A program made the position numbers and the translations under genes. Below are positions 1 to 64,000 of a stretch of 64,000 bases of DNA, in pieces. How positions within the stretch are numbered: the stretch's first letter is position 1; each line of letters starts with the position of its first letter. The notes beneath the pieces are model-generated. The model was given only the letters and a program-made list of their open reading frames with translations. It did no database searches and had not been told where the DNA came from. The stretch lies in NCBI GenBank assembly GCA_963786135.1, contig CAWAYF010000025.1, forward strand, positions 20,572 through 84,571. Reading direction: 5' to 3'. The DNA comes from an uncultured Verrucomicrobiae bacterium (GTDB lineage Bacteria; Verrucomicrobiota; Verrucomicrobiia; Chthoniobacterales; UBA10450).

Positions 1-63
1 CCGCGAGATCTGTATCCCGCGATAACAGCAACTATCGGCCGCAGTGGTCAGTCATTACGATTA

Positions 64-913
64 TTACTTGGCGACAGCCAGAATCTTGTCCAGGTCGGCT
101 ATCACCTTGTCGAGATTTGGCTGAGTATTGCCACTGTCAGACAGAACTCGGCCTGCTACGTCCGCCAAGATGAGGTGCGGTACCTCGCGAACGAGCTTTT
201 CCTGAATCGCCCCAATTTTGCCGCTCCCGCTTATCGAAAGCGATGGCCGGCCACGGCATATTGGTTTGTGAGATGTAATTCTCCATTGCAAATGCCGAGT
301 GGTCGACACTGCAAAAGATGACTTCAAACTCTGGATGCTGAGGAGCAACTTGATTGTAATAATTTATAAGGCGCGATGTGAATTGACGGCCGTCCTTCGA
401 CCAGAACGCCGAGAAAAATAAAAGATAAAACTTCTTCGACTGAAGGGCTTCGTCATCAAACGGAACCAAACTTCCCTCGTGCCAGAAAACCAGGTCGTCT
501 TTGAAAAGGTCATACATCGTGTGGCCGATTTGCCCTTCCTGCGGCACATTCGCGGCCGGCGGGCCGGGTCGATCGCCCGTCGCTAAAGCCACACCGGGTA
601 CGCTGGTCTGCTGTCCGCGCTCCAGTCCTTTTTGCTCTTCTTTCGCGGCCGCAATTTCCGCGGCCGATAACTGGCTAACACGGTTCCGAAGTTCTTCGAT
701 TAACGCCGCACTGGCTCCGACTTTTGTCAGTTCCTTTTCAGTCGTGGAATCAAAAGTATCGGCAAATTTCCTGGCCGATAATTCTCGCAATACTTCTTCG
801 CTGGAATAACCAGAACGCAACATTAGGCTCACGTCCTTAACCGTCAGCGGAATAACTGCAGCAAGGACGGAAGCAGAAACCAGTAAAGATAGCACTACGA
901 GTGTGCGCGCCAT
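64..913 (-). CDS. secreted thioredoxin-fold (TlpA/nucleoredoxin-like) protein, frame broken once near the 3' end
   Basis: ORF 137..913 starts with a signal-like MARTLVVLSLLVSASVLAA and has a thioredoxin-like half (KKFYLLFFSAFWSKDGRQF...EVIFCSVD...MPWPAIAF). The natural continuation (GSGKIGAIQEKLVREVPHLILADVAGRVL...) lies in overlapping ORF 64..348 in another frame. The usual WCxxC site reads WSKDG, so there are no redox cysteines. Confidence 0.6.
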
Positions 914-1192
914 TAAGCTGATTTAAAGCAGAGATCGCGCCCGGAAGGGTGGTGACGGCCAGGCGCTCACCGAGTTCAACGGCCGCCAGTCCGGAGTCGC
1001 TCCTGGTAGAGCTGTTGAGATTGGGTACATAACGCCGAACAATCATGGAGTGGCATAACGGTTGGCGCGTTCTAAGCTGAAAGAAGAAATCGCCTATGAT
1101 CGTCAAACTCGTTGAACCGCCGGCCGCGACAGTCGTTAGCCAATAACAGGCGAGAACAAGCCTGGAATTGACATTCTAGAAACAATCTCATT

Positions 1193-2917
1193 TTGACTCA
1201 TGTGAGCGCGCCCGTGGAAAAGTCGGTCGAGAGAACCCAGCGAACATTCATCAACCTGTTCCTGGCCATTGTCTGCATCGTGCTGTTCGTGGTTACCGCA
1301 ATCTGGGGCGGGCGCGATCTTTACATTCGCTGGCAGGAGAAGCGACTGGCTCGACGAGCAATAGTTGACTTACAGCACGGAAATGATCGTGATGCCAATC
1401 TCGCGGCACGGACGATTCTTGAGTTGAAGCCGGCTAGTGCGCCAGCGGCACGGATCATGGCGCAGCTGGCTGAACGACGGGGTGACCGGGCCGCGCTGGA
1501 TTGGCGCCGCAAAGTTGCTCAAGAAGAACCAAAGTCGGTTTCCGACGAATTAGCTCTGGCGCGCTGCGCACTCCAGTTCAAAGACATCGTTACGGCCCGG
1601 CGGACATTGGATGCAGTTGAACAAAACGAGCGGAACACAGCAGAATTTCACGCGGCTTGCGCGCTTCTTGGGCAAGCGATGCATGAGGACGAAAAGGCTG
1701 ATCAGGAATGGACCGAGGCGATTCGCCTCGACCCGCAAGATTCGTCTTACCGATTGCAGCTAGCAACGCTGCGGCTTCGAGCCAACGAGCCTAAGCGCCA
1801 CGCCTCCGGCGAAGAGATGCTGAACGCGCTTCGAGCCGATCCCGTCCAACGAGTTCCGGCAACACGGGCGCTAATTACTGATGGCGCAGCGCAGCGCATC
1901 AACAGCGATGCCCTGCTAGGGATGGCGCAGGCGCTGCAAGCTTATCCCGAAGCGACCTTCAACGATCGCCTCCTCTATTTGGATATTTTGCGACAGTTGC
2001 ACGCGCCGGAATTTGCGAATCAGCTAACCAGTTTCGAACAAGACGCCAATTCGGATCCGGTAAAACTGGCTGCGTTGATTTCGTGGATGGCGACGAGCGG
2101 CCTGAGCCTGGTGGCGATCGACTTCGTGCGGGGGTCGCCACCTGAGACAGTCAACAAATGGCCGGTGCCAATCGCGATGGCTGAAGCTTACGCTAAGTTC
2201 GGCGATTGGGCGGCGCTGGAGGCGTGGGTCACCAACAAAGATTGGGGGCAATCCGATTTTATGCGGCACGCTTACCTGGCGCTGGCGTTGCGCAATCAGA
2301 ACAAAACAGCCGCAGCGGAAAAGGAATGGGCGGCGGCGGAAAAGCAGGCAGCAACTGAAGCGATGTTTCTATCGATGCTGACTCGAGCGACTTCAGAATG
2401 GCGTTGGAAGAAAGAGTGGACCGAGTTGCTCTGGAATCTCACCAATTACCCCGAGACGCAATTCGAAGCCCTGCAAAGCCTCTACCAAAAATACACCAAC
2501 GACGGGGATACCGCAGGGCTTTATCGGGTCCTTGTCCGATTGCTCGAACTACTTCCAGACGACGAACGAATTCAAAATAACCTCGCCCAGGTTTCTCTCC
2601 TGCTTAACGCCGATATGGCACGAGCGAGGAAACTCGCGGAGGAACTGTATCGAAAGGAGGAAACGAATCCTGCTTACGCATCCACCTACGCATTCGCTCT
2701 CTACACAAATGGGGACGCCAAAGGCGCGGTGAAAATCATGAACTCATTAAATGAAAGCCAGCTGCGCGATCCTGCGGTGGCTGCTTATTATGGTGTTATT
2801 CTCGCGGCCAGCGGCGATGCGCAAGGCGCCCGCGAATATCTCAAACTCGGTACCTCAGCCAAGCTTCTTCCCGAAGAAAAAGCGCTGGTTAAGAAAGCCG
2901 AGAGCTCGCTCCAATAG
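1193..2917 (+). CDS. TPR-repeat protein with N-terminal membrane anchor
   Basis: Intact 574-aa ORF with one hydrophobic helix (FINLFLAIVCIVLFVVTAIWG), followed by Ala/Leu-rich helical repeats typical of TPR-like proteins. Start is TTG or GTG. Confidence 0.6.
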   Translation: MTHVSAPVEKSVERTQRTFINLFLAIVCIVLFVVTAIWGGRDLYIRWQEKRLARRAIVDLQHGNDRDANLAARTILELKPASAPAARIMAQLAERRGDRAALDWRRKVAQEEPKSVSDELALARCALQFKDIVTARRTLDAVEQNERNTAEFHAACALLGQAMHEDEKADQEWTEAIRLDPQDSSYRLQLATLRLRANEPKRHASGEEMLNALRADPVQRVPATRALITDGAAQRINSDALLGMAQALQAYPEATFNDRLLYLDILRQLHAPEFANQLTSFEQDANSDPVKLAALISWMATSGLSLVAIDFVRGSPPETVNKWPVPIAMAEAYAKFGDWAALEAWVTNKDWGQSDFMRHAYLALALRNQNKTAAAEKEWAAAEKQAATEAMFLSMLTRATSEWRWKKEWTELLWNLTNYPETQFEALQSLYQKYTNDGDTAGLYRVLVRLLELLPDDERIQNNLAQVSLLLNADMARARKLAEELYRKEETNPAYASTYAFALYTNGDAKGAVKIMNSLNESQLRDPAVAAYYGVILAASGDAQGAREYLKLGTSAKLLPEEKALVKKAESSLQ

Positions 2918-2989
2918 CAGAGTTGCCACCAAAAAAAGAGCGACCGTCCATGGGAACGGTCGCTCTTCAGTCAAACAAGAGTCAAATTC

Positions 2990-3673
2990 TTAGGCTGTCA
3001 CACGGCGACGGCGACGGGCTTCAAAGGCAGTCACGGCAATTGCCAACAAAGCAGTCGGGATCAGGCTCGTGGCTTCCGGAATCGGAGAGACCGTTGCTTG
3101 GAAGGCCCATAGCAATTCGTCACCAGTGGCCCCGATCACCGAAATATAATTATACGTGCCGAAACTCGGAACACTGATCCAAGTGTCATTGGTCGAATCG
3201 CCGTAGGTATTGAGGAAGGTCCCGCGGGAGCCGAGCGTGTTCGACCCATAAAGACTGAACGACTCGTTCGGATCGACGCTGCTGACCTTCACTTGCCCGC
3301 CCGTGAACCCTTTACTGAGGATCGAGCTCAGATCTAATTGAATGTAATTGTCTGTCTGGATCTCATTATGCGGCGTGCCGACGAAGCCGAGGCCGTGGTC
3401 TGGGCTGGCATCCTTGTAATAAAGCTCGTGGGGCGTGTCAGGTCCGCTGACAACGTCGAAGCCGTATGCGGTAATGGAATAACCGCTCGAAGCAAAGGTG
3501 TGACTGGCGGTGCCGACCGATGCATTGGCGTTGGCAGGGTTAAAATCCCAGGTGACGAGGGTAGCTCCAGCCGGCGTGGCGGCCAGGGCTAGTATGGCGG
3601 AACAAGCCAGGGCGAGTTTCATGGAAAGCGTAGATAACTTCATTCGTTGTTTGATGATTTCCATAATTCTCAT
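2990..3673 (-). CDS. secreted protein with PEP-CTERM-like C-terminal sorting signal
   Basis: N-terminal signal peptide (MKLALACSAILALAATPAGA). The C-terminus PIPEATSLIPTALLAIAVTAFEARRRRR matches the P-E-x motif + TM helix + Arg cluster layout. Confidence 0.65.
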   Translation of the reverse strand: MRIMEIIKQRMKLSTLSMKLALACSAILALAATPAGATLVTWDFNPANANASVGTASHTFASSGYSITAYGFDVVSGPDTPHELYYKDASPDHGLGFVGTPHNEIQTDNYIQLDLSSILSKGFTGGQVKVSSVDPNESFSLYGSNTLGSRGTFLNTYGDSTNDTWISVPSFGTYNYISVIGATGDELLWAFQATVSPIPEATSLIPTALLAIAVTAFEARRRRRVTA

Positions 3674-3931
3674 ATTTGCGTCACATGGTCAATAAAAATC
3701 GCATGCCACCCCGCAAACTTTCTCCCGATCTCCCCCCTTTTTAAGGGAGCTTTTCCCGGCAAGTCAAGAAAATTTGCCCCTCAAGCGTGGCAGGCGCCCC
3801 CGGAACCGGCCAACAATTGGGGAGGGTTCCGCCCCGACGGCGGGGCCATTCTACCCATCACGATTGGAGGGGTCGTGCTCGATGCAAAAGCGCTGCCAAA
3901 AACCGGTACTGCGCTCGCGACGAGGCGCCGG

Positions 3932-4501
3932 TTACAGATTTCGCCAGGAGTACTGGCTGCTAAGAAATGCCTTTTGCAGTTCCTTGAAATCGGGTGATCG
4001 ACACGTGAGCTGGCAGCGGATTTGTTCTGGGCCACGGTTTACGAACAAAATCGACCGATTGTAATTATTGCCGCCGACGCTGTAGCTGATGACAACGAGA
4101 AAGGTTTCCCTCTTTCCGATCCGCAGGGGAGCTTTCTCTTGGGACTCCACTACCACATTGCTGCTGCCTTTAGGAACCAAGGCAACAACTTCCGCCACCA
4201 GTTTCTTTAGGGTCTCATCATCGAATTGACTCTGATCCGGTCGTGAGATTGTTGCGATTGTTGCTTCCGCCTGAGTTTTATTTGGGGGATACAGCGTAAG
4301 TTGGGTCGCTGTGGCAGAATACTTCCAGCCACGCGGCGACTGATAGGTTACTTTCTGGTCCCCGTCAGCAAAGGCGAGCTGCTTTAGTTTGGCGCCGTCC
4401 AGCACGTATTCATCGACCGTTGGTGTCATTACCAACGCGGCTCTGCCGACGTCTGCCAGCAAGAGGCTCGCGACAAATGCGAAAATTAGAGAACGTACCA
4501 T
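3932..4501 (-). CDS. secreted hypothetical protein, last gene of the pseudopilin operon
   Basis: 189-aa ORF with signal peptide (MVRSLIFAFVASLLLADVGRA). Its start overlaps the stop of the upstream gene by 16 nt. Confidence 0.5.
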   Translation of the reverse strand: MVRSLIFAFVASLLLADVGRAALVMTPTVDEYVLDGAKLKQLAFADGDQKVTYQSPRGWKYSATATQLTLYPPNKTQAEATIATISRPDQSQFDDETLKKLVAEVVALVPKGSSNVVVESQEKAPLRIGKRETFLVVISYSVGGNNYNRSILFVNRGPEQIRCQLTCRSPDFKELQKAFLSSQYSWRNL

Positions 4502-6105
4502 CTGCCCTTAATATAACTCACAACCATCAACGTACCTGGCGGCGGATTCGCCTTGAAGTTCGTATCGAAGTACCATTCTCGCGTGGGCGGAACATAGACG
4601 TTGGCCTTGCCCCATTCACCAATGGATTGCTGGCTCTTGAATAGTTCCACCATGGAACCGTAATAGCTGAGCGTCTGATTGGTCCAGTCTTCAAGGAAAC
4701 GCGGGAAGTTCTCCGCGCCGCCGCTGTAAGACCCATCTCCGCCCACGGTTGCTGTAGGCACGATCCCCGCGACAACCGCCACATTGTAAGTCGTAGGCGA
4801 CGCAGTGGGAACAGTTCCGGAATTCGCATCGCTCCAACTGTTGGATAACAGATTCAGCGCGTCGGCAAGAATCGAGCAAGGTGCTCGGGTATAGCCGGAA
4901 ACGCTAGAACTCGGCGGACTGGACGGATTGATGTAGGTGCCATCTGCATTGAAGTTGGCAGGATTATTCGACGGAACCGTGCTTCCTGTTCCTCCGGTAT
5001 TGAAGTCTCCCTGAACGTAAACCGGATTACTACTTACAACAGTGAGTCCGGAAGTTGGGATCTTGCTCCCATTCTTGAGTCGGATGGCACGCCGACTGGC
5101 TGTCGTGTTATTTGGGTCGTAGACATAAACAATGCCGTTGAAATTGCCTGACTTGTAATTCGGATTGGCGCCGGCGCCGCTCTCTATCGCACTGACATCG
5201 AGTGTGGAAACATGCATCGTGGCGCCTTCGCGGTTATCCTGGATCGTCTGACCCGTGCTAATCGCGCCATTAAACATGCTATACATCCAGTAGTTTGGCG
5301 ATACTAGTGATGGTGCCGCCGTCCCACTAGTCCAAACTGGTGTGAACGCATAGTTGGCTCCGCTCGGATAACCGATGGTGTAGGTGTTGTTCGCGTTAAT
5401 TTGAATAATCACACCGGCCTGGTCCCAGAGTCGCTGACCTGCTAGCGGATCACTATTTCCCGCAACTGGAGGCTGAATCAGCTCAGCATAGCTGTCGTTA
5501 TTCGGATTCGAGTCCGTAGTACTAAAAATCGAGGTCGAATCCAAACCAAAAGGTTGCATTGCCTGGTCGCGAGCGGGCGGGAGGCCGCTCGGATAATTCG
5601 GGGCTGCGGGCGTCTCCGGGTGTTGCCCATCTCCAGGCATAAAGCCGACAAACCAGTCCGATCCATAGGTTACTTTATCGGCAAATGTAAGGGTGTTGTG
5701 ACCAGTGTACAGATCCGAGTTTGTATGCACCCACCCGGTTACGGTGAACAATGGCCCGGGATGGATTTCGAGCGGATCGACATAGAAAATCGCCCAATTC
5801 CACGGCGAGAGCTGCTGCTTCGAGAACACGCGCCGCACTTTGGCTACGACCTCGCGCTGGGTAGAAGATCCGAACGAACTATTTAAGGTTACGTCGGCCG
5901 ACGCGATGTAATTGTAAGTCGCGGACGTAGTGGGTGAAACTGACGATACGTTAGTAGTCAATTGTCCCAGCTGCGCTTCAGGAGTCGCAGCCGCGCTAGC
6001 CACCGCGTTATATTCAGCATCAACTCCAACCACTTTATAATTCGAAATCGTGTAGGTCGCGTCGAACTCATCGTTTGCCGGATCATAGCTCGCCCCTCGC
6101 TTCAC
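4486..6105 (-). CDS. large pilus/pseudopilus-associated protein, possibly continuous with the PilX-like ORF upstream
   Basis: Intact 539-aa Asn/Ser/Thr/Gly-rich ORF with a GTG start and no signal peptide. It overlaps ORF 6083..6406 by 23 nt in another frame. Confidence 0.5.
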   Translation of the reverse strand: MKRGASYDPANDEFDATYTISNYKVVGVDAEYNAVASAAATPEAQLGQLTTNVSSVSPTTSATYNYIASADVTLNSSFGSSTQREVVAKVRRVFSKQQLSPWNWAIFYVDPLEIHPGPLFTVTGWVHTNSDLYTGHNTLTFADKVTYGSDWFVGFMPGDGQHPETPAAPNYPSGLPPARDQAMQPFGLDSTSIFSTTDSNPNNDSYAELIQPPVAGNSDPLAGQRLWDQAGVIIQINANNTYTIGYPSGANYAFTPVWTSGTAAPSLVSPNYWMYSMFNGAISTGQTIQDNREGATMHVSTLDVSAIESGAGANPNYKSGNFNGIVYVYDPNNTTASRRAIRLKNGSKIPTSGLTVVSSNPVYVQGDFNTGGTGSTVPSNNPANFNADGTYINPSSPPSSSVSGYTRAPCSILADALNLLSNSWSDANSGTVPTASPTTYNVAVVAGIVPTATVGGDGSYSGGAENFPRFLEDWTNQTLSYYGSMVELFKSQQSIGEWGKANVYVPPTREWYFDTNFKANPPPGTLMVVSYIKGRWYVL

Positions 6106-6406
6106 GAAATTCGAAGCTCGACACGTTGGGGAAGGGAGATGGCGTCGGTATGGCCGAAAAATCGCTCGTCTTTTTAACGGTGGTTGGCGACGTGCGACAG
6201 GTAGAGCGCCAGTTGTTAAACATTACCTCGATCGCACTGTCTCCGATCGCGAGGGCGTTCTGCAAGGTAGTTGTCCGTTGCGTATTACGGCTAACGGTTG
6301 TCGTGTAGTAGACTGCCACTGCAACAATGGCCATCAGGATTGCCATGGTCGAAATGACTACGGCGAGTGTGCTTCCACACTGTCTGTGATCGAATTTTGT
6401 TTTCAT
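6083..6406 (-). CDS. PilX-N-terminal-like minor pseudopilin
   Basis: The N-terminus RQCGSTLAVVISTMAILMAIVAVAVYY resembles the PilX N-terminal hydrophobic segment. ATGA overlap with the upstream gene at 6403..6406. Confidence 0.5.
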   Translation of the reverse strand: MKTKFDHRQCGSTLAVVISTMAILMAIVAVAVYYTTTVSRNTQRTTTLQNALAIGDSAIEVMFNNWRSTCRTSPTTVKKTSDFSAIPTPSPFPNVSSFEFREARGEL

Positions 6407-7252
6407 TGGTAAGTGGTAAGTCGTGTTTTGAAGGGAACCTGGCCGTTGAGCAGGATGTTTGCGGATTTGTAGCCGCGATTGCTGTATTGAGTGTCAGACG
6501 TAGACAGATCGATCGCGGCGACGAAACGGTAATAAAGGGCGCCGGCCGCAGTCGCTGGAGTGCTAAACGGAGTGGAGTTCGTCACATAATTAGCCACAGC
6601 TTTGGTGTTGCCTTTCCACTTCCAATTCAGGTTGTTGCTGGATACAGCGTAGGAACACCGGTCCGTTATGAAGCACACAATATCGCCGCCTGTACTCCCG
6701 GTGCCTTTGATTGCGAGCGGTATTGTGCTCATCGGATAGGTCACCGGTGGAGTCAACGCCGGACCGGATATGTTGCTGAGATTAGAGCGAAAGTCACCCG
6801 AATTGCCGCTGACTGACGTAATGTCGGCTTCGATTTGATAAGCCGGAATGATTAGTCGTTGACCGGCTACTGGGGTAGGTCCCGAAGTCGTGTGTCAGCA
6901 CCAGATGGATCTGAGTGGCGCCCGCGTTTACATCATTCTTGATCTCGTGTGGGCCGCTTGACCATTGTTGAAAGGAGATTCCCTCGGCTGCAGTGGGTGC
7001 CGGCGAAGGATACGCCGTGCCGGTAGCATCAGATAACGCAGGCAGCGAAACGGAGGAGTGCAGGTCTTGAAGCATGTCAACCATCGCCACACGGGCCTGC
7101 TGATGCGCGACGTTGACGGCTGTGTTCTTGGCGCCCAGGACGGTGCTCGTATACAAAATCGAACATAAAACCAAGCCGACCACCCCCATGAGGGCGACGG
7201 TAAACATCAATTCCACAAGTTTGAAACCAGCCGATTGCGAAGAAACTTTCAT
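6403..7252 (-). CDS. prepilin-type N-terminal cleavage/methylation domain protein (pseudopilin), one frame break
   Basis: ORF 6794..7252 begins MKVSSQSAG|FKLVELMFTVALMGVVGLV (G-F-x-L-V-E prepilin motif). A second frame is open from about 6870 down to 6403 (GQRLIIPAYQIEADITSVSG...PVTYPMSTIPLAIKG...), which implies one indel near 6868..6880. Confidence 0.6.
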
Positions 7253-7830
7253 ATGTCAGACGTGCGGATGGTGCTCACTGAATACGTGTAATTACGATTC
7301 AGGTAGGTGAAGGTGATCGTGAAAACAGCTTGATAAGTGTTTGGAAGGCTCCCCGACAGATCGGTTACCGTTTCCGTGAGGGTGCCATTAACGACGAGAA
7401 CAACATTGTTGCTGGCATCCCGATACTCATAAACAGGAACATTGAAGTTAGTGCCGTTGACGGAAATGTTGTGTGTGCCCACGGTCATATCGTACGTCGC
7501 ATAGCTGCCGTGGCTGGTATCCTGGGGGATTTGAGCGGTTCCATCCGAGTTGGTCTTCTGAGGATTAAACGGGCTCATCGATTGGAACAGATCAACCTGA
7601 TTCGTGAGGACCGTATAAGCGCCGGTGCTATTGCGACTCATTGTCGCAAGGGAGTTGACCTTGGTTAGTGCTCCAATGGTGGTGGCAACTCCAAGACCTA
7701 GGACAGCAATGGCGATAATAGTCTCCACCATTGTGAATCCAGCGGGATCACAGGTTTGTTTTGGACGGTGTCTCATATGTCGAATCGGCCCAGTCTCAGT
7801 GCTGGCACGACCAGGAATTATAATTTTCAT
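7249..7830 (-). CDS. prepilin-type N-terminal cleavage/methylation domain protein (pseudopilin)
   Basis: Contains MRHRPKQTCDPAG|FTMVETIIAIAVLGLGVATTIGAL, the canonical G|FT(L/M)(I/V)E motif plus a hydrophobic helix. The real start may be the internal Met at 7776. Confidence 0.7.
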   Translation of the reverse strand: MKIIIPGRASTETGPIRHMRHRPKQTCDPAGFTMVETIIAIAVLGLGVATTIGALTKVNSLATMSRNSTGAYTVLTNQVDLFQSMSPFNPQKTNSDGTAQIPQDTSHGSYATYDMTVGTHNISVNGTNFNVPVYEYRDASNNVVLVVNGTLTETVTDLSGSLPNTYQAVFTITFTYLNRNYTYSVSTIRTSDI

Positions 7831-8054
7831 AGGAGCACATTGAGTGCCATTTGGAGTTAACAGGAGTTAACAAACTGCGCTGCAAGGCGTTCCCCTACGA
7901 CGCGGATGAGGGTCCGCCCGCGCGTCGAACAATCCCGCCTGCGCAGCTTCGCCCAAGTGCCGCAAATTTCTTGCCGAAGTCTGGCGAAAGTTAAACGTCC
8001 AGAACGGGCCGACCCCGTCCTTTTCGTTGACGCCTGATTCGTTAAGTTAGGTTC

Positions 8055-9146
8055 GTGACTTCCGTTTGGGACCATGCCAATCCGCAACTGCGTGGCCTTG
8101 CCGTTTATGAACCGGGCAAACCGATCGAAGAAACTGCGCGTGAGCTGGGGGTGCCGCCTCACGAAATCATCAAGTTAGCCTCCAACGAAAATCCGCTGGG
8201 ACCTTCTCCAAAGGCGATCGACGCGATTCGGATTGCTGCCGGCTCCGCCCAACTTTATCCGGATGGCGGGGGATTTCTTTTGCGCAATCGGCTCGCCATG
8301 AAACTCGGCTGCGGGTCCGAAAACATCATCCTGGGGAACGGTTCGAACGAAATCATTGAATTCGTCGGCCACGCTTTCCTGCAACCTGGTTACGATGCCA
8401 TTGCGTTCGAGCACGCCTTCGTAGCATACAAGCTCGTCGCCAACTTATTCGGGGCACGGGCCATTGAGATCCCGGCCTCGGAGTTTCAGCCGGATCTAGA
8501 CGCGTTGCTGGCGGCGATCACACCCAAAACGAAAGTGATTTTCATCGCGAACCCAAACAATCCAACCGGAGTATTGATTCCGCCGGGCAAGATCACAGAC
8601 TTTCTCGCGCGCGTACCTGAAAACATCGTAACCGTGCTCGACGAAGCATATTTTGAATTCCTCGACAACCCTCGCGACACCCTGGGTCACATTCGAAACC
8701 GAAATGTGATAATACTCCGCACGTTCTCGAAAATTCATGGCCTGGCCAGCTTGCGCGTGGGATACGGAATCGCCCGCCGGGAAATTATCGAGGTTCTACA
8801 AAAAACGAGGCAACCATTCAACGTCAATGGAATCGCCCAACTCGCCGCATTGGCGGCGCTCGAAGATGCAAATCACATTGCCGAAACGAAGCGTGTTGTC
8901 GACGCCGGCCGCGCGTTTTTGGAGAAGGAATTTGACGCGATGAAACTAAAATTTGTTCCGAGTGCCGCGAATTTTGTGTTCGTTCACGTGGGCAATGGTC
9001 CGGCGGTTTTTAAAAAGATGCTGGCCCGCAAAATCATCGTCCGTCCTCTCGTCGGATACGGATTGCCCGACTGGCTCCGGATAAGTGTCGGAACTATGGA
9101 ACAAAACAAACAATGCATCGCCGCGTTAAAGAAAGTACTCACATAG
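8055..9146 (+). CDS. hisC: histidinol-phosphate aminotransferase
   Basis: Intact 363-aa ORF with GTG start. It has class-II aminotransferase features, including LASNENPLGPSPKA and the SKIHGLASLRVGYG lysine region. Confidence 0.85.
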   Translation: MTSVWDHANPQLRGLAVYEPGKPIEETARELGVPPHEIIKLASNENPLGPSPKAIDAIRIAAGSAQLYPDGGGFLLRNRLAMKLGCGSENIILGNGSNEIIEFVGHAFLQPGYDAIAFEHAFVAYKLVANLFGARAIEIPASEFQPDLDALLAAITPKTKVIFIANPNNPTGVLIPPGKITDFLARVPENIVTVLDEAYFEFLDNPRDTLGHIRNRNVIILRTFSKIHGLASLRVGYGIARREIIEVLQKTRQPFNVNGIAQLAALAALEDANHIAETKRVVDAGRAFLEKEFDAMKLKFVPSAANFVFVHVGNGPAVFKKMLARKIIVRPLVGYGLPDWLRISVGTMEQNKQCIAALKKVLT

Positions 9147-10496
9147 AATCGACGTCCGGCGCTGATACCATCGCGGCGATATCTACTCCAGTCGGAGAAG
9201 GGGCCATCGCTCTTGTGCGAATCTCCGGCCGGAAAGCGATTGCGATAGCGGACAAGATTTTTCGGGGGAAAGAAAAAGCATCATGCTTCGGTTCGCATGT
9301 TCAACATCTGGGCGAGATCATTAACGATTCCGGAGATTTAATCGACGAGGCATTGATGTCGGTCCATCGCGCGCCCGCGAGTTACACCGGCGAAGATTTG
9401 GTCGAGATCAGTTGTCACGGGGGAACCCTGGTGACTGCTAAAGTTCTGGAAGCCTGTTTGCGCGCAGGTGCGCGCGGCGCTCGACCAGGCGAATTCACCG
9501 AGCGCGCATTTCTAAATGGCAAAATGGACCTGACCCAGGCCGAGGCGGTCATCGACCTGATTCGAGCGCGGACCGATATGGCACTGCGATCGGCAACTGA
9601 ACAGCTCGAAGGGAAGCTCGGAGAAAAAATCAGATCGATTCGAAATGCACTCGTTGACCTTCTCGCCCACATCGAAGCCTCGATCGATTTTCCGGAGGAA
9701 GGAATCGAGCCGGACGAGGGCGAACAATTGCGTGGCCGCCTGGATTCCATTCGAGAAGAGATTTCAGCCCTTCTTGCCACGGCGGACCAAGGCCGCATTT
9801 TGCGCGAAGGCGTTCGGACCGTGATTTACGGTGCGACCAACGCCGGCAAATCGAGTTTGCTAAACCGTTTGCTCGGCTACGAACGGGTGATCGTCAGCGA
9901 CACTCACGGAACAACTCGTGACACGATCGAAGAAACCGTGAATCTCCGCGGCGTTCCAGTGCGCCTCCTCGACACCGCTGGTTTGCGAACATCGACATCG
10001 GACATCGAACGCGAAGGAATTGCGCGTACGGAGCGCTCGTTGATGAATGCGGACCTGCGCCTTCACATCTTCGATCGCAACGCTGCCGCGCCCCGCGCAT
10101 TTCGAACAAGACGCGATCGATCGGAATGAAATTATCGTCCTAAACAAGAGCGACTTGCCTGAGCACAATGATTGGAAGAATTCCAGCGGGCTTCGGATTT
10201 CCTGTGTTACGGGAAAGGGCATGAAAGACCTCGAGGAAGAGATCATAGCCCGCCTCGGCAAACAGAATCTGCGGCCGGAAAACGCAGTCGCCATCAACCT
10301 GCGCCACCACGATTGTTTGCGCCGCGCGCTTGAAGCATGTGATCGTGCGCGACGCGGAATGGAGGAGGCATTTTCCGCAGAATGTTTCGCCGTCGATCTG
10401 AACGAAGCGCTCCGTGACGTTGGCGAAGTGATAGGCGAGACAGGCGTCGAGCAAATTTTGGATTCCGTCTTCAGTCAGTTTTGCATCGGCAAATGA
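9113..10496 (+). CDS. mnmE: tRNA modification GTPase MnmE, one frame break
   Basis: ORF 9113..10129 (DTIAAISTPVGEGAIALVRISG..., G-domain GATNAGKSSLLN, DTAGLR) continues in ORF 10047..10496, which ends in the family-typical FCIGK. The frame switch lies within 10047..10129, which contains a C4 run at 10091..10094. Confidence 0.85.
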
Positions 10497-11512
10497 AGAA
10501 TGCTTACGAGCGACTCGTCAGGCCGCTCCTCTTTTCGATTGATCCCGAGAGTGCGCACCATTTTGCGCTCGCTTGTCTGCGCACTGGCATCGCACTGTCG
10601 ATCCTGTTCTACGCGCGCTTGAAGCGCTTTCATCCTGAACCGAAGCCGAAGAACAGTTTTCGGGTCTTAATTTTCCGAATCCGATCGGCCTCGCCGCCGG
10701 ATTTGATAAGAACGGCGTTGCCCTGCCCGCTTGGGCGGCGCTCGGCTTTGGTTTCATCGAGATCGGCACCGTCACGGCCAGAGCGCAGCCTGGAAATCCC
10801 AAACCACGGATCTTTCGATTGACGGAACAAAACGCGTTAATTAATCGACTCGGCTTCAACAATGACGGCGCTGACACGATCGCGCAACGCCTGCAAAAAT
10901 TGAAGCGAAGCGGACGCTGGCCGGCCGTGCCGATTGGAATCAACATCGGCAAATCGAAAGTAACTTCGCTCGAGGACGCAGCCTCGGATTATCTCTACTC
11001 TTTCGAGCTGCTCCGAGAATTTGCCGATTACATCGTACTAAACGTCAGTTCGCCAAACACTGCCGGCTTGCGCCAGTTGCAAGGATCCGAAGCGCTCGGC
11101 GAACTGTTGCGCGCGATCGGCGAGAAAAATCTCATCACGCGTAAACCGATCGTCGTGAAAATCGCGCCCGACCTTGGCGCCGAACGATCTCGAACAAATT
11201 GTCGGTACGTGCGAAGCAAACAGAGTCGCCGCTATCATCGCAACTAATACAACGCTCGATCATTCCTCGATTCCGTCGGATCAGGATGAGCAAGGCGGGT
11301 TGAGTGGAGCGCCGCTGCGCGACAAATCCACCGCGCTGGTTCGCGCAATCGCCACGCAGTCGACAATTCCGGTCATCGCGTCGGGCGGAATTGTCGACGC
11401 CGAGTCGGCGCGCGAAAAATTCGAAGCCGGCGCGCAGCTAATACAGATCTACACCGGCCTGATCTATCGCGGACCTTCGTTGCTGCGCGAAATCTCGGAA
11501 GCGTTGAAATGA
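10493..11512 (+). CDS. pyrD: dihydroorotate dehydrogenase (quinone), two frame breaks
   Basis: Three ORF pieces (10481..10822, 10819..11247, 11174..11512) give [23 protein letters not shown]..., [11 protein letters not shown]..., [13 protein letters not shown]...IPVIASGGI...[14 protein letters not shown]. The ATG overlaps the mnmE TGA (ATGA). Confidence 0.85.
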
Positions 11513-12192
11513 ACTTGGCGCGAAAACTCGGCAAACTGGTGAGTCGAGAAGGTTACCGACGCGCCTGGCGACGCGCACAGCGTTCCATTTTCCGACTGCC
11601 GTTCGAGCCAGTGCTTGCCCGGGTCGATCAGAATCGGCTGCGCGAAATTCAAAAACGCTATGCGGGGTCCAAATACGCCAACGTCGACAAGTGGCTGCGG
11701 GTCAATCGTGAACGCGTCCAGGATTTGAAATTGCATCGCTGCCCGCCGCAACGCGTTCTCGATCTCGGCTGCGGCGGCGGGTATTTCCTCTTCATCCTAA
11801 AACGTTTCAATCATTCTGTGCTCGGTCTTGATGTCGATCGGTCGAAACTTTTCGGCGAGTTGCTCGAGGCCTTCGGCGTGTCCCGCGTTGTTTTCGAAAT
11901 AAAACCGTTGCAGCTGCTCCCCGATCTTCGCCAGCAATTCGATTGGATCACCGCATTCTCGATCGGCTTTGATCGCGACCATGAAACCAATGGGCGATGG
12001 GGAACCAAGGAATGGGATTTTCTGCTGCGCGATTTACAATCGCGACTCGCGCCCGGCGGAAAAGTCTATCTGGCGCTTAATCCGCTACCGAGCGGGGAGT
12101 ATTGGACGTCCGAACTGCATGATTTCTTTGTGAGTCGTGGCGCCGATATCGAACGCGAACGCATTTTTTTCGGAAACGGACTTCGCCTCTGA
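11509..12192 (+). CDS. class I SAM-dependent methyltransferase, unknown substrate
   Basis: Intact 227-aa ORF with SAM motif I VLDLGCGGGYF. Its start overlaps the pyrD stop. A paralog lies at 35706..36321. Confidence 0.65.
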   Translation: MNLARKLGKLVSREGYRRAWRRAQRSIFRLPFEPVLARVDQNRLREIQKRYAGSKYANVDKWLRVNRERVQDLKLHRCPPQRVLDLGCGGGYFLFILKRFNHSVLGLDVDRSKLFGELLEAFGVSRVVFEIKPLQLLPDLRQQFDWITAFSIGFDRDHETNGRWGTKEWDFLLRDLQSRLAPGGKVYLALNPLPSGEYWTSELHDFFVSRGADIERERIFFGNGLRL

Positions 12193-12261
12193 TCACAGCG
12201 TCGAAATCTTCGAGACGCGCGAACGCCCCCTGGGCCGCGAATCGTTTCAGGAGGGAATCAA

Positions 12262-12435
12262 ATGTTGAAATGGGCTTTTATATTTCTGGTTATCGCGCTG
12301 ATCGCGGCCTTGCTCGGATTTACCGGGATCGCTTCGGCCGCGGCCGGCATCGCGAAGTTCTTGTTCTTCCTGTTCCTGGTGGTATGCCTGATCTTCTTCA
12401 TCATCGGCATATCAATTGGGAAAAAGGTGATGTGA
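12262..12435 (+). CDS. DUF1328/UPF0391 family small membrane protein
   Basis: Not in the ORF track (57 aa). Manual translation gives [57 protein letters not shown], which matches the conserved DUF1328 N-terminus. A GAGGGA Shine-Dalgarno sequence lies 6 nt upstream. Confidence 0.8.
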
Positions 12436-12495
12436 CCTGATTCCAGGTCTGCGCGCTGGAACGCGACACGTCCGCGAGAATGGCAAGGCTTGGAA

Positions 12496-12885
12496 TTATT
12501 TACCCGTCCACGGTTTCCACGGCAGGAGCACGTTTTTCGTGCGCAATCTGCACTTGTCGCTCACCATCGTGAACGTCAGCTTGTCCTGATCGCGATTAAA
12601 TTTGTAAACGCCTTCTCCCTTACAGGATTTCGGGGTGTGCGATCCACGCGACTCCTTAATCGTGATGGTGTCGTCAGCTACAGTGTATTTGCCCCAAACG
12701 CTCGGATGATTGCTGTTGTTCAGTGCAACTTCAAAAGTGCCGTCTGCCTTGAGCGCCCAAACCGTGCCCAGCGCATTTGTCCAGGTCCCGACGAGCGAAT
12801 TTTGCGGGGCTTCTTGGAACATGGCGCACCCGGCGAGGAGCGCGATTGCGGTCAACGCGACAACGATCGAAATCCGTTTCTTCAT
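12496..12885 (-). CDS. hypothetical lipoprotein
   Basis: Internal start MKKRISIVVALTAIALLAGC carries a lipobox (LLAGC). The ORF track extends it to 12951. Confidence 0.5.
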   Translation of the reverse strand: MKKRISIVVALTAIALLAGCAMFQEAPQNSLVGTWTNALGTVWALKADGTFEVALNNSNHPSVWGKYTVADDTITIKESRGSHTPKSCKGEGVYKFNRDQDKLTFTMVSDKCRLRTKNVLLPWKPWTGK

Positions 12886-12974
12886 GCCTCGATGCTGTCT
12901 GTGACGGACTCTCTTTTCAAGCAAAGAACAGCGCATCGTCTTTACTGACATGCCTCCCAGCTTAAGTTGCAGTA

Positions 12975-14024
12975 ATGGCGATTTCAGAAGAACAGGTGCG
13001 AAAGGTTCTGGGCACGGTCCGATATCCGGGGTTTAGCCGCGACATCGTTTCGTTCGGCTTGGTCAAAGGTATCAACATCGACGACGGCGAAGTGAAAGTG
13101 CAGCTCGCGCTGGCCACCAACGATCCGAACATTCCCGCTACGATCAAGAGCGATGCCGAGAAAGCTTTGGGTGCGTTGAACGGCGTTCGCGCCGCAAAGG
13201 TTTTAATCGACATCCACGCACCACCCGCCGGCGCCGGCGCGACTGTCGGCGCCACGCGCATCCCTGGAATCAAACACGTCATCGCGATCGCGAGCGGAAA
13301 AGGCGGCGTCGGAAAATCGACCGTGGCGGCGAATCTGGCGGTCGCGCTTGAACAAACCAAGGCGCGCGTCGGTTTGTGCGATTGCGACATTTACGGTCCG
13401 AGCATTTCGCTCATGTTCGGTATCGCGCGAACGGCCGATCGCCACCGACGAAAACAAGATCATCCCGATCGAGCAGTACAACTTGAAGTTGATGTCGATG
13501 GGATTTCTGCTCGACGACACGTCGCCGGCGATCTTGCGCGGACCGATGGTGACGCGTTATACGCAACAATTTCTTGCGGCAGGTCGAGTGGGGCGAACTC
13601 GATTTTCTGGTGCTCGATCTGCCGCCCGGCACCGGCGACATTCAGCTGACCATCGTGCAAACGGTCGCGCTTGTCCGGCGCAATCATCGTCACCACGCCG
13701 CAGGAAGTGGCGCTGATCGATGCGCGCAAAGCGGCGACCATGTTCGAGAAGGTCAACGTGCCCGTGCTCGGCTTGATCGAAAACATGAGCTACTTCGTTT
13801 CGCCGTCCGATGACAAGCGCTACGACATCTTTCGGCAGCGGCGGCGGCGAGCGCGAAGCGAAACGACTGCGCGTTCCGTTGCTCGGCCAGATCCCGATCG
13901 ACATCGCAACGCGCGAAGCCGGCGACCGCGGCGATGCCGATTGTTGCGCGAAGATCAAGCAATCTCCTGTGGCGAGTGGAGTTTACGAAAATTGCTGGCC
14001 GAATTCGCGAAGCGCTTAGCTTGA
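12975..14024 (+). CDS. apbC: Mrp/ApbC/NBP35 iron-sulfur cluster carrier ATPase, four or more frame breaks
   Basis: N-terminal DUF59-like [30 protein letters not shown] and P-loop [20 protein letters not shown]. Later pieces lie in other frames ([18 protein letters not shown]; [19 protein letters not shown]; [17 protein letters not shown]...GLIENMSYF; LLGQIPID). The exact 3' end is uncertain. Confidence 0.8.
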
Positions 14025-14188
14025 ACTCGCGATTCGCCGCGCAAAATCTAAATAGGTATGGCCGATGCTACGTCATACTTGTGAACGAGTTATCGGTTTC
14101 TGATTGACCGGTTCTCGTTTTTATGGAAAAAAGCGGCTGAGATGCCGCCTGTCGGCAAGAGGAAAAATCGCAGTTCGTCAAGAACTCC

Positions 14189-14371
14189 GTGCTCTACAAG
14201 GAGTTCCTGGCCGAGCGCGAGGAGATTTTGAAACACAAGTGGATCGAGAGCGAAAAAGCCGGCAAAGACATCGGCTTTGAAAAAGCGCTGCTCGATTGGA
14301 TCGTGAAACATCGCTCCAATTGGCGAGCGAAGCGAATGAAGGAGGCTCGCACAGAAAAGGCAGCCTCCTAA
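14189..14371 (+). CDS. small conserved hypothetical protein
   Basis: 60-aa ORF (GTG start) with HKWIESEKAGKDIGFEKALLDWIVKH. It is followed by hairpin GGAGGCT...AGCCTCC (14341..14368) spanning its stop. It is antisense to a less plausible 122-aa ORF. Confidence 0.45.
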   Translation: MLYKEFLAEREEILKHKWIESEKAGKDIGFEKALLDWIVKHRSNWRAKRMKEARTEKAAS

Positions 14372-14380
14372 ATTTTGTAC

Positions 14381-14413
14381 TCCTTTAACGCGATCCAGTG
14401 AGGTCGCGAAGGA
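14381..14413 (+). promoter_or_regulatory. PyrR-box-like hairpin occluding the pyrR ribosome-binding site
   Basis: TCCTT-TAA-CGCGA-TCCAGTGAGG-TCGCG-AAGGA. The loop resembles the PyrR binding consensus (A/G)UCCAGAGAGG with one mismatch. The 3' arm AAGGA (14409..14413) is the likely SD, 5 nt before ATG 14419. Confidence 0.5.
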
Positions 14414-14418
14414 TGTAA

Positions 14419-15901
<1,483 letters not shown>

Positions 15902-15905
<4 letters not shown>

Positions 15906-17185
15906 GCGCGACCATCATTCGCAACGGCCGTATCATCGATCCGGCGAACAAGCGCGATGAGATCGGCGATCTTGCCATTGTCGACGGCAAGATCGCTGAA
16001 CTTTCCGCAATCTGCGATCCGAAATCCGCAATTGAAGAGATTGACGCAAAGGGTCTGATCGTCGCGCCGGGTTTGATCGACATCCACGTGCATCTGCGCG
16101 AGCCGGGATTTGGTCACAAGGAAACGATCGAGTCCGGCGCGCGCGCCGCCGCAGCCGGCGGATTCACGACGATTGTCTGCATGCCGAACACGTCGCCGGC
16201 CGCGGACAATCCGGCACGATCGCCTGGATCAAGGATCGCGCAGCCGAGGCGGCGTGCGTAAATGTTCTGCCAACCGGCGCGATCTCGAAAAATATCGCGG
16301 GCGAAGAACTGGCGCCGATCGGTTCGTTAGGCCAGGCCGGCGTGGTTGCGATCACCGACGACGGTCATTGCGTTCAAAATCACGAGTTGATGCGGCGCGC
16401 GGTCGAGTATGCGCGCATGGTTGGATTGCCGGTGCTCGATCATTGCCAGGATTACAATCTGGTCGGCAACGGCGTGGTTCACGAAGGCTACTGGAGCACG
16501 CTGCTCGGCTTGCCCGGCTGGCCGGCCGCGGGCGAAGAAGCGATCGTGATGCGCAACATTTTGCTGGCGGAACTTTGCGATCATCACATTCATTGCCAGC
16601 ACATCAGCGCGGCCGGCAGCGTGCGGCTGATTCGCGAAGCGCGAGCGCGCGGCGTGAAAATCAGCGGCGAAGTTTGTCCGCATCACATCGCGCTGACCGA
16701 CGAAGCGATCCAGAACTTCGATACGAATTACAAAATGAATCCGCCGTTGCGATCGCAGACCGACGTCGATGCAATCCTCGAAGGAATCGCCGACGGCACG
16801 TCTGTCGATCCTGTGCTCGGATCATGCGCCGCATGCCGAATTCGAAAAGGAAGTCGAGTTCGATCAGGCGCCGTTCGGAATCGTCGGACTCGAAACGGAG
16901 CTCGGTTTGTTCATCGATCTGCTCGTCCACAAGCATCGCAAGATCGACATTACGCGTTTGATCGAGATGTATACGATCGAACCGGCGAAACTCTTGAAGC
17001 TCGAAGCCGGAACATTATCGGTCGGCGCGCCGGCCGATGTCACGCTGATCGATCCGAATCTGGAATGGACCGTGCAAGTCGATCAATTTCAATCGCTCTC
17101 GCGCAATTCGCCGTTCGACGGATGGAAATTGAAAGGCCGCGCGGTGCGAACGATCGTCGGCGGGAAAACGGTTTGGAAATTGTGA
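15902..17185 (+). CDS. pyrC: dihydroorotase, two or more frame breaks
   Basis: [16 protein letters not shown]...[15 protein letters not shown]...TTIVCMPNT, then ITDDGHCV...CPHHIALTD...KMNPPLR (ORF 16342), then DHAPHA...FGIVGLET...[16 protein letters not shown] (ORF 16769..17185). Confidence 0.85.
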
Positions 17186-17256
17186 GCTGTGGTGGCAGCC
17201 ATCGCCGGCTGCAGATTTGAAGGCGATTGCAGGCGAGACGCCTGCCTTCACAGAGA

Positions 17257-17716
17257 TTAACCGCTGAATAGCCGCCGCTGATGTAGCTTTCCAGATGCGC
17301 GATCGTCGCGCTTTGGCAGGCGATCACGTGCTTGACCAGGTCGCCGATCGAAATCACGCCGATGACTTTGCCGTCCATCGAGCACCGGCAGATGACGGAA
17401 CCGTTTGTCGGTCATCACGCGCAAACATTCTTCCACGCCTTCGTTCGGATGCGTCACGGTCAGGTTGGTCGACATGATCTCGGAGACCTTCGTTTCGGAG
17501 GATTTCTTGCCGCGCAACATTACCTTGCGGGTGTAATCGCGCTCTGAAAGCATTCCGACGAGCTTGTCTCCTTTCATCACCAGGAGCGCGCCGACATTTT
17601 TCTCATCCATCATCCTGACGGCATCGTCGACGCACATCTCCGGGATTACTGAAAAGATCTCCGCAGGCTTTTGCCCGAGGATCTGCGCTGATATTTCCGC
17701 TGACGTCCATAAATCC
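17257..17716 (-). CDS. CBS-pair domain protein, one frame break; both ends approximate
   Basis: ORF 17257..17832 contains VDDAVRMMDEKNVGALLVMKGDKLVGMLSERDY...VTHPNEGVEECLRVMTDKRFRHLPVLDG. The second CBS half (KVIGVISIGDLVKHVI) lies in ORF 17040..17378. Confidence 0.65.
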
Positions 17717-17815
17717 AAAAATCGCGGAACTCTAAAATACAACAGCACGCGTCGCCTAGGCAAAGGAAATTCAGAGTGGCGCACCCGTGCCGGCGAGAAG
17801 AATCCTTCCGCGAAC

Positions 17816-19149
17816 CTAGGAAGACAGCGCAAATTTTCGGTCGATCAAGCGCTGCAGATGGTCCCCGATGGCCGGTTGATCGAGACGCTGAATGACTTCA
17901 TTCAAGAAGCCGGTGACGAGCAGACGCTGGGCGACTCTTGGCGGAATTCCGCGCGAGCGCAGATAAAACATTTCGTCTTCGTTGATCTGACCGGAGGTGG
18001 CGCCGTGGGTGCAACGGACGTTGTCGGCCAGAATTTCCAGACCGGGCATCGAGTTCGCTTCGGAATCGTCGCTCAAGAGAAGGTTGCGAACTTTTTGATA
18101 GGCATCGGTGAAATGCGCATGCGGTTCGACCCGGATCAGTCCGCCGAACGTGCAACGCGCCTTATCGTCGAGCGCATTCTTGTAAAGCAGATCGCTCGCG
18201 GTGCGCGGCGAAATGTGGTCCTGCAACGTGCGCGAATCGAATTCCTGATCGTTGGTCGCGACCGAAACCGCGAGCATGTCGCTGCGCGCGCCTTCACCGA
18301 CTAGCCGGCTCAGACCTTCGAATCGCGAGTAACGCGCTCCGAGATTCAAATTCAAACTCATCGCCGACGCGTCGTGATCGACAGTGGTCGAGTTCATTTG
18401 CAACGCGATCACTTTGCTGGCCCCATTCCTGCGCGCAAACATAAGTAACTTTCGCGCCCGGACCGGCGATCAGATCGTTCACGCCACAGGCGAAACCCGC
18501 GCGCTTGCTGATCACACGAGCGAAAATGTTCGATCACAGTCACTTTCGCCAGCTCGTCGGTAACGAGAAGCAAGTGCGGAAAGATCGACATGTTGTCGTG
18601 CGCGCAACCAGTGAAAGATCTCGATCGGCAGTTCGATCTCGACGCCACGCGGCACGAAAAGAAACGTTCCATTTGAAACCAGCGCCTCGATGCAGCGCGG
18701 CGAACTTCGCCGAACCGAGCGTTGCTTCGGTCGACATGAAATATTTTCGGAAAAGATCGGCGTGCTCGACCATCGCGCGCTCGAGCGGTTGAAAAATCAC
18801 GCCGCGCTTTTTCAGATCATCGGAGACGACGTTACGTTCGACCAGTTGATCGTTCGCGAAAATCATGCGACCGGCTACTTCGTCGAGACCGCTCGAGTAT
18901 TTCAGGATATTTTTGCGGTCGTCTTCCGAAAGTGGACCCGGAATTTCGAATGCGCGACAGATCGAGAAGATCGACATTGGAGAAACGCCAGGGCTGATCT
19001 TTGCGTATCGGACGCGGAATCGATTCGAATTTCTTCCAGGCCGCCAGCTGTTGTTCGCGAAACCAATCAGGCAAGTCACCGCGACTCAACCAGGCCCGAG
19101 AGGATCCCGAGAGGACTTTAGATTGCTTCTCCTGTGTAACTGACGGCAT
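17816..19149 (-). CDS. sufD: Fe-S cluster assembly protein SufD, three or more frame breaks
   Basis: The N-terminal piece is ORF 18832..19149 and the middle pieces are ORFs 18540..19079 and 18409..18672. The C-terminal piece, ORF 17816..18442, has the SufD-typical ...LSDDSEANSMPGLEILADNVRCTHGATSGQINEDEMFYLRSRGI. Confidence 0.8.
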
Positions 19150-19180
19150 GTCGATTTTTGCGGCAAACCGCCGCTCGGCG

Positions 19181-20594
19181 TTAACCGACCGAGCCTTCCA
19201 TCTCGAGCTCGATCAAACGCTTCAGTTCGACCGAATATTCCATCGGAAACTGGCGGACGAGATCGTTAACGAATCCGTTCACGCTCAAGCTCATCGCCTG
19301 CGCTTCGGTCAAACCGCGCTGCTGCATGTAGAAAATTTGTTCGGCGCTTACCTGGCGAGACGCTCGCTTCGTGCTGGACTGCGTTGCCGGTTCCGCGAAC
19401 GGTGATTGCCGGATAGGTGTCGGTCCGTGAAGTCGCGTTAATCAGGAGCGCGTCACATTCGGTGTTGTTTTTGCAATTCTTGAGATGCTTCGGCACGTGG
19501 ACGAGCCCGCGATAGGTCGCGCGGCCTGTGCCGATCGAGATCGACTTCGAGATGATGTTCGATGTCGTTTCGTCGGCGGCGTGAATCATTTTCGCGCCGG
19601 TGTCCTGGTGCTGGCCGTTGTTGGCCAGCGCGATCGAGAGCACTTCGCCGCGCGCTTTGCGGCCTTTCAGTACCACGCCCGGATATTTCATGGTCAGACG
19701 CGAGCCGATGTTGCAATCGATCCACTTGATCTCGGCGTCTTCGTGCGCGAGGCCGCGTTTGGTGACCAAGATTGAAAACGTTGGCCGACCAGTTCTGCAC
19801 GGTGATGTATTGGATCTTGGCGCCCTTGAGCGCGACCAGCTCGACCACCGCGCTGTGCAGCGTGGCGGTCTCGAACTTCGGCGCGGTGCAGCCTTCCATG
19901 TAAGTCACTTCGCTGCCTTCGTCGGCAATGATGAGCGTGCGTTCGAACTGGCCGAAATTTTCCGCGTTGATCCGGAAGTAAGCCTGCAGCGGATGTTTCA
20001 CCTTCACGCCGGGCGGCACGTAAATGAACGAGCCGCCGCTGAACACCGCCGCGTTGAGCGCGCTGAATTTGTTGTCGCCGATCGGGATGACCTTGCCGAA
20101 CCATTTCCGGAAAATTTCCGGATGATTTTTCAGTCCCTCGGTCGAACCGACGAAAATCACGCCCTGTTCGCCGACCGCTTTCTTGATGTTGGAATAGACC
20201 GCTTCGCTGTCGAACTGCGCTTCGACTCCGGCGAGAAATTTCCGTTCCTGCTCCGGAATGCCGAGCCGCTCGAATGTGCGCTTGATGTCTTCCGGCACTT
20301 CTTCCCAAGTGCGCTTCGGCTGCATCGCCGGACGCGAGGTAATAACGGATTTTGTCGAAATCGATCGCCTCGAGATCCTTGCTCGCCCAATGCGTCGGCA
20401 ATGGTTTCTCCAGAAAAGTTTTCAGACCGCGAAGACGGAATTCACGGACCCAATCCGGATCTTCTTTGACGTCGGAAATGTAGTGGATGGTTTTCTCGCT
20501 CAACCCGCGCCCGGCGTCCTTGGCGTAGGCGACGTCGTAATGAGAAATCGCCGATGCTGCGATCGATATTAACGGCTTTGGTTTCAGTTTTCAT
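19181..20594 (-). CDS. sufB: Fe-S cluster assembly protein SufB, three or more frame breaks
   Basis: Manual start MKTETKAVN... at 20594. The pieces are ORFs 19694..20503, 19453..20325 and 19266..19769, plus a terminal segment ...[45 protein letters not shown] ending at TAA 19181..19183. Confidence 0.85.
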
Positions 20595-20602
20595 TATCGG
20601 TC

Positions 20603-21370
20603 CTATCTAGTTACTGCCATCTCGCCGGCGTCTTCGCGCGCCCAATCGTAACCGCGCTCCTCCAGTTCGAGCGCCAGTTCTTTTCCGCCGCTCCGCACGA
20701 TCCGCCCCGCGACCATGACGTGAACGTGATCGGGCACGATGTAGTTCAAAAGTCGTTGATAGTGCGTGATCAAAAGAATGCCGAGCTTCGGGCCGCGCAT
20801 CATGTTCACGCCGCGAGCGACGATCTTCAGCGCGTCGATGTCGAGACCGCTGTCGGTCTCGTCGAGCACGGCGTATTTGGGCTCGAGCATCGCCAGCTGC
20901 AAAATCTCGGTCCGCTTTTTTTCGCCGCCGGAAAACCCTTCGTTGACCGAGCGCGAGGTAAATGAGCGATCCATTCCGAGCAGCTCCATTTTTTCGTAAA
21001 GCTTTGCGTAGTAATCGGTGGCTTCGAGCTCTTCGCCTTCCGGCAAGCGCGCTTGCAACGCCGCGCGCAGAAAATTCGCGATGGTCACGCCCGGAATTTC
21101 GCTCGGATATTGAAACGCGAGGAATAGACCTTTGCGGGCGCGCTCGTCGGGCTCCAGCGCGAGAAGATCTTCGCCGTCCATCGTGACTTTGCCTTTGGTC
21201 ACCTGATAATCCGGATGGCCGGCCATCACCTTGGCCAGGGTGCTCTTGCCGGAGCCGTTCGGCCCCATGATGGCGTGCACTTCGCCCGGCGGCACGGCCA
21301 GCGTCAGACCACGGACGATCTGCTGATCGCCAATGGCGACATGGAGGTTCTCAACGCGAAGCTCGTTCAT
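20603..21370 (-). CDS. sufC: Fe-S cluster assembly ATPase SufC
   Basis: Intact from internal Met [22 protein letters not shown]... with Walker [10 protein letters not shown], signature FSGGEKKR and Walker [10 protein letters not shown]. The 38-codon upstream extension in the track is unlikely to be coding. Confidence 0.9.
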
Positions 21371-21514
21371 AAGCAGGATAAAAAATATAAGCCGATTCGG
21401 GGTGATTGCGAATCGGATTTGAGCATTTTGACGCCCGCATGTGCGCGCCAATCTGGCGCAGCTTCTTCTTATAATTCCCATCACCAGGCACTCCGATTGC
21501 TCAGATTAGACCTT

Positions 21515-22243
21515 GTGAACTCCGACGAGAAAGACCCCAGTATTACCGATAAACCGCTTTTGAAAGAGGACGTCTCGAAAGCGACCAGCGAGTTAAACAA
21601 CCTGCTGCAGATCATTTCTGGCACTACCACTGAAATCGCCAACATGAGGCAAGGAGGCGATGGTTCTGACCAATATCTCTCAATGCTTCGGACGAGCATT
21701 CAACGAGCCGAAGCGGTCGCAGGTCAATTGGCTGAACAAGCCGGCGCTACCCATCAAAAAGTTGCGATGCATCCGCAGCTTTCGGGATTTGTGAAATCGA
21801 AAAAAGTCGCCGAGATGCCGGTGGCCAAACCGCAAATTCTCGTAGTCGACGATGAAGAGATGGCGCTGATGTTGGTCAAACAACTTTTGACCACGTCCGG
21901 ATACCAAGTTACTACCGCCCAGTCTGGATTTGAGTGTCTCGATTTGTTCCGGCGCCGGCCACTTATTTATCAGCTGGTCCTGCTCGATTTGACCATGCCA
22001 TTCATGGACGGTGAGGAAACTTTTCATCGTCTGCGGGAGATCCGGCCTGATGTGCCGATTCTGCTTTGCACGGGCTTCATTCAGAACGAACGGCTGGAAC
22101 GCTTGATGAGTGCCGGCCTATCCGGTTACTTACGAAAGCCGTTCGCGCCGGACGAGATCGCCAGCCAGGTGAAAGCAATTTTGGAGAGTGCAAAATACTC
22201 TGGAATGGGCGGATTTGGCGGCAATTCTTCGCTGGCTGGTTAA
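21515..22243 (+). CDS. response regulator (CheY-like receiver) with helical N-terminal region
   Basis: Receiver domain ILVVDDEEMALMLV...LVLLDLTMPFMDGEETF...PILLCTGF...GYLRKPF. The track ORF starts at 21215 inside sufC. GTG 21515 (or TTG 21497) is the first plausible start after the divergent promoter. Confidence 0.7.
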   Translation: MNSDEKDPSITDKPLLKEDVSKATSELNNLLQIISGTTTEIANMRQGGDGSDQYLSMLRTSIQRAEAVAGQLAEQAGATHQKVAMHPQLSGFVKSKKVAEMPVAKPQILVVDDEEMALMLVKQLLTTSGYQVTTAQSGFECLDLFRRRPLIYQLVLLDLTMPFMDGEETFHRLREIRPDVPILLCTGFIQNERLERLMSAGLSGYLRKPFAPDEIASQVKAILESAKYSGMGGFGGNSSLAG

Positions 22244-22350
22244 GACGATTCCGGAGACTGAATTCAGGTCACTTCATGTAGTCGGACGCACCGCGGCGAC
22301 GACTAGTTGTCCTTTCACGTGACGTCGGCGTAGCCCGAAGATTTTTCGAG

Positions 22351-22369
22351 GTTATTCTTGGTTCGAATC
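22351..22369 (+). repeat. decayed third copy of the tRNA-Gln variable/T-arm segment
   Basis: GTTATTCTTGGTTCGAATC versus GTTATTCTTGGTTCGAGTC in the tRNA (one mismatch). The flanks do not fold into a tRNA. Confidence 0.5.
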
Positions 22370-22409
22370 GTTGCGCTTTCACCCAAAACGGACAATCTAG
22401 GTAGTCCGT

Positions 22410-22483
22410 TGCCCTGTGGTGTAATGGTAACACAGCGCCCTTTGGAGGCGTTATTCTTGGTTCGAGTCCAAGCGGGGCAGCCA
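22410..22483 (+). tRNA. tRNA-Gln (anticodon UUG)
   Basis: Hand-folded 74-nt cloverleaf: acceptor TGCCCTG/CGGGGCA (U1:A72, G73, encoded CCA), D arm GTGT-AATGGTA-ACAC, anticodon arm GCGCC-CTTTGGA-GGCGT, 4-nt variable loop, T arm CTTGG-TTCGAGT-CCAAG. Confidence 0.85.
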
Positions 22484-22752
22484 TCCAAATTCCCCTCTAA
22501 TTCTCGCGCTAGGAAGAAGATATGTCGCAAATGCGCGATTTGGACTTTGCGAATGGAAACGCACAAAAATGCAGTCTATTCGTCAACTATTCGGCACAAC
22601 ATTTTGAGCGGTGAAACCGTTTTGAACTCTGATGGAACGCGAACCTGTTCCAGCCTGCTGACTCGTTGAGTTGAAACAACTGATCCAGAATCAGTCAATC
22701 TTTCACAAATCCTTGCGCAAGTGGATCGATTAACGCCCGATCCCTCGAGAGA

Positions 22753-23001
22753 TTAGTCCAACGCGGCGGATAAACACTCCGCAATGCCTAGAAACGTCGC
22801 AAGCGCAGCCCACCGAGGAAGCGCGCAATCGTTGACGACGGCAGGCCGCCCTGCTGCCTGCCCGCTGAGCAGACGAACGTCGCGAATTACTTCAGTCACC
22901 CGGGCTTGCTTTCTTTCCGCGGCCAGCACGACGGTGACGACCATGATCACGGAAAGACTGACGACGGCAACGAGACTTAATTTTGGATGCAATGTTTTCA
23001 T
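22753..23001 (-). CDS. membrane-anchored FecR-N-terminal-like fragment protein
   Basis: 82 aa with a TM helix (LSLVAVVSLSVIMVVTVVLAA), followed by ARVTEVIRDVRLLSGQAAGRPAVVND. This repeats the start of the FecR-like domain of ORF 28405..29235 (ARVSQVFRDVSLLRSNAAASPASLND). The remainder is not FecR-like. Confidence 0.45.
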   Translation of the reverse strand: MKTLHPKLSLVAVVSLSVIMVVTVVLAAERKQARVTEVIRDVRLLSGQAAGRPAVVNDCALPRWAALATFLGIAECLSAALD

Positions 23002-23016
23002 TACGGTCGTCGCCTC

Positions 23017-23979
23017 CTAAAACTTGACCGAGAATTCAAGGGCACCGCCAGCGTTGCCCACATTGTAGTCAAACTGGTCCTGGTTCGAATCGCTGTGGGC
23101 AAACGAGCTGATGGCACTAATCCAACACCAGTCGGTGACGCGATAGGTGGCCGTGGCTGAAATGATTTCACTGATCTCGTTGCGGCCGTTCTGGTGGTAA
23201 TCGCGCACCACGAAACGGCCGACTGCTCCAATGGAAAATGCCCGAGTAAGATCGACTGAATAGCCGATGTAGCTCTCATAATCGTTGCGGCGCGGCGATT
23301 GATGGTCCGCGGCCACGCTGAGGTAGGTGTCTGCACCCACGGTGACTTGCTGGGCGCGGCCAAACCGAAATGGCAGCTCCGCGTCGAGAAGGATCTGGTG
23401 ATTGGAAAAAAATTCGTCGCCCAACCGGTCGCCGTTGGTGAGCCGATTGAAATCGTACCAGGCCCGTAACATTACATTGTGAAACTGCGGGAGAAAATAA
23501 GTGAGACCCGCCTGGCAATCGAGGCTGGCGAAGTCGAACGAGGTGTATTTGCCGTAGTAAAAAACCTGTTCCTGTGCGCCGAGATGGGCATAAAGATTCT
23601 GAGCAATTCTCGGATCGTAAAAAGCGGACACCAGCGGGGCAATTATCACGTCGCTGACCTCGCCGCTGTTTGTGAGCGCAACGTTTGATGTGTAAAAAAT
23701 CGGCGTCGAGAACGACGCGGTGAACGGCTGGTACGTTTCGGTGCGCTTAAGAATTTGCTGCTCGCCTAAATCAGCATCGTTGGGACTGGGCACCACCTGA
23801 TCGCCAATCACTCCACTGTTAGGCGCCGTAGACTGAACCAGTGGTTGGTTTTGGGCTTGCACCAGCGCCACCTGATTTAGCTGAACAATCTGCGCTCGGG
23901 CAGGAAGCAGGGATGCGATTAGAAACACCACGGCTGCCCACCCTGCGGAACAGAAAATTCTTAGGCGGAGCTTTGTCAA
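23017..23979 (-). CDS. outer-membrane beta-barrel protein (porin-like), family unassigned
   Basis: Signal peptide (AAVVFLIASLLPARAQ), an alternating amphipathic pattern rich in Tyr/Gly/Asp, and the C-terminal beta-signal ...GGALEFSVKF ending in Phe. Its ATG overlaps the stop of the giant ORF (ATGA). Confidence 0.6.
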   Translation of the reverse strand: MTKLRLRIFCSAGWAAVVFLIASLLPARAQIVQLNQVALVQAQNQPLVQSTAPNSGVIGDQVVPSPNDADLGEQQILKRTETYQPFTASFSTPIFYTSNVALTNSGEVSDVIIAPLVSAFYDPRIAQNLYAHLGAQEQVFYYGKYTSFDFASLDCQAGLTYFLPQFHNVMLRAWYDFNRLTNGDRLGDEFFSNHQILLDAELPFRFGRAQQVTVGADTYLSVAADHQSPRRNDYESYIGYSVDLTRAFSIGAVGRFVVRDYHQNGRNEISEIISATATYRVTDWCWISAISSFAHSDSNQDQFDYNVGNAGGALEFSVKF

Positions 23980-26900
23980 TGTGTCCCTGGAGCTATCGGC
24001 ATGGTCGAGGAGAATCGCCGGGCTCCGCTAATCGGTACGTTTTTTCTACCGCCAGGCAGAATCACTTGCTCGGTCGCGTTAGCAGAGGTAGGAGTGCGAG
24101 AACGAGCTGCTTGGTTCGGAACGTTGATCTTTCCGCCTGGACCGGGATTGAAGCCATTGAGCAGCGAAAGCAGCTGCCCGGAATTGGTCACGTTAATCGC
24201 ACCGCCTTTTGCGTTAACCGACGAAGTGACGCCACCGCTCGATGAGGTTTGATTACTTACCCCTGTCGTGCTGCCGGAAGAGGATGGGCTAGGAGGAGTG
24301 GCCCCGAACGTTGGTGCATTTCCCAGAGGTTGCGGGGTGTTGGCGCCATTGCCAGCAAACGTTCCCGTGGTAGAACCGTTTCCGCCAAAGCCAGTGTAAT
24401 TGGCGTTGTTAGTGTAGATGTTGGCCGCGCCGCCGTTGCCCGCGATAGTAACCGTGACCCCGGAATTAATCGTGATCCTATTAGCCGCCAGGTCCATTTC
24501 CGTGCCGCTGCTCAGCGTGACGTTGGCAACAAACTTCAGGAGCCCGTTGCTTCCGGGCGCGTACAGTTTGAGAAGTGTATCGGCCGAAATCGTGTTGCTG
24601 CCGCTCCCACCGATGATCAAGCTGCCGTTGGCGCCGAAAACCCCAGCTTGCACGACGTTGGCATGAATATCCGTGTTGTTGAACGTGATCGTGCCGTTCC
24701 CATCGATTGTATTGAAAAACGTTCCACCGATCTCATACGTCCCGCCGTTGAAATTGATAGCCGCTGATCCGGTCGGATCGGGACCAAGAATCTGAACCGT
24801 GGCCTCATTGTTAACCGTTGCGGTACCCGAGACATTCATGTTGATGGTTTCGTTTCCGCCGACAGAACCACCGCTGCTGCTATCAATCACCACGAACAAA
24901 TGATCGGCGTTAAGATTTCCCGTCGTTCCGACTTGGACGGTCGCATTCCCACCAATCGTGCCCCCGATATTCTCGATAAAGGCTTCGAAAGTGCTCCCAG
25001 CCGTCAAGCTTGCGGCGCTGACATCCACTGACGCGTCGGATTCGATCGCTCCCGGGTTGTTGAAGAGTCCGAAAAATAACAAGCCTCCGGTGCTAACGTC
25101 GCCGGTCGCATTGAGGGTCAACGCCGCCTTTCCTCCAATGGAACCGCCGTTGGAATTAACGATTTGAGCGACAAAATCCTGCGCGGCAGAGATGTTTGCC
25201 GTCTGAATGTTCACCGTGGCGTCAGAACCTATGACTCCTGCATTTGTGCCGCCCGCGTCGTTAAAAATTTCGAAATGCCCGTTCCCGGCTGCGTTATTAG
25301 CCCCTGTGCCCGGTTGTATGGTAAGGTTTCCAGACAGCGTAAAGTTAATTGCAGCGCTACCTTGAATCGTCCCACCGTTTTCGTTATCGATAATTGCGTT
25401 GAGGTTACCGGCAGTAGAAAAGTTAGTCGCGCTTACATTGATTGCCGCGTTGGAACCGATGAAGCCTCCATCATAATTGTCGATTTCGAAACGCGCATTC
25501 CCGACGTCGTTAACGTCTCCCGTAATATTAAATGTGATACCGCCTCCGGAACCAATGGTGCCCCCGGTGTCATTCTCAATGAGTCCCTCAAGGACGTGGC
25601 CGCACGACAAACTGCCGTCTACGCTTACGGAAATATTTCCTCCCGTTGTAATAGTGCCACCCTCATTGAAAATCCCAGTCGCAAAGGAGCCGAAATCTTC
25701 GGTGCCATTCGTTTGCACATTGTTGTCAAACGTCAGGTTGATATTGCCGCCGGTTCCTATCGTTCCGCCAGTTTCGCCTCCTGCGATGTTGCCATTATCC
25801 AGGAAAAAGTTGAGGCTGTGAAAATTTCCTGAAGTTTCCGTAACGTCGCCACCGAAACTCCCGCTAATATTTCCGCCAGTAGTGATCATGCCTCCATTGG
25901 CGTTGGCGATTTGCTCGGAAAACGTTCCGTTCAGCATGGTTGTCCCGGTAACATCCAACGTTACGTTGCCGCCGCTGTTGATCATGCCGCCAGTGGAATT
26001 GTCGACGAAAAGCGACAAGCTCGTGTTGGACGCGCCACTGATCGAGCTTGCCAAATTCAGGTTACCCGTCACCGTCACCGAACTATTTGCACCGGTTGTA
26101 ACTGTTCCACGGTTGGTCACCTGAAATAACGATGCCCCAGTTGTCGAACTGTCCGTGTAGTCGCCGCTGACATTTAATGTGACGCTAGCGCCATTTGCGA
26201 CCGTTACCCCCTGAGCCACAGCTGTAGTGAAGTTCAGCGGTCCATTTAAAGAGAATGCTCCGCTGATTTGCGCATTGAGATCGCCACCTTGAGTCGCCGC
26301 GTCAAATTCGTTCACGCTTAGCGAGCCGGCATAATCGAATTGAATCGATCCCGGCGCTGACAGCGAGATCGTGTTTGCACTTATCGTCACCGGATTGTTC
26401 AGCCCGATGTTCACGTCGCCCGCGCCGGTGATGGTCAGTAGATCGCAAGACAAAAACGCGCCATCGATCGTTATCGTTGGCGTCGAACCCGCGGGATCGT
26501 TTTGGTCCATCGTAATGGTACCGCGATCCGCCTCGATCGTTCCGTTAACAACAATGTCGGCACCCATGGTCGACAGGGTGATCGAACCGCCCGGTCCCGG
26601 CGCGTTCGCGTTGAGCAATGAAAGCAATTGCCCGTTTGCACCGACCGTGATTCCGGTGCCAGTGGTGAGATCACTTTGCAAATCAATCGTCCCGCCGCTG
26701 GCGCTTTGCCGTGGGGCCTCAGAATCATCGGACGAGACCTGGATAGTATCGTTTACGGTCACCATGCCTGCGGTCGATAGCAACGTGACCGAGCCGCCCG
26801 CGCCGCTGTAGATTCCGGGAGCGCTATTCAATCCTGTTGTCGCGGTAATGTCGGTACCGTTATTGGCCGTGATGTCACCAGTCGTGTTGACAATAAAGAC

Positions 26901-28364
26901 CCCGCCATCGCCGCCGTTGGCCGGGCCGCCCCCGCTGAAACTTCCAGCGTCAGCGCCGTTGAAGTTGGTGTTTCCGATTCCGGTCTCCGAATCGAAAGTA
27001 ATGGTGGTGGCGTTAATGGTCAGCTTGCCGCCCGAGGAGAGACCATCAATTCCGTCGAATTGGTTCCCGCTGTAATCGATCCCTGCCGGTGAGACGATGG
27101 AATTGACGTTAAAGGTCTCCTGCACGGCCGCGCCGCCGGGGCTTTCAACGAAAGCTCGGATTCCATTCGAGCCGACGGTTAGAACCCCGTTCGGCGCATC
27201 GATTGTTACAACATCGACACCGTTTGCCGTGATATTGCCGCCGGCGGTAACTGTCCCGAACGCCCCGAGCTGGCCGGCCACATCAATTGTCGTTCCAGCC
27301 GTCATGTTGCTTACGAGAGCGTTACCTCCAATGGAAATGAAAGTGCCCGCCGTCAGCGTACTGATTCTAACGTCGCTCGCGGCGGTAAAGGAACCGTCGC
27401 CTGTCACCGTGTTGCTCAGCGTATTATTAAGAACGTCGAGGCCGTGGACACTGATGTCGCCGACCGAAGTCAGCGTCAGATCGCCGGCAACGAAATCGAT
27501 GGTCGGCGCCTGAAATCCGCCGCTTCCGGCAGTGAACAAAACCGTGGCGGTGCCGAGATCGAACGTGGTTGGGTTGATGCTGCTCGTGATATTAATGGTG
27601 GTGCCCTGCGCCGTAAGGGACGTCCCAGTGAAGGTACTTGTGCCGCCATCGTCCGGATTGAGCGTGGCGTTCAGCGTGCCACCGGCGATAAAGGTAAGGT
27701 CGCCTGTCGGATTCGGAAATTGACGGGCATCGATATTCAGGTTGGAAAGCGATTCAATATCGATGGTTTGCGCGGTGATCATTCCCGTTCCTGCGAGAAA
27801 ATCGCCGCCGGAAAACGATCTGAATTCCGTCGTGGCGGTTATGTCCCCGTTGATCTGGACCGTGCCCTCAGAATCCAGATGCACCACATCGGCGCCTGAA
27901 ATCGGACTTGCCAGCGTCAGGTTGGAACCAGTGCCGCGCGCGTAAAAAGTGAGATGTGAAATACCGGAAAATGCGATATCGGGACCGAGAGTGATCGAGC
28001 CGCTTTGCGTTGCGATAAAAAGTCGATCGAGCCCAGCGAAGGTTAAGATCGTCCCGGCGGGCGCAGCTGAAGTAACATCCCCAACGCTAACCAAACCGAG
28101 GAAGGTTGTGGCGCCGCTCGGGATGGTAATGGTTGGGTCCCCGGTCAGCTCCAGACTTGAAAACTTGAATACCGCTACCGGGACCCCGTTCCCGTTCGTG
28201 TTGAAGAATTCCCCTATGGTCGTGTCGAACGAGCTCGTCGAACCAAAGAGGTAATCAAATTCAGACCCGTCCAACGCCGGGCCTCGGTAAATCTTGCCGA
28301 AATCAGTTGCGCCATTGGTCGTGATCAATGGATCGGTATTGATCTGCGTCCCGCTGGTTATCAC
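23976..28364 (-). CDS. giant Gly/Thr/Asn-rich repeat protein (predicted beta-helix/adhesin-like), no signal peptide at the annotated start
   Basis: Intact 1462-aa ORF (GTG start) with no Cys-rich or catalytic motifs. It has about a dozen degenerate units of roughly 40 aa (..DN.xGGxIxSGGNIxL..) and the motif GQLLSLLNxxxPGPGG twice. The frame stays open upstream into the 3' end of the FecR-like gene. Confidence 0.7.
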   Translation of the reverse strand: MITSGTQINTDPLITTNGATDFGKIYRGPALDGSEFDYLFGSTSSFDTTIGEFFNTNGNGVPVAVFKFSSLELTGDPTITIPSGATTFLGLVSVGDVTSAAPAGTILTFAGLDRLFIATQSGSITLGPDIAFSGISHLTFYARGTGSNLTLASPISGADVVHLDSEGTVQINGDITATTEFRSFSGGDFLAGTGMITAQTIDIESLSNLNIDARQFPNPTGDLTFIAGGTLNATLNPDDGGTSTFTGTSLTAQGTTINITSSINPTTFDLGTATVLFTAGSGGFQAPTIDFVAGDLTLTSVGDISVHGLDVLNNTLSNTVTGDGSFTAASDVRISTLTAGTFISIGGNALVSNMTAGTTIDVAGQLGAFGTVTAGGNITANGVDVVTIDAPNGVLTVGSNGIRAFVESPGGAAVQETFNVNSIVSPAGIDYSGNQFDGIDGLSSGGKLTINATTITFDSETGIGNTNFNGADAGSFSGGGPANGGDGGVFIVNTTGDITANNGTDITATTGLNSAPGIYSGAGGSVTLLSTAGMVTVNDTIQVSSDDSEAPRQSASGGTIDLQSDLTTGTGITVGANGQLLSLLNANAPGPGGSITLSTMGADIVVNGTIEADRGTITMDQNDPAGSTPTITIDGAFLSCDLLTITGAGDVNIGLNNPVTISANTISLSAPGSIQFDYAGSLSVNEFDAATQGGDLNAQISGAFSLNGPLNFTTAVAQGVTVANGASVTLNVSGDYTDSSTTGASLFQVTNRGTVTTGANSSVTVTGNLNLASSISGASNTSLSLFVDNSTGGMINSGGNVTLDVTGTTMLNGTFSEQIANANGGMITTGGNISGSFGGDVTETSGNFHSLNFFLDNGNIAGGETGGTIGTGGNINLTFDNNVQTNGTEDFGSFATGIFNEGGTITTGGNISVSVDGSLSCGHVLEGLIENDTGGTIGSGGGITFNITGDVNDVGNARFEIDNYDGGFIGSNAAINVSATNFSTAGNLNAIIDNENGGTIQGSAAINFTLSGNLTIQPGTGANNAAGNGHFEIFNDAGGTNAGVIGSDATVNIQTANISAAQDFVAQIVNSNGGSIGGKAALTLNATGDVSTGGLLFFGLFNNPGAIESDASVDVSAASLTAGSTFEAFIENIGGTIGGNATVQVGTTGNLNADHLFVVIDSSSGGSVGGNETINMNVSGTATVNNEATVQILGPDPTGSAAINFNGGTYEIGGTFFNTIDGNGTITFNNTDIHANVVQAGVFGANGSLIIGGSGSNTISADTLLKLYAPGSNGLLKFVANVTLSSGTEMDLAANRITINSGVTVTIAGNGGAANIYTNNANYTGFGGNGSTTGTFAGNGANTPQPLGNAPTFGATPPSPSSSGSTTGVSNQTSSSGGVTSSVNAKGGAINVTNSGQLLSLLNGFNPGPGGKINVPNQAARSRTPTSANATEQVILPGGRKNVPISGARRFSSTMPIAPGTH

Positions 28365-28404
28365 GTATGGATTGGGCGACGTTATCGTGGGCAGTGGCCC
28401 AAAC

Positions 28405-29235
28405 TTACTTGGCGGGGCGGTCGGTGACGGCGATGCCGACGGTCCGGGCGTGGGCGGTGGTTATGTTAGGATTTGAAGTCGTGTTTACGGAGATTACATC
28501 GACCAGGTCTTTTAATGGTGGCTGAGTTGTTCCAGGGTTTAATTGCGCCGTCTGCTGCTCATCGATCACCTGCAAAATCAGCGGTAGATTGGCCAGATCA
28601 GGAAAGCCAACGATCAACTGCGATGTCTCGATCACGGTTTTGACATTAAATGTTCCCTTCACCAAGTGACCGTTGGCGTCGAGGGTTACCATTTCTCCGC
28701 CGTGCAAAGTAACTGCCTTTTCCGGATGACCGATCGGATAAAAAGTGCCGACGCCTTCCAGGACCATGAACTTTGCCGGCGGCCCGGTTCCAAACATGGC
28801 GGTACCGCCACTGACAGCTGCTGTAGTCACACTGGAGATGATCTTAGCGGAAGCAGCTCCAGGCGGGACCTCCAGAAGGACAGTTCCGTGCTCCACACGA
28901 AGCTGGCGAGTTCCCTCGTTAAGACTGAAAACCGTGTTTTCGCCAAGACGCGTAATCGTCAGGTCGCCAAATGTCAGCTCTGCTCTTGATTGTCCCCCGG
29001 TTCGTACGGCCATTCCCAGCCTGACTTCATCGTTTAACGAAGCAGGACTCGCTGCCGCGTTTGACCGCAACAAACTTACGTCGCGAAAAACTTGAGAAAC
29101 TCGTGCGCTTTGCAGCGGTGACGCCCCGTCTGCCGCTGATAATGCGAACACGCATGCGGAAAGTGCCGAATAGCGGATCAATAACCGCCGCTTCAAAGCA
29201 TACCTGTGCCCACGAGTCGTGTCTGCGGTTTTCAA
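28405..29235 (-). CDS. FecR-domain protein with signal peptide/anchor
   Basis: LLIRYSALSACVFALSAADGA, then a FecR-like core: ARVSQVFRDVSLL...VRTGGQSRAELTFGDLTITRLGENTVFSLNEGTRQLRVEHGTVLLEV...AAVSGGTAMF. Confidence 0.7.
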   Translation of the reverse strand: MKTADTTRGHRYALKRRLLIRYSALSACVFALSAADGASPLQSARVSQVFRDVSLLRSNAAASPASLNDEVRLGMAVRTGGQSRAELTFGDLTITRLGENTVFSLNEGTRQLRVEHGTVLLEVPPGAASAKIISSVTTAAVSGGTAMFGTGPPAKFMVLEGVGTFYPIGHPEKAVTLHGGEMVTLDANGHLVKGTFNVKTVIETSQLIVGFPDLANLPLILQVIDEQQTAQLNPGTTQPPLKDLVDVISVNTTSNPNITTAHARTVGIAVTDRPAK

Positions 29236-29597
29236 GGTCGAACCTCCTCCGAAGGCCGAAGTATGGCTGAACCAGACTTGGGCGTCTTACCATTTGCGGG
29301 ATCAACAATCGAAACTGACGAGCCGCTTCCCGAAATTACGAGGTTGGTTTCGATCAACTTGCTGTTCGATTTCTCTTCTTGCTGGCTTTGGATTATTTCA
29401 TTTCCTATCCTGACCGGATCGCCAACTAAAGCAGCCCGGCGCCCGGCGTCGTTGGTCACCAGATCCGCTTCTTTGACGATGGCTGTAACTCGTACCTCTT
29501 GAGAAGTGGCGCTTGCGATTGAAAACGGAAAGATGGGCGGAGCAAGAAGTAACCCCGTCAGCGCGAAACATCTGCGAATTCTGGGACGTGTACCCAC
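29232..29597 (-). CDS. small secreted FecR-N-terminal-like protein
   Basis: 121 aa with a signal peptide (CFALTGLLLAPPIFPFSIASA), then VRVTAIVKEADLVTNDAGRRAALVGDPV, similar to the FecR-like starts of the two other genes. ATGA overlap with the next gene. Confidence 0.5.
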   Translation of the reverse strand: MGTRPRIRRCFALTGLLLAPPIFPFSIASATSQEVRVTAIVKEADLVTNDAGRRAALVGDPVRIGNEIIQSQQEEKSNSKLIETNLVISGSGSSVSIVDPANGKTPKSGSAILRPSEEVRP

Positions 29598-30058
29598 AAA
29601 AAGGGACGCCTTTTTTGGGGTTTAGATATTGATAAGTCAAGCTTAAGCCTGGTGGCGTGACACCGGAGATGCAGACTAAGTTTTTTTGCTGTGTGCCACT
29701 GATTACCTAGGCAAGATCAAAAGCGTATTCGTCCGCTTACCGGGGGTCAAAGATTCGCGCGAATGATCGACAATAGCGGCTGGCATAGCTGCTGCAATCT
29801 TGTGATCGGGGTTGACTTTGAGTTGTGTTCCGAAACGCGGCGCAGAATCAAAACACGCACCGGCCTCAATGTTAGGCACAGCTGGCCTAAAGACGATGCC
29901 ATCCTTATGGCAGCTGATTTTACGCGATTAACAAATCTGCAATACGTAAGTGACTGGACCTGAGGGCCGATGGCCCTTGCCGTCTCCGCCGTTAATTGGT
30001 GTTGGCACGAATGCTGGTAATAGCGGACTCGAAGTGAGTGCACCGAAAAACAAAAAAT

Positions 30059-30234
30059 ATGCGACGAGCGGGAATCCAAAACATTCCAGCTCCAAACGCA
30101 AAAAGGAAAGATTGATCCGCCTCGATGATCTGATCCCAAAACAGAACGTCACCGGCGGTCGTCAATTTTTGTTCGGCGTCACTGACGCAGTACAAAACAC
30201 AAAAACAATAAACAACCCAAAACAAGAAAACTGA
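30059..30234 (+). CDS. candidate small peptide 1 with ...DDLIPKQNVTGG leader-like segment; needs one A-run repair or a TTG start
   Basis: The frame of ORF 29950..30234 encodes ...KRKKERLIRLDDLIPKQNVTGG-RQFLFGVTDAVQNTKTINNPKQEN. The only ATG (30059) is in the +1 frame, and it would join if the A5 run at 30100..30104 were A6. Confidence 0.35.
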
Positions 30235-30235
30235 T

Positions 30236-30424
30236 ATGTCGAAGAAAACCAAGAAAAACATCAAAGTTCGTGACCTCAACCCAAAGAAAGACGCTAAAGG
30301 CGGCGGCGTGGCTGTCTCCGGCGGCGGTGCTGCCGTCTCCGGCCATCCCTCCCTAAGCGGCAAAGGCCCGGCCCCACTGGGCGGAGGAGCGTCGGTGAGT
30401 GGCAAAGGTCCAAGCACCAATTGA
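30236..30424 (+). CDS. candidate small peptide 2: Lys-rich KGG leader plus Gly/Ser/Ala-rich core
   Basis: MSKKTKKNIKVRDLNPKKDAKGG-GVAVSGGGAAVSGHPSLSGKGPAPLGGGASVSGKGPSTN, followed by an 8-bp GC hairpin (30435..30442 / 30458..30465). Confidence 0.5.
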   Translation: MSKKTKKNIKVRDLNPKKDAKGGGVAVSGGGAAVSGHPSLSGKGPAPLGGGASVSGKGPSTN

Positions 30425-30507
30425 TGTATGACAGCCGCGCCGGAGGTTCTATTCCGCGGCGCGGTCCCACGTAGGAAAAATTAAACCCAACTAGAAACCC
30501 AACCCCA

Positions 30508-30664
30508 ATGAAAAAAGCCAATAAGAAAATCAACGTTCGTGATATGAAGCCGAGGAAAAATCCCAAAGCTGGCGGCATCGGAAAGCCCGCTCCGCAAGGC
30601 ATCGGCAAACCCGCCCCGCAAGGCATCGGCCACCCCGCCGCAAGGCACGCCGAATGTGAACTAA
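30508..30664 (+). CDS. candidate small peptide 3: Lys-rich KAGG leader plus (GIGKPAPQ)x3 core; frame broken in the third repeat unit
   Basis: MKKANKKINVRDMKPRKNPKAGG-IGKPAPQGIGKPAPQGIGHPA.. The third 24-nt unit reads GCCG where unit 2 has GCCCCG. When repaired, the ORF ends ...PQGTPNVN at TAA 30662..30664, just before a terminator. The unrepaired track ORF runs to 30825. Confidence 0.5.
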
Positions 30665-30682
30665 GATTTACTCGGCAGTCGC

Positions 30683-30719
30683 GCCGCGCCCCGGTTAATT
30701 CCGCGGCGCGGCTTTTTTT
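30683..30719 (+). terminator. intrinsic terminator after peptide 3
   Basis: GCCGCGCC (30683..30690) pairs with GGCGCGGC (30705..30712) and is followed by T7 (30713..30719). Confidence 0.7.
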
Positions 30720-30747
30720 GTACTTTCGGTATCCGAAGCTGGCGCCG

Positions 30748-30915
30748 TTATGGGAACAGACCCCGGATTTTCTTTGCCCGCATTACGCGCTCGACGCCGA
30801 TAGCCATCGCGGCGGTGCGATGTGAAATCTTGTGCGCCTTGGCGCGCTTGATCACCTGGGTGAAGGAGTGCTCCAGGATTCGGAACAACTCCTTGTTGGG
30901 CTCGAACAATCCCAT
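30748..30915 (-). pseudogene. orphan 3' fragment of a Glu/Leu/Phe/Val dehydrogenase-family gene
   Basis: Manual translation gives MGLFEPNKELFRILEHSFTQVIKRAKAHKISHRTAAMAIGVERVMRAKKIRGLFP*. This matches the conserved C-terminal helix region of small GDHs (..F..V....K.I..R.AA...A..RV..A...RG). An in-frame stop lies about 45 nt upstream, and no N-terminal part is present. Confidence 0.55.
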
Positions 30916-31237
30916 GCGCACGCGCGAGGATAGTCGTTCACGGTTGTTTTCTACGGTTGGTCAATTTTTTGGAGCAAAACTGCGCAAAATCCCGACACGT
31001 GGTGCAAACCACTCCGATGATCGACACCTCTGAAAAACAGGCTATGCAAATGCGCGAAAAACTGCGCAAAAACTCGTTAGGCAATTACAAATCAGGTGCT
31101 CTATCAGGCTTAGACAAGGCCCTAGGGCAAGCTCGGCGGGGACAAAGCATAGGACAGGCGTTTTACAGCGATGGAGCAGGTTCCCTGGGTGGATACGGGG
31201 GTCAATTCTTAAATTCACCGCCCGAACAACGCCTCGG

Positions 31238-31277
31238 GGAGGCGTTATTCTTGGTTCGAGTCCAAGCGGGGCAGCCA
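31238..31277 (+). repeat. partial tRNA-Gln copy (3' 40 nt), putative attR
   Basis: GGAGGCGTTATTCTTGGTTCGAGTCCAAGCGGGGCAGCCA is identical to 22444..22483. Weaker similarity extends about 12 nt further 5'. No acceptor 5' strand or D arm lies upstream. Confidence 0.8.
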
Positions 31278-31443
31278 ATTATCTGCTCGGCGCGGGACTC
31301 GGCAGCGGAAACGCAAATGTTGCCGACGGTGAAGCGGTCGAGGGGACGCTCGCCGATGGCGATGCTGCCGATGGACTCGGCGACGCCGTGGGCGTCGGAG
31401 TCGGCGGCGGCGGAATAATATTTTCCCAGTGATGCAGGGGCAC

Positions 31444-31588
31444 GGTCGCGCCGCCGATTTCCTCAACTAATTTCTGACAGCGTTCCTGGAGCTTGTCTAA
31501 ATTTGGCGGCCAACGGGAGGCGGTCGCGCCGCCGATTTCCTCAACAGTTTCTGACAGCGTTCCTGGAGCTTGTCTAAATTTGGCGGCC
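31444..31588. repeat. 78-bp tandem duplication at the 3' end of the GH75-like gene
   Basis: GGTCGCGCCGCCGATTTCCTCAAC..TTTCTGACAGCGTTCCTGGAGCTTGTCTAAATTTGGCGGCC occurs at 31444.. and 31522... The copies differ by one substitution and one 1-nt indel (CTAAT versus CAGT). Confidence 0.8.
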
Positions 31589-32703
31589 CAAACGGCGTGT
31601 CAGCCGTTCCGGGAAAAATCAAATACGTCACTTTCAATTCGCTGACCGGTCGACTGTAAGGCGTGGATTGGGGATTGATTTCTTTTGCGATCCGAAACGA
31701 GGCTTCGCCAACTTTATCGTTCGGTCCGATGTCTCCAACAATCGCCGGATAAATTCCATCACCGAAAACGACAAGCGCGTAGTCGCCAGTCTTCGCTCCA
31801 TCCCGGTCGTGCGCGAACGCGCCCGGAATCACGATGTAGGGATCGGTCGTGCCGATGAGGAAGCTGTATTTCTGGAGCGTAGTCACTTCGGCCCGCAATT
31901 GCGTGATCGCGTTTCGTAAATCGCGTTTGCGATCCGGCGGAGTTGTCTTTGCATTGAATTCGTCTTCGGCCTTTTTCAACCGGTCTTCGGTGGCGGCGAG
32001 ATACGGATTTGGCGCCGGCGTTTTCTTCGACCAACGATAACTGGTGAACGGCTTGAAGTTCGTCGGCGCACCGGTCCCGACCGGCATCCGGTCGCTATCC
32101 GAACCATCACAATCGACATCCATGTCGGCTTGAAGCAGGAGCGCTTTGCGATGGGTTTGGGGGTGCTGCAATTGCAGGATTGTCTGACAATCGAAGAAGT
32201 TGTGACGTGAGAGCAGCAGATCCAGCCGGCTAAGATTCTCGCGCAGCATTCTGAGCTTCGTGTCGTAGAGCTGAGCGAATAACGGCGAGACCGGCTCGGC
32301 CGGGAGCATCGTTGAGAGCCCGGGCAATAGCTCCGGCAGTTTGGGATTCACCTTCGCCAGTTCTTCGATGGTTCGATTCGGCGTCGGCACGCGCGCCTTC
32401 AATTTTAACTCAATTACGTAACTTTCGGGATCGACGCGCTCAGTGGTTGCATCTGCTCCTGGAGTCGGCTCAACAGTCGAATGCAAAGTGATGCCGCTGA
32501 ATAATCGGCCGGTATCAAGTTTACCGGCAATCACCGGCGGTCGCGTGGGCGACGGCTCCGGAGTCGGGGTCGGCGAAGTTTCTCGCGGCGGCGAAGTATT
32601 GCAAACGCTCCTGCGAAATCCAGCGATACAGAATCAAAGCGAAAATTATCGCCGCCAGGAGAACGACCAGTCTTCGCAACGTCCGCAAACTCAGGTTTGC
32701 CAC
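31497..32703 (-). CDS. membrane-anchored glycoside hydrolase family 75 (chitosanase-like) domain protein; frame break near the 5' end and possibly near the 3' end
   Basis: ORF 31497..32534 contains ADMDVDCDGSD, PYIVIPG and GDYALVVFGDGIYPAIVGDIGPNDKVGEASFRIA, which match GH75 signatures. ORF 32521..32703 supplies a TM anchor (RLVVLLAAIIFALILY). With a 1-nt repair in the duplicated block, the frame runs on to TAA 31279..31281. Confidence 0.65.
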
Positions 32704-32706
32704 GGA

Positions 32707-33024
32707 TTACTTTTTCAGCCAGGCGATGATTGCCACCACGATCCCGATCACGCTCAGGATCGACATCAGGCCGGCCGGCATCGCTTTGCCGGTGCGAATG
32801 AATTTCGGGATGAATTGCGCGGCCAGCAGGAATGAAACGATCAGCGCAATGACGATTCCAATCACCCGGTTCGTCGGCAAAATCCAACCGGCGACAAGTA
32901 GCAAAACGCCTGTGACCACGCCGGCGATGATTGACGGCAAACTGCCGGCCTTCACATAACCGATCACCCCGCCGATGATTGTCAGTGCGCCGAAGATGAG
33001 AAAGTAAAGCTGCGTCGCGTCCAC
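32707..33024 (-). CDS. TMEM14/UPF0136 family membrane protein
   Basis: 105 aa with four hydrophobic helices. LIFGALTIIGGVIGYVKAGSLPSIIAG is typical of the family. Confidence 0.7.
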   Translation of the reverse strand: MDATQLYFLIFGALTIIGGVIGYVKAGSLPSIIAGVVTGVLLLVAGWILPTNRVIGIVIALIVSFLLAAQFIPKFIRTGKAMPAGLMSILSVIGIVVAIIAWLKK

Positions 33025-33162
33025 GTGTAAGCTTGGGACTCGTAATCCAACCAGCCCACACTGTCCAGCCGCGCCGTTACTTCGTCTCGAGGCTTCCAGC
33101 CGGACTGGCTGTGCGATTCACTTGGCCAATGCCAGAGCGCGACGCGTCTGCTACATTCGCAA

Positions 33163-34491
<1,329 letters not shown>

Positions 34492-34640
34492 ACGCCGTTG
34501 GAGCTGGCGCCGTCTCTGGCGGCGGGGTCTTCCAATCGGCCGATTGGGAGATCGGTACCTAAAACAGGAGCGAACCAATTGAACCTCAAAGTTGCAGATC
34601 TTCGGTTTCCTGCATAAATAGTGCTTCCCCTCGAATCGAG

Positions 34641-35364
34641 ATGAAACGTCTGCTCCTCGTTTGCATGTTGTTGATCCTGCCGTGGATGGCGAACGGCGAT
34701 AACGTTCCGAAAGGCGAATGGGTCCTGCTCGTCGGCGGTCCCTCGCTCAAGGAATGGGAACAATACAAAGCAGCAACCGCACGATCATTGGTGGGCGAAC
34801 TTCGTTCGGGCCGCGCGTTTGCGGACCGAGCAACTGCGCGACGGCCTCGGGCCGGACGCGCCAATCACCTGGCTTGTTTACAAGCAGGGCTACATCGATC
34901 GGGCCGCCCAGGAAAAACAAGATCTCATCGCGTTCATCGGAACCATTCGCGACAAATTCAATCTCAAACTCGTCTGGATCAAAAACGGCGATGACGTCAT
35001 CAATTATTTGAACAACGGCCATGACCGTAAACAGTTGAAGGTCGCGGGATTTGAATATTTCGGACACTCGAACCGCGCCTGTTTCATGTTCGACTACAGC
35101 AGCAACGTCGACAGCGCGTCGAAATCGTTCCTGCACGAATCCCAGCTGCGCGAAATCCACGGCAACATCTTCGCCAAAAACGCCTACGTTCAGAGCTGGG
35201 GCTGTCACACCGGCGAAGAGATGAGCGCGTGGTTTTATCACGCCACCGGGATCAAGATGATCGGCGCACTCGGCAAAACGCAGTTCATGATGGAAGAGCT
35301 TCCCATTCTCACCTCAGAGGGCGGCAAGTGGGTGACTGCGCCGGAAAAGATGCCTAACAACTAA
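34641..35364 (+). CDS. secreted hypothetical protein, one frame break
   Basis: The signal peptide MKRLLLVCMLLILPWMANG lies in ORF 34641... The body lies in ORF 34819..35364, and the junction is near 34780. Confidence 0.5.
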
Positions 35365-35406
35365 CGTTGTTTTTCTTACAGCCGGTCAGATTGGCAATAA
35401 GCAGGC

Positions 35407-35655
35407 TTGAAATTTGCAGCCAAATCATGGATGGAAGTGCGAACCCAAGTGATGAAAACCGATGACCAGAGAGGAATCAGCGTAATTCTCCTTTACAGCG
35501 CGCTGCTGTTTGCGCTCATCGGCTGGGCCGGTGGAATGAAGGCCGAATACCATTACCGGGCGGAAATCTCCTATGGCAGTTTTGCCATCGCGGCCGTGCT
35601 GGCAGGGCTTGCGGTCTTGCTCTTCCTGTTTTCGTTGGGCAAGCGACGCGGCTAG
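35407..35655 (+). CDS. small two-TM membrane protein (hypothetical)
   Basis: 82-aa ORF with two hydrophobic helices. It has no recognisable family, and the start is uncertain. Confidence 0.35.
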   Translation: MKFAAKSWMEVRTQVMKTDDQRGISVILLYSALLFALIGWAGGMKAEYHYRAEISYGSFAIAAVLAGLAVLLFLFSLGKRRG

Positions 35656-35705
35656 CAACGCGACGTTGCATCCGGTTCTGCCGTCAACACTAGGAAAACA
35701 CGCGT

Positions 35706-36321
35706 TCAACCAAAGCGAACGCGCTCCCCATCGATCTGCGCGCCGCGCTTCAGAAAGAATTCGCGAATTTCGGGCAGAAAATATCGCCCATCCTTGCCGG
35801 AATTAATTTCCAATAGGATCTGGCCGCCTGGCTTTAGATGCCGGTTCAGGTCGTTCAGAAAAAATTCCCATTCGTCCGGCTTCCAACCGCGGGTTTCATC
35901 AGCATTGCGATTGAACGCGGCCGAGAATGCGGTGATGAGATCGAATGTCCGCCCGAAATCTGGCAACGGCTCGAAGGCGCGTATCCGCCAGGTGAGCCGA
36001 TCGACTCCGAAGAGCTCAATCAATTCGTTGGAGAGCGAATAATCGCCAACGTCAAGGCCGAGGCAGCCATGGCCAAACTGTTTCGCCAGAAAAAGAAAAA
36101 AACCCGCCGCCACAGCCAAGATCGAGAATTTGCCTTGGCTCAGAGCGATCGAGTTCCAGTTGCTGGATGCGCGGACGATTGATCTCCAGCCAACGGGAGA
36201 CATCTGCATACTTCGCGTAACGAGAGTCGGAACCACTGTGGCGCCGTTGAATTGCGCTCAACCGTTCGACGTCGATTTTCGCGACGATCTGATTCATATC
36301 TAAGCGCCTGCCGAATTTCAC
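35706..36321 (-). CDS. class I SAM-dependent methyltransferase, paralog of 11509..12192, one frame break
   Basis: ORF 36052..36321 (..RWLEINRPRIQQLELDRSEPRQILDLGCGGGFF) plus ORF 35706..36236 (..FDLITAFSAAFNRNADETRGWKPDEWEFFLNDLNRHLKPGGQILL..FLKRGAQIDGERVRFG) align along their whole length with the 227-aa protein at 11509. Confidence 0.65.
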
Positions 36322-36473
36322 GAACCGGATCTTAAATGGCCGGGCCCTGAATGTCGCTTCGACAATTGCGTCGGTGGCCTGACCTGTGACCCTACAGATG
36401 GTTGCGTAAAAAAATTAGACGGCGGCGGCCATTTCTAGCCTACCGCCGTCCTCTCCCCCATGACCCTGAGGCT

Positions 36474-36864
36474 TTATTGAGTCATCGCGCTGTGCAGTTC
36501 CTGCATTGCATTATGCAGGTCCTGTTTCGCTTTTTGGATCGCGTCGAACTTTGACTGCTGGTCCGCCGTCAACATCGGGCGAATCTGGGACATTGTTTTG
36601 TCCATGATCGCCTGAGTCTTTTGCATGGCATCCTTGTGGATGGCAATGATCTGCGGCTTGGCCTGATCCAGTAACGGTTGAATCTTCGTCTGTTGGTCAG
36701 CGCGTCAGATTCAATGACTTGGTCAGCTGTTGCACGCCAAATTGGTGCCCGCGGAAGCCGTGATGACCGGCGGGAGCGCCGGTTCCGTCTTGCGCGTTAA
36801 CCAATGCGAAGCCACCCAGCGCAATCGCGCTCGCGGCCGCGAGTGTAAGTAAGTTTCGTTTCAT
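36474..36864 (-). CDS. periplasmic LTXXQ-motif (Spy/CpxP-like) protein, one frame break
   Basis: Signal peptide MKRNLLTLAAASAIALGGFALVNA. After a break near 36700, manual translation gives QQTKIQPLLDQAKPQIIAIHKDAMQKTQAIMDKTMSQIRPMLTADQQSKFDAIQKAKQDLHNAMQELHSAMTQ*. Confidence 0.6.
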
Positions 36865-36983
36865 ATTTGTTTCCCATTTTCCAGTTCGGCCCATTTTCAT
36901 GGGCTGTTTGATATTGGTGACGGAGCGATGCGGGTTTTGGTTACAGATTTTTTATTTGCTGCCGTTCCAACGCATGACAAACG

Positions 36984-37089
36984 GCAAATCCCAATGGCCA
37001 AACTCCAAACGCCCCGGTTTGAAACGCCGCGGCCAAGACCTTTGCTACTTGCAATTTTGGAGTCGGAGTATTTGGAGCTTGGGATTTGG
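36984..37089. repeat. R1 palindromic intergenic element (GGGATTTGG family), copy a
   Basis: CAAATCCCAATGGCCAAACTCCAAACG ... TTTGGAGCTTGGGATTTGG. The arms are inverted, and the element lies about 60 nt upstream of the ECF sigma gene. Confidence 0.6.
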
Positions 37090-37149
37090 TGCGTTTATTC
37101 GTAACCAAAATGCCTCCGCCCGCGTCTTTACGTGTAGCGTGGATACGAT

Positions 37150-37737
37150 TTGGACATGGATGATCCTGAACCTGATGCGCTGGTTCAAGCCGCTCTTCGG
37201 CATGACGACGAAGCGGCTCGTGAACTGGTGCGCCGACTCTATCCGCTTGTCGCGAAAATGGTGCGGTCCCACCGGCCGAGACGAACTCCTGAAGAGGATC
37301 TTTGCCAAATGATTTTCATCAAAGTTTTTCAGAAACTCTCTCAGTTTTCCGGCAAAGTTCCGCTGGAACATTGGGTCTCACGCATCGCCGTGAACACCTG
37401 CCTCAGCCAGATCGAAGCCGAAAGAGTGCGACCGGAGTTGCGCCACGCGGATTTGAGTGAGGAAGAGGAAGCTGTCGTCAAGAACCTCGCAGTCGCGTCG
37501 GACGAGCTCGCGCCGGACCGTCAGTTGGCCTCCCGCCAGCTGGTCGAACATCTGCTGGAGTTTCTCAAACCGGTTGAACGTCTGGTGGTCGATTTGCTTT
37601 ACTTACAGGGTCGTTCGGTTGAAGAAATCCACAAAATTACCGGGCTCGGCGTTGCCGCCATTAAGGTGCGGGCGTTCCGGGCGCGGCAAAAGATGAAAAC
37701 CCAAATGGCAAAGATTGGAGCCGGAACAAGCCTATGA
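37150..37737 (+). CDS. ECF-type RNA polymerase sigma-70 family factor
   Basis: 195 aa with region 2 (LVRRLYPLVAKMVRSH...QMIFIKVFQKLSQF...EHWVSRIAVNTC) and region 4 (ERLVVDLLYLQGRSVEEIHKITGLGVAAIKVRAFRARQKM). Confidence 0.8.
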   Translation: MDMDDPEPDALVQAALRHDDEAARELVRRLYPLVAKMVRSHRPRRTPEEDLCQMIFIKVFQKLSQFSGKVPLEHWVSRIAVNTCLSQIEAERVRPELRHADLSEEEEAVVKNLAVASDELAPDRQLASRQLVEHLLEFLKPVERLVVDLLYLQGRSVEEIHKITGLGVAAIKVRAFRARQKMKTQMAKIGAGTSL

Positions 37738-38030
37738 ACGATTTCGACCTCGATAGGCTGCTGCGAAGTGCGGCCCGCGTTAAAGACGATGCGCCGGTCG
37801 AAATGCCATTCGGCTTCGACACCCGCATCATCGCTCTTTCGCGCAGAAACGGAAACGGCTCCGCCATGGCGCGGCTGTTGCGCCGGGTCGCGCTGGTCGC
37901 TGCAACCGTAATTGTTTTTGCCAGCGCCGGCGCTTACCTGGAATTCGACCGCAGCACGGACGCCATCGTATCGTCCGCTAACGAATTCGCTATTGCTGAC
38001 TCCGCTATTCAGGACGAAGTGGCGCAATGA
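37734..38030 (+). CDS. putative anti-sigma factor (single TM)
   Basis: 98 aa, overlaps the sigma gene stop (ATGA), and has one TM helix (VALVAATVIVFASAGAY). Assigned by position only. Confidence 0.5.
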   Translation: MNDFDLDRLLRSAARVKDDAPVEMPFGFDTRIIALSRRNGNGSAMARLLRRVALVAATVIVFASAGAYLEFDRSTDAIVSSANEFAIADSAIQDEVAQ

Positions 38031-38455
38031 ATAGCGCGCTCAAGTGGAAATTAATCGCCGGTTTTCTGCTGGTGTTCATCGCCGGTTGCGCCGCTGGTGT
38101 ATTCCTGACGATGACGATCGGCCACCAATTCATGTTTGGTCAGCATCCGCCGGTTGGACCCGCGTTGAAGAATCGTTTGCGCTGGCAACTACGCTTGACC
38201 GACGAACAAATGACGAAGATTTCGCCGATCATCGATAAGACAAGCGCACAGCTCGAAGAAATCCGCGGTGACACCGGTAAGCGCGTTCGCGACGTGATTG
38301 CCGAATCACATCAAGAGATCGCGCAGTACCTCACTCCTGAGCAACAGCAACGGCTGAAACAGATGGAAGAGCGACGGCGGAATTGGATGCAACAGCATCG
38401 CGGCTCGTGGCAGCACCGAAACGGCACCCCGACTCCCGAAACATCACCTCAATGA
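38027..38455 (+). CDS. membrane-anchored LTXXQ-motif (Spy/CpxP/ZraP-like) periplasmic protein
   Basis: 142 aa with an anchor (LIAGFLLVFIAGCAAGVFL) and the motifs LRLTDEQMTKI and YLTPEQQQRL. It overlaps the upstream stop. Confidence 0.6.
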   Translation: MNSALKWKLIAGFLLVFIAGCAAGVFLTMTIGHQFMFGQHPPVGPALKNRLRWQLRLTDEQMTKISPIIDKTSAQLEEIRGDTGKRVRDVIAESHQEIAQYLTPEQQQRLKQMEERRRNWMQQHRGSWQHRNGTPTPETSPQ

Positions 38456-38462
38456 GAGGTGA

Positions 38463-39107
38463 TTATTTCGCAGCCTTCGCCAGCAAGTCGCGCACTTCCT
38501 CGTCGCTCGTCTGCGAGAAATCTTCGTAGTACTGGCCGACCGCCTGGAAAGATTCCGGAGCGCTGGCGCAAACGACTTCATCCGCGACGTCTTCGAACTC
38601 GCGGCAGGTTTCCGGGGGACCAACCGGCACTGCGACGACAATTTTTGCCGCGCCCCGTTGCCGCAAAGCCTTCACCGCAGCCCGCATCGTAGCGCCCGTA
38701 GCGAGACCATCGTCGATCAGAATGACCGTGCGGCCGGTAATTTCCGGCGCTGGCCGGCCGTCGCGATATTCATGTTCCCGGCGCTCGAGTTCGGCGGTTT
38801 CCCGTTGCGTAACCGCTTCGATGATTTCTTCCGCGTTCGGCAAAGCGGCCACGACATCTTCATTCAAAACCCGCACTCCACCGGACGCAATCGCTCCGAC
38901 CGCGAGCTCTTCAAATCCGGGCACACCGAGTTTGCGCACGATAAAAACATCCAGCGGAACACGCAGCGCTTGTGCAACTTCGTATGCAACTGGAACTCCG
39001 CCGCGCGGAAGTCCCAGCACGATCACATCATCGCGCCCCGAATATTTGCTGAGTTTGGTCGCCAGAAATCGTCCGGCTTCGGAGCGATTTGGAAAAGCGC
39101 CTTCCAT
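38463..39107 (-). CDS. phosphoribosyltransferase-family protein
   Basis: Intact 214 aa with the PRPP-binding motif [17 protein letters not shown]. Confidence 0.7.
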
Positions 39108-39114
39108 GCGACGA

Positions 39115-39666
39115 TCAGCTTTTACCGCGAATAACGTCGCTCAGCGGAACCATTTCGGCGATCGGCTGGCTTGATTCGATATAATCGCGAAAGCCGGGCG
39201 CGAAGGCGGCGCGCCGCAATTGCCACCAGCTCTGCACTCCCGGAAGGTGAAAGTACATTCGCGCGTAAGCGTCCCACCCTTCCCATTGCTGCGCGTCCAG
39301 CGTCCCCTGGCGTTTTTGAAACCACGCGTTTTCGGAAAGCTTGAAGACCGCGAGCAAAACAGCGACGGTCCGTGCCCGGTCCTCGTCGCTGGCACCGTCC
39401 CAATCCTTGATCACGCGAGTGAATGCGCGGGTAAATTCGACGTCGTGCGCTTGCGGCCCAAGCAGCTCCATCAGCGACCTGGTCAGCGAATCGACCACGA
39501 CCGATTTCTGCGAGCGGGTGTTTTGACGAATTTGCACCGCTAGATAAAACAACGACGCGACAACGCCAATCGCCGCGATCAATTGCGCGATCGCGTTGAT
39601 CGTTTCCAGCTTCACGCCCGACCTTTTACCAAACGACATCGCATCTGACGACGCCATTCTGGTCAC
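39115..39666 (-). CDS. hypothetical single-TM membrane protein
   Basis: Intact 183-aa ORF with one TM helix ([20 protein letters not shown]). No family was recognised. Confidence 0.45.
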
Positions 39667-39693
39667 TTCGTCACATCGCCACTGGTCACTCTC

Positions 39694-41186
39694 TTATCGC
39701 GGCATCGGCTGTTCCGCGTTCGCCATGGCGTAGGCCCATACCGCCACGATTGCCGACGTTTCCGCCAGGTTTTTCGGATCGATCTTGTCGAGCGTGTCCG
39801 CCGCCGTGTGGTGATAATTAAAGTAAAACCGGCCATCCTGAATCGGCGCGAACGATGGCACGCCCGCCTTTTCCAGCGGTTCGATGTCGGCGCCTGCGTG
39901 CTCGCTCAATTCAAGGGCGCCAGCGCCCGACTCTTGCAAGTATCGCCGCGACCGGTTTCAACAGCGTCTTCACTTCCAGCTTTGCTTTGACGTGAAGCCC
40001 AACCGGATGATCGGCGCCGTTATCCGTCTCCATTGCGGCGAAATGGTTCGCCCAATCTTTCTCGTGATCCTTGGCATACTGCTTGGAGCCGCGCGTCCCG
40101 TTCTCTTCGTTCATCCACGCGATCACGCGGATCGTGCGTTTCGGTTTCAAATTCAACTTGTGGACGAGGTTCGCAGCTTCCATTGAAACCGCCACGCCCG
40201 CGCCGTCGTCGATCGCGCCGGTTCCCAGGTCCCACGAATCGAGATGGCCGGAAACAATCACGACTTGTTCCGGATGTTCGCTGCCCCTGATGTCGCCGAT
40301 CACATTTGCGCTTTCAACGTCCGGCAATGTTTGCGGCGTTAGCACAAGTTTCATTTTCACGGGACCCTGCTTCACCAGATCGGCAATCAGGTCCGCGTCT
40401 TCGCTCGTGACCGCGCCCGCGGGAATTTTCGGGGCCTCATCCGCATACCTTGTCGATCCGGTGTGCGGAATGCGATATTCGGCGCCGCCAACCGAACGAA
40501 TCAGGCATGCGACTGCGCCCTGCCGCGCTGCCGCGCTTGGCCCGTCGCTTCGATAAGTAACCGCTTCGCCATAGGCTTCGCCGCTGCGTCCTACCGCGGC
40601 CAACTGTTTGTCGAACGAATAAGTGAAAAGCACGATCTTACCCGCGACCTTGTCGCGCGGCATGGCTTTCAATTCGTCGAAATTTTTTACAGCAACGACA
40701 TCCGCGGTGATTCCCTCTTTCGGAGTGGCGACGCTTCCGCCGAGCGCGCAAAGCACAATCTTCTGAGTCGTGCCTTCCGCCATTCCCGGAAACTGAACCA
40801 GCGCGGCGGTTTCTTCGCCGCGGACCCAGTGCGGCACCATCGTCTTCTCGAGCTGCACTTCGCAGCCGATCGCTTTCAATTCGCCCGCCACATACTCAAC
40901 CGCTTTCGCCGCTTGCGCCGAACCACTCAATCGCGGTCCGATGTTGTCCGATAAATGCGCCACTTCGCGGTATGCGTAATCGCTGCTGAGGGCAGCTTGT
41001 TGCAGTCGCTTCAGATCAGCGAGCGTTTGGGTAGAGAAAACGACCGGCGTGGCGGTCGGCGATGGGGTTGCCGACGCCTCATCATTCTCTCCGGGAGAAG
41101 TTTTTGCCACCGGTTCGGCAGACTTTAGCCAATCCGACAGTTGTCAGCAAAAACCCGACACCAAGAATGTATCGCCACTTCGTCAT
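39694..41186 (-). CDS. M28-family aminopeptidase (lipoprotein/secreted), two frame breaks
   Basis: Manual signal segment MTKWRYILGVGFLLTTVGLAKVC from ATG 41186. The core ORF 39911..41110 has IVSGHLDSWDLGTGAIDDGAGV and WMNEENG. The C-terminal piece, ORF 39694..39939, has NYHHTAADTLDKI. Confidence 0.75.
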
Positions 41187-41230
41187 CCAACGAAAATGTA
41201 GAGTTCCGCGTGAATGACAAGCGTTACAAA

Positions 41231-41287
41231 AGAAGTTGATGGTTGATAGAACGCTTCGCTGCGCTTGCTTTGGTTGAGAGTTACGGA
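41231..41287 (+). repeat. R2 intergenic repeat, copy 1
   Basis: AGAAGTTGATGGTTGATAGAACGCTTCGCTGCGCTTGCTTTGGTTGAGAGTTACGG. Confidence 0.65.
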
Positions 41288-41338
41288 CCGAGCTAGACAG
41301 AATTTACAAAATTATCAGTTAAATCCCTCGAATCCGCG

Positions 41339-41770
41339 TTATTTGATCCTTCCTTCATCGAAATCGATCAGATCCGGGATCGTCACGATGTCACTGCGAT
41401 CGGCGATTCCCATCTCCTTTTTTCGCTGTTCCAATCGCGGCGTCACACGGTCGCGCCAACCGAGCTTGGAACCGAAGCCGTTCCAGACGAACAAATCGCC
41501 TTCGTTTGGACGCCTGCCTTTTTCGAAACACCATTCCAAAATCTCTTCATCCGTGCCGCCTTGTTTTACCCGCTCGATCAATTCGTCATGATCCACCCGC
41601 AGAAAATTGCAGCAGGTGCTGTCGGCAGTTCCAGGCGCGCCAAAGTTCTCCTGATAATCCTTGTCCAGTTCGCCGCGCAAATGCAGCCGAATCTTGTCCA
41701 GCATTCTCGGGAAATACATTACCCCCTTGGTCATCTCCTTCGGGCTTTTCGGAAATTTACGCGTTGTCAT
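41339..41770 (-). CDS. DUF5069 domain protein
   Basis: From internal Met MTTRKFPKSPKEMTKGVMYFPRMLDKIRLHLRGEL...DEEILEWCFEKGRRPNEGDLFVWN, which matches the DUF5069 pattern. Confidence 0.7.
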   Translation of the reverse strand: MTTRKFPKSPKEMTKGVMYFPRMLDKIRLHLRGELDKDYQENFGAPGTADSTCCNFLRVDHDELIERVKQGGTDEEILEWCFEKGRRPNEGDLFVWNGFGSKLGWRDRVTPRLEQRKKEMGIADRSDIVTIPDLIDFDEGRIK

Positions 41771-41796
41771 GAGGCACTGATTATCCGTCGGCTCAC

Positions 41797-41854
41797 CCGC
41801 AACTCTCAACTAAAGCGAGGCGACGCCGAGCGTTCTATCAACAATCAACTCTTC
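41797..41854 (-). repeat. R2 intergenic repeat, copy 2 (inverted relative to copy 1)
   Basis: The reverse complement AAGAAGAGTTGATTGTTGATAGAACGCTCGGCGTCGCCTCGCTTTAGTTGAGAGTTGCGG aligns with copy 1 over about 58 nt, with several substitutions and a 2-nt indel. Confidence 0.65.
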
Positions 41855-43233
<1,379 letters not shown>

Positions 43234-43274
43234 TGCCAGAAGATCGCTGTCTCAGCAAATCCAACCCCTATCCC

Positions 43275-43371
43275 GAAGGAACCCAAGAACGCAGGAACTT
43301 AGAAGGGTACTGTGCAATCCGATTGATCCGCGGCTAAGAGAATTCCTGCTTTCCTTGCTTTCCTCAGAGAT
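43275..43371. repeat. R3 composite leader repeat, copy a
   Basis: 8-nt periodic GAAGGAAC/CCAAGAAC/GCAGGAAC, then ATCCGCGGCTAAGAGAATTCCTGCTTT and TTCCTCAGAGAT. It lies between the AstE-like stop and the gdhA start. Confidence 0.5.
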
Positions 43372-43373
43372 CC

Positions 43374-44468
43374 TCACTCAACTCCTATGCCCATCAACAA
43401 TCCGTTCTCGAGCACGGACGGATTGATCGTGAGAAACAGAACGACGCCGTTCACCGGCGAAATGATTTTCTCAAGCACATCGCCGAACAAATCGCCAACC
43501 GTTCCGATCTCTTGCCCTTTACTTGGAGAATCGCCCGCCGCGACCTTCGGATACCACATGCCGGCATTCTTCGTGTAAAGCCACTCAAACTTCGTCAGCA
43601 CTCTTGATTCTTCTGTGGTGGCAGTGTCGGCCGCAAAGGTTTTGGTTGTAGCCACGGCGCTATGCGCCGTCTTCTTCGTTGGGGATTTTGTTTTTACCTG
43701 GGATTTGGAACTTGGGATTTGGGATTTCGGTCCGCCTGCAATCATTCCCAGATGTCCCATCACATTTAGGACCCCATTCACGAGCAATTCCACCTGGTCC
43801 TGTTGAAGCTGTCCCACTCCACCTGCTTCCGCCAAAATCGCTGGAACACCTTTCTCCGCTGCGGCCGCATAACTTGATGAACCTTTCGCTGGCTGAACTG
43901 GTTTGCTGACCGTCAGCACGTATGGCAACCCGAACGCTATCGCGATCTCCTTTGAGCGCACGGCTACATCACGAGCTTTCTTGTCCGCCAGTCCGGCCTC
44001 GGACCGACAAATGACAAACGGCACCAGCGCTTCCGGAATATCGCCGCCGTGAAGATCGATATACGCATCGGCGTGAACAACGAACTCGTGAATGAGAGCG
44101 TGTGTCATCTGCTCGGAATAACTTCCAGTGGAATCGCCGGGGAACACGCGGTTCGGATTCACGTTATCGACCGGACACACGAACGGCGTCCGCGATCGAA
44201 ATGACGGCAAACTCAACACCGGCATCAAAATCACCGTGCCTGCGATCTTTTTCGGATCGAGCTCTTTGCTCAATCGAATCACCGCTTCGATCGCCGGATA
44301 TTCGCCGCCGTGAACACCGGCGTTCACGAACAACACCGGCCCCGGTTTCACACCAGTGATTGAAATCACTGGTCGCGGCTCATCCTTCGCCAACGCCGCG
44401 CCCGGCAACTTGATCAGGTGCCGCTGCGTGCTGCCGGCTTTCAGCTCGCCCAAGATTTGCATAGTCAT
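43374..44468 (-). CDS. succinylglutamate desuccinylase/aspartoacylase-family (M14-like) protein with a low-complexity insertion
   Basis: VLFVNAGVHGGEYPAIEAVIRL...NPNRVFPG...YIDLHGGD. The likely start is MTMQILGEL at 44468; the track start at 44558 lies inside a repeat. The insert is ..KSQIPSSKSQVKTKSPTKKTAHSAVATTKTFAADTATTEES.. Confidence 0.7.
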   Translation of the reverse strand: MTMQILGELKAGSTQRHLIKLPGAALAKDEPRPVISITGVKPGPVLFVNAGVHGGEYPAIEAVIRLSKELDPKKIAGTVILMPVLSLPSFRSRTPFVCPVDNVNPNRVFPGDSTGSYSEQMTHALIHEFVVHADAYIDLHGGDIPEALVPFVICRSEAGLADKKARDVAVRSKEIAIAFGLPYVLTVSKPVQPAKGSSSYAAAAEKGVPAILAEAGGVGQLQQDQVELLVNGVLNVMGHLGMIAGGPKSQIPSSKSQVKTKSPTKKTAHSAVATTKTFAADTATTEESRVLTKFEWLYTKNAGMWYPKVAAGDSPSKGQEIGTVGDLFGDVLEKIISPVNGVVLFLTINPSVLENGLLMGIGVE

Positions 44469-44572
44469 TAGTTGATAGAACGGCTTCGCCTTTGGTTGAT
44501 AGATCCGAGCCGGATTCGCGTCCCTCTCAGCTAAAGCGAAGCGAAGCTGAGCGTTCAATCAACAATCAACTT
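44469..44572. repeat. R2 repeat copies 3 and 4 in inverted arrangement (long imperfect palindrome)
   Basis: TTAGTTGATAGAACGGCTTCGCCTTTGGTTGATAG ... CTCAGCTAAAGCGAAGCGAAGCTGAGCGTTCAATCAACAATCAACTTCT. It fills the whole gap between two co-directional genes. Confidence 0.6.
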
Positions 44573-44575
44573 CTC

Positions 44576-46361
44576 TCATTGCTCGGTTTTTCGTTTGTAG
44601 ATAGCTGCGCCGTAGCCGCCAACATCGAGCGGATCATCGCCACCGTACGCATGAAGTTGGTAATCCCGAGTCAGCCACTCAAGAATTTCACGGCCTTTTC
44701 CAGGGGCTTCACCATAACGATCAATTCCATGCGCGCGCAGGTCGCGACTGATAAGAACAACGCGGTCCGGTGGATTAGCCTCGAGTTCACCCGCCATCTC
44801 GGAATTGGATGGAAAAAAGTAGTAGTAACGCACACTGCTCGGAATCCGAGCGAGATAGTTGATGATAGCGCCTTCCGGTAGAACGACGAGGCTCTTGATC
44901 CTGGCGTCCTGCTTCAGAGATGTGGTTGTGCCTTCGACCAGTTCGCCAGTTCCGTCTAGCTGAGGCGGAAAGGTGTAGAAACGATCGATGCCTTCGCCGA
45001 TAGAGTCCGTTTTCAGACGCAGCAATTGTTGCGAGTCCTGCGCGATGTTGATTACGCCCGGAACAAGCAACGCGAGGACGGCGGTCACAACCAGAACACG
45101 TTGACGGGCAGCGAGCCGTAACCACTCCGGTAACTCACTCAGAAGCACGGCAGGAACGATTGAACCTGCGATGGCAGCTTGAAAAAAGCCGTAATGATAA
45201 ATTCGACCGTTCAAAAACATTCTCGCCATCAAGGCCGTTCCGAGGACCGCCAGCAAGGTCGCGGTAATAATCTTACGCCTGTTCCCGGGCACCGATCGCA
45301 AAGACACTATGAAGCGGACCAAGGTGTAAACGACGAGCAGGCCAAGCAAACAACGACCGACCTCCCGCCAATGTACGGCGGTGGATGCGATTGCCCCCAC
45401 GGCACCCGTGAAAACCACGGCCGATCCGATAGTTACTCGATTAGGTGGCAGCTTTCGACCGAGCCAGCCAACCAGAGCAATTGCGCCGATGACAAGGAAG
45501 GCCACCAAAGTAGCAATGAGATGTTGCTTGAGATTATTGCCAGCCTCCGACATGCCGGAGAAGTCGCCCTGTAAGCCAGTGGAATAATTTCCCGCATTCG
45601 CTGCAATAATTTCCCGGTAAGCGCCCGCCGACATGACCAGGGCTTCTTTCACCGGAACAAAAACGGCGAAGTAACTTGTGAAGGCCAGGGTGGGAAGCGC
45701 AGTCCCGACAAGTCCAAGCAGAACAGCACGCCACGAAGGTAGCTTGTGGTATCGCCAGCACAGCACGGCGGACACAATGATCAGAGCTGCTCCGGATAGT
45801 ATGAACTCCGGTTTTAAGACAAAACAAAAACCGTACAACAGGCCGGCGAGAAAAGTCCTGAACGGCGCCGGTTCTTCGATCCAGCCCGACAGCACATAAA
45901 CCATAGCCAGGCTTATCAGCATGCCGTGGGTCGCTTCGTGAGAATAAGGTGTGGCGTAATTGTAGTTGGCGATACGTACAAGTTGGCTAAACCCGAAGAC
46001 CGCGATGAAGGTAGCAGTCGCTGCGAGAGCGCCGGCGAAACCCCAGGCGCGCCGGCAAAGAAGAAAGAACAGCGCCAGGATAGCTGCAAAAATGATCAGG
46101 TTAGCCGTCACCAGGACCATCATGCCCGGTCGAAAGACGGTGAAGAGCATGGCGTTGAAGTATTGTGAGAAAGGGCCGTAAGCCTCTTCAACGTCGCGAT
46201 AGAGAAGAGCACCCTGCGAAAGTCGCCACGGGACTGTACAGCTCTCGGCCAAAGTCGACGAGCGGGTCGGGCCATTTACGCCAGGAGACGGCGAAAAAAT
46301 AAACAAACAGCGCCAACAGGAACACGAGCCCCAGCCATTGCGCGATCTTCAGCAGACGCAT
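44576..46361 (-). CDS. polytopic membrane protein, GT39/ArnT-like glycosyltransferase (tentative), one frame break near the 5' end
   Basis: 576-aa ORF with at least 10 hydrophobic helices and a soluble C-terminal domain. Manual N-terminus MRLLKIAQWLGLVFLLALFVYFFAVSWRKWPDPLVDFGRELY from ATG 46361 joins near 46240. Confidence 0.45.
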
Positions 46362-46376
46362 GGAGAGACTATTTAA

Positions 46377-46560
46377 TCAGGAATCCAGGAATCAGGAACT
46401 CAGGAAAACAGAAAAAAGAATTATCCGTATCCGTCTAAATCCGCGTAATCCGCGGTTAAGAAAATTCGTGCTTTGAAACTCGGTCGCTGCCCGCGCTCCC
46501 TCGTAGCTTTACCTTCTATCTCGGAAATCCCTTTCCTCGATTCTTGCGTTCCTCAGAGAT
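46377..46560. repeat. R3 composite leader repeat, copy b, including four tandem TCAGGAA heptamers
   Basis: TCAGGAA-TCCAGGAA-TCAGGAA-C-TCAGGAA (46377..46406), then ATCCGCGGTTAAGAAAATTCGTGCTTT and TTCCTCAGAGAT, with about 65 nt extra between the boxes. Confidence 0.5.
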
Positions 46561-46573
46561 TTCGGCGCTCGGA

Positions 46574-47370
46574 TCAGTGCCTGTCCGGCTCGGACTTTTC
46601 GAAAAATGACGGATCGATTGGCGGATTGACGTTGATTTCCTTGATCAGCGAACTTTCCAGCAACTTGCTGGTCTTCAAATCGGTTTCCGATCCCGCGAAC
46701 GGAAATTGCACGCCGTTTATTTTTCGAAAATCCCAACTCTTCTGTTCAATCGTCGTTGGAGTCGGGTCGATGTCCACGTGCAACGGGCGAATGTCGCGCC
46801 GCCGCGTGATCAACCAGCTGTTCGGGTCCACATAGAGCGTAGTGCGATAACCATCCTTCAACGTCAGTGGCAGTGCATAGTAGTTGATCCCGTCGATCTT
46901 CTCTCGCCCGACGAGTTCGATCTGATGACCTCGCTGTTTGAGCTCGTGCAGACCGAAAAGTTTTCCGGGAAGCTCGACTCCGTGTTGTAGCGCAGCGGTT
47001 GCTTTGCCGAGGCAGGCTTCGATTCCTTTCCGTTCCACTCCCAGCCGTGCTCTCCGTCAAATGCTTCTGTGAAAACGTGTTTCCCCGCCGCCGAGACGTC
47101 GATCCGCATCCGGCCCGGCCGCGCCGCATAATAAATCCCGTCGGCCTCAAATCCCGGGTCACTGATATGCAGGTCCACTGCGATTGATTGAATCGCCTCG
47201 ATCGCAGCCCGGCCGCCCATCGCCTTGCTATTGCGATCCACAACATCGTCGACCGTGAACGCACGATTGCAGCCGAATAAGGCCACCACCAAGCCGCATC
47301 CGGCGATCAACGAAATCAAATTGGTGGCACATCTTGGAAGCATCCAACCAAGGAGGCCGCCGAAGACCAA
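46574..47370 (-). CDS. hypothetical lipoprotein, one frame break
   Basis: ORF 46864..47370 has a lipobox region (LISLIAGCGLVVALFGCN). The C-terminal half lies in ORF 46574..47038. Confidence 0.5.
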
Positions 47371-47744
47371 ACTTGTCTATCCACCGGGAAATGTCTCATC
47401 CACGCCTGTTCGCCGTCCGTAAAACGCATCGACATAATCCGGACCGTGTTGTCGGAGCGCCAAAACCAGATGCGCATAGCGCTCGGCGACCGCGTTCATG
47501 TCCGGCGCCGACGCTCGACGTGATCAACCCGCAGAGAACGAAAGCTAAGATCGGGCGCATACCGAGGATTACGTCGAGTGCCGCCTAAAACGTCAAATGT
47601 TTAGGTGTGACCCCGGCTTCCGATTCCAAGGAGCGACGGTTGAGTGGAAATCATCGCCCTGCAAATAAAGGGCCTGGCGCCAAAATCAAAATCAGCGATC
47701 AAATGATAAAACGCCCAAGGCAGCCCGAGGGAGGAGCAGAAAAA

Positions 47745-47942
47745 TTAAGAGGCTGCCTGTGGCAGCTTCGTTGTTTCCAGAGAGCCCTTTAGAGTCAACT
47801 TTGCGGCGTGTATCTTTTGCAGCACGTCATCCGGTAATGGTTCCGGTTTCGGTAAGGGCGTGACCTCCGGCAAATTCTGCAAATCTTCCTTGTCTAAATA
47901 GACCACAGAGAACCCGGTTCCATCCTCTGATTTGATTGTCAT
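47745..47942 (-). CDS. small hypothetical protein downstream of the GAF gene
   Basis: 65-aa ORF, 24 nt after the GAF gene stop, with an acidic, Pro-rich middle. No family was recognised. Confidence 0.35.
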   Translation of the reverse strand: MTIKSEDGTGFSVVYLDKEDLQNLPEVTPLPKPEPLPDDVLQKIHAAKLTLKGSLETTKLPQAAS

Positions 47943-47966
47943 TTCTACCTTATTTTACACTCACAT

Positions 47967-48695
47967 TCATTTTACACCATCGAAAAAGCATAACCCGGCT
48001 AGATGATTTGCGTGAGACCGTGCCAGCGCAGCGATCTCCCGTTGATCAAACCTTGTCGCAGTTATCGGAAATTCGCTATCTAAGGCCAATACACCGACGA
48101 CTTTATCTGTTTCCAAAATGGGCACCGCCAATACCGATTCTATTTGAGAGACAAACGGAATCTTCTTTCGATGCACAGTATTGATAGGGCTCTGAAAACG
48201 AACATTGTTCTTGTCGTAAATAATTATATTTTTCTCCGACCAAGCTCTTCCGATAGCGCCCTCGCCCTTCTTGAACTTCATTCTTAGCTCGTCGTTAGAA
48301 AACGCTGAGCCATCAGGCGTCCTAAAATAGTAAATCTGCAGACGCCAAGCATAACGCCACGTTCGTTTTGGCAGGGAAAGATTGGCGCGAATTGGCGGGA
48401 TCGTGGCAGCACCTTTAATTTGCTTGTAGTAGTCGGTAAGCAAACCGCCCAGCTTCAATTCGATCACATCCCGCCTTTGTTCGACTTTACTCCTACCAAC
48501 TGGTTTACGGCCCGTTAAGATCCATTGCTGAATGAGAAGCACCAAGGTTAAGGCAATCAATACCCTTAATCGAGATGACTCACCGATGTAGCTGTTGTCT
48601 TTGAGCCATCCGGTCCAAGCCCACCCCAAAGCGCAAACTACACCTAAAATGACGTTCAACGTGCGCTTCATTAGGGGAAAAAGATTAGCTAACAA
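47967..48695 (-). CDS. two-TM membrane protein with C-terminal GAF-like domain
   Basis: TM helices LNVILGVVCALGWAWTGWL and LRVLIALTLVLLIQQWIL. The GAF-like pattern is KGEGAIGRAWSEKNIIIYD...IESVLAVPILETDKVVGVLALDS. Confidence 0.6.
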   Translation of the reverse strand: MLANLFPLMKRTLNVILGVVCALGWAWTGWLKDNSYIGESSRLRVLIALTLVLLIQQWILTGRKPVGRSKVEQRRDVIELKLGGLLTDYYKQIKGAATIPPIRANLSLPKRTWRYAWRLQIYYFRTPDGSAFSNDELRMKFKKGEGAIGRAWSEKNIIIYDKNNVRFQSPINTVHRKKIPFVSQIESVLAVPILETDKVVGVLALDSEFPITATRFDQREIAALARSHANHLAGLCFFDGVK

Positions 48696-48844
48696 TGCTA
48701 TAGGAAATACATTTTTCGTATCAAGGCGTTTGTTAGGCAGGCTCCTCGAAGATTTAGACTTGACCCTCTATTACGCTGACTGCTGCCGGGGTCATTGACT
48801 TGCAGTTACTTTTCGCGTTATGCCATCTCAATCTAAAGCAAAAC

Positions 48845-48870
48845 AGCCGAGCCCTTGCGAGCTCGGCTGC
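48845..48870 (-). terminator. hairpin downstream of the HEPN gene
   Basis: CAGCCGAGC-loop-GCTCGGCTG. It is a near-copy of the groEL terminator hairpin. Confidence 0.5.
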
Positions 48871-48924
48871 TTGTTAATTGTTGTTTAGGCTCCTTGCCAG
48901 GTCATGCCACGGTTGTGATGGCAC

Positions 48925-49728
48925 TCATTTTTTTGGCAATACGGTATAGAAAAAACTGACATCAGCATCGCAATCCGATTGAGCGTGATGTTGACGCTCG
49001 CTCTTGATCTGAACTTCAATCCGAAATGTTTCACTAATGTCTTTGTCGGAAAGAACAACGGAAAAAGTGTTATCGTCCTGCCATTTTCCCTCGCGCCCAC
49101 CGCTAGTTATCAATCGAAGAGACTTAAGTGGCTCACCCATTGGGTCGCTCGCCGTAACCACAAACTCGACAAGATCTCCAGAGCGCAGGATTTGCTTTGT
49201 CACGATTGCCCGCAGTCGGGAGGAGTCAGGCGTCCATATATTGCCGATGCTGTCTCGGGCACTTTCAATTCTCGGAAAGTAATCCTCCTTCGTTTCAAGC
49301 TTGCTTCGATATCGGATCAATCGAGTCCGTATCTCGCCCGCGATACCTGTCGCGAGATGCTTTTGATGAGGCAATAACTCCCGGCGGTGTGCCTCCGGAT
49401 CCCGCAACTTTTCCAGTTCGTCTAAATACACGCGCATTGTTTTTAAGTCCCCGAGAGCATCCGTGAACTTGTCCCAGTGTTTTTCCAGAATTGTCCGAAT
49501 GTCGAAAAAGTCGGCGTAGTAGATCAGTCGCGCTTCGACTACGCCGCCTTTCTGACGTTTTGCCTCAATGTCCTTGCGTTCAGTCCATTTCAGGACTCGC
49601 TCCGGAGACACCCCGCATTTCGTCGGCCAATCTTCACCGAGAGACTTTGTCAACATCGTGGCGATGAAATCTCGCAACGCGTTTTCGGTATCCTTGAGAA
49701 CTTGGGTGATGTCGATCTGCATGTGCAA
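48925..49728 (-). CDS. Swt1-like HEPN-domain protein with a C-terminal beta-rich domain
   Basis: Intact 267 aa. The N-terminal pattern is LRDFI...GEDW...W..RK...RLIYYADFFDIRTIL..HWDKF, with the HEPN Rx4H motif R-DPEA-H encoded at 49387..49404. Confidence 0.65.
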   Translation of the reverse strand: MHMQIDITQVLKDTENALRDFIATMLTKSLGEDWPTKCGVSPERVLKWTERKDIEAKRQKGGVVEARLIYYADFFDIRTILEKHWDKFTDALGDLKTMRVYLDELEKLRDPEAHRRELLPHQKHLATGIAGEIRTRLIRYRSKLETKEDYFPRIESARDSIGNIWTPDSSRLRAIVTKQILRSGDLVEFVVTASDPMGEPLKSLRLITSGGREGKWQDDNTFSVVLSDKDISETFRIEVQIKSERQHHAQSDCDADVSFFYTVLPKK

Positions 49729-49748
49729 CGATCTTCTTTAAAACAAAA

Positions 49749-49774
49749 CAGCCGGAGCCTTTCGACTCCGGCTG
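49749..49774 (-). terminator. groEL terminator hairpin
   Basis: CAGCCGGAG-CCTTTCGA-CTCCGGCTG, 26 nt downstream of the groEL stop. On the coding strand it is followed by a T-rich run (TTTTGTTTT). Confidence 0.65.
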
Positions 49775-49799
49775 TTTGTAATTCATTGTTTCGTTCGGC

Positions 49800-51449
<1,650 letters not shown>

Positions 51450-51497
51450 TTAGTTGAGTTGAGTTGAGGAATTAGATTGAAGATCAGAACCTGGCAT

Positions 51498-51797
51498 TCA
51501 GTCCACGATGATGCCGAGGATGTCGTCCTCGCGCATGATCAGGAATTGTTCGCCGTCGATTTTGATTTCGGTGCCGCCGTATTTCGAAATGAGCACCTTG
51601 TCGCCTTTCTTCACGGTGAAATCGACTTTCTTGCCCTCTTCGTTCACCTTACCGGTGCCGAGAGCGACCACTTTGCCTTCCTGCGGTTTTTCTTTCGCAG
51701 TGTCGGGAATGATGATCCCGCCTTTTTTTGTTTCCTGCTCTTCGATCGGCTGCACCAGCACCCGATCGCCGAGCGGTTTTACGTTAACGCTTGCCAT
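51498..51797 (-). CDS. groES: co-chaperonin GroES
   Basis: Intact 99 aa: [44 protein letters not shown]. Confidence 0.95.
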
Positions 51798-51924
51798 AAG
51801 TTAGTTTTTTCTTCTGTTGTTTTTGTTTTTGGGTTGAGCCGGCGACTCCGAAAACTTTCGGGGCCACCGGCAAATTGTTTCTTTAGTTAATCTTCTTCAC
51901 GAATTTCGCGTCACACGTCACTCG

Positions 51925-54036
<2,112 letters not shown>

Positions 54037-54162
54037 CTACCTAGATGATCAGAGGTTAACGCGATAATTGCGAGTCTAGTAATCCGGCCAAATCGAGACA
54101 ACGCGTCACATTTTGCGGTTTCTAGCGTCGTTCAGTCGCGCCACCGCGGCGCACGCCCGAAA

Positions 54163-54315
54163 CAAATCCCAAGTTCCAAGTCACACAAATTCCAATGGCC
54201 AAAATCCAAACGTAGCCGGATGAGATCTTTAGGGGTTTGGGCATAAATTTGCCTGGAGCTGGGGTTTGGAACTTGGAGCTTCCGCCTTGCGGCTTGGGAT
54301 TTGGAGCCTGGGATC
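54163..54315. repeat. R1 palindromic intergenic element, copy b
   Basis: CAAATCCCAAGTTCCAAG..CAAATTCCAATGGCCAAAATCCAAACG ... GTTTGGAACTTGGAGCTT..CTTGGGATTTGGAGCCTGGGAT. It lies about 40 nt upstream of the ORF starting at 54357. Confidence 0.6.
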
Positions 54316-54356
54316 TTCTGCCCGGCAGCGGCATAGCCTCTGCTCGTTGCTCCTCC

Positions 54357-54729
54357 ATGGAAACGACCAACCAGCTCGGTCCGAAAGGTTGAATCCGATC
54401 CGGATATTTTCTTTCACTGCCAGCACTGCAAAGCCGCGTTGGTCGCGAATCGATCGGCGCTGCCGGGCTGAATCTGACCTGCCAGAAATGCGGCCAGCAA
54501 ACGCTGGTGCCGAAACCAGAAGCACCGAACGCAACCGCGATGGCACTACGCGGACGAACTTCGCGGCAAGTTGAAGGAAAACGAATCGCAACGCGCCGAA
54601 GTGACCGGTTACATCAATCAGCTCACGATCCAGTTGCATCGCTGGCAATTGCGTTTGCAAACGTTGAACGAACGCAAAGCGCAGCTCGAAAAAGATCTGG
54701 GCGCAAAGCAGTTGGCGCTAAACTTGTAG
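54357..54729 (+). CDS. zinc-ribbon plus coiled-coil hypothetical protein, about three frame breaks
   Basis: Manual joining gives [10 protein letters not shown] / [16 protein letters not shown]... / [24 protein letters not shown] / ...[57 protein letters not shown]. It has two CxxC pairs. Confidence 0.4.
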
Positions 54730-54839
54730 CGGCAGGCGTCTCGCCTGCAATTTAAGAAGAGCAGCCGGGGACGGCTGCCTCCACAGTCCGGCAGAAGAAA
54801 TTCTTTTGGCGAAATCGTCGTGCACGCGTACTTTTTCGG

Positions 54840-55645
54840 GTGCGGCAATATCACGATCTTCTCCGGCTCGTTCTTGGAAGAAGGTCAGCCGCGCGACGAT
54901 CGCACCGGCACGGGCACGTTTTCGGTCTTCGGCGCGCAAACGCGGTTCGATTTGCGGCCGAACGGTCCGGGATTTCCGCTGCTCACCACCAAGAAGCTGC
55001 ACATCAAGTCGATCATTTACGAGCTGCTCTGGTTTTTGCGCGGCGACACCAACATCAAATATCTCAACGAACACGGCGTCACGATTTGGGACGAATGGGC
55101 CGACGAAAACGGAAATCTCGGCCGCGTTTACGGCGCGCAATGGCGCGACTGGCGCGGCGGCAACGGCGCGCGCGTCAACCAGATCGACAACGTTGATCGC
55201 GCAGATCAAAAAAAATCCGGACAGCCGGCGGCTCATCGTGAGCGCGTGGAATCCGGGCGAGATCGACAAGATGGCGCTGCCGCCGTGCCACGCGCTGTTT
55301 CAATTTTACGTGCAGGACGGCGAGTTGAGCTGCCAGCTTTACCAGCGCAGCGCGGATTTGTTTCTCGGCGTGCCGTTCAACATCGCCAGCTACGCGCTGC
55401 TCACGATGATGGTCGCGCAGGTTGTCGGTCTGAAGCCGGGCGATTTCGTCCACACCTTCGGCGATCTGCATCTTTACACCAATCATCTCGAGCAGGCGCG
55501 CGAGCAACTGACTCGCGAATGCCGGCCTCTGCCGCAGATGAAATTGAATCCGGCGGTGAAAAACATCCACGACTTCAAGTTCGAGGATTTCGAACTCGTC
55601 GGTTACGACCCGCATCCGTCGATCAAGGCGCCGATCGCGGTATGA
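54840..55645 (+). CDS. thyA: thymidylate synthase (ThyA type), two frame breaks
   Basis: [12 protein letters not shown] (ORF 54840) / [26 protein letters not shown]...[25 protein letters not shown] (ORF 54820) / [20 protein letters not shown]...[12 protein letters not shown]...[18 protein letters not shown]...APIAV (ORF 54806..55645). Confidence 0.9.
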
Positions 55646-56211
55646 GAACATTCCTGGTCGGGTCGGCCTTGCTGGTAGCAACAACAAGGTTCGCGCTGGC
55701 TGCATCGATGCACATCGTCGCCTACGGCGACAGCGGCGTTTACGGCAAAGGCGTTGCCCGAAACGAAACGTATCCGGCGCAGCTGCAGCGAATGCTCCAG
55801 CAAAAAGGTTACGACGTCACGGTCACCAACGACGGAGTTAACGGCCTGACGTCGGGCGATGCTGTTGCAAACGTAGGCAACGTCGGAAAAGCAGACGTGG
55901 TGATCGTTCAGGTTGGAGTCAACGACGCGAAGCGCGACGTGCCGCCGGGAACGATTCGCCAAAACGTCGGAGCGGTAATCGACAAACTGAAAGCGAACGG
56001 CTCGCGAGTGTTAGTGGTCAGCCATCCCTCGGCCAACGTCTGCGACGTCGCGTCATCGAAAGGTGCGCCGTGCGTGATGTGGGGCGGCCTTCCAGATACG
56101 CAGTATCATGTGCCCGGCGATCCGCAGAATCATTTCAATGCCGCCGGTCTTCACGTGATGGCGTTGAGAATGTTGCCGGCGCTCGAGAAACTACTCGGCG
56201 CGAAACATTAA
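55642..56211 (+). CDS. SGNH/GDSL-family hydrolase, secreted
   Basis: [21 protein letters not shown] signal, then [12 protein letters not shown] (GDS block), GVNGLTSGD and VQVGVNDA. It is read in the frame of track ORF 54820..56211, and its ATG overlaps the thyA TGA. Confidence 0.7.
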
Positions 56212-56279
56212 CGCGGCAATCAGCTGCCACCACAGTCGGTTTGCGAGACTTTCACCGTCAAGTCGGGTTGAAAGAAGAT

Positions 56280-56900
56280 GTGAGGGCATGTTGGGTAACA
56301 CTAATTTTATTTCTAGTCGCGACAGTCGCTTCGGCGCAGACCGAAAATCCGTTTCGAGTTGAAATCGACCTGAATCAGCAAACCGCGTATCTGATTCGCG
56401 GCCGGCGAATTGTAATGCAATCGCCGATTTCGAGCGGACGTTACGGACATCTCACCGAGACCGGCTCGTTCAAAGTGATCGAGAAAGAACGGAACCATTC
56501 CTCGAGCATTTACGGCAAAATTGTCGATGCGAATGGCCGAACCGTCGTCACCGATGCCGACGTGGACATGAAAGTGCCGACCGGTTGCAAATTCGTTCCG
56601 GCGCCGATGCCGTGGTTCATGCGTTTTCACGGCGCGGACGGAATGCACGCCGGTTATTTGCCGGGTTATCCTGCGTCGCACGGCTGTGTCCGAATGCCGG
56701 ACCAATTGGCAATCGCGTTTTACAACGCGGTCGACGTCGGTACGCCGGTCACAGTTTTCGGGCGAACGCCGCGCACCAACGAATATTCTCGATTTGGTCC
56801 ACAGCCGCAGCGCGGTTCGTGGCCGTGGTCCAGGCCGCCGTTCGGTCCGCGGTACGAACCGCCTCCTCGAGTTTACGAGTCGCGGCCGATTGACCGGTAA
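56280..56900 (+). CDS. L,D-transpeptidase (YkuD) domain protein
   Basis: GTG start, then the signal WVTLILFLVATVASAQ. The catalytic motif is GMHAGYLPGYPASHGCVRMP. Confidence 0.75.
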   Translation: MRACWVTLILFLVATVASAQTENPFRVEIDLNQQTAYLIRGRRIVMQSPISSGRYGHLTETGSFKVIEKERNHSSSIYGKIVDANGRTVVTDADVDMKVPTGCKFVPAPMPWFMRFHGADGMHAGYLPGYPASHGCVRMPDQLAIAFYNAVDVGTPVTVFGRTPRTNEYSRFGPQPQRGSWPWSRPPFGPRYEPPPRVYESRPIDR

Positions 56901-56976
56901 CCAATTTTCTGTAGGGGAAGCTGCTAGCTTCCCAACTTGGGCCGAGACGCTAACAGCGTCTCCACAGCGGAAGACT

Positions 56977-59203
56977 TTACGGACGTTGCGTTGTCGTCTT
57001 CTTTACCGTCGAGCTGGCTGCCGTCTTTGGACCTTTGGAAAGGTCGACAAGGTCCGCCAGAATGTTGAGCGTTTCGTCGCGCTCGGGATCGATTGCCGGT
57101 TCTTTCGTGTCGTCGCCCGAACCGATCGTATCCGAATCGTCAGAATCGTCCGGCGCCGCTTCTGGTGAAACTTTGGTTACTCCATCTTTTTTCGCCTGCG
57201 CCAGTTTCCCAGGATACATGATCAACTGAAGATTCGGCTTATCGACATTGTCGAGGGTGACCCGATAGATGCTCGGTTCTTCTTCATGCCGGGCGAGACG
57301 CTCTTTGGACCGCACATCTTTGCGCGCCTTATCGTCTTGAAGTTCCTTCCGGCGCGCGTCCTCATTCAAGGTAATGCGATTTTCGTCAAGCTTTTGGCGG
57401 AGACGTTCCATGTCCTCCATCACGAAATGAAATTCCGGATTGTTTTGCACACGCTCGGCCGAACGCTGTTTCAATTCTTCGATGAACAACGGATGGCCCT
57501 CCGACCATTTGGTGTAACGCGCCTTTGGGCACTTCGTCGTAAGGGAGCGGATTCTTTAGCGCGCTTTCGCCAAACTCAGGTAAGATCGGTCAATGTCGGC
57601 AAAACAATATCGGACGCGACGCCGTGAAGTTGAGTCGATCCGCCCGCCACGCGATAGAATTTCTGAATGGTGAGTTTCAGCTCGCCGTCATCATCGGACC
57701 GGCTGCCAAGCAACGAAGTAAATCGTCCGATCGGCAGAATCGTTTGGACGGTGCCTTTGCCGAAAGTGTTTTTGTCGCCCACGATGATCGCGCGCCCATA
57801 ATCCTGGAGCGCCGCGGCGAAAATTTCGCTGGCCGACGCGCTTTGCCGGCTGGTCAAAACGATCAGGGGCCCGGCATAAGCGACGCCCGGATCGGGATCG
57901 CTCGAAACAACGATGTTTCCGTTGGAGCCTTTCGTTTGCACGATGGGCCCGGATTTCAAAAATAATCCGGTCAGCGAGATCGCTTCTTCGAGCGAGCCGC
58001 CGCCATTACGACGAAGATCGACCACGAGTCCCGACAATGTTTTCCTTCTTCAGACGCTTCAGCAACGCGAGCACGTCGCGGGTGGTGCTCTTGGAATGCC
58101 GGTCCATGTCGGCGTAGAACGAGGGCAAGGTAAGCCACCCGAGTTTCACAGGGTCGCCGTTTTCGTCCTTCTTAATAATAATGTCGGCACGAGCTTCCTG
58201 GTCTTTCAGCTTAATTTCATCGCGCACCAGGTCGACTGTCTTGCGCTGAGATGGATCGGGCGCGTTCGCCGGGAATCGCCAGCAACCGCACTTTGGTTCC
58301 TTTCTTGCCGCGAATCATTTCGACGACTTTGTCGAGACGCATGTCACGCACATCAACGAACTCGGTCTGCCCTTGCGCGACCGCGGTAATTCGATCGCCG
58401 ACTTTGAGGCGCCCGTCTGTCTGGGCGGGTCCGCCGGGAACAAGGCTTTCGATTTTCGCGTAGCCATCTTCGGTCCGCAGCATCGCGCCGATGCCGACCA
58501 GCGACAGACCCATTTGAATGTTGAAATTCTTAAAGTCGGCCTTGCTTAAATATTCCGAGTGCGGGTCGTAGGTTTGGGCCAGCGCATCGAGGTAAAGTTT
58601 CACCTGCTCGTCGCGATCTTCCTCGTGAACATTGCGGTCAATGCGATCGTAGCGGCGGGCAATCAGTTGCGGACCGGGTTCGATCGGATGCTCGCTTAAC
58701 TTTTCCTGAAGCAACTCGCTGGCGATACGGCCATGCCAAAGCTGGTCCGCGTCGGCCTCGTCTTTCGGCCAGGGCGCTTTTTCCCGACGCACTTCGACAG
58801 TGTCGTTCGTTTTGAAATCCATCGGCTGCTTAAGGAGTTCCTTCACCTTGGCCACTCGGTCGTCGACCCGCTTTTGGTAGAGATCGTAAATCTCGTAGGC
58901 CGGCTTCAAATTTCCCAGCAACACGTCATCGGCCAAAGCGGTGCCATATTTCGCCGTCAGGGCGTCGACATCCTTTTGAGTAAAGAAAAGGTGACTGAAA
59001 TCGAGCAGCTCGAGGTAGTTACGGAGGAACTTCTGGGAGACATCGGCGTTCAGTGGTTGATGGGTGTAATGACCTTCCTCAAGAAGCCGCCCGACTGAGA
59101 CGCAAATCTGCTCGGCGTCCGATTTTGCCTGGACGGCCTGAGGTGTAACGCCGGTGAAAGCGAGTGAAGTGACCGCAAGCAGCAGAGAAAGACGTGTTTT
59201 CAT
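56977..59203 (-). CDS. prc: tail-specific (C-terminal processing) S41 protease, three or more frame breaks
   Basis: MKTRLSLLLAVTSLAFTG... (ORF 58217..59305, PDZ region GIGAML..GGPA..GDRI), ORF 58006..58227, ORF 57576..58037 (LVVDLRRNGGGSL...LTSRQSASASEIFAAALQDYGRAIIVG..TFGKGTVQ) and the C-terminal ORF 56977..57489. Confidence 0.8.
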
Positions 59204-59399
59204 GAAATCGGCGCGGTCTCCACGTTCGCAGAGTTCGTGCCTAAAAGCAACCAATGACCCCGAATCGACATGTAAGCAGTTGAGACAATGATACGCCCAG
59301 AACATTCAAAATCTTTCAAGAACCGCGACCTGAGGCTGTCATCGGTTTATTCCCGAGCCCGGCTAGCTCCGACAGAGCGGCACGTTTAGACTGGGTGGA

Positions 59400-60011
59400 A
59401 TGAGATACGAGACGTTCTGTGGCGGGATTTTCGAAACGAACTGCTACCTTGTTCCCGCGCCAGAGGGATGGATCCTGTTCGATGCGCCGCAAGGGGCGGC
59501 TGATTGGGTCGCCTCGCAGAAGGTCGATCTAAAATTACTCTTGCTTACCCACGGACACATCGACCACGTCCAGGACGTGGCGGCTGTAAAGCAGCGCTTC
59601 GGCTGCCAGCTGGGCTGCCATCCCCTGACTGCGCCGATGATCTCAGACCCGAATTTCTTCCGGGACTTTGGCTTCGAGTTGGAAATCCAGCCTGCGAAGC
59701 CTGATTTCTTCGTTGAAGAAACTCCAAGCCAAAAATTTCTCGGCCTGGAAATGCAGGTGTTCGAAGTCCCGGGTCATTGTCCCGGGAGCCTTTGTTTTTT
59801 CTCGCGCCCGGACCAGTTGCTGATCGGTGGAGATGTTCTTTTCGCAGGCGGAGTGGGTCGGTGGGACCTGCCAGGTGGAGACGCCGATGTCCTGTTCAGC
59901 GGAATCCGCGAAAAACTTTTTCCGCTCGGTGACGCCGTGACCGTTTTGCCGGGCCATGGGCCACCGACGAAAATCGGAACCGAACGCATGACGAATCCGT
60001 TCGTCAGCTGA
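59400..60011 (+). CDS. MBL-fold metallo-hydrolase (glyoxalase II-like)
   Basis: Intact 203 aa with the motif LLLTHGHIDHV and downstream His/Asp ligands (VPGHCPG, GDVLF, LPGHG). Confidence 0.75.
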   Translation: MRYETFCGGIFETNCYLVPAPEGWILFDAPQGAADWVASQKVDLKLLLLTHGHIDHVQDVAAVKQRFGCQLGCHPLTAPMISDPNFFRDFGFELEIQPAKPDFFVEETPSQKFLGLEMQVFEVPGHCPGSLCFFSRPDQLLIGGDVLFAGGVGRWDLPGGDADVLFSGIREKLFPLGDAVTVLPGHGPPTKIGTERMTNPFVS

Positions 60012-60044
60012 CCCACTCGGGTCCAAAATTAATCCGGGAAAAAA

Positions 60045-61016
60045 TTACTGCAGACCGGCCAGAAGATTTTGGAATGATTCCAGACCGTCGATCTCACCGA
60101 CGATTTCGCGGAGCGAATTCATCGCTTTCGGAATGTGCTCAAGGAAATGCTTGTGCCCTTTGACCAGACCAAGAAATCCGTAGGCGCCCAAGGCCTGCAT
60201 TAACCGCTGCATCGCGCAAAGCCGGAGCGTCTTCTGGAAATCGCTGTCTGGCTTTCCACCGCAATAGTGTTCGAGCAATTCATTCCGCTCCGCGTCCGTG
60301 AGATCGACATACGGATCGTAGAGCAATGAGGCCAGATCATATTGCGGCAGCCCCGGCCGCATTCCCTGAAAATCGATCAGATAAGCCTGGCCATTTCGGA
60401 TCAAAATGTTTTGCGATTGAAAATCGCGATGGACGAGGACGCGCGGCCGCTGCGCCAAGTTCTCTGCGATCTCGTGCAAAACCGGCGCTGGCGCGAGGTT
60501 TTCGATTGTCGATTTATCGACTTCGAAATAGCGGCCGAGACAATTTTCGAAAAAGTAACTCTGCTCCCAGAGATAAAGCGGGGCGTTGAACTCGGCCGGC
60601 AAATGCTGCTGCATATCGGTGCAAACCGATTCCGGGAGCTGGTGAAGTTTGCGAGCTTCATCCAAAGCCGATTCATAAAATGCCCGCCGAACCAGCCAGG
60701 GCTCGGTTCGATAATTAAATAAATCGCTTTCTCCGAGGTCCTCCAACCAGATCAGGCCTTCGGTCACGTCGTGGTAATAAATTCTCGGCGCGCGGATCTC
60801 GTGGGACTCCAGAAACTGCGCGATTTCAACGTAATGACGGTTCTCGTCGCGCGAGAGATCGTACTTCACCAGAATCAACGACTGGTCTGACGAACAGCGG
60901 ACGCGATAAAATTTCCGGTCCGACCCGCCTTTTTCGATCGGCGTAATTTTTACTTCATCGACTTTGAACCGCGGAAAATGCCGTCGCGTTTGCCGAAGGA
61001 GGAGTTCGGTTTTCAT
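60045..61016 (-). CDS. aminoglycoside-phosphotransferase-fold sugar kinase (AmgK-like, tentative)
   Basis: Intact 323 aa with the APH/choline-kinase motifs LVHRDFQSQNILI and YLIDFQG. It lies adjacent to a nucleotidyltransferase gene, as in the AmgK/MurU pair. Confidence 0.55.
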   Translation of the reverse strand: MKTELLLRQTRRHFPRFKVDEVKITPIEKGGSDRKFYRVRCSSDQSLILVKYDLSRDENRHYVEIAQFLESHEIRAPRIYYHDVTEGLIWLEDLGESDLFNYRTEPWLVRRAFYESALDEARKLHQLPESVCTDMQQHLPAEFNAPLYLWEQSYFFENCLGRYFEVDKSTIENLAPAPVLHEIAENLAQRPRVLVHRDFQSQNILIRNGQAYLIDFQGMRPGLPQYDLASLLYDPYVDLTDAERNELLEHYCGGKPDSDFQKTLRLCAMQRLMQALGAYGFLGLVKGHKHFLEHIPKAMNSLREIVGEIDGLESFQNLLAGLQ

Positions 61017-61019
61017 GGT

Positions 61020-61965
61020 TTAGACGTCGATGTTGCGATGAATCCCGGTGACGGTTTTTCGGGCGCGGACAATACAACTAAACAGCTCGGCATTGGAAGC
61101 AATTTGTGAACCCGGCCACACAATTGTGTCTTCTAGCACTGCGTTCCCACCGACACGGCAATCCCGGCCGACGACCGAACAACCGCTGAGCCGCGCCCTG
61201 GGATCGACAACGGCAGTTGGGTGCACCGGCTCCAACCATTCCCGATCTTTTACGTAATCGAGTCGCCAACCGGCAAGGATCGCTCGATGGACGTCGAAAT
61301 ATTCGGCCCGCGATCCAAGATTGAACCAATTGCCGTCGTCCAAAACCACGCCTCCGATTTTGCCGCCTTGAGAAATCCAGTCCGCCAGAATCGGGATGAA
61401 GGATATCTTTTGGCCGGGCGGAATATGTTGGAAGACCGATCGATTCCAGACAGCGATGTTCGCAAAGTCGAAATTACCCGGGACACCGCGCCGGTTTGAG
61501 ATGTCGACCACGCGGCCGTCTTGAAAGGCGATCGCCGAACCCAACTTCGTTTTCCTCAGCGCGAGCGTGACCTCATTCGCCGCGATTGAAGTGTTCGTCA
61601 ATCAGCGGCCGCAAAGGGACGTCCGTTAGAATATCGCCGCTATAAGTAATGAATGGTTCACTGCCGAGCAGGGGCTCGATGTTTTTGATACCGCCGCCGG
61701 TCTCGAGCAGCACCGGTTCGTTCACCAAAGTGAGATCGACTCCGGCATAACGATTTTCCGGAAATGTTTCCGCGAATTTTTCCGGGAGCCTATGGGTATT
61801 GATGAAAAATTTTTGGATGCCGATGTCCATCAGGTGATCAAGCCCAAAAGTGATGAGCGGCTTTTGTAAAATGGGGATGAGTGGTTTGGGCAATTCGTCG
61901 GTCAACGGGCGAAGTCTTGTGCCAAGGCCCGCGCCAAGGACGAATGCTTGTTTGATCTCGGACAT
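61020..61965 (-). CDS. sugar-phosphate nucleotidyltransferase (MurU-like) with C-terminal hexapeptide-repeat region, one frame break
   Basis: ORF 61573..61965 starts FVLGAGLGTRLRPLTDELPKPLIPI. ORF 61020..61601 continues and ends in a left-handed-helix-like ...VVGRDCRVGGNAVLEDTIVWPGSQIASNAEL. Confidence 0.6.
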
Positions 61966-61982
61966 GGCGTTAAAAATCGAGC

Positions 61983-62480
61983 ATGCCCGAAGAAACCGTT
62001 TGGCGGGGGAGTGTGTCGCAATGGAAAAACTGCGGGTTCTTCGCTGTCCAAGCGGTGTTCGCGGCGCTGATCATTGTTATTTTTGTAATGACCCGTCGGA
62101 GCGCGCCCGAGATGAGGAACTTGAGTCCGTACATTTTAATTTTGCTGGCGGTCCCAATCCTTATCGCTGCGAGGCGTTATCTCCAAACGAAATGCACGAT
62201 CTACGAAGTCACCAATGAACGTCTGAAAACGACCGAAGGAGTTTTGAGCAAAGTGACCGACACGCTCGAGTTCTATCGAATCAAGGACATCGAGAGTAAG
62301 CAGCCGTTTCTTTATCGGCTATGTGGAATCGAGAACGTCCTGCTCAATACCTCCGACGCGTCATCGCCACTGGCAATAATTGAAGCGGTTCCCCGGCACG
62401 CGGGTCTTGCCGATCTGATCCGAAACCAGGTTGAAACCATTCGACAGCAAAAAGGCGTGCGGGAAGTCGACGTCGAATAG
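61983..62480 (+). CDS. bacterial PH-domain (DUF304/YdbS-like) membrane protein
   Basis: Intact 165 aa with two TM helices, then IYEVTNERLKTTEGVLSKVTDTLEFYRIKDIESKQPFLYRLCGIENVLL. Confidence 0.65.
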   Translation: MPEETVWRGSVSQWKNCGFFAVQAVFAALIIVIFVMTRRSAPEMRNLSPYILILLAVPILIAARRYLQTKCTIYEVTNERLKTTEGVLSKVTDTLEFYRIKDIESKQPFLYRLCGIENVLLNTSDASSPLAIIEAVPRHAGLADLIRNQVETIRQQKGVREVDVE

Positions 62481-62677
62481 TTGTCGGGCTTGAAAGTGCC
62501 TTTCGAACATCACCATCCGCCACTCGCGTGACGCCGTAAATCTTGTCGGGCAAATTACCGTGACATCGAAATCAAAGACGCGGCCAGTCCGATTTTCATG
62601 CACATTACCGGCAAGCTGCGGAGCAGACCGTTCCGGCGTACGGGTTGGATCGACGCTAAAAGAATAGTGGATTTGAG

Positions 62678-62995
62678 TTATCTCGGTGCAAGCTGCGTCA
62701 GACCTTGCTCGAGTTCGCTTAAAGAGAGGCGAATCCTGCGCGGATATTTATCAATCCAACGCTCGGAAATCTGCTTGAGCGGGGCGGGATTTAGATAATG
62801 GAGTTTTGCGCGACCGCGCCACAGTGGAACCACCAGCCCTGCCTTGATCAACAAACTCAGGTGCTTGCTAATTCCCTGCCGGGTCATGGCGAGGTGCCGG
62901 CAGAGCTCATTTAGAGTCTGACCGTTGTCTTGGTGAAGTTGATCGAGCAAGGCGCGGCGACTTGGGTCGGCCAGCGCTTTGAAGACGTCGTCCAT
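62678..62995 (-). CDS. ArsR/SmtB-family transcriptional regulator
   Basis: From internal Met: MDDVFKALADPSRRALLDQLHQDNGQTLNELCRHLAMTRQGISKHLSLLIKAGLV (winged helix-turn-helix). Confidence 0.8.
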   Translation of the reverse strand: MDDVFKALADPSRRALLDQLHQDNGQTLNELCRHLAMTRQGISKHLSLLIKAGLVVPLWRGRAKLHYLNPAPLKQISERWIDKYPRRIRLSLSELEQGLTQLAPR

Positions 62996-63103
62996 TAGAA
63001 ATATGCAACCAAACGGTTGCATATTCTTTCCAACCAGGCAAATGATGCCGCTATAGAGGCGCTAGTCTATGAATCAACTAGCGAACGACCGGACCGAGCC
63101 GGA

Positions 63104-63982
63104 TCAGGTCTTCTTCAAGTAGAGCGTGCGCGTGCCGAAGTCGATAATGCCGTGATGCCGGTTGAGTATTTCGGCACCAAGCAGTCCAACCGCCGGCGGA
63201 GAGAGCTGCAACGCCTCGTGCAAAATGCCGCCTAAATCGATCACGCCTACATCATTCCGGCCAATGTCGACGACGCCAACCGACAGTTTCCGAATCCGGG
63301 CAACGTCCAAGTCTTCTTCCTTGAGATTGATCGCGGCTGACGCTAACCGCGTCTGTTCGGTCGGAATGTGCAAACGACGGACGAAAGGCCTATGCAAAAG
63401 CGTCGCGAAGGCGCCAGTATCGACCATCAGCCGAGCTTGCGAACCGTTAACCAAACCATCGACGTACAAATTGGAACCGTCGGTCACAAACATCGGCACT
63501 TTTTGAAAACCGCGGAAATCGAGACCGGGCACGGGCAGGGGTTGGTCTGGCTGAAGGTTTAGGATCAGAAGTTGTCGCTGGCAATCCAGGACGGCCCTGC
63601 TGGCAAAAAGAACATCGGTCCCAAGAATTCCATCCGCCTGTTGTTCGTGCAGACTGCGCGCGAGGTGGCGTGGCCCGCTCAGGTCGGCGGAAATCGCGGG
63701 CAGCTCTCCTACAGTCAGTCCACCGAGGCGCAGGGTGTGCGCCATCACTAAACGATTGTAGGAACCGTTGACCCTGACCCGCGCGGGATATTTCGAATCG
63801 GCAGGGACCTCGCTCACTCCAAAATGGCTGCGTCGCTTTGAAGCGATAACCGTCCCCGGCGATCCGCTGTCAACGATCAGCAACGCCGGCTTACCATTGA
63901 TCCAGGCATGGACGAGCAAATGGTTTTGTCGGGAGCGGACCAGTGGAAGCGCTTCGAACTGGGCAGCTTGTCGCTCGGCCAA
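63104..63982 (-). CDS. tandem retropepsin-like aspartic protease domains; 5' end may lie beyond the annotated start or the window
   Basis: Two D-[ST]-G motifs in retropepsin context: NGKPALLIVDSGSPGTVI and NGSQARLMVDTGAFATLL. The second is followed by GAEILNRHHGIIDFG. Confidence 0.6.
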   Translation of the reverse strand: MAERQAAQFEALPLVRSRQNHLLVHAWINGKPALLIVDSGSPGTVIASKRRSHFGVSEVPADSKYPARVRVNGSYNRLVMAHTLRLGGLTVGELPAISADLSGPRHLARSLHEQQADGILGTDVLFASRAVLDCQRQLLILNLQPDQPLPVPGLDFRGFQKVPMFVTDGSNLYVDGLVNGSQARLMVDTGAFATLLHRPFVRRLHIPTEQTRLASAAINLKEEDLDVARIRKLSVGVVDIGRNDVGVIDLGGILHEALQLSPPAVGLLGAEILNRHHGIIDFGTRTLYLKKT

Positions 63983-64000
63983 AGATGCAGAACGCGCCGA

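Follow-up and report, generated by a model that had tools for sequence, protein, structure and literature searches.

What lies between a tRNA gene and an exact repeat of its own 3′ end placed 8.8 kb downstream? The question is raised by a 64,000-nucleotide stretch of DNA (the window) from a member of the Chthoniobacterales, an abundant but uncultured soil lineage. An earlier interpretation of the letters alone, which we call the sequence-only reading, held that the repeats bracket an old, immobilised foreign island. The insertion into the tRNA gene and the lack of a recombinase both stand after comparison with related genomes, but the remainder of the proposal does not: the cargo is native, its composition is undistinguished, and the sister genome L027 points to a history less simple than the decay of one old element. 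We conclude that the interval is a degenerate tRNA-linked island resembling a cis-mobilizable element (CIME), and that it is an ordinary decayed tRNA insertion hot spot, not a foreign island. This is a known kind of system and no new kind.

A perfect repeat of the tRNA-Gln 3′ end

One tRNA-Gln(UUG) gene is called in the window by both ARAGORN and Rfam, and Rfam reports nothing besides tRNA (Table 1). The 40-mer at its 3′ end, GGAGGCGTTATTCTTGGTTCGAGTCCAAGCGGGGCAGCCA, has two exact copies in the same orientation (22444–22483 and 31238–31277) with 8,754 nt (~8.75 kb) between them, and none of 100 dinucleotide-preserving shuffles yields such a match. As had been noticed before any search was run, the repeat is perfect over 40 bp, a weaker similarity reaches 12 nt further left towards the anticodon stem (52 nt at 90% in all), and the tRNA 5′ half is absent at the right site. 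The attL/attR footprint that was read from these features is sound in its geometry, which fits insertion into the 3′ part of a tRNA gene. A simple segmental duplication of the tRNA region is ruled out, as unrelated sequences follow the two copies on the right, and internal degenerate att copies of the sort that mark tandem elements do not rise above the shuffle background.

Together with the right repeat, its island-side flank forms a pseudo anticodon stem that encloses an unrelated loop of 7 nt. The tRNA and the right copy have different 7-nt ‘loops’, and strand exchange therefore cannot be placed in the anticodon loop itself. In L027, whose own right-repeat flank is different, 5 of the 6 pairs of this pseudo-stem are kept.

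Table 1. Features of the tRNA-Gln interval and its borders (positions in the window)
Feature	Position	Strand	Evidence
T-arm-like, promoter-proximal segment upstream of the tRNA (supposed third copy)	22343–22381	+	24/40 versus att core, ungapped at 22345; 2-nt gap in full span
Intact tRNA-Gln(UUG)	22410–22483	+	ARAGORN; Rfam tRNA, 62.3 bits; 3′ 40 nt form the attL-side repeat
211-nt arm adjoining the tRNA	22484–22694	+	blastn and alignment to L027:14837–14618, ~90% identity including a 10-nt indel
Filler between arm and captured cluster, 134 nt	22695–22828		Matches no fetched locus; six-frame Pfam: nothing
Downstream FecR-like gene, truncated 5′ end (first ~61 codons)	22825–23001	−	tblastn: L084 FecR-271 residues 1–61 at 23001–22825
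320-aa BBP2-like beta-barrel gene	23017–23979	−	Weak Pfam PF10082 match; identity 73% to L084 orthologue, 94% to P0121
Giant FecR-domain repetitive protein gene	23976–29235	−	FecR domain; collinear with L084 4545–10004
First FecR-like gene of cluster	29232–29718	−	441-nt internal deletion at 29387/29391; tblastn with L084 FecR-315: only residues 8–108 and 255–315 align
Three small ORFs	29950–30234, 30236–30424, 30508–30825	+	ORF lists, six-frame translation
Orphan glutamate dehydrogenase (GDH) 3′ fragment, ~50 last codons and stop, 155 nt	30748–30903	−	PF00208, E=1e-4
Island-side flank of right repeat	31226–31237	+	AACGCC (31228–31233) perfectly complements GGCGTT of the repeat
attR-side repeat, displaced native 3′ part of tRNA-Gln	31238–31277	+	Exact 40/40 copy; position versus GH75 as full tRNA in L006 and fragment in L027
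Convergent GH75-like gene, native right flank	31279–32703	−	Pfam PF07335; orthologues 88–95% identical

Empty and occupied sites in related genomes

The sequence-only reading had predicted that an empty site would run from tRNA-Gln directly into the GH75-like gene, and this arrangement is found in relatives. About ten Chthoniobacterales species have an intact tRNA exactly at the position of the window's fragment, and the intact gene lies directly beside GH75 in L003, L005/L006, L017, L018, L021, L022, L028, L091 and others. Counted as species-level loci, the two genes are adjacent in 10 of 27 and 1.4–7.6 kb apart in 13 of 27. When positions are taken relative to GH75, the fragments of the window and of L027 are in register, base by base, with the full tRNA in the empty-site genome L006, and the flanks on both sides are syntenic with L001, L003 and L027.

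Real mobile elements use this tRNA in other relatives. A 363-aa Phage_integrase gene starts 122 nt past the tRNA in L002 and is followed by an HTH gene; a 4.9-kb island that encodes a REP_ORF2-G2P replication protein lies between 36-nt repeats in L023; and a 58-nt tRNA fragment adjoins GH75 in L096. The identity blocks begin in the anticodon loop or stem and end at CCA, over 36 (L023), 38 (L027) and 40 nt (window), and a block of this extent is a known sublocation class of tDNA-targeting tyrosine integrases (10.1101/2020.11.02.365908; Islander, PMC4383910). L027, the closest sister genome, has the same repeat pair (38/38) and the same 211-nt arm around a different interior of 3.35 kb. An identical att pair with another interior implies a history that goes beyond the decay in place of a single old element, and the pair of sites seems to persist while its filling turns over.

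On the right, the convergent GH75-like gene is indeed the native flank, and the displaced copy stands beside the neighbour where it had been expected. The triplet at 31279–31281 is TTA on the plus strand, that is, a TAA stop on the minus strand, and alignment of the GH75 orthologues puts their last residue at 31282; together these place the end of the right copy 1 nt from the stop, as had been claimed. This tight spacing is nevertheless secondary, because L027 and L006 have a 35-nt spacer, bearing the GH75 terminator hairpin, that is deleted in the window between two TGGC microhomologies. The frame of the gene, which had earlier been repaired on paper, is broken by a 77/78-nt tandem duplication (31443–31588) that L027 does not have.

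On the left, a segment just upstream of the tRNA had been described as a third, decayed T-arm copy hinting at repeated events. The resemblance exists, but the segment is kept in L001, L005/L006, L008, L095 and L027, empty-site genomes included, and it thus predates the island. Its conservation in relatives with and without insertions rules it out as a sign of repeated events, and it is better described as a long-standing part of the sequence upstream of the tRNA. The 211-nt arm downstream of the tRNA is common only to the window and L027 and is absent in the empty-site relatives; over its first ~18 nt it is also similar to the trailer that follows the tRNA in L095. A 24-mer of the arm has no match in viral or metagenome contigs, the att core has none in viral contigs, and no cognate integrating element was found for the combination of core and arm. 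The arm holds a possible 30-codon ORF (22522–22614) with a Shine-Dalgarno-like AGGAAG.

No recombinase and no deviant composition

Searches with Pfam found no recombinase in the large ORFs of the interval, nor in six-frame translations of 22484–23016 and 29598–31237 (E≤1), in which stop codons were set to X. An integrase hidden by frameshifts was considered and rejected, as the six-frame scan of these two segments at this threshold returned only the GDH scrap; the rest of the interval is collinear with a non-mobile cluster. A tblastn search with the L002 integrase gave no match, and no cognate integrase is present within the 64-kb window. Phage, conjugation and mobilisation genes are absent from the interval, and neither morphogenesis genes nor a rolling-circle Rep (REP_ORF2-G2P), which L023 does have, lies between the window repeats, as one or the other would in an integrated inovirus-like or rolling-circle element. 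The earlier statement that no tyrosine or serine recombinase is encoded here thus holds through domain searches of both kinds, and the island is unable to move by itself.

The GC content of the interval is 54.2% against a mean of 55.3%, and its tetranucleotide distance is exceeded by 16% of equal-sized windows. The interval is therefore indistinguishable from its flanks, an outcome that the sequence-only reading itself had named as refuting the island model. Neither of the usual marks of a foreign island, a distinct composition and a gene content absent from close relatives, is found.

An interior of native chromosomal pieces

The larger part of the interval (22829–29718, or 6.9 of 8.75 kb) copies, in collinear order, a conserved cluster of surface-protein genes from the bacterium's own chromosome, which encodes a FecR-like protein, a giant FecR protein, a beta-barrel protein and a second FecR-like protein. 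The copy is truncated at its left end, where DNA homology to L085 stops at 22829, and it has suffered an internal deletion. In the relatives L084 and L085 the cluster resides at a different locus with 73–94% protein identity, a divergence similar to that of the core flanks. The 441 nt that are missing from the first FecR gene of the window are present in both of these genomes, and the giant gene, a single 1819-aa gene in L084, is here split into two ORFs (28405–29235 and 23976–28364) by a frame change near 28434–28458. In L001 and L006, FecR-type genes occupy the space from a response-regulator gene to the tRNA. They were considered as orthologues of the island genes, but they share only 27–41% identity and are paralogues; the true orthologues are those of L084 and L085. 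The contents of the interval are not foreign accessory DNA, and the view that everything between the repeats is accessory must be given up for the collinear cluster.

To the right of this cluster the DNA is more fragmentary. The three small ORFs have a Lys-rich leader of type IKVRDLNPKKDAKGG followed by Gly-rich repeats, have no Pfam match, and include a 24-nt repeat called by TRF at 30574–30647. The orphan dehydrogenase fragment noticed earlier at the right end proves to be the 3′ end of a GDH gene, with 81% nucleotide identity to the 3′ end of the full gene in L112 and homology that stops at the stop codon.

The position and condition of the cluster copy also bear on whether the 8.75-kb interior might have been misjoined into the tRNA-Gln/GH75 locus of a long-read metagenome contig. 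The copy abuts neither repeat, being set off on the left by the 211-nt arm and the 134-nt unmatched filler and on the right by ~1.5 kb of other DNA, and it has its own 441-nt deletion and truncation relative to the native copies. A misjoin would account for an interior that is native-like and located elsewhere in relatives, the closest relatives are long-read MAGs, and many frame breaks in essential genes of the window (dnaK, pyrB, pyrC and sufB) are typical of uncorrected long-read indels. However, a repeat of 40 nt falls far below the length that confuses long-read assembly, and in L027, an independent assembly, the tRNA is split in the same way, the arm recurs and a fragment adjoins GH75. 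We regard an assembly artefact as very unlikely.

Origin of the interval

We consider it reasonably probable that the repeat pair is the scar of a site-specific (Campbell-type) insertion into tRNA-Gln, and that the interval, situated at a hot spot of insertion and rearrangement, later lost the element and was refilled. The recombinase would most likely have been a tyrosine integrase whose site extends from the loop or stem of the anticodon arm as far as CCA. With the insertion the tRNA would have gained a new 3′ part, which explains why the gene at 22410–22483 stays intact, and the native 3′ part would have been pushed 8.8 kb away while remaining beside its original neighbour, GH75. The inserting element would since have lost its integrase and nearly everything else, with the 211-nt arm and the short pseudo-anticodon-stem flank left of the right repeat as the remnants that might be ascribed to it. 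The space between the sites would then have been refilled by the 6.9-kb cluster copy, the 155-nt GDH scrap, the three small ORFs and filler. Because neither an integrase nor a remnant of one is present, we infer the enzyme only from the geometry and from the relatives; that an integrase made the junctions, and the order of loss and refilling, are likewise inferred. The other filling in L027 and the other insertions in many relatives indicate that the site is a long-lived hot spot.

It is appropriate to ask whether an integrase is needed at all. A circular or linear DNA carrying ~40 nt of tRNA-Gln could have been joined to the tRNA gene by host homologous recombination, or the cluster copy could have entered by illegitimate or end-joining repair at a break, in which case the duplicated tRNA segment would be a by-product. 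Such an origin would suit an interior pieced together from abruptly ending native chromosomal segments and short fillers, as well as the microhomology-mediated 35-nt deletion directly beside the repeat and an interval devoid of recombinase genes. Yet end joining makes no 40-nt direct repeat that restores a gene, and independent relatives repeat the block boundaries (36, 38 and 40 nt, from the anticodon stem or loop to CCA), the pattern that a recombinase site should leave. The pseudo anticodon stem, moreover, is found on the island side in two unrelated flanks, and elements with mobility genes use the same tRNA. We judge an integrase-free origin unlikely, and retain site-specific insertion as the probable source of the junctions.

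Relation to known systems

The locus resembles the tDNA-targeted islands and prophages that Islander recognises. An intact tRNA and its cognate 3′ fragment stand in direct orientation at the two ends on one replicon, the shared block begins in the anticodon region and ends at CCA, the length falls within 2–200 kb, the fragment overlaps no conserved protein domain, the displaced fragment lies beside the native downstream neighbour, and unoccupied sites with the same flanks exist in related genomes. It differs in that no PF00589 tyrosine integrase gene, which the Islander definition demands (PMC4383910), is found inside or overlapping the interval, in its want of phage, conjugation or mobilisation genes, in a cargo that is a truncated native cluster, and in a composition that does not deviate. 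Degenerate prophage and island remnants (‘tRNA fragment scars’) are also similar, with their orphan 3′ fragment, lost mobility genes, internal deletions and varied hot-spot occupants in relatives; unlike these, the core here is still perfect and most of the interior is traceable to a specific native locus rather than to a decayed mobile element.

The locus documents a tRNA-Gln integration hot spot in the Chthoniobacterales with precise junctions and empty sites, and it demonstrates that the DNA within a textbook attL/attR footprint need not be foreign at all, which calls for caution with island finders that use tRNA fragments or composition. The core, the arm, and the integrase- and Rep-bearing elements of relatives provide material for asking whether integrase-less tRNA intervals still exchange in trans.

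The interval also resembles CIMEs, known from streptococci and others, which are defined by the loss of integration and transfer genes and the retention of attL and attR (PMC6323972). Here, too, such genes are gone from between intact att cores, and the two sites enclose other content in a sister genome, as accretion and resolution at a shared site would predict. The lineage is instead verrucomicrobial, and the contents are host-gene scraps, not adaptive cargo. The likeness raises the alternative that the interval is a CIME-like cassette in working order, with two cores that an integrase from elsewhere in the genome or from an incoming element still recognises. It could then be excised, exchanged or co-transferred, and sister genomes would be expected with the same site pair and other fillings. 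L027 has just such a different cargo beside the same arm, an integrase-bearing element targets the same tRNA in L002, and the cores have stayed perfect (40/40 in the window, 38/38 in L027) although the interiors are decayed. Against this, the 64-kb window has no cognate integrase, metagenome and viral collections gave no match to the arm 24-mer, a circular or attP junction was not seen, and a cargo of truncated native genes and scraps looks like decay. A cassette that is still usable appears improbable to us.

Quite unlikely is an extension of this idea in which the core pair and the 211-nt arm serve as a standing ‘landing pad’ whose contents are exchanged by a trans-acting integrase and which can take up pieces of the host chromosome. 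If true, it would offer a route to relocate or duplicate native gene clusters in the Chthoniobacterales, and would explain both the identical site pairs with unrelated fillings in two sister genomes and a displaced core that stays perfect.

Under the decayed-insertion scar that we favour, one observation sits awkwardly: the right copy is still 40/40 even though the interior looks old and decayed. At the ~5–9% divergence between the window and L027, a neutral fragment should have acquired one or two changes, and the chance of no changes in 38 nt is about 0.06 by a rough estimate. The perfect right copy hints at more recent recombination at the site, at gene conversion or at constraint.

A displaced 3' fragment of tRNA-Gln

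The sole tRNA that ARAGORN finds in the window is tRNA-Gln(UUG), and Rfam concurs (62.3 bits). As proposed in the sequence-only reading, its last 40 nt are duplicated exactly on the same strand, with no further occurrence in the window and no match in 100 dinucleotide-preserving shuffles even when up to 3 mismatches were tolerated. Weaker similarity extends 12 nt leftward (52 nt at 90% overall), and both ARAGORN and flank comparison confirm that the second site lacks a tRNA 5' half. Segmental duplication was rejected as the origin of the repeat, the DNA to the right of the two copies being unrelated.

The right copy was correctly placed against the convergent native GH75-like gene (GH75), whose TAA stop codon (31279-31281, minus strand) follows after one spacer base; GH75 orthologue alignments extend to 31282. 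When GH75 3' ends are aligned, the full tRNA at the empty site of L006 (a related locus) and the fragments in the window and in L027, the closest relative, fall at the same position. The right copy is thus what remains of the native tRNA's 3' part, now displaced, and the left copy is part of the regenerated gene. An intact tRNA with a displaced 3' fragment is the signature for mapping tDNA islands (PMC4383910). In L027, L006 and empty sites, a spacer of 35 nt with a terminator-like hairpin (GAGACC-GAAG-GGTCTTTT) separates the GH75 stop from the tRNA 3' end. In the window exactly these 35 nt are deleted (at 31278) between two TGGC microhomologies, so that the fragment now abuts the GH75 stop.

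The identity blocks measure 36, 38 or 40 nt, and every one of them extends from the anticodon loop or its 3' stem to CCA, a span among the known sublocations of tDNA-targeting tyrosine integrases (10.1101/2020.11.02.365908). The island-side flank of the right copy differs between the two genomes: AACGCC in the window is a perfect complement to GGCGTT, and in L027, where the surrounding sequence is otherwise unrelated, AAGGCC still allows 5 of the 6 pairs. Both flanks form a pseudo anticodon stem closing a 7-nt loop of unrelated sequence, the symmetry that a recombinase core site should show. Since these loops are not alike, crossover must fall within the shared block.

Coordinates of features in the window and in loci of related genomes
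Feature	Sequence	Position	Strand	Remark
T-arm-like stretch	window	~22343-22381
tRNA-Gln(UUG)	window	22410-22483	+
40-nt repeat, left copy	window	22444-22483	+
40-nt repeat, right copy	window	31238-31277	+
Arm following tRNA-Gln	window	22484-22694		211 nt
Possible 30-codon ORF in arm	window	22522-22614	+	MSQMRDLDFANGNAQKC...HFER
Copy of native cluster	window	22829-29718
Three tandem small ORFs	window	29950-30825	+	Lys-rich N-terminus type MSKKTKKNIKVRDLNPKKDAKGG, then Gly-rich or GIGKPAPQ repeats
24-nt DNA repeat in small-ORF region	window	30574-30647
GH75	window	31279-32703	-
Tandem duplication in GH75	window	31443-31588
pyrB, pyrC, split/fused	window	14400-17200
sufB, sufD, split/fused	window	17800-20600
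dnaK, split/fused	window	51911-53961
Further split/fused essential gene region	window	54820-56211
GAF-domain and HEPN_Swt1-domain ORFs	window	47967-49728
35-nt spacer	L027	11195-11229
Inverted tRNA-like fragment	L027	~14560-14617
Interval bounded by 36-nt repeat	L023	13323-18207		4.9 kb
R1 motif	L027	11964-12074	+
R1 motif, two copies	L023	15500-15610; 14986-15121	-
R1 motif	L011	13424-13534	-
R1 motif	L082	3491-3590	+
R1 motif, four copies	L012	252-2562	-
R1 motif	L110	9423-9509	-

Empty and occupied sites in relatives

The predicted empty site exists. Locus L003 has the order SufC, response regulator (RR), cNMP-binding histidine kinase, tRNA-Gln and convergent GH75, with no repeat. Across 27 species-level loci holding both tRNA-Gln and GH75, the two adjoin directly in 10 and are separated by 1.4-7.6 kb in 13; only ~0.5-0.6 kb lies between them in the remaining 4, one of which (L029) has, 340 nt from the tRNA, a second and decayed copy of its 3' fragment. 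Similar variety is seen in metagenome contigs that contain the same 40-mer (empty sites, a PilT-like ATPase, a kinase, an autotransporter-like gene). Among individual occupants, a 363-aa Phage_integrase gene begins 122 nt past tRNA-Gln in L002, after which come an HTH gene and small ORFs, and a 58-nt tRNA fragment adjoins GH75 in L096. In L023 a 36-nt tRNA-Gln repeat encloses an interval that codes for a REP_ORF2-G2P (filamentous-phage-type rolling-circle) replication protein and lacks an integrase gene; this interval may be an integrated ssDNA element relying on a host or trans-acting recombinase. By this comparison, tRNA-Gln is a genuine mobile-element target in the clade.

Several tRNA-Gln-linked insertions of relatives, though not the window, contain a conserved non-coding motif of ~100 nt (model R1), which matches no Rfam family at gathering score and has a closing stem CCUAAC...GGUUAGG with two or three compensatory pairs.

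The T-arm-like stretch upstream of tRNA-Gln, previously read as a third, decayed copy of the T-arm segment, is real but is not tied to the island. Together with the next 30 nt to the tRNA, it is conserved in L001, L005/L006, L008, L095 and L027, and because these include empty-site genomes it predates the island, being a far older part of the tRNA upstream region. This side of the tRNA is variable too, given that a cNMP-binding histidine-kinase gene between RR and tRNA-Gln is present in L001, L003 and L006 and absent in the window, L027 and L095 (window 22244-22409 versus L003:11478-12670 and L001:11708-20556). L001 and L006 carry ~8 kb of additional DNA there. The histidine-kinase difference is unrelated to the 40-nt repeat.

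The sister genome

L027 (CAWDGJ010000002.1, a long-read metagenome-assembled genome, MAG) has flanks with ~91-95% nucleotide identity to the window, an intact tRNA, a 38-nt copy adjoining GH75 and, immediately past the tRNA, the same arm, whose ~90% identity (including a 10-nt indel) is comparable to that of the flanks. Its 3.35-kb interior is wholly unlike that of the window, with a glyoxalase-family gene, a zinc-ribbon ORF, small ORFs and no integrase. L095 matches the window in its RR-tRNA arrangement and for ~18 nt into the arm, diverging after that. The arm does not recur among the other relatives' loci compared, and an arm 24-mer was absent from the viral and metagenome contigs searched.

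The simplest reading would date an insertion to the ancestor shared by the window and L027, or earlier. More events at the retained sites would have followed, with deletions and refilling within the interval, so that the two lineages would now agree in site pair and arm and differ in what lies between. Independent insertions of related elements sharing the arm would be a less simple alternative.

The possible ORF in the arm lies downstream of an AGGAAG Shine-Dalgarno-like motif, and its start and stop stay in frame in L027 through the joint effect of a 10-nt insertion and a 1-nt deletion. A second att remnant may lie just past the L027 arm, where a stretch in inverted orientation (…GGTAGGTTCGAGTCCTAGCGAAGCCA) looks like the T-arm and acceptor 3' strand of another tRNA.

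Contents and origin of the interval

The interval had been described as entirely accessory, and this is not borne out, since most of it is collinear with a conserved chromosomal cluster of relatives, recognised through homologues of the beta-barrel gene. The native cluster comprises genes for a FecR protein (~270-315 aa), a giant FecR-domain protein (1819 aa), a beta-barrel protein (320 aa; 73-94% identical to that of the window) and a second FecR protein (~270 aa), with a GT2 glycosyltransferase gene on one side and LysM/ThiF genes on the other. This context is the same in L084 and L085, with no tRNA nearby; L084 and L001 share a 1.79-Mb contig, on which the cluster is ~1 Mb away from the tRNA-Gln locus. 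The window copy retains only the first 61 codons of the last FecR gene (cut near 22825), lacks 441 nt inside the first (29387/29391) and has the giant gene as two ORFs with a frame change near 28440. Such private deletions, together with the independent assembly of L027, make an assembly artefact highly improbable.

The remaining DNA consists of the arm, 134 nt of filler, ~1 kb of small ORFs, a dehydrogenase fragment and ~330 nt of filler. The fragment, noted earlier as an orphan, is indeed a 155-nt piece of a glutamate dehydrogenase (GDH) gene, with homology ending at the stop codon. The three small ORFs have no Pfam match and no counterpart among the relatives' loci compared; judging by their pattern, they may encode leader peptides that carry a double-glycine site.

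Frame breaks in the window meant that a frameshift-hidden integrase had to be excluded. The expected lack of a recombinase held: Pfam found only a FecR domain and a weak BBP2 beta-barrel match in the large ORFs, and a six-frame scan of the otherwise unexplained DNA (E<=1) returned the dehydrogenase scrap alone. Nor does composition set the interval apart from its flanks (GC 54.2% versus 55.3%); by tetranucleotide distance, 16% of equal-sized windows deviate at least as much. Thus, neither composition nor gene content supports the label of foreign DNA.

We consider it probable that an integrase mediated insertion into tRNA-Gln, that the element later lost its integrase gene and almost all of its other DNA, and that native DNA then refilled an interval that would be inert today. 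Continued use of the site pair in trans, as for a cis-mobilizable element (CIME; PMC6323972), would account for perfect cores and swapped cargo, but we regard it as unlikely. Insertion through homologous recombination or repair, with no integrase involved, likewise seems doubtful. The native cluster between the sites needs an extra step under every one of these readings.

The geometry is the same as in tDNA-targeted islands, although the integrase that defines these is missing here, and by description the interval resembles a CIME or the remnant of an island. We class it as a tRNA-linked island in a degenerate state, located at a hot spot and of a type already known. What is unusual is that most of its content is a traceable copy of a host gene cluster. 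It is chiefly useful as a warning for island prediction, and it defines a hot spot in a soil lineage that is uncultured.

Sequence quality and other features of the window

Frame breaks are numerous in essential genes of the window (dnaK, pyrB, pyrC, sufB and trmE), and the sequence looks like an uncorrected long-read MAG. For this reason single-frameshift 'pseudogene' calls are unreliable here, and such cases, including the split giant FecR gene, may be sequencing errors. What breaks the GH75 frame is a tandem duplication of 77/78 nt, present in 1.9 copies with 97% identity and one 1-nt indel, that is absent from L027; because it is too long for a typical long-read indel error, it may be real and recent. 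GH75 homologues with 80-95% identity all come from soil Verrucomicrobia (Chthoniobacterales). Finally, the GAF-domain and HEPN_Swt1-domain ORFs coincide with a local GC dip (46.6% at 48-49 kb) and may represent another accessory or defence-type insertion.

Follow-up and report, generated by a model that had tools for sequence, protein, structure and literature searches.

Giant adhesins of the LapA/MpIBP type are held by a small N-terminal retention module; in MpIBP this is the periplasmic RIN plug, available as structure 5ix9 (PMC5550230), and the retention concept itself is taken from bioRxiv 10.1101/198937. FecR/PupR anti-sigma factors have a periplasmic domain of the FecR fold, and type V secretion joins a passenger to an outer-membrane barrel. 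Chthoniobacterales are abundant soil bacteria whose envelope biology is almost unstudied experimentally. Here, we describe from them an uncharacterised conserved cluster that occupies a fixed chromosomal site and combines FecR-fold modules with a hypervariable beta-helix and a small barrel, and that is therefore a concrete candidate for the main surface fibre or adhesin system of Chthoniobacterales. As the initial annotation of this DNA had supposed, no named system matches: none with this architecture is described in the literature searched. The window (the whole stretch of 64,000 nucleotides that was analysed) holds what is, judged by its homologues, a damaged and displaced copy of this four-gene cell-envelope cluster.

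The initial annotation had read the region as an operon of five genes, and each of the five open reading frames (ORFs) is found where it was placed:

29597–29232, minus strand: 121-aa ORF, GTG start
29235–28405, minus strand: 276-aa ORF, TTG start
28364–23976, minus strand: 1462-aa ORF, GTG start
23979–23017, minus strand: 320-aa ORF, TTG start
23001–22753, minus strand: 82-aa ORF, ATG start

The 4-nt overlaps and the gaps of 40 nt and 15 nt between them are also correct. The overlaps had been given as ATGA; the window sequence is TTGA, and ATGA is present in relatives, for example at locus L004 (DNA alignment). The N-terminal motif A/V-R-V-S/T-x-V/I-x-R/K-D/E-V/A-x-L-L/V is indeed found in three products. 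Comparison with homologues reduces the five ORFs to four genes, three of them incomplete, and leaves the barrel gene as the sole intact cluster gene in the window. The operon survives as a real, co-oriented and tightly packed unit, as seen in related loci, and not as five separate gene products.

Across Chthoniobacterales (Verrucomicrobiota), homologues show the full cluster to have four kinds of gene, all on one strand and joined by stop/start overlaps of 4 nt:

Gene 1: secreted FecR-only protein A, about 270–330 aa
Gene 2 (one or more): signal peptide, FecR-like module, linker and beta-helix, about 600–2440 aa
Gene 3: 12-strand outer-membrane barrel with a conserved disordered periplasmic N-terminal extension, about 320 aa
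Gene 4: secreted FecR-only protein B, about 265–285 aa

The module of gene 2 spans about 190 aa and its Pro/Ser/Thr-rich linker 40–147 aa (always at least 40 residues, median 51). We collected 31 genome loci via the barrel, nearly all labelled Chthoniobacterales or Verrucomicrobia, with one (L028) binned as Methylomirabilota. The genes co-occur across genomes: FecR-module genes lie on the barrel's strand in every one of these loci with enough flank. Some loci with 10-kb flanks (L014, L016 and L024) have the barrel and FecR-only genes without a beta-helix gene, and the invariant pair is therefore barrel and module, not barrel and fibre. In relatives the cluster occupies a fixed chromosomal site with SecDF-S21-GT2 or Rho-RNaseD on one flank and (LactB)-LysM/TPR-ThiF-L35-NDH2 on the other; the neighbours across the window and the relatives are SecDF, S21, GT2, Rho, RNaseD, LactB, LysM/TPR, ThiF and tRNA-Gln.

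By alignment with homologues, the 276-aa and 1462-aa ORFs form a single gene that a frameshift interrupts within the linker:

28405–29235, minus strand: FecR-beta-helix gene, 5' part (276-aa ORF), with signal peptide and FecR-like module (Pfam and homologues)
28440–28460, minus strand: frameshift site in the Pro/Ser/Thr linker (tblastn, frame translation and DNA alignment)
23976–28433, minus strand: the same gene, 3' part, with remaining linker and beta-helix (homologues align across the junction)

The 276-aa ORF is 83–85% identical to residues 1–257 of the single-chain homologues P0002 and P0004, the former being a single protein of 1,819 aa whose FecR domain is N-terminal (61% identity, 100% coverage). 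Using tblastn with homologues, the frame change falls between 28459 and 28433, where DNA alignment finds ATAACCACCGCCCACGCC in the window versus ATAACCGGCACGCC in L001, a net +1 shift. Upstream of its GTG start the giant's frame still encodes homologous linker (PPPTPGPSASPSPTAPPSKFGPLPTITSPNPYV), and in 130 of 135 homologues the FecR domain is in the same chain as the beta-helix. The protein described as a signal-less giant is thus one half of a frameshift-split gene and appears signal-less as a result of the split; its signal peptide is on the 276-aa ORF. The 1462-aa ORF carries about a dozen repeats of 31–36 aa, [FI]xx[ND]N..GG[TSM]I.., at roughly 24795–26027. No Pfam family matches it at E ≤ 1 and, despite these mid-protein repeats, Pfam does not recognise Chlam_PMP repeats (GGA[ILV] / FxxN) in it.

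The split is probably an assembly indel, given that other genes of the same window are also frameshifted: SufB has three frame changes, glutamate dehydrogenase (GDH) falls into three ORFs that break within its Pfam domains, and ThyA breaks off at position 115 of its 266-position profile. Counting against an assembly error, the cluster has a single frameshift in its 6.8 kb, per kb far fewer than SufB. Taken literally, the five-product model would require translational coupling and a truly signal-less giant exported by an unknown route. The source annotation does give the 276-aa and 1462-aa ORFs as two proteins, and in the closest relative (L003) the helix gene is fragmented as well. The model is nevertheless already largely refuted, and we regard it as scarcely credible, considering the fused homologues, the linker that continues in the giant's frame, the similar frameshifts in housekeeping genes of the window and the two smallest ORFs (121 aa and 82 aa), which are demonstrably pieces of longer genes:

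29232–29597, minus strand: FecR-only gene A remnant ('upA', 121-aa ORF; tblastn and blastn)
22753–23001, minus strand: FecR-only gene B remnant ('dnB', 82-aa ORF; tblastn and DNA homology)

The 121-aa ORF, taken initially for a secreted FecR-N-like product of its own, is by these alignments a FecR-only gene of roughly 270–330 aa with a 441-nt deletion. What remains is the signal peptide, the start of the FecR-like module (~40 residues) and the conserved C-terminal tail; the in-frame internal deletion, whose junction is near 29390, took out the core of the module. Residues 34–108 and 255–315 of a 315-aa L001 protein match the window contiguously in one frame (tblastn), and L003 positions 5748–6188 are absent from the window (blastn). 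What had been called an 82-aa membrane protein is the signal peptide and first ~60 residues of the roughly 270-aa FecR-only gene B: it matches residues 1–61 only of the L001 271-aa and L002 278-aa proteins (tblastn), its DNA homology to L003 ends at 22829, and the sequence of the last 21 codons is unrelated. With A and B both incomplete, the window copy can probably not carry out in full the mechanism proposed below. For genome scanning the case is a caution that 'signal-less' giants and tiny motif-sharing ORFs can stem from frameshifts or remnants in an error-prone assembly.

The window copy lies away from the relatives' fixed site, between a tRNA-Gln gene and a repeat of its 3' half:

22410–22483, plus strand: tRNA-Gln (anticodon TTG), one putative island boundary (ARAGORN; Rfam tRNA, 62.3 bits)
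31226–31277, plus strand: direct repeat of the tRNA-Gln 3' half, the other putative island boundary (repeat search)

Positions 22432–22483 and 31226–31277 share 90% identity over 52 nt, with the last 40 nt identical, and the repeat is not itself a tRNA (none by ARAGORN or Rfam). Apart from the cluster, the ORFs between the repeats match no family, with no integrase or other mobility gene recognised, and the GC content there (0.53–0.56) is the same as in the flanks, with no atypical composition. The tRNA linkage of the proposed island is borne out by the tRNA-Gln and its 52-nt repeat, but the relatives carry the cluster at a fixed chromosomal position and not as island cargo.

The FecR domain reported for the 276-aa ORF is confirmed by Pfam (PF04773, E 1.8e-8, 35.2 bits versus a cut-off of 24). 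A structure model of the 1024-aa homologue P0024 (mean pLDDT 87) consists of a FecR fold, a disordered linker and a long beta-helix, with the FecR-like beta domain at residues 39–181, helices at 195–228, disorder at 228–257 and the beta-helix at 273–1007, which agrees with the beta-helix suspected for the giant. Foldseek gives no significant match to a solved structure for the beta-helix; for the N-terminal module it gives periplasmic domains of FecR/PupR proteins, 4m0n and 6ovk (6ovk_R), with E values of 3e-5 to 1e-4. The module also aligns with 5ix9 at a target-normalised TM-score of 0.75 and an rmsd of 1.7 Å over 65 columns, but with E 0.09 (Foldseek). Weak matches to NCBIfam NF033682 (retention_LapA) in 6 of 14 modules map to the same first ~65 residues, all below threshold (best E 0.0017; about 15–17 bits versus a cut-off of 50). 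This similarity to retention modules may only mirror the small beta-sandwich that FecR domains share anyway. The best NCBIfam matches of the modules, also sub-threshold, are Lsa33 in nine of the 14 and LipL45 in four.

Given the FecR/PupR periplasmic fold of the module, a sensory or regulatory role can be envisaged in which the modules dock on the barrel's N-terminal peptide as FecR does on FecA and pass on a signal with no sigma factor involved. That the peptide is conserved and predicted to be periplasmic, and that barrel and FecR-only protein form an invariant pair across loci, would fit such a role. We nevertheless consider it very unlikely. Pfam and sequence inspection find only signal peptides, with a signal-peptide-like segment leading directly into the module and no cytoplasmic anti-sigma domain or transmembrane helix. 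The absence of an ECF sigma factor and a TonB-dependent receptor, noted initially, holds for the window and the relatives' loci, no TonB-dependent or other transducer adjoins the cluster in any of them, and a beta-helix of 600–2400 aa is without a role in such a pathway.

The remaining cluster product is the intact one:

23017–23979, minus strand: outer-membrane 12-strand beta-barrel, 320 aa (AlphaFold2, Foldseek and Pfam)

Its AlphaFold2 model gives a strand count of 12, with pLDDT of about 85–90 within the barrel. The reported C-terminus, ...EFSVKF, is present and ends in Phe, and the lack of POTRA domains is likewise upheld by a disordered 55-aa N-terminus in the model and no Pfam POTRA match. 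The barrel has its own signal peptide and a conserved, disordered, predicted periplasmic N-terminal extension (SPNDADLGEQQILKR), in which P66, N67, D68, D70, G72 and Q74 are invariant in the homologue alignment. The lumen of a 12-strand barrel is narrow, which counts against a linker threading or plug model. At 50% identity, the barrel family falls into about 560 protein clusters. Foldseek matches are generic 12–14-strand outer-membrane proteins, the top structural overlap being 4rl8 (target-normalised TM-score 0.63). Against Pfam BBP2_2 (PF10082) the window barrel scores 18.7 bits (cut-off 23.7), covering only profile positions 257–366 of 378, and 40 of 51 barrel homologues match weakly at E < 0.01 (best 4.1e-7); by these matches the barrel is probably a distant relative of this known family.

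The BBP2_2 matches raise the prospect of glycan machinery, in which the barrel would be an export porin of BBP2_2 type and the beta-helices would bind or modify glycans, like AlgG with AlgE, working with GT2 and LysM/TPR. Genes for the latter two adjoin the cluster in nearly all loci, and parallel beta-helices are a frequent fold of polysaccharide lyases and epimerases. Foldseek, however, matches the helix to no lyase, epimerase or pectin-lyase fold, and Pfam and NCBIfam find no carbohydrate-active domain; known polysaccharide porins have 16–18 strands and the barrel model 12; the BBP2_2 match is below cut-off and limited to the last third of the profile; and the genes on either side are encoded on the opposite strand or in separate operons. 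We regard this account as quite improbable.

Only a little more credence goes to a split autotransporter or two-partner secretion (TPS)-like system, which we judge unlikely, in which the barrel would translocate the beta-helix, the helix would then be released or loosely attached, and the FecR-like modules would act as periplasmic chaperones or targeting domains. The barrel resembles autotransporter beta-domains (EstA, EspP, Hbp, BrkA and NalP) and FapF about as closely as it does other 12–14-strand barrels. In order-I loci the beta-helix gene precedes the barrel gene with an ATGA overlap, mimicking the order of passenger and beta-domain, and up to three helix genes are served by one barrel gene (L002). 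Gene order is variable, however, with the barrel gene first in many loci. Family searches confirm the earlier statement that there is no POTRA/TPS, autotransporter beta-domain, T1SS, T9SS or PEP-CTERM signal, Pfam finding no autotransporter, TPS or POTRA match; Foldseek matches to the HMW1 and EtpA TPS domains and to autotransporter passengers reach only E 0.5–1; and the barrel, which has its own signal peptide, lacks a linker helix that would join it covalently to a passenger.

The best explanation, which we put forward tentatively and with a little less than even confidence, is that the window holds a damaged, displaced Chthoniobacterales cluster copy and that the intact cluster makes a barrel-held, Sec-exported beta-helix surface fibre. 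All cluster products would leave the cytoplasm via Sec, the barrel would insert in the outer membrane and the beta-helix would be displayed at the cell surface. The N-terminal FecR-like module would keep its fold in the periplasm and serve there as a stopper or anchor, by analogy with the LapA/MpIBP retention module, and the flexible linker would pass through, or dock on, the barrel. The barrel's N-terminal peptide and the module-only proteins A and B may be assembly factors or regulators, binding or competing at one common interface in the periplasm. Linkers of at least 40 residues, the large length variation of the helix proteins and the occurrence of tandem paralogues are consistent with a surface-exposed product; we infer the surface location of the beta-helix from size and variability only. 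A more specific version is possible but doubtful: a FecR-fold plug whose linker threads a monomeric 12-strand barrel (a 'split inverse autotransporter'), with two head-only paralogues controlling occupancy or release, would be a new form of Sec-dependent fibre display. Should the module indeed act as an anchor in a pore of the outer membrane, many 'orphan' FecR-domain proteins, Leptospira LipL45 and Lsa33 among them, might be accounted for, and the widespread non-signalling FecR domains would gain a structural anchoring role with an evolutionary tie to the retention module of the LapA/MpIBP (T1SS) adhesins.

Among known systems, BBP2_2 weakly matches the barrel's C-terminal third, and the COG4313 / Phenol_MetA_deg 12-strand barrels provide, with 4rl8, its best structural overlap; the window barrel differs in being below the Pfam cut-off and shorter (320 aa vs 378 positions) than BBP2_2, and from both groups in its own conserved N-terminal peptide and FecR-gene context. 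Leptospira LipL45, Lsa33 and Lsa19 are likewise secreted FecR-domain proteins without a sigma/anti-sigma role, annotated as adhesins, but they are small and our modules score far below their family cut-offs; to our knowledge, they have no beta-helix fusion and no dedicated barrel partner. With FecR/PupR anti-sigma factors (PF04773; 6ovk, 4m0n) the cluster shares the periplasmic FecR-domain fold by sequence and structure, and a partnership with an N-terminally extended outer-membrane barrel is plausible for it. The cluster, however, lacks a cytoplasmic anti-sigma domain, transmembrane helix, ECF sigma factor, TonB-dependent transducer and STN-like subdomain, and has three module-bearing secreted proteins, of which one continues into a huge beta-helix.

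LapA/MpIBP adhesins are comparable in combining a giant repetitive surface protein with a small N-terminal beta-sandwich, proposed here too to be periplasmic, and a flexible Gly- or Pro-rich segment that would span an outer-membrane pore; the first ~65 module residues superpose on 5ix9, and the NF033682 matches are weak and below family thresholds. In contrast to these adhesins, the cluster proteins have Sec signal peptides and neither RTX repeats nor a C-terminal T1SS signal, genes for LapB, LapC, LapE, LapG or LapD are absent from the cluster and from its neighbourhood in all of the loci, the candidate pore is a monomeric 12-strand barrel instead of the TolC-like trimer LapE, and the body is a beta-helix instead of Ig-like repeats. 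From type V secretion (Va, Ve and Vb) the cluster differs in that barrel and passenger are separate polypeptides, gene order varies between loci and no autotransporter, TPS, POTRA or LysM-intimin family matches in the cluster; from type Vb in particular, its barrel has 12 strands without POTRA, versus the 16-strand Omp85-type TpsB with POTRA, and there is no N-terminal TPS domain (Pfam; HMW1 and EtpA TPS at Foldseek E 0.66–1.0). What it shares with type V is a Sec-exported, beta-helical passenger-like protein encoded beside a 12-strand barrel, and the closest in domain order are the inverse autotransporters (Ve), with a periplasmic N-terminal domain, a linker and an exposed body.

The cluster of FecR-like, giant and small barrel genes is a real, conserved and undescribed envelope unit made from known parts. 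No paper was found in the literature on the combination of a FecR module, a beta-helix and a small barrel, and the initial annotation, which had proposed an undescribed system, was right to that extent; the parts themselves are known, and in a poorly assembled sequence one frameshift and the remnants of two genes explain the apparent oddness of this instance. The positions of the five minus-strand ORFs were confirmed, as were the 40-nt and 15-nt gaps and the 4-nt overlaps between them, the overlaps reading TTGA in the window and not ATGA as first described.

Open reading frames of the cluster as first described
29597-29232, minus: 121-aa ORF, no Pfam match
29235-28405, minus: 276-aa ORF, Pfam FecR (PF04773, E 1.8e-8)
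28364-23976, minus: 1462-aa ORF (giant), no Pfam family
23979-23017, minus: 320-aa barrel ORF, Pfam BBP2_2 below threshold only
23001-22753, minus: 82-aa ORF, no Pfam family

The FecR domain ascribed to the 276-aa ORF is borne out by Pfam, and NCBIfam gave nothing above threshold for the five ORFs. The motif noted at the head of three products is real and nothing special, being the start of the FecR-like module that each gene carries. In a scan of 22300-30300, promoter and terminator sites were no more frequent than in shuffled sequence, and a search of the giant gene for tandem repeats found none at the DNA level, its repeats being visible in the protein only.

The giant had been described as signal-less, which does not stand, given that it is half a gene. 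In nearly all of the 135 homologues of the 1462-aa ORF a FecR domain lies in the same chain, and the closest (P0002, 1819 aa and 61% identical, P0003 and P0004) align over 100% of the query and exceed it by ~350 aa. By tblastn of homologues against the window, their first ~255 residues fall on the 276-aa ORF in one frame and the remainder falls in the giant's frame from 28433 onward; upstream of the giant's GTG this frame is open and encodes PPPTPGPSASPSPTAPPSKFGPLPTITSPNPYV, which is the homologues' Pro/Ser/Thr linker. When the DNA is aligned with that of L001, a related locus, the lesion falls at ATAACC[ACCGCC]CACGCC, with 4 nt extra in the window, and an in-frame 18-nt deletion follows further on in the low-complexity linker. 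Hence the signal peptide and FecR module of the 276-aa ORF belong to the giant, and together they make up one helix gene (FecR-like module, linker and beta-helix). A programmed frameshift was rejected, given these two differences from L001 and the lack of a slippery heptamer at the site. The frameshift is probably an assembly error and not real, because housekeeping genes in the same window are frameshifted as well.

Housekeeping regions broken by frameshifts
14419-17220, plus: frameshift-broken region
19080-20503 (approximate), minus: SufB
41855-43233, minus: frameshift-broken region
54820-56211, plus: frameshift-broken region

SufB has three frame changes, all outside long homopolymers, consistent with random indels in a MAG built from long reads. 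Glutamate dehydrogenase is spread over three ORFs with breaks inside its Pfam domains, thymidylate synthase ends at profile position 115 of 266, and a pyrR/pyrB/pyrC-like region is fragmented too. The assembly appears to be rich in indels, and any single frameshift in the window is therefore to be distrusted. Frameshifts per kb are far fewer in the cluster than in SufB, and a genuine mutation may be the alternative cause in the helix gene. The closest related locus, L003 (barrel 92% identical), likewise has its helix gene in pieces, with ORFs of 813, 257 and 169 aa at L003 6341-10004, and the gene there falls ~1.6 kb short of the window copy. This reflects either another error-prone assembly or recurrent decay with length change.

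The 121-aa and 82-aa products, first listed as genes of their own, are both remnants of longer FecR genes. At L001, a 315-aa FecR protein (A) precedes the giant and a 271-aa FecR protein (B) comes after the barrel. The 121-aa ORF aligns contiguously and in one frame to residues 34-108 and 255-315 of the former, and relative to L003 (86% nucleotide identity) 441 nt are cleanly absent from gene A of the window; the deletion is in frame and takes out the core of the module. For the 82-aa ORF, the alignment covers residues 1-61 of the 271-aa protein and no more, and DNA homology to L003 ends at 22829, in the gene B remnant. To take the locus literally as five genes, in the face of the fused homologues and these remnants, is very improbable.

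A scan of one genome per species with barrel-derived patterns gave 31 loci, nearly all in Chthoniobacterales or Verrucomicrobia MAGs. One barrel homologue (L028, 58% identity) comes from a contig of 3.6 kb that was assigned to Candidatus Methylomirabilota; the contig probably belongs to Chthoniobacterales and was misbinned. When all ORFs of the 31 loci were searched with seeds and profiles, FecR-module genes were found on the barrel's strand wherever the flank suffices, and the cluster genes are tightly co-oriented with conserved 4-nt overlaps. The gene order is A, helix, barrel, B at L001, L003, L004, L021 and in the window; A, helix, barrel with no B gene at L006 and L029; and barrel, A, helix (~670 aa), B at L008, L011, L013, L015 and L017-L019. 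The helix protein varies strongly in length (~600 to 2440 aa) and is present as two or three tandem paralogues at L002 and L027. Three loci at the canonical site (L014, L016 and L024) have the barrel and FecR-only genes and no beta-helix gene within 10-kb flanks, so the invariant pair is the barrel and a FecR-only protein. This site is fixed, flanked at one end by SecDF-S21-GT2 or Rho-RNaseD and at the other by (LactB)-LysM/TPR-ThiF-L35-NDH2. An unrelated 1650-aa ORF lies just upstream on the opposite strand at L014. Among 1.84 billion representative proteins, a profile search at E<=1e-3 gave 560 relatives of the barrel, almost all of them 300-340 aa long.

None of the canonical neighbours is found anywhere in the 64-kb window, where the cluster is bracketed by a tRNA gene and a partial repeat of it.

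Features bracketing the cluster
22410-22483, plus: tRNA-Gln (ARAGORN, Rfam)
31226-31277: 52-nt direct repeat of the tRNA-Gln 3' half, last 40 nt identical

The repeat is not recognised as a tRNA by ARAGORN or Rfam. Integration at a tRNA classically leaves such an arrangement, a tRNA on one side and a repeat of its 3' half on the other, and this much of the proposed tRNA-linked island holds; no integrase was found in family searches of the ORFs, and no compositional shift at the cluster. We infer that the copy in the window was relocated or acquired, with parts of genes A and B lost. The T-arm segment of tRNA-Gln occurs a third time at 22351-22369 (GTTATTCTTGGTTCGAATC, 95% identical), ~60 nt upstream of that gene, a hint that integration or recombination has happened at this tRNA more than once. 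Beside the tRNA-fragment repeat, the 3' end of a GH75 chitosanase-like gene (31497-32534, minus) is covered by a near-perfect 77-nt tandem duplication (31443-31588, 97% matches over 1.9 copies), which may have been left by a rearrangement or be an artefact of assembly. Two small plus-strand ORFs, 30236-30424 and 30508-30825, have a Lys-rich leader-like start (MSKKTKKNIKVRDLNPKKDAKGGG... and MKKANKKINVRDMKPRKNPKAGG...) followed by Gly/Pro-rich repeats, and a 24-nt tandem repeat lies in this region (30574-30647). They match no Pfam or NCBIfam family, their DNA is ~78% identical to L006 17541-18586, ~7 kb downstream of the L006 barrel, and judging by sequence they could be precursor-peptide-like genes.

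In a model of the helix protein P0024 (1024 aa, mean pLDDT 87), a beta-rich module (39-181) is followed by helices (195-228), a disordered linker (228-257) and an uninterrupted beta-helix (273-1007). Foldseek matched the module to FecR/PupR periplasmic domains (4m0n, 6ovk_R, E 3e-5 to 1e-4) and to 5ix9 (E 0.09, target-normalised TM-score 0.75, rmsd 1.7 A, 65 columns), the RIN domain of the Marinomonas adhesin MpIBP, a periplasmic beta-sandwich that is too large for the TolC pore and hence plugs it and retains the adhesin (PMC5550230). NCBIfam retention_LapA (NF033682) is matched weakly by 6 of 14 modules over the first ~65 residues; the LapA retention module tethers the adhesin in its outer-membrane pore (bioRxiv 10.1101/198937). 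Against solved structures the beta-helix gave nothing significant by Foldseek, with autotransporter passengers and TPS domains at E ~0.5-1 only, and PDB sequence searches with the giant, the barrel and the full-length (A2) and module (A3) profiles returned nothing meaningful. The linker from module to helix is rich in P, S, T, G and A and always at least 40 residues long (median 51, maximum 147). A small conserved motif like PP.KD.[IV]D..SQ occurs in the linkers of P0002-P0030 and at ~28470-28530 in the window, and a similar ..DPT..D.IDQ motif is seen at the end of the FecR-only B proteins. Self-cleavage of the FecR type takes place at Gly-Thr, as in FoxR; it was set aside here, since the paralogues conserve G-x-T (variously GGT, GTT or GFT) and no fixed G-T dipeptide.

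The AlphaFold2 model of the barrel, with 51 aligned sequences as input, has 12 strands (pLDDT ~85-90); residues 22-80 form a segment of low confidence, and the protein ends in Phe. Within this segment and N-terminal to the first strand lies the most invariant stretch of the barrel in the homologue alignment (A1), SPNDADLGEQQILKR (window 23743-23790, residues 64-79; P66, N67, D68, D70, G72 and Q74 invariant). Such invariance inside predicted disorder suggests a periplasmic binding peptide, and on the model SPNDADLGEQQILKR is likely a periplasmic docking peptide. Against solved structures, Foldseek matched the barrel to generic small barrels (COG4313 4rl8 at a target-normalised TM-score of 0.63, porin, OmpG, KdgM, FapF and autotransporter beta-domains) and to no specific family. 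Pfam BBP2_2 is matched weakly by 40 of 51 homologues, and the kinship of the barrel to this family is distant at best. These matches and the GT2 and LysM/TPR neighbours would suit a polysaccharide-related role, which we consider distinctly unlikely.

Sec-type N-termini are present on all cluster products. The reading that we favour, tentatively and with somewhat less than even confidence, is a surface fibre held at the barrel. The beta-helix would form the fibre, the FecR-like head of the helix protein would remain periplasmic and act as a stopper or an anchor, and the linker would cross or dock on the barrel; the head-only A and B proteins and the N-terminal peptide of the barrel would use the interface of the head. 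Release of the helix by a split autotransporter or TPS-like exporter seems unlikely. With separate polypeptides, a 12-strand barrel without POTRA and no TPS domain, the cluster is neither a type Va nor a type Vb system. A signalling-like role is improbable. The cluster is no FecR anti-sigma system, since an anti-sigma domain and a transmembrane helix are missing, as are a sigma factor and a TonB-dependent transducer. Nor does it encode a LapA-type T1SS adhesin: RTX repeats and Lap genes are absent, and the proteins of the cluster carry Sec signals.

Follow-up and report, generated by a model that had tools for sequence, protein, structure and literature searches.

The window analysed here, that is, the whole stretch of 64 kb, carries three co-oriented small genes, pep1, pep2 and pep3, with a common Lys-rich ...DL-x-P-K-K-x-x-K-G-G leader (Table 1). 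A six-frame regular-expression scan of the 64-kb window with the strict motif D[LMIV]xP[KR][KQR]x2-4[KT]A?GG finds the three peptide sites only. On the whole, the layout described in an earlier, sequence-only reading is present in the window: three ORFs with a common motif, their repeats, two hairpins, and a cassette divergent from the FecR operon.

Table 1. Features of the peptide cassette and its surroundings, in window coordinates
Feature	Position	Strand	Description
FecR	28405-29235	-	divergent from cassette
Homology block to complete loci	29831-30890	+	from just past the sigma-54 activator stop to the 3' end of the glutamate dehydrogenase (GDH) gene
Two inverted repeats	29874-29912	+	AGGCACAGCTGGCCT (29874-29888), TGCCATCCTTATGGCA (29897-29912), then T-rich tail
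Inverted repeat TTACG-N20-CGTAA	29920-29949	+	conserved block GATTTTACGCGATT..CAAATCTGC....GTAAGT in closer relatives (alignment A1 and upstream listings)
Sigma-54-type promoter	30003-30018	+	TGGCAC-GAATG-CTGGT; -24 GG canonical, -12 is TGG instead of TGC
pep1	30034-30234	+	66 codons, GTG start, intact ORF; basic N-terminal part, then LIRLDDLIPKQNVTGG, then conserved tail RQFLFGVTDAVQNTKTINNPKQEN
pep2	30236-30424	+	62 aa; leader MSKKTKKNIKVRDLNPKKDAKGG and Gly/Ser/Ala/Pro-rich repetitive core
Hairpin after pep2	30434-30465	+	GC-rich, without U-tract; -22.5 kcal/mol, z = -2.2
pep3	30508-30664	+	leader MKKANKKINVRDMKPRKNPKAGG and three IGKPAPQG units; 52 aa once repaired
Intrinsic terminator	30683-30719	+	GCCGCGCC...GGCGCGGC then T7; -25.7 kcal/mol
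GDH fragment	30751-30903	-	last 51 codons only; Pfam ELFV_dehydrog C-terminal-end match

The three genes and their signals

For pep1 the sequence-only reading had called for an A-run repair or a TTG start. The repair is rejected, since the frame from GTG is intact and conserved, and ATG 30059, which that reading used, is out of frame. The internal TTG was considered as a general start because 7 loci have ATG there, and is rejected as well: the same codon is also found as CTG, CTA, ATT or GTG, and in 52 of 55 loci the upstream 22-27 codons are in frame, the distance from the GTG being a multiple of three and free of stops. Over its full length pep1 has 82% amino acid identity to its counterpart in the related locus L001, and the substitutions among relatives sit at third codon positions. 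The AF2 model is mostly disordered, with a mean pLDDT of 63 and a pTM of 0.25. Unlike the variable cores, pep1 has a conserved tail; it probably acts as an invariant partner of the other peptides or in regulation.

The promoter in the window has two mismatches to the canonical sigma-54 pattern and is by itself not significant. Across the family, the pattern TGGCA[CT]-N5/6-[CG]TG[GAT]T is recognisable in nearly all of about 55 pep1-bearing loci, 29-32 nt upstream of the conserved pep1 GTG; the -24 TGGCAC and the spacing are conserved, while the -12 element is TG[G/A/T] without the usual C. In the complete loci described below a sigma-54 activator gene lies directly upstream of the cassette, and no sigma-70-like site was found in 29200-31300. 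Further upstream, the two inverted repeats at 29874-29912 are present with compensatory changes in L001, L005 and L008 and are not kept across the wider family; they are probably terminator(s) of the exporter/activator operon that stands upstream in the parent locus. The TTACG-N20-CGTAA repeat is a candidate activator-binding site (UAS). Exact inverted repeats upstream of the promoter were also considered as a family-wide operator, and this was rejected since they are conserved in close relatives only. The missing Shine-Dalgarno sequences pointed out earlier are indeed missing, none being clear before pep2 or pep3, and they can likely be explained. At pep1 the lack is likely accounted for by the short distance, about 5 nt, between the GTG and the predicted transcription start near 30029, and the pep2 ATG is found 1 nt past the pep1 stop (TGA-T-ATG), which likely accounts for the lack at pep2 and suggests that pep2 is translationally coupled to pep1.

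The core of pep2 is built on a 21-nt repeat (2.1 copies). By exact-protein look-up, a protein identical to pep2 is found only on L070, an independent Logan contig; as this contig is just 1.3 kb long, the window's own junctions depend on the window assembly alone. The core of pep3 holds a 24-nt repeat (3.2 copies, 30574-30647), and as assembled its frame is broken and runs to 30825 (105 aa). L070, which comes from an Illumina assembly and is about 97% identical, reads CCCC in place of the window's CC (30638-30639) and contains an intact ORF of 52 aa that ends with the TAA at 30662-30664, in agreement with the 2-nt repair proposed before. The gap in the C-run may be a sequencing error, because the window assembly splits other genes into overlapping ORFs. 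In L008, pep3 has one repeat unit fewer.

The leaders of pep2 and pep3 are 73% identical over 67 nt, and the two hairpins share an exact 14-nt arm, ATTCCGCGGCGCGG, with the T7 run after the second only. The terminator 3' of pep3 is kept in L001, L002, L005, L008 and L070. The hairpin after pep2 occurs in the window, L008 and L070 and is absent from L001 and L005; by sequence comparison it is a copy of the terminator stem that is confined to this lineage and does not characterise the cassette as a whole, and it may stop transcription in part or act on RNA stability. The cassette duplication read from these hairpins holds as far as an old paralogy of pep2 and pep3 is concerned, while the duplicated hairpin is a recent addition in the lineage of the window, L008 and L070.

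A peptide family with conserved leaders and variable cores

Searches for homologous small ORFs give hundreds of clusters. In public data there are at least 420 clusters of pep2-type peptides at 50% identity (E<=1e-3), nearly all of them 40-70 aa long among the matches listed, and 115 clusters homologous to pep1; 37 close homologues were retrieved. The small ORFs of this family have been called independently by the gene callers of several pipelines. For 48 pep2-type genes, the leader residues D-11, P-8, D-5, K-3, G-2 and G-1 are invariant, and each of them is encoded by 2-4 synonymous codons. Because the amino acids of the leader are kept while the synonymous codons vary freely, sequence comparison marks the three small ORFs as coding genes and not chance ORFs. 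Gly-Gly stands before the predicted mature part in 48/48 pep2-type genes, in pep1 across 51 sequences, and in all three ORFs of the window. The leaders of pep2 and pep3 have 23 residues; pep1 is unusual in that about 42 residues precede its GG.

Averaged over pairs of the 48 genes, the leader block is 82% identical and the cores 26%. The three peptides had no match in Pfam or NCBIfam at E<=10, and a full-text literature search with the leader motif strings returned no record, so that the earlier description of a GG leader with a hypervariable core and no assigned family is borne out. Likewise, no relevant bacteriocin or RiPP literature on Udaeobacter/Chthoniobacterales was found, and a 2025 microcin survey does not mention Verrucomicrobia. 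The spacing also departs, as had been noticed, from the canonical consensus LSxxELxxIxGG, which is hydrophobic at -4, -7, -12 and -15: the family has Lys at -7, Arg/Gln at -12 and an invariant Pro at -8, with its hydrophobic positions at -4, -10, -13 and -15. The cores are unrelated short tandem repeats, polar and cationic, which vary from genome to genome; they contain 0.2% Cys and no fixed residue pattern, and many of them have a high content of His or Met. Across the family a period of 5 or 10 is found in 49 of the 74 significantly periodic cores, and the repeat units in the cores of the window are 7 and 8 residues long. The cores do not match the pentapeptide-repeat family Pfam PF00805, which they resemble in periodicity only. 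Overall, the comparison makes the three genes members of a real, large and undescribed family of predicted secreted-peptide precursors in soil Verrucomicrobia.

Complete loci and the orphan copy in the window

We compared the cassette with 62 species-level genome loci of Chthoniobacterales/Udaeobacter; the relatives all come from MAGs or metagenome contigs, and statements that two genes share a genome therefore depend on binning. An ABC exporter, HlyD, the activator, pep1 and pep2 are found in fixed order and spacing in 42 of the 62 loci, and another five that are cut by contig ends still have HlyD and the activator (42-47/62). The complete loci read SurA/PpiC-like protein, ABC exporter, HlyD, sigma-54 activator, pep1, pep2 and terminator, usually with extra pep2-like genes after pep2, and a whole GDH gene follows convergently 3' of the cassette. 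The exporter (1038 aa) has two N-terminal cNMP_binding domains followed by Peptidase_C39, ABC_membrane and ABC_tran; the catalytic motif QxxxxDCG, His and Asp of the C39 domain, which spans about residues 320-460 of the exporter in L001 and L008, are all present, and the protein matches HlyB, PCAT1 and ComA over the full length. The activator (337 aa) is PspF-like, with Sigma54_activat, AAA lid and HTH_8, and consists only of the AAA+ domain and the HTH. This repeated linkage with a C39-peptidase ABC transporter, HlyD and a regulator supports, at the sequence level, the earlier proposal of exported or processed peptides and answers the check suggested with it, whether homologues cluster with particular transporters or enzymes. 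No outer-membrane factor and no immunity gene is conserved in the loci, and besides the peptides there is no other conserved ORF between activator and GDH. Adenylate/guanylate cyclase-TPR genes were considered as partners of the cNMP domains and rejected, being nearby in about 8 loci only and at variable positions.

The window itself holds only a part of such a locus. Its homology block matches L008 9595-10641 at 93.4% over 1065 nt (blastn) with unrelated flanks, and since the homology stops sharply on both sides the cassette is regarded as an orphan, displaced or duplicated. The GDH fragment has 90-92% identity to residues 370-420 of the GDH of L001 and L005 (tblastn). A functional link to the FecR/giant operon was rejected, as this operon adjoins the system in just 3 of about 60 loci (the window, L005 and L031). 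The orientation of the FecR/giant block in the window differs from that in other loci.

In accordance with the sequence-only reading, the 64-kb window contains no C39-peptidase ABC transporter, nor any activator or other C39 domain, and for this reason the local copy may be inert; to be functional, it would need an exporter and an activator encoded at another site of the genome. A reading of the window copy as a decaying relic of a rearrangement or island insertion, neither expressed nor exported now, would also fit the abrupt ends of homology at 29831 and about 30890, the mere 51 codons left of GDH, the frameshift of pep3 as assembled, and the position of the block, which has tRNA-Gln on one side and, on the other, an exact 40-nt repeat of the 3' end of this tRNA. 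However, the window has pep1, pep2, promoter and terminator in intact form, with about 97% identity to L070/L008, the break in pep3 may be an error of an assembly that splits other genes too, and orphans with a promoter of their own are found again in at least 6 further genome loci. Some of these come from MAGs with a full locus as well, in which case orphan and full locus have the cassette alone in common (89-97% identity). We thus think decay unlikely, though it is the strongest of the alternatives.

Less probable still is that the peptides are RiPP precursors, whose leader would recruit a modifying enzyme and whose repeat units would be modified cores freed after cleavage. The conserved leader and hypervariable core do resemble such precursors, and the first protein of the operon (about 365 aa) matches TIGR04500, 'putative peptide maturation system protein', in 24 of 24 orthologues with a best E of 1.3e-12; one may even speculate that the invariant Pro at -8 is the target of a parvulin-like protein. 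The TIGR04500 scores are nevertheless far under the curated cut-off (28.7 against 180 bits), and the sole structural relative of this protein in the PDB is the chaperone SurA, found weakly by profile search (E 0.07) and with no match by single-sequence search. Moreover, the cores are nearly free of Cys and of any fixed pattern, and no recognised modification enzyme (radical SAM, LanM, YcaO, etc.) is present in the window, as stated before, or in the conserved operon, which offers only the SurA/PpiC-like protein and leaves the RiPP alternative raised by the sequence-only reading unsupported. It is very improbable that the conserved 5' portions represent an RNA element or ORFs arisen by chance: close relatives do show hardly any nucleotide change over long stretches of the pep1 region and clear Shine-Dalgarno sequences are lacking before pep2 and pep3, but the synonymous codon usage, the in-frame, stop-free indels of pep1 in 52/55 loci, the independent gene calls and an Rfam search of 28800-32000 with no match at E<=1 argue against it.

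Relation to known exporters and a proposed mechanism

Among known systems, we place the family with the PCAT/double-glycine peptide systems, nearest to the cyanobacterial 'group I'/HetC-type clusters. Group I bacteriocin-like clusters combine SurA, a long-type CAP_ED-C39-ABC protein and HlyD, with few precursors found (0.35 per cluster), and a KIxDL...GG motif occurs in HetP-like neighbours (Wang et al. 2011, PMC3140520); for HetC, a transporter of Nostoc, no substrate is known yet (PMC10986499). In Synechococcus elongatus, the co-transcribed small GG-motif proteins EbfG1-4 are exported by a C39 peptidase transporter (PteB), said to have HetC's domain organisation, and serve biofilm formation, not antibiosis (PMC4997328). 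The complete loci resemble group I/HetC in an ABC exporter whose catalytic C39 domain is preceded by a cyclic-nucleotide-binding extension at the N terminus, in HlyD and in the SurA/rotamase-like protein, a likeness that belongs to the related loci, includes the weak SurA match (E 0.07) and concerns genes of which the window has none. The leader K[VI]xDL...GG of the present family resembles KIxDL...GG by the description in that paper only. Unlike group I/HetC, the system here belongs to Verrucomicrobiota and has two cNMP-binding domains, a sigma-54 activator and a -24/-12-type promoter, and its candidate substrates are obvious and numerous. With EbfG1-4 it has in common an array of small GG-motif proteins and a C39 transporter, likened by description and not by sequence, while the regulation is different.

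Class II microcins are small peptides of Gram-negative bacteria whose leader is cut at Gly-Gly and which leave through a C39-ABC protein with an HlyD-type adaptor (CvaAB-type PCAT/MFP); their cores are often Gly/Ser-rich. The present system is similar in these small Gram-negative peptides, the GG leader and the C39-ABC and HlyD proteins, judged here from the genes alone; it differs in the leader consensus, in having no immunity gene in the locus, and in cores made of polar tandem repeats that lack Cys and hydrophobic segments. Streptococcal ComC/BlpC with ComAB/BlpAB show the same coupling of leader cleavage to export by a PCAT, with cores that diverge between strains into 'pherotypes', and the exporter of the complete loci aligns with ComA over the full length. 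By contrast, the host here is Gram-negative with HlyD needed, no sensor kinase stands beside the locus, and the sigma-54 activator is sensor-less.

We consider it likely that the three ORFs form the substrate cassette of a PCAT-based secretion system specific to Chthoniobacterales/Udaeobacter. From the gene content and motifs we infer sigma-54 dependence, cleavage after GG, export, and an exporter acting in trans. In this mechanism the activator would drive the sigma-54-type promoter at 30003-30018, with the transcript starting about 5 nt before the pep1 GTG, and pep2 would be translated through its coupling to pep1. The C39 domain would recognise the leader [IV]KV[RQ]DLxPKKDAKGG and cut after Gly-Gly, and the core of 20-40 residues would leave through the ABC/HlyD machinery. 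The exported cores would most likely be strain-specific extracellular effectors, in microcin-like competition or recognition or as matrix-forming peptides, which is the weakest step. More tentatively, the peptides may provide the first natural substrates clearly recognisable for a PCAT of the HetC type, gated by cyclic nucleotides, with sigma-54-switched co-secretion of the conserved pep1 and strain-specific repeat peptides whose units change by slippage, for kin recognition, competition or extracellular self-assembly. If this is true, it would be a diversification system of secreted peptides of a kind not yet described, and the 5-residue repeats could stack as rungs of a beta-solenoid.

Long-type (cNMP-binding) PCATs are widespread, with substrates mostly unknown. 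As candidate substrates, exporter, regulator and promoter are legible from one locus here, leader recognition by such transporters becomes directly testable, and the leader motif helps to find small genes missed by annotation or labelled 'hypothetical'. Few soil bacteria are as abundant and as hard to cultivate as Candidatus Udaeobacter, and hundreds of predicted secreted peptides with unrelated repeat cores would give a handle on the interactions of hosts of the Udaeobacter lineage.

Peptide genes and their family

The sequence-only reading had described three small ORFs sharing a Lys-rich leader that ends in Gly-Gly. All three are present, co-oriented on the + strand (see Table), and a six-frame scan finds the strict leader motif nowhere else in the window. 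The leaders of pep2 and pep3 share 73% nucleotide identity across 67 nt, the hairpins following these two genes have an exact 14-nt arm in common, and the cores of the window contain tandem repeats of 21-nt and 24-nt units. With pep2 as the query, 37 small proteins of 44-90 aa are retrieved, all with an almost invariant MSKSKKKNIKVRDLNPKKDAKGG leader and wholly different cores. On a larger scale, 1.84 billion representative proteins searched with a profile yield 420 clusters of the pep2 type (50% identity, E<=1e-3), nearly all of them, among the matches listed, being 40-70 aa long. In 48 such genes from genomes, the mean pairwise identity is 82% for the leader block and 26% for the cores. The leader residues D-11, P-8, D-5, K-3, G-2 and G-1 (counted back from the Gly-Gly) are invariant in these genes while each is encoded by 2-4 synonymous codons, from which it follows that selection acts at the protein level rather than on an RNA element; the peptide region has no match in Rfam.

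The pep1 peptides belong to a conserved family of their own (115 clusters), in which L..LDDLIP....GG....FG does not vary. The repair formerly thought necessary for pep1 proves needless. Two observations show that the 66-codon form is coding: differences between the window and the related locus L001 in the 3' two-thirds of the gene fall mostly at third codon positions, and for 52 of 55 loci the conserved GTG is separated from an internal Leu/Met codon by 66, 75, 78 or 81 stop-free nt. Its AlphaFold2 model is mostly disordered (pLDDT 63). Searches of Pfam, NCBIfam and the literature gave neither a model of the peptide family nor an account of it. On comparative sequence grounds, we regard the three window ORFs as real genes of a large family.

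Features of the window and of related loci
Source	Feature	Position (nt)	Strand	Remarks
Window	pep1	30034-30234	+	GTG start, 66 codons; VSAPKNKKYATSGNPKHSSSKRKKERLIRLDDLIPKQNVTGG then RQFLFGVTDAVQNTKTINNPKQEN
Window	pep2	30236-30424	+	62 aa; MSKKTKKNIKVRDLNPKKDAKGG then Gly/Ser/Ala/Pro-rich core
Window	pep3	start 30508	+	MKKANKKINVRDMKPRKNPKAGG then IGKPAPQG units
Window	Sigma-54-type motif	30003-30018
Window	GC hairpin without U-tract	30434-30465		after pep2
Window	Hairpin + T7	30683-30719		after pep3
Window	FecR	28405-29235		divergent, upstream of cassette, as is the 1462-aa protein
Window	FecR-domain (276 aa)/1462-aa giant/320-aa operon	23017-29235	-
Window	tRNA-Gln(ttg)	22410-22483
Window	Copy of tRNA-Gln 3' 40 nt	31238-31277
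Window	~150-nt segment past GDH fragment	30937-31113
L009	Match to that segment	15-166
L027	Matches to that segment	6965-7052; 7710-7824
Window	58-nt near-tandem direct repeat	31443-31500; 31521-31577		96.5% identity
Window	Overlapping-ORF splits, SufB/D-like and Orn/Arg-decarboxylase genes	17816-20325; 33163-34195
L001	Cyclase-TPR	606-2993
L029	Cyclase-TPR	7232-9607
L036	Cyclase-TPR	4312-6750
L062	Cyclase-TPR	4180-6603
L023	Cyclase-TPR	11053-13422
L047	Tandem cassettes	8860; 9877
L050	Tandem cassettes	6569; 7711

Organisation of the complete loci

Contigs bearing close homologues have a fixed gene order: a ~365-aa protein, a 1038-aa exporter (cNMP_binding twice, Peptidase_C39, ABC_membrane, ABC_tran), a HlyD-family adaptor, a 337-aa activator (Sigma54_activat, HTH_8), pep1, pep2 and pep3, and a convergent glutamate dehydrogenase (GDH) gene. 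The exporter aligns over its full length with HlyB, PCAT1 and ComA, and the catalytic residues of its C39 domain are all present, namely Gln/Cys (QQIDEMDCG), His and Asp. The ~365-aa protein, acidic and soluble, weakly matches a SurA parvulin domain when searched as a profile, and 24 of 24 orthologues match TIGR04500 ('PpiC-related putative peptide maturation system protein') far under the cut-off.

Overall, a census with one genome per GTDB species gives 62 loci, all in Verrucomicrobiota MAGs (Chthoniobacterales, Candidatus Udaeobacter, 'Spartobacteria'). Among them, 42 have ABC exporter, HlyD, activator, pep1 and pep2 in constant order and spacing. Contig ends interrupt five others, in which HlyD and activator are visible; six are orphans, having pep1 and pep2 with their own promoter but without an exporter for up to 10 kb; L059 is atypically arranged, and eight are more distant or truncated. 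This comparative evidence supports the main reading of exported or processed Gly-Gly-leader peptides, whose cleavage and export are strongly inferred.

Class III adenylate/guanylate cyclase and TPR proteins are found near about eight loci, directly upstream of exporter-less cassettes in three; in view of the cNMP-binding domains of the exporter this proximity is suggestive, with no consistent pattern. Some genomes, as at L047 and L050, have two complete promoter-pep1-pep2 cassettes in tandem, and L065 and L061 have 3-5 leader-bearing ORFs each, several with identical short cores (PISWPGRN).

Orphan status and integrity of the window copy

The transporter is indeed missing from the 64-kb window, and so are HlyD, the activator and the ~365-aa protein. 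The match to L008, a MAG locus, is limited to 29831-30890 (93.4% including indels), flanked in L008 by the end of the activator gene on the left and the remainder of GDH on the right, while the window retains only the last 51 codons of GDH. L070, an Illumina-derived Logan contig, has a left flank of the same parent type. By these comparisons the window cassette is an orphan copy. The neighbouring operon includes a giant protein without a Pfam match and a 320-aa protein weakly matching a beta-barrel porin (BBP2_2). In L005 and L031, genes homologous to this operon immediately precede the exporter operon; the window has them in the opposite relative orientation. The 3' 40 nt of tRNA-Gln are repeated exactly 8.8 kb downstream, bracketing this operon, the peptide cassette and the GDH fragment, which looks like the att duplication of a tRNA-integrated island, though no integrase is seen. 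Two other loci contain 71-75% matches to the segment past the GDH fragment, those in L027 falling directly after the peptide cassette, and the segment may be a small repeated element. A near-tandem direct repeat is also seen further downstream.

Where a full locus and an orphan occur in one MAG, only the 450-600-nt cassette is common to both, with 89-97% identity (subject to binning). Given this cassette-only sharing and the orphans elsewhere, the simplest reading would be that orphan cassettes are satellite copies served in trans; the main alternative is that the window cassette is a decaying relic. The window copy may depend on genes beyond the window, or may be inactive.

As assembled, the pep3 frame continues to 30825. 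The 2-nt repair suggested for it is matched by L070 (~97% identical to the window, with an identical pep2 product), which has CCCC in place of CC at 30638-30639 and a 52-aa pep3 with the same AAC-TAA end. Split genes elsewhere in the window, which bear on this gap, point to either a frameshift-rich assembly (long-read-like indel errors) or many pseudogenes. At ~9970 in L008 (aligned to window 30196-30199), one extra A in the pep1 A-run (GTACAAAAACAC versus GTACAAAACAC in the window) breaks the reading frame; that MAG probably has a homopolymer error here. Because of these split genes and this break, the pep3 gap is at least as likely a sequencing error as a real mutation.

Expression, cores and known systems

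No sigma-70-like promoter is found in window 29200-31300. A sigma-54-type motif, TGGCA[CT]-N5/6-[CG]TG[GAT]T, is recognisable 29-32 nt upstream of the pep1 GTG in almost every one of the ~55 loci that carry pep1, with a canonical -24 element and a -12 element having TG and missing the usual C. Taken alone, the site is a weak match (2 mismatches to TGGCAC-N5-TTGCW); it gains strength because it is conserved, fixed in position and adjacent to an activator gene. The activator, like PspF, has no sensor domain. If the GG is placed at -25/-24, the transcript would begin near 30029, ~5 nt ahead of the GTG, and the pep1 mRNA would be almost leaderless. Only 1 nt separates the pep1 stop from the pep2 ATG (TGA-T-ATG in the window, TAA-T-ATG in L001), which suggests translational coupling; both features together would account for the absence of Shine-Dalgarno sequences.

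The cores have 20-40 residues with a net charge of ~+2, and are composed of G 17%, S 13%, T 10%, A 10%, Q 8%, N 7% and merely 0.2% Cys. Compared with composition-preserving shuffles, 74 of 161 are significantly periodic, most commonly with periods of 5 (32 cores) and 10 (17 cores), and Phi-[STQ]-G triplets are enriched fourfold. The units vary by genome (for example HQMQG, GQHT, PVQHG, NTVGR, SSMTG, GNLSG), and close relatives differ by whole units (pep3 of the window versus L008; P0030 versus P0031), which fits replication slippage. Many repeats are His-rich (GHQAS, GALHQ, GQHT, PVQHG) and others Met-rich (SSMTG, SPMQG), as in the pep2-type cores of P0158, P0159, P0160, P0172, P0186, P0204, L019, L044 and L055; His and Met are typical residues of metal-binding motifs.

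The machinery of the complete loci matches the cyanobacterial 'group I' clusters (SurA, long-type CAP_ED-C39-ABC, HlyD), for which few precursors were found (Wang et al. 2011, PMC3140520), and likewise HetC, a ppGpp-binding PCAT that has a cNMP domain and no known substrate (PMC10986499). Gly-Gly-motif peptides of such transporters need not be antibiotics, as seen with EbfG/PteB (PMC4997328). The present loci are set apart from these systems by phylum, sigma-54 control, the conserved pep1 and tandem-repeat cores, and their leader consensus differs from LSxxELxxIxGG. The strain variability of the cores would fit peptides of competition or recognition; their composition-only constraint and periodicity would also fit self-assembling or matrix peptides, as in the case of EbfG.

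Follow-up and report, generated by a model that had tools for sequence, protein, structure and literature searches.

A Swt1-type HEPN gene and a 2TM-GAF gene pair, probably two independent accessory units, at a variable site 3' of groESL in an uncultured Verrucomicrobiae bacterium

The question raised by this locus is whether three neighboring genes found directly 3' of groESL belong to one defence module or to separate units that happen to share a site. Within the window (the whole 64-kb stretch of DNA that was analysed), three intact ORFs lie on the minus strand between groEL and a lipoprotein-like gene and encode, in order, a Swt1-type HEPN protein, a 2-TM GAF protein and a 65-aa protein. 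A first-pass annotation, made from the sequence alone, had placed three minus-strand genes at these coordinates, judged them by eye to be AT-richer than the flanks and proposed a two- or three-gene defence module. The genes were confirmed from the ORFs and the composition was borne out as well, given that the GC content of 47745-49728 is 0.479 versus a window mean of 0.553 (z ~ -3.7 relative to same-size windows, sd 0.020), the lowest of any 2-kb stretch within the 64-kb window. GC3 is 0.51-0.56 in this region; groES, groEL and the lipoprotein-like ORF have values of 0.70-0.74, and the two genes that follow downstream have 0.59-0.62. The flanking genes are ordinary chromosomal ones (groES/groEL, dnaK and a desuccinylase/aspartoacylase-family gene). 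No tRNA was found within ~8 kb of the region and no integrase, attC site or cassette array in the window, while an Rfam scan of 46000-52000 gave no match, AbiF-type RNA included. The analysis supports the description of 47745-49728 as a compositionally distinct accessory insertion, with the following features:

49739..49791, minus strand: intrinsic terminator of groEL, copy 1 of a 53-nt direct repeat (hairpin, RNA fold)
48925..49722, minus strand: HEPN-Ig, a solitary gene for a 265-aa cytoplasmic protein, unit 1 (Pfam, homologues, AF2)
Residues ~1-150 of HEPN-Ig, minus strand: N-terminal HEPN domain of the Swt1/Abi2 clade (Pfam, AF2)
49387..49404, minus strand: Rx4H catalytic motif R-DPEA-H, R109/H114 in 267-aa numbering (alignment)
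48937-49272, minus strand: residues ~153-264 of HEPN-Ig, predicted Ig/PKD-like beta-sandwich (AF2, Foldseek)
48834..48886, minus strand: copy 2 of the 53-nt repeat, terminator hairpin 3' of the HEPN gene (RNA fold)
48695..48724, minus strand: candidate sigma-70-like promoter TTGATA-18-TAGCAT upstream of the GAF gene (consensus match only)
47967..48671, minus strand: 2TM-GAF, 234 aa, basic (pI 10.1), first gene of unit 2 (Pfam, hydropathy, family profile)
47745..47942, minus strand: 65-aa soluble acidic protein (pI 4.9), second gene of unit 2 (homologous small ORFs)

Low GC together with odd gene content could also result from an assembly or binning error, e.g., a chimeric contig, and indel-type defects do exist nearby: dnaK has ~4 frame changes and the neighboring lipoprotein gene of the first-pass annotation is broken across two reading frames. 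However, the groEL-HEPN and groEL-repeat-GAF junctions are independently present in other samples (loci L052, L055 and L057) and all three ORFs are full length in comparison with their homologues, which makes an artifact of this kind extremely improbable.

The HEPN ORF itself stands as first described, but homologue alignments move its start to the ATG at 49722, giving 265 aa rather than 267. Pfam HEPN_Swt1 (PF18731) matches residues 10-118 of the 267-aa ORF with 32.3 bits (gathering cut-off, 27.5 bits), in agreement with the Swt1-type assignment proposed earlier, and the homologues are already annotated with PF18731 under the NCBI name "Swt1 family HEPN domain-containing protein". The Rx4H residues map where they had been claimed to lie (R107/H112 in the 265-aa numbering) and the motif holds family-wide, being invariant in 30/30 aligned HEPN sequences and, in a larger alignment, conserved in 116/117 sequences for R and 117/117 for H. 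An AF2 model of the protein (pLDDT 82.5) predicts residues 7-150 to be all-helical, and the C-terminal half, previously seen as beta-rich but left unassigned, is predicted to form a 7-strand Ig/PKD-like beta-sandwich. Foldseek searches with this model returned generic Ig/PKD/Fn3 matches only, and none of them was a HEPN structure, as the C-terminal beta-sandwich dominated the matches; the Ig-like fold is a generic one. No relative of the HEPN protein was found by a PDB sequence search. The HEPN-Ig homologues amount to 684 clusters at 90% identity, are full length with 55-65% identity across phyla, and the closest ones belong to Verrucomicrobiota.

For the GAF protein, two N-terminal TM helices and a GAF-like domain had been anticipated, and both were recovered: hydropathy analysis places a pair of hydrophobic segments at the N-terminal end and Pfam GAF (PF01590) matches the 242-aa ORF with 29.7 bits (cut-off, 22.4 bits). 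As in the case of the HEPN gene, the ORF was retained and its start revised by homologue alignments, here to the ATG at 48671 (234 aa rather than 242). The TM helices (~residues 5-23 and 35-53) are joined by a helical linker to the GAF domain, which is C-terminal. The AF2 model is poor (pLDDT 55), and a 50-sequence family profile matches the PDB GAF domains 4g3k (3.6e-5) and 3o5y (1.7e-4). The family comprises 363 representative clusters at 50% identity with a constant architecture; a homologue search with the 50-sequence profile added at least two further proteins, and a metagenome scan yielded one fragment and one low-quality contig (L056) with an inverted duplicated gene copy. The 65-aa ORF begins 24 nt past the GAF gene stop, as the first-pass annotation had it, and is a real gene, with homologous ORFs of 60-68 aa found 3' of the GAF gene at five other loci (L001, L003, L004, L055 and L059). 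A small ORF (49-80 aa) lies directly downstream of the GAF gene at 10/10 independent loci, with a spacing of -4 to +24 nt, and the GAF gene and the small ORF are the real conserved pair. In seven of nine sequenced pairs a basic GAF protein (pI 9.3-10.1) is matched with an acidic small protein (pI 4.7-6.2); this pattern is not seen in the two most distant pairs. Neither the 65-aa ORF nor its homologues have a Pfam match.

The proposal of a two- or three-gene module did not survive a co-occurrence analysis. Profile HMM searches identified the HEPN gene at 50 loci and the GAF gene at 16 loci, with no locus shared between the two. The homologues do not co-localise, and by the test that the first-pass annotation itself had set, the module idea fails: HEPN and GAF do not belong to one module. 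It should be considered that for the HEPN genome scan a single-protein query returned nothing, and that the loci were obtained with an alignment as query. A single system in which the GAF protein senses a signal and the HEPN RNase acts as effector would agree with the adjacency, common strand and shared low GC of the three genes, and yet, besides the lack of any overlap between the locus sets, close relatives have one unit or the other alone at this very site, and within the window the two are divided by a strong terminator and by 253 nt of spacer that includes a promoter-like site. We therefore consider one combined system very improbable. The candidate promoter in this spacer is the sole promoter-like site in 47300-50000, and L055 has the same hexamers ahead of its GAF gene.

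The terminator that divides the units is itself part of a repeat. Copy 1 of the 53-nt direct repeat, the groEL terminator, has a hairpin of 14 pairs followed by a T-run (RNA fold of -27.7 kcal/mol, z -6.7), and copy 2 folds with -29.5 kcal/mol (z -4.1). The two copies are 75% identical and bracket the HEPN gene. L055 and L057 have a single copy, 3' of groEL, which shares 98% identity with copy 2. Homology between the window and L052 stops inside copy 2; past this junction, the cargo differs among relatives. Two other sources of the repeat were evaluated and rejected. An attC or integron origin was discarded because the repeat is a plain terminator hairpin, a perfect GC-rich stem-loop lacking attC boxes, with two copies only, and a dispersed repeat family was discarded on the basis of repeat searches, which gave only these 2 copies within 64 kb.

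The comparison of close relatives resolves three allelic states for the groEL-downstream site. In the window, both units are present; in L052, the closest relative, HEPN occurs without GAF and is followed by a reverse transcriptase of the DRT6/DRT4 type (3.8e-123); in L055 and L057, HEPN is missing and a 288-aa gene is followed by the GAF gene and its small ORF. In total, the groESL 3' flank accommodates at least four alternative cargos among close relatives, and its behavior as a defence-type hotspot is supported.

Outside this site, the alignment-based genome scan revealed HEPN-Ig in a patchy distribution over at least 13 phyla, Methanocellales included, and the gene is also found on actinobacterial megaplasmids. 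None of the 44 loci that were clustered shares a conserved neighbor with the others. Direct repeats of 44-74 nt flank HEPN-Ig in the window and in L009, L017 and L018. The last of these, from a MAG, carries HEPN-Ig as an attC-bounded integron cassette, with repeats of ~165-170 nt running from GCCTAAC to GTTAGGC in 5 copies among same-strand ORFs, and the next cassette encodes a Schlafen/AlbA_2 protein. In L053, HEPN-Ig adjoins a methyltransferase-Mrr fusion and a PDC-S60-like gene. Neighbors of the HEPN homologues are nevertheless mostly housekeeping genes, and therefore no clear defence-island signal was obtained for HEPN-Ig. This could be expected from a cellular RNA-processing or stress RNase, held under purifying selection on a conserved RNA target and perhaps linked to heat shock via groESL. 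Three further observations agree with such a role: the mean pairwise identity of the HEPN N-terminal module is 71% (versus 42% for the C-terminal domain; 117-sequence alignment), a value across phyla that is unusually high for an arms-race gene, an antitoxin-like partner is absent, and in IMG/VR and GenBank phages neither the HEPN-Ig nor the 2TM-GAF family was found. A cellular RNase would fit poorly, however, with a patchy, HGT-like distribution lacking synteny, with a gene that is present or absent at one site among close relatives, and with carriage by megaplasmids and by an attC cassette array. Moreover, the GC content of the HEPN gene is atypical for the window, and its position after groESL is confined to this lineage among the 44 clustered loci, so that we regard a cellular function as unlikely, although it deserves consideration.

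In relation to described HEPN proteins, the Swt1-like/Abi2 HEPN clade is reported to include "catalytically active bacterial versions" with Rx4H (Anantharaman et al. 2013, PMC3710099), and the window protein, which matches PF18731 above the cut-off with an intact Rx4H, falls within this family. Eukaryotic Swt1 differs from it, since a PIN domain is present there and the HEPN dyad is inactive. In the sections of the same paper available to us, the Swt1-family architectures comprise HEPN plus AAA+ (Ava_2192) in restriction-modification operons, TM fusions and giant helicase fusions, and a solitary HEPN with an Ig-like beta-sandwich is not among them (PMC3710099). The nearest parallel in organization is HEC-08, a validated single-gene HEPN defence that needs the His of Rx4-6H (10.1101/2024.01.29.577857). 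The likeness is one of architecture only, in that both proteins join an N-terminal HEPN to an accessory domain at the C-terminus within a single chain. HEC-08, which is found inside Hma systems, combines a DUF3644-type HEPN with zinc-ribbon-like domains at its C-terminus, whereas the window protein has a Swt1-type HEPN, an Ig-like C-terminal domain and no host system. PADLOC PDC-M34, an unpublished and unvalidated two-gene candidate (PMC11811056), is matched by half. Its PDC-M34B model matches HEPN-Ig at 1.4e-13, in the HEPN part only (model positions 64-174 of 192), but no gene here matches PDC-M34A, and A and B were thus not found together, only B-type models being matched. The same scan gave no match for the GAF protein or the 65-aa ORF. 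HEPN-MNT pairs (HepT/MntA) likewise have a HEPN toxin with Rx4H, from a different HEPN family, but no NTase domain was detected in the window genes, nor does any NTase rank with the commonest Pfam families of 148 HEPN-neighbor proteins. No CBASS/Pycsar/Thoeris-type cyclase or synthase was found in the window or beside the GAF gene at the other loci examined. Integron cassettes that carry phage defence are known as BRiCs (10.1101/2024.07.02.601719) and a HEPN-AbiU2 integron cassette (10.64898/2026.03.17.712381) is, next to HEC-08, a second precedent for HEPN defence by one gene. HEPN-Ig is likewise compact, apparently promoterless and single-gene, with an attC-like 5-site array in L018; in the window, by contrast, the repeat on either side of the gene is an intrinsic terminator that has been duplicated, and not attC.

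For the second unit, the closest precedent is toxFtsL(D9):PanA from Gelidibacter mesophilus, in which a validated TM plus GAF toxin of 281 aa is neutralised by a small antitoxin (PMC10440598). Again the similarity concerns architecture only: a membrane-anchored helical region joined to GAF, a similar size and a small protein beside it. In toxFtsL(D9) the helix is FtsL-like and the antitoxin has a Panacea domain, whereas the window GAF protein has two TM helices and its 65-aa partner is without a Pfam match. At other loci, the GAF gene neighbors include PDC-S31/DUF2971, HNH and IS1595, and on a Leptospira plasmid it lies beside an MNT/HepT pair and IS481. Genes of 263, 255 and 204 aa adjoining GAF homologues were compared as possible diverged HEPN genes and rejected. 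Since GAF domains are usually sensory, the pair might instead be a non-toxic membrane sensing or regulatory pair, e.g., a ligand sensor that sequesters or releases its small partner, and the lack of a PADLOC match and of an enzymatic output domain, as well as the ordinary metabolic genes around some GAF loci, would suit this. The family is, however, rare, patchy and accessory, with the plasmid copy just mentioned, and its presence varies at a hotspot where a DRT is also found. The tight or overlapping spacing and the basic/acidic charges are typical of type II toxin-antitoxin pairs, and the TM-GAF toxin above is already known (PMC10440598). A purely sensory pair is a possibility to be kept in mind, but a doubtful one.

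Considering the evidence as a whole, we think it reasonably probable that 47745-49728 holds two independent accessory units stacked in the variable hotspot directly 3' of groESL, both of them plausible as toxin or defence cassettes. For these units we infer RNase activity, toxicity, a defence role and the mode of transcription as follows. HEPN-Ig would be a self-contained RNase toxin or abortive-infection effector that, by analogy with other HEPN RNases, may act as a dimer, with the Ig-like domain as its putative regulatory or sensing part. It would move as a promoterless single-gene cassette of ~1 kb and, at this site, depend on read-through past the groEL terminator for its transcription. 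The second unit is a conserved two-gene operon preceded by a promoter-like site, and the order of its genes and the size and charge of their products suggest a toxin-antitoxin-like pair in which the small acidic protein restrains a membrane-acting 2TM-GAF protein. A bolder version, which we hold to be rather unlikely, would make both units new self-contained immune or toxin modules, HEPN-Ig being a widespread single-protein Abi RNase and the 2TM-GAF pair a ligand-gated membrane toxin-antitoxin family. In that version the fast-evolving cytoplasmic Ig-like domain might recognise a phage protein, HEPN-Ig might spread as a promoterless cassette, via integron attC in some lineages, and its level might rise with groESL read-through once infection or heat shock has switched on the chaperonin operon.

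The regrouping of the genes matters for experiments, in which HEPN-Ig is to be cloned alone and the GAF gene together with its small ORF, instead of all three genes at once. The groESL 3' flank offers a compact natural example of a defence-gene hotspot, and HEPN-Ig ties such chromosomal hotspots to integron cassettes. In HEPN-Ig, an unusually conserved putative effector contrasts with a variable, putative sensor domain. If validated, the 2TM-GAF pair would widen the sole known TM-GAF toxin (toxFtsL) to a broader family with a new type of small partner, and HEPN-Ig would be a very widespread single-gene RNase system across bacteria and archaea.

Three minus-strand ORFs are present at 47745-49728, as the first-pass annotation had described them, and the domains that it had proposed from the sequence were recovered with profile models. 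The first ORF carries a Swt1-type HEPN domain (Pfam HEPN_Swt1, 32.3 bits versus a cut-off of 27.5), and the second a GAF-like domain (Pfam GAF, 29.7 bits versus 22.4) together with two N-terminal hydrophobic helices, as expected for the two proposed TM helices. The third, a 65-aa ORF, had no family match and is a real gene. Homologue alignments place the true HEPN start at 49722 (265 aa) and the true GAF start at 48671 (234 aa). The suspected AT-richness was also confirmed, with a GC content of 0.479 versus a window mean of 0.553 (standard deviation of 0.020 among same-size windows), making this the lowest-GC 2 kb of the 64 kb. GC3 is 0.51-0.56 in these genes, whereas groES, groEL, and the lipoprotein-like ORF have 0.70-0.74 and the next two genes past that ORF 0.59-0.62. 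The flanking "lipoprotein" gene, 46574-47370 (-), is split over two frames that overlap (ORFs of 168 aa and 154 aa), probably by an indel. Next to the intact groES and groEL, dnaK, 51914-53961 (-), is broken by about four frame changes, the first being the loss of one C from a CC run near 52975; these breaks are either assembly indel errors or the mark of a pseudogene.

Features of the stretch after groEL
47745-47942 (-), 65-aa small ORF
47967-48671 (-), 2TM-GAF gene, forming with the small ORF the GAF pair
48695-48724, sigma-70-like site directly upstream of the GAF gene, the only such site in the region
48834-48886, 53-nt direct repeat, copy 2, bracketing the HEPN gene; strong terminator hairpin
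48925-49722 (-), HEPN-Ig gene
49739-49791, 53-nt direct repeat, copy 1, bracketing the HEPN gene; strong terminator hairpin

The HEPN-Ig gene and the GAF pair share a hotspot as accessory units independent of each other, rather than forming one defence module as had been proposed. Based on profile HMMs, the HEPN gene was found in 50 and the GAF gene in 16 of 66 loci, with zero overlap, and in none of 45 loci did tblastn place a relative of the GAF gene or of the small ORF 6 kb or less from the HEPN gene. These 45 loci were obtained by scanning one genome per species and span at least 13 phyla, Methanocellales archaea among them. The HEPN protein has 684 full-length homologues (55-65% identity) in many phyla, and no gene recurs beside it, the largest cluster in the all-against-all neighbour clustering comprising 3 of 44 loci. 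For the GAF protein, the word-indexed search returned only 6 relatives. At three independent GAF loci, all lacking the HEPN gene, a 60-64-aa ORF with 49-56% identity to the 65-aa ORF of the window lies 21-23 nt 3' of the GAF gene.

The same site was compared in three close relatives. In L052, the closest relative (82% DNA identity to the window), groEL is followed by the terminator and the HEPN gene, after which the sequence diverges within the second repeat copy into a reverse transcriptase gene on the opposite strand (L052:1155-2438 (-)). This gene is of the DRT6/DRT4 type (PADLOC Drt6 and Drt4, 1e-119 to 1e-123, best 3.8e-123; Pfam RVT_1), and its position after the HEPN gene marks the groEL-downstream site as a defence hotspot. 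L055 and L057, which originate from separate samples (86-91% identity), have no HEPN gene at the site; there, groEL is followed by a single repeat copy with 98% identity to the second copy of the window, an opposite-strand 288-aa gene, and the GAF pair. A single post-groEL position is therefore shared, in changing combinations, by no fewer than four cargo units, namely HEPN, DRT, the 288-aa gene, and the GAF pair. The 288-aa gene (L055:299-1165 (-)) had no Pfam or PADLOC match; its "LVECK" stretch might be a PD-(D/E)xK nuclease motif.

The two repeat copies of the window are 75% identical and the only ones in the 64 kb. Since the HEPN ATG lies only 23 nt past the groEL terminator, the gene is apparently promoterless. 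Among 32 loci (the window and 31 others), clear direct repeats bracket HEPN-Ig in the window, L009, L017 (51 nt), and L018; L036 scored high (z 10.9), yet no flanking repeat family was recovered there. In L009, a Chthoniobacterales MAG, the repeat is 74 nt long and 91% identical (5777-5850 and 6833-6906), the second copy forming, when folded, a long and imperfect palindrome with a 12-bp closing stem. L018:325-4520 is an integron-type cassette array or CALIN, with five attC-like repeats of ~165-170 nt that start with GCCTAAC (RYYYAAC), end with GTTAGGC (GTTRRRY), and contain inner complementary boxes; the same-strand ORFs between them include HEPN-Ig and a Schlafen/AlbA_2 protein. This MAG is labelled Bacillota, and no integrase is present on the 4.5-kb contig. 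In L017:4074-7640, a 45-nt motif (TTGGAATTG...CTTGGTTTCGATAAG), either a repeated promoter or a recombination site, precedes each of four same-strand gene units, one being HEPN-Ig and another a 72-aa plus Fic/Doc (Phd/Doc-like) pair. For the HEPN gene of the window itself, assignment as an integron cassette was rejected.

The AF2 model of HEPN-Ig (pLDDT 82.5) consists of a helical domain (residues 7-150) and a seven-strand beta-sandwich (153-264), the latter giving only generic Ig/PKD/Fn3/Hoc-like matches with Foldseek (PDB and viral models). The protein has no solved sequence relative. By model and motif, the HEPN domain is assigned to the Swt1-like family; a solitary HEPN plus Ig is not among the architectures in the consulted portion of that family's description (PMC3710099). 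Conservation of the HEPN motif had been named as a requirement of the module idea; among 117 homologues, all retain the Rx4H histidine and 116 the arginine, and their pairwise identity averages 71% over the HEPN module versus 42% over the Ig-like domain. PADLOC PDC-M34B models match the ORF (1.4e-13), covering the HEPN part alone, and as gene A is missing, a PDC-M34 system was rejected; so was HEPN-MNT.

The neighbours of HEPN-Ig homologues are mostly housekeeping genes, and the main rival explanation is that of a cellular RNase. Scattered among these neighbours are type IIG restriction-modification, methyltransferase, PDC-S20/S64, SoFic, PIN, Fic, and transposase genes, and in L053 the gene lies 25 nt after a methyltransferase-Mrr fusion. 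Relatives with 29-33% identity, one annotated as immunoglobulin domain-containing protein, occur on Streptomyces, Rhodococcus, and Gordonia megaplasmids; none was found in the phage collections searched. We lean slightly towards a self-contained HEPN RNase toxin or abortive-infection effector regulated via the variable Ig-like domain, because the catalytic motif is intact and invariant, the effector is conserved while the accessory domain varies, mobility is cassette-like, and single-gene HEPN defences have been validated, namely HEC-08 (10.1101/2024.01.29.577857) and the HEPN-AbiU2 integron cassette (10.64898/2026.03.17.712381).

Searching all 1.84 billion representatives with HMMER recovered 363 GAF-family members, 113 of them below 1e-10; most of the top-ranked full-length matches have the same architecture and a length of ~230-280 aa. 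AF2 modelled the GAF protein poorly (pLDDT 55); the family profile matches solved GAF domains, and the main rival for this unit is a purely sensory pair. A small ORF (49-80 aa) lies -4 to +24 nt downstream of the GAF gene in 10 of 10 independent loci, and in seven of nine sequenced pairs a basic GAF protein (pI 9.3-10.1) goes with an acidic small protein (pI 4.7-6.2). In one of the ten, on a Leptospira interrogans plasmid, IS481 and an MNT/HepT pair are close by; a PDC-S31/DUF2971 gene, an HNH gene, and IS1595 are among the further neighbours of the GAF pair. NT5C-family genes adjoin the pair in two loci (P0199 contig, JGI 3300072015, and L003:654-1277), one of them fused to dCMP-deaminase and overlapping the stop of the small ORF by 4 nt. 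The adjacency may be coincidental or may connect the pair with nucleotide metabolism or depletion. In a distant family member (L060:3225-6612), the pair closes a five-gene same-strand cluster (151, 152, 477, 242, and 75 aa), whose three upstream genes had no Pfam matches. The metagenome contig L056, with two inverted, frameshifted GAF-gene copies, was left out of the evidence as a probable assembly artefact (hairpin or chimera).

By analogy with toxFtsL(D9):PanA (PMC10440598), which it resembles in architecture alone and from which it differs in having no Panacea partner, the GAF pair could tentatively be regarded as toxin-antitoxin-like, with a membrane-acting GAF protein. The HEPN-Ig and 2TM-GAF families, neither of them characterised, both fit known paradigms.
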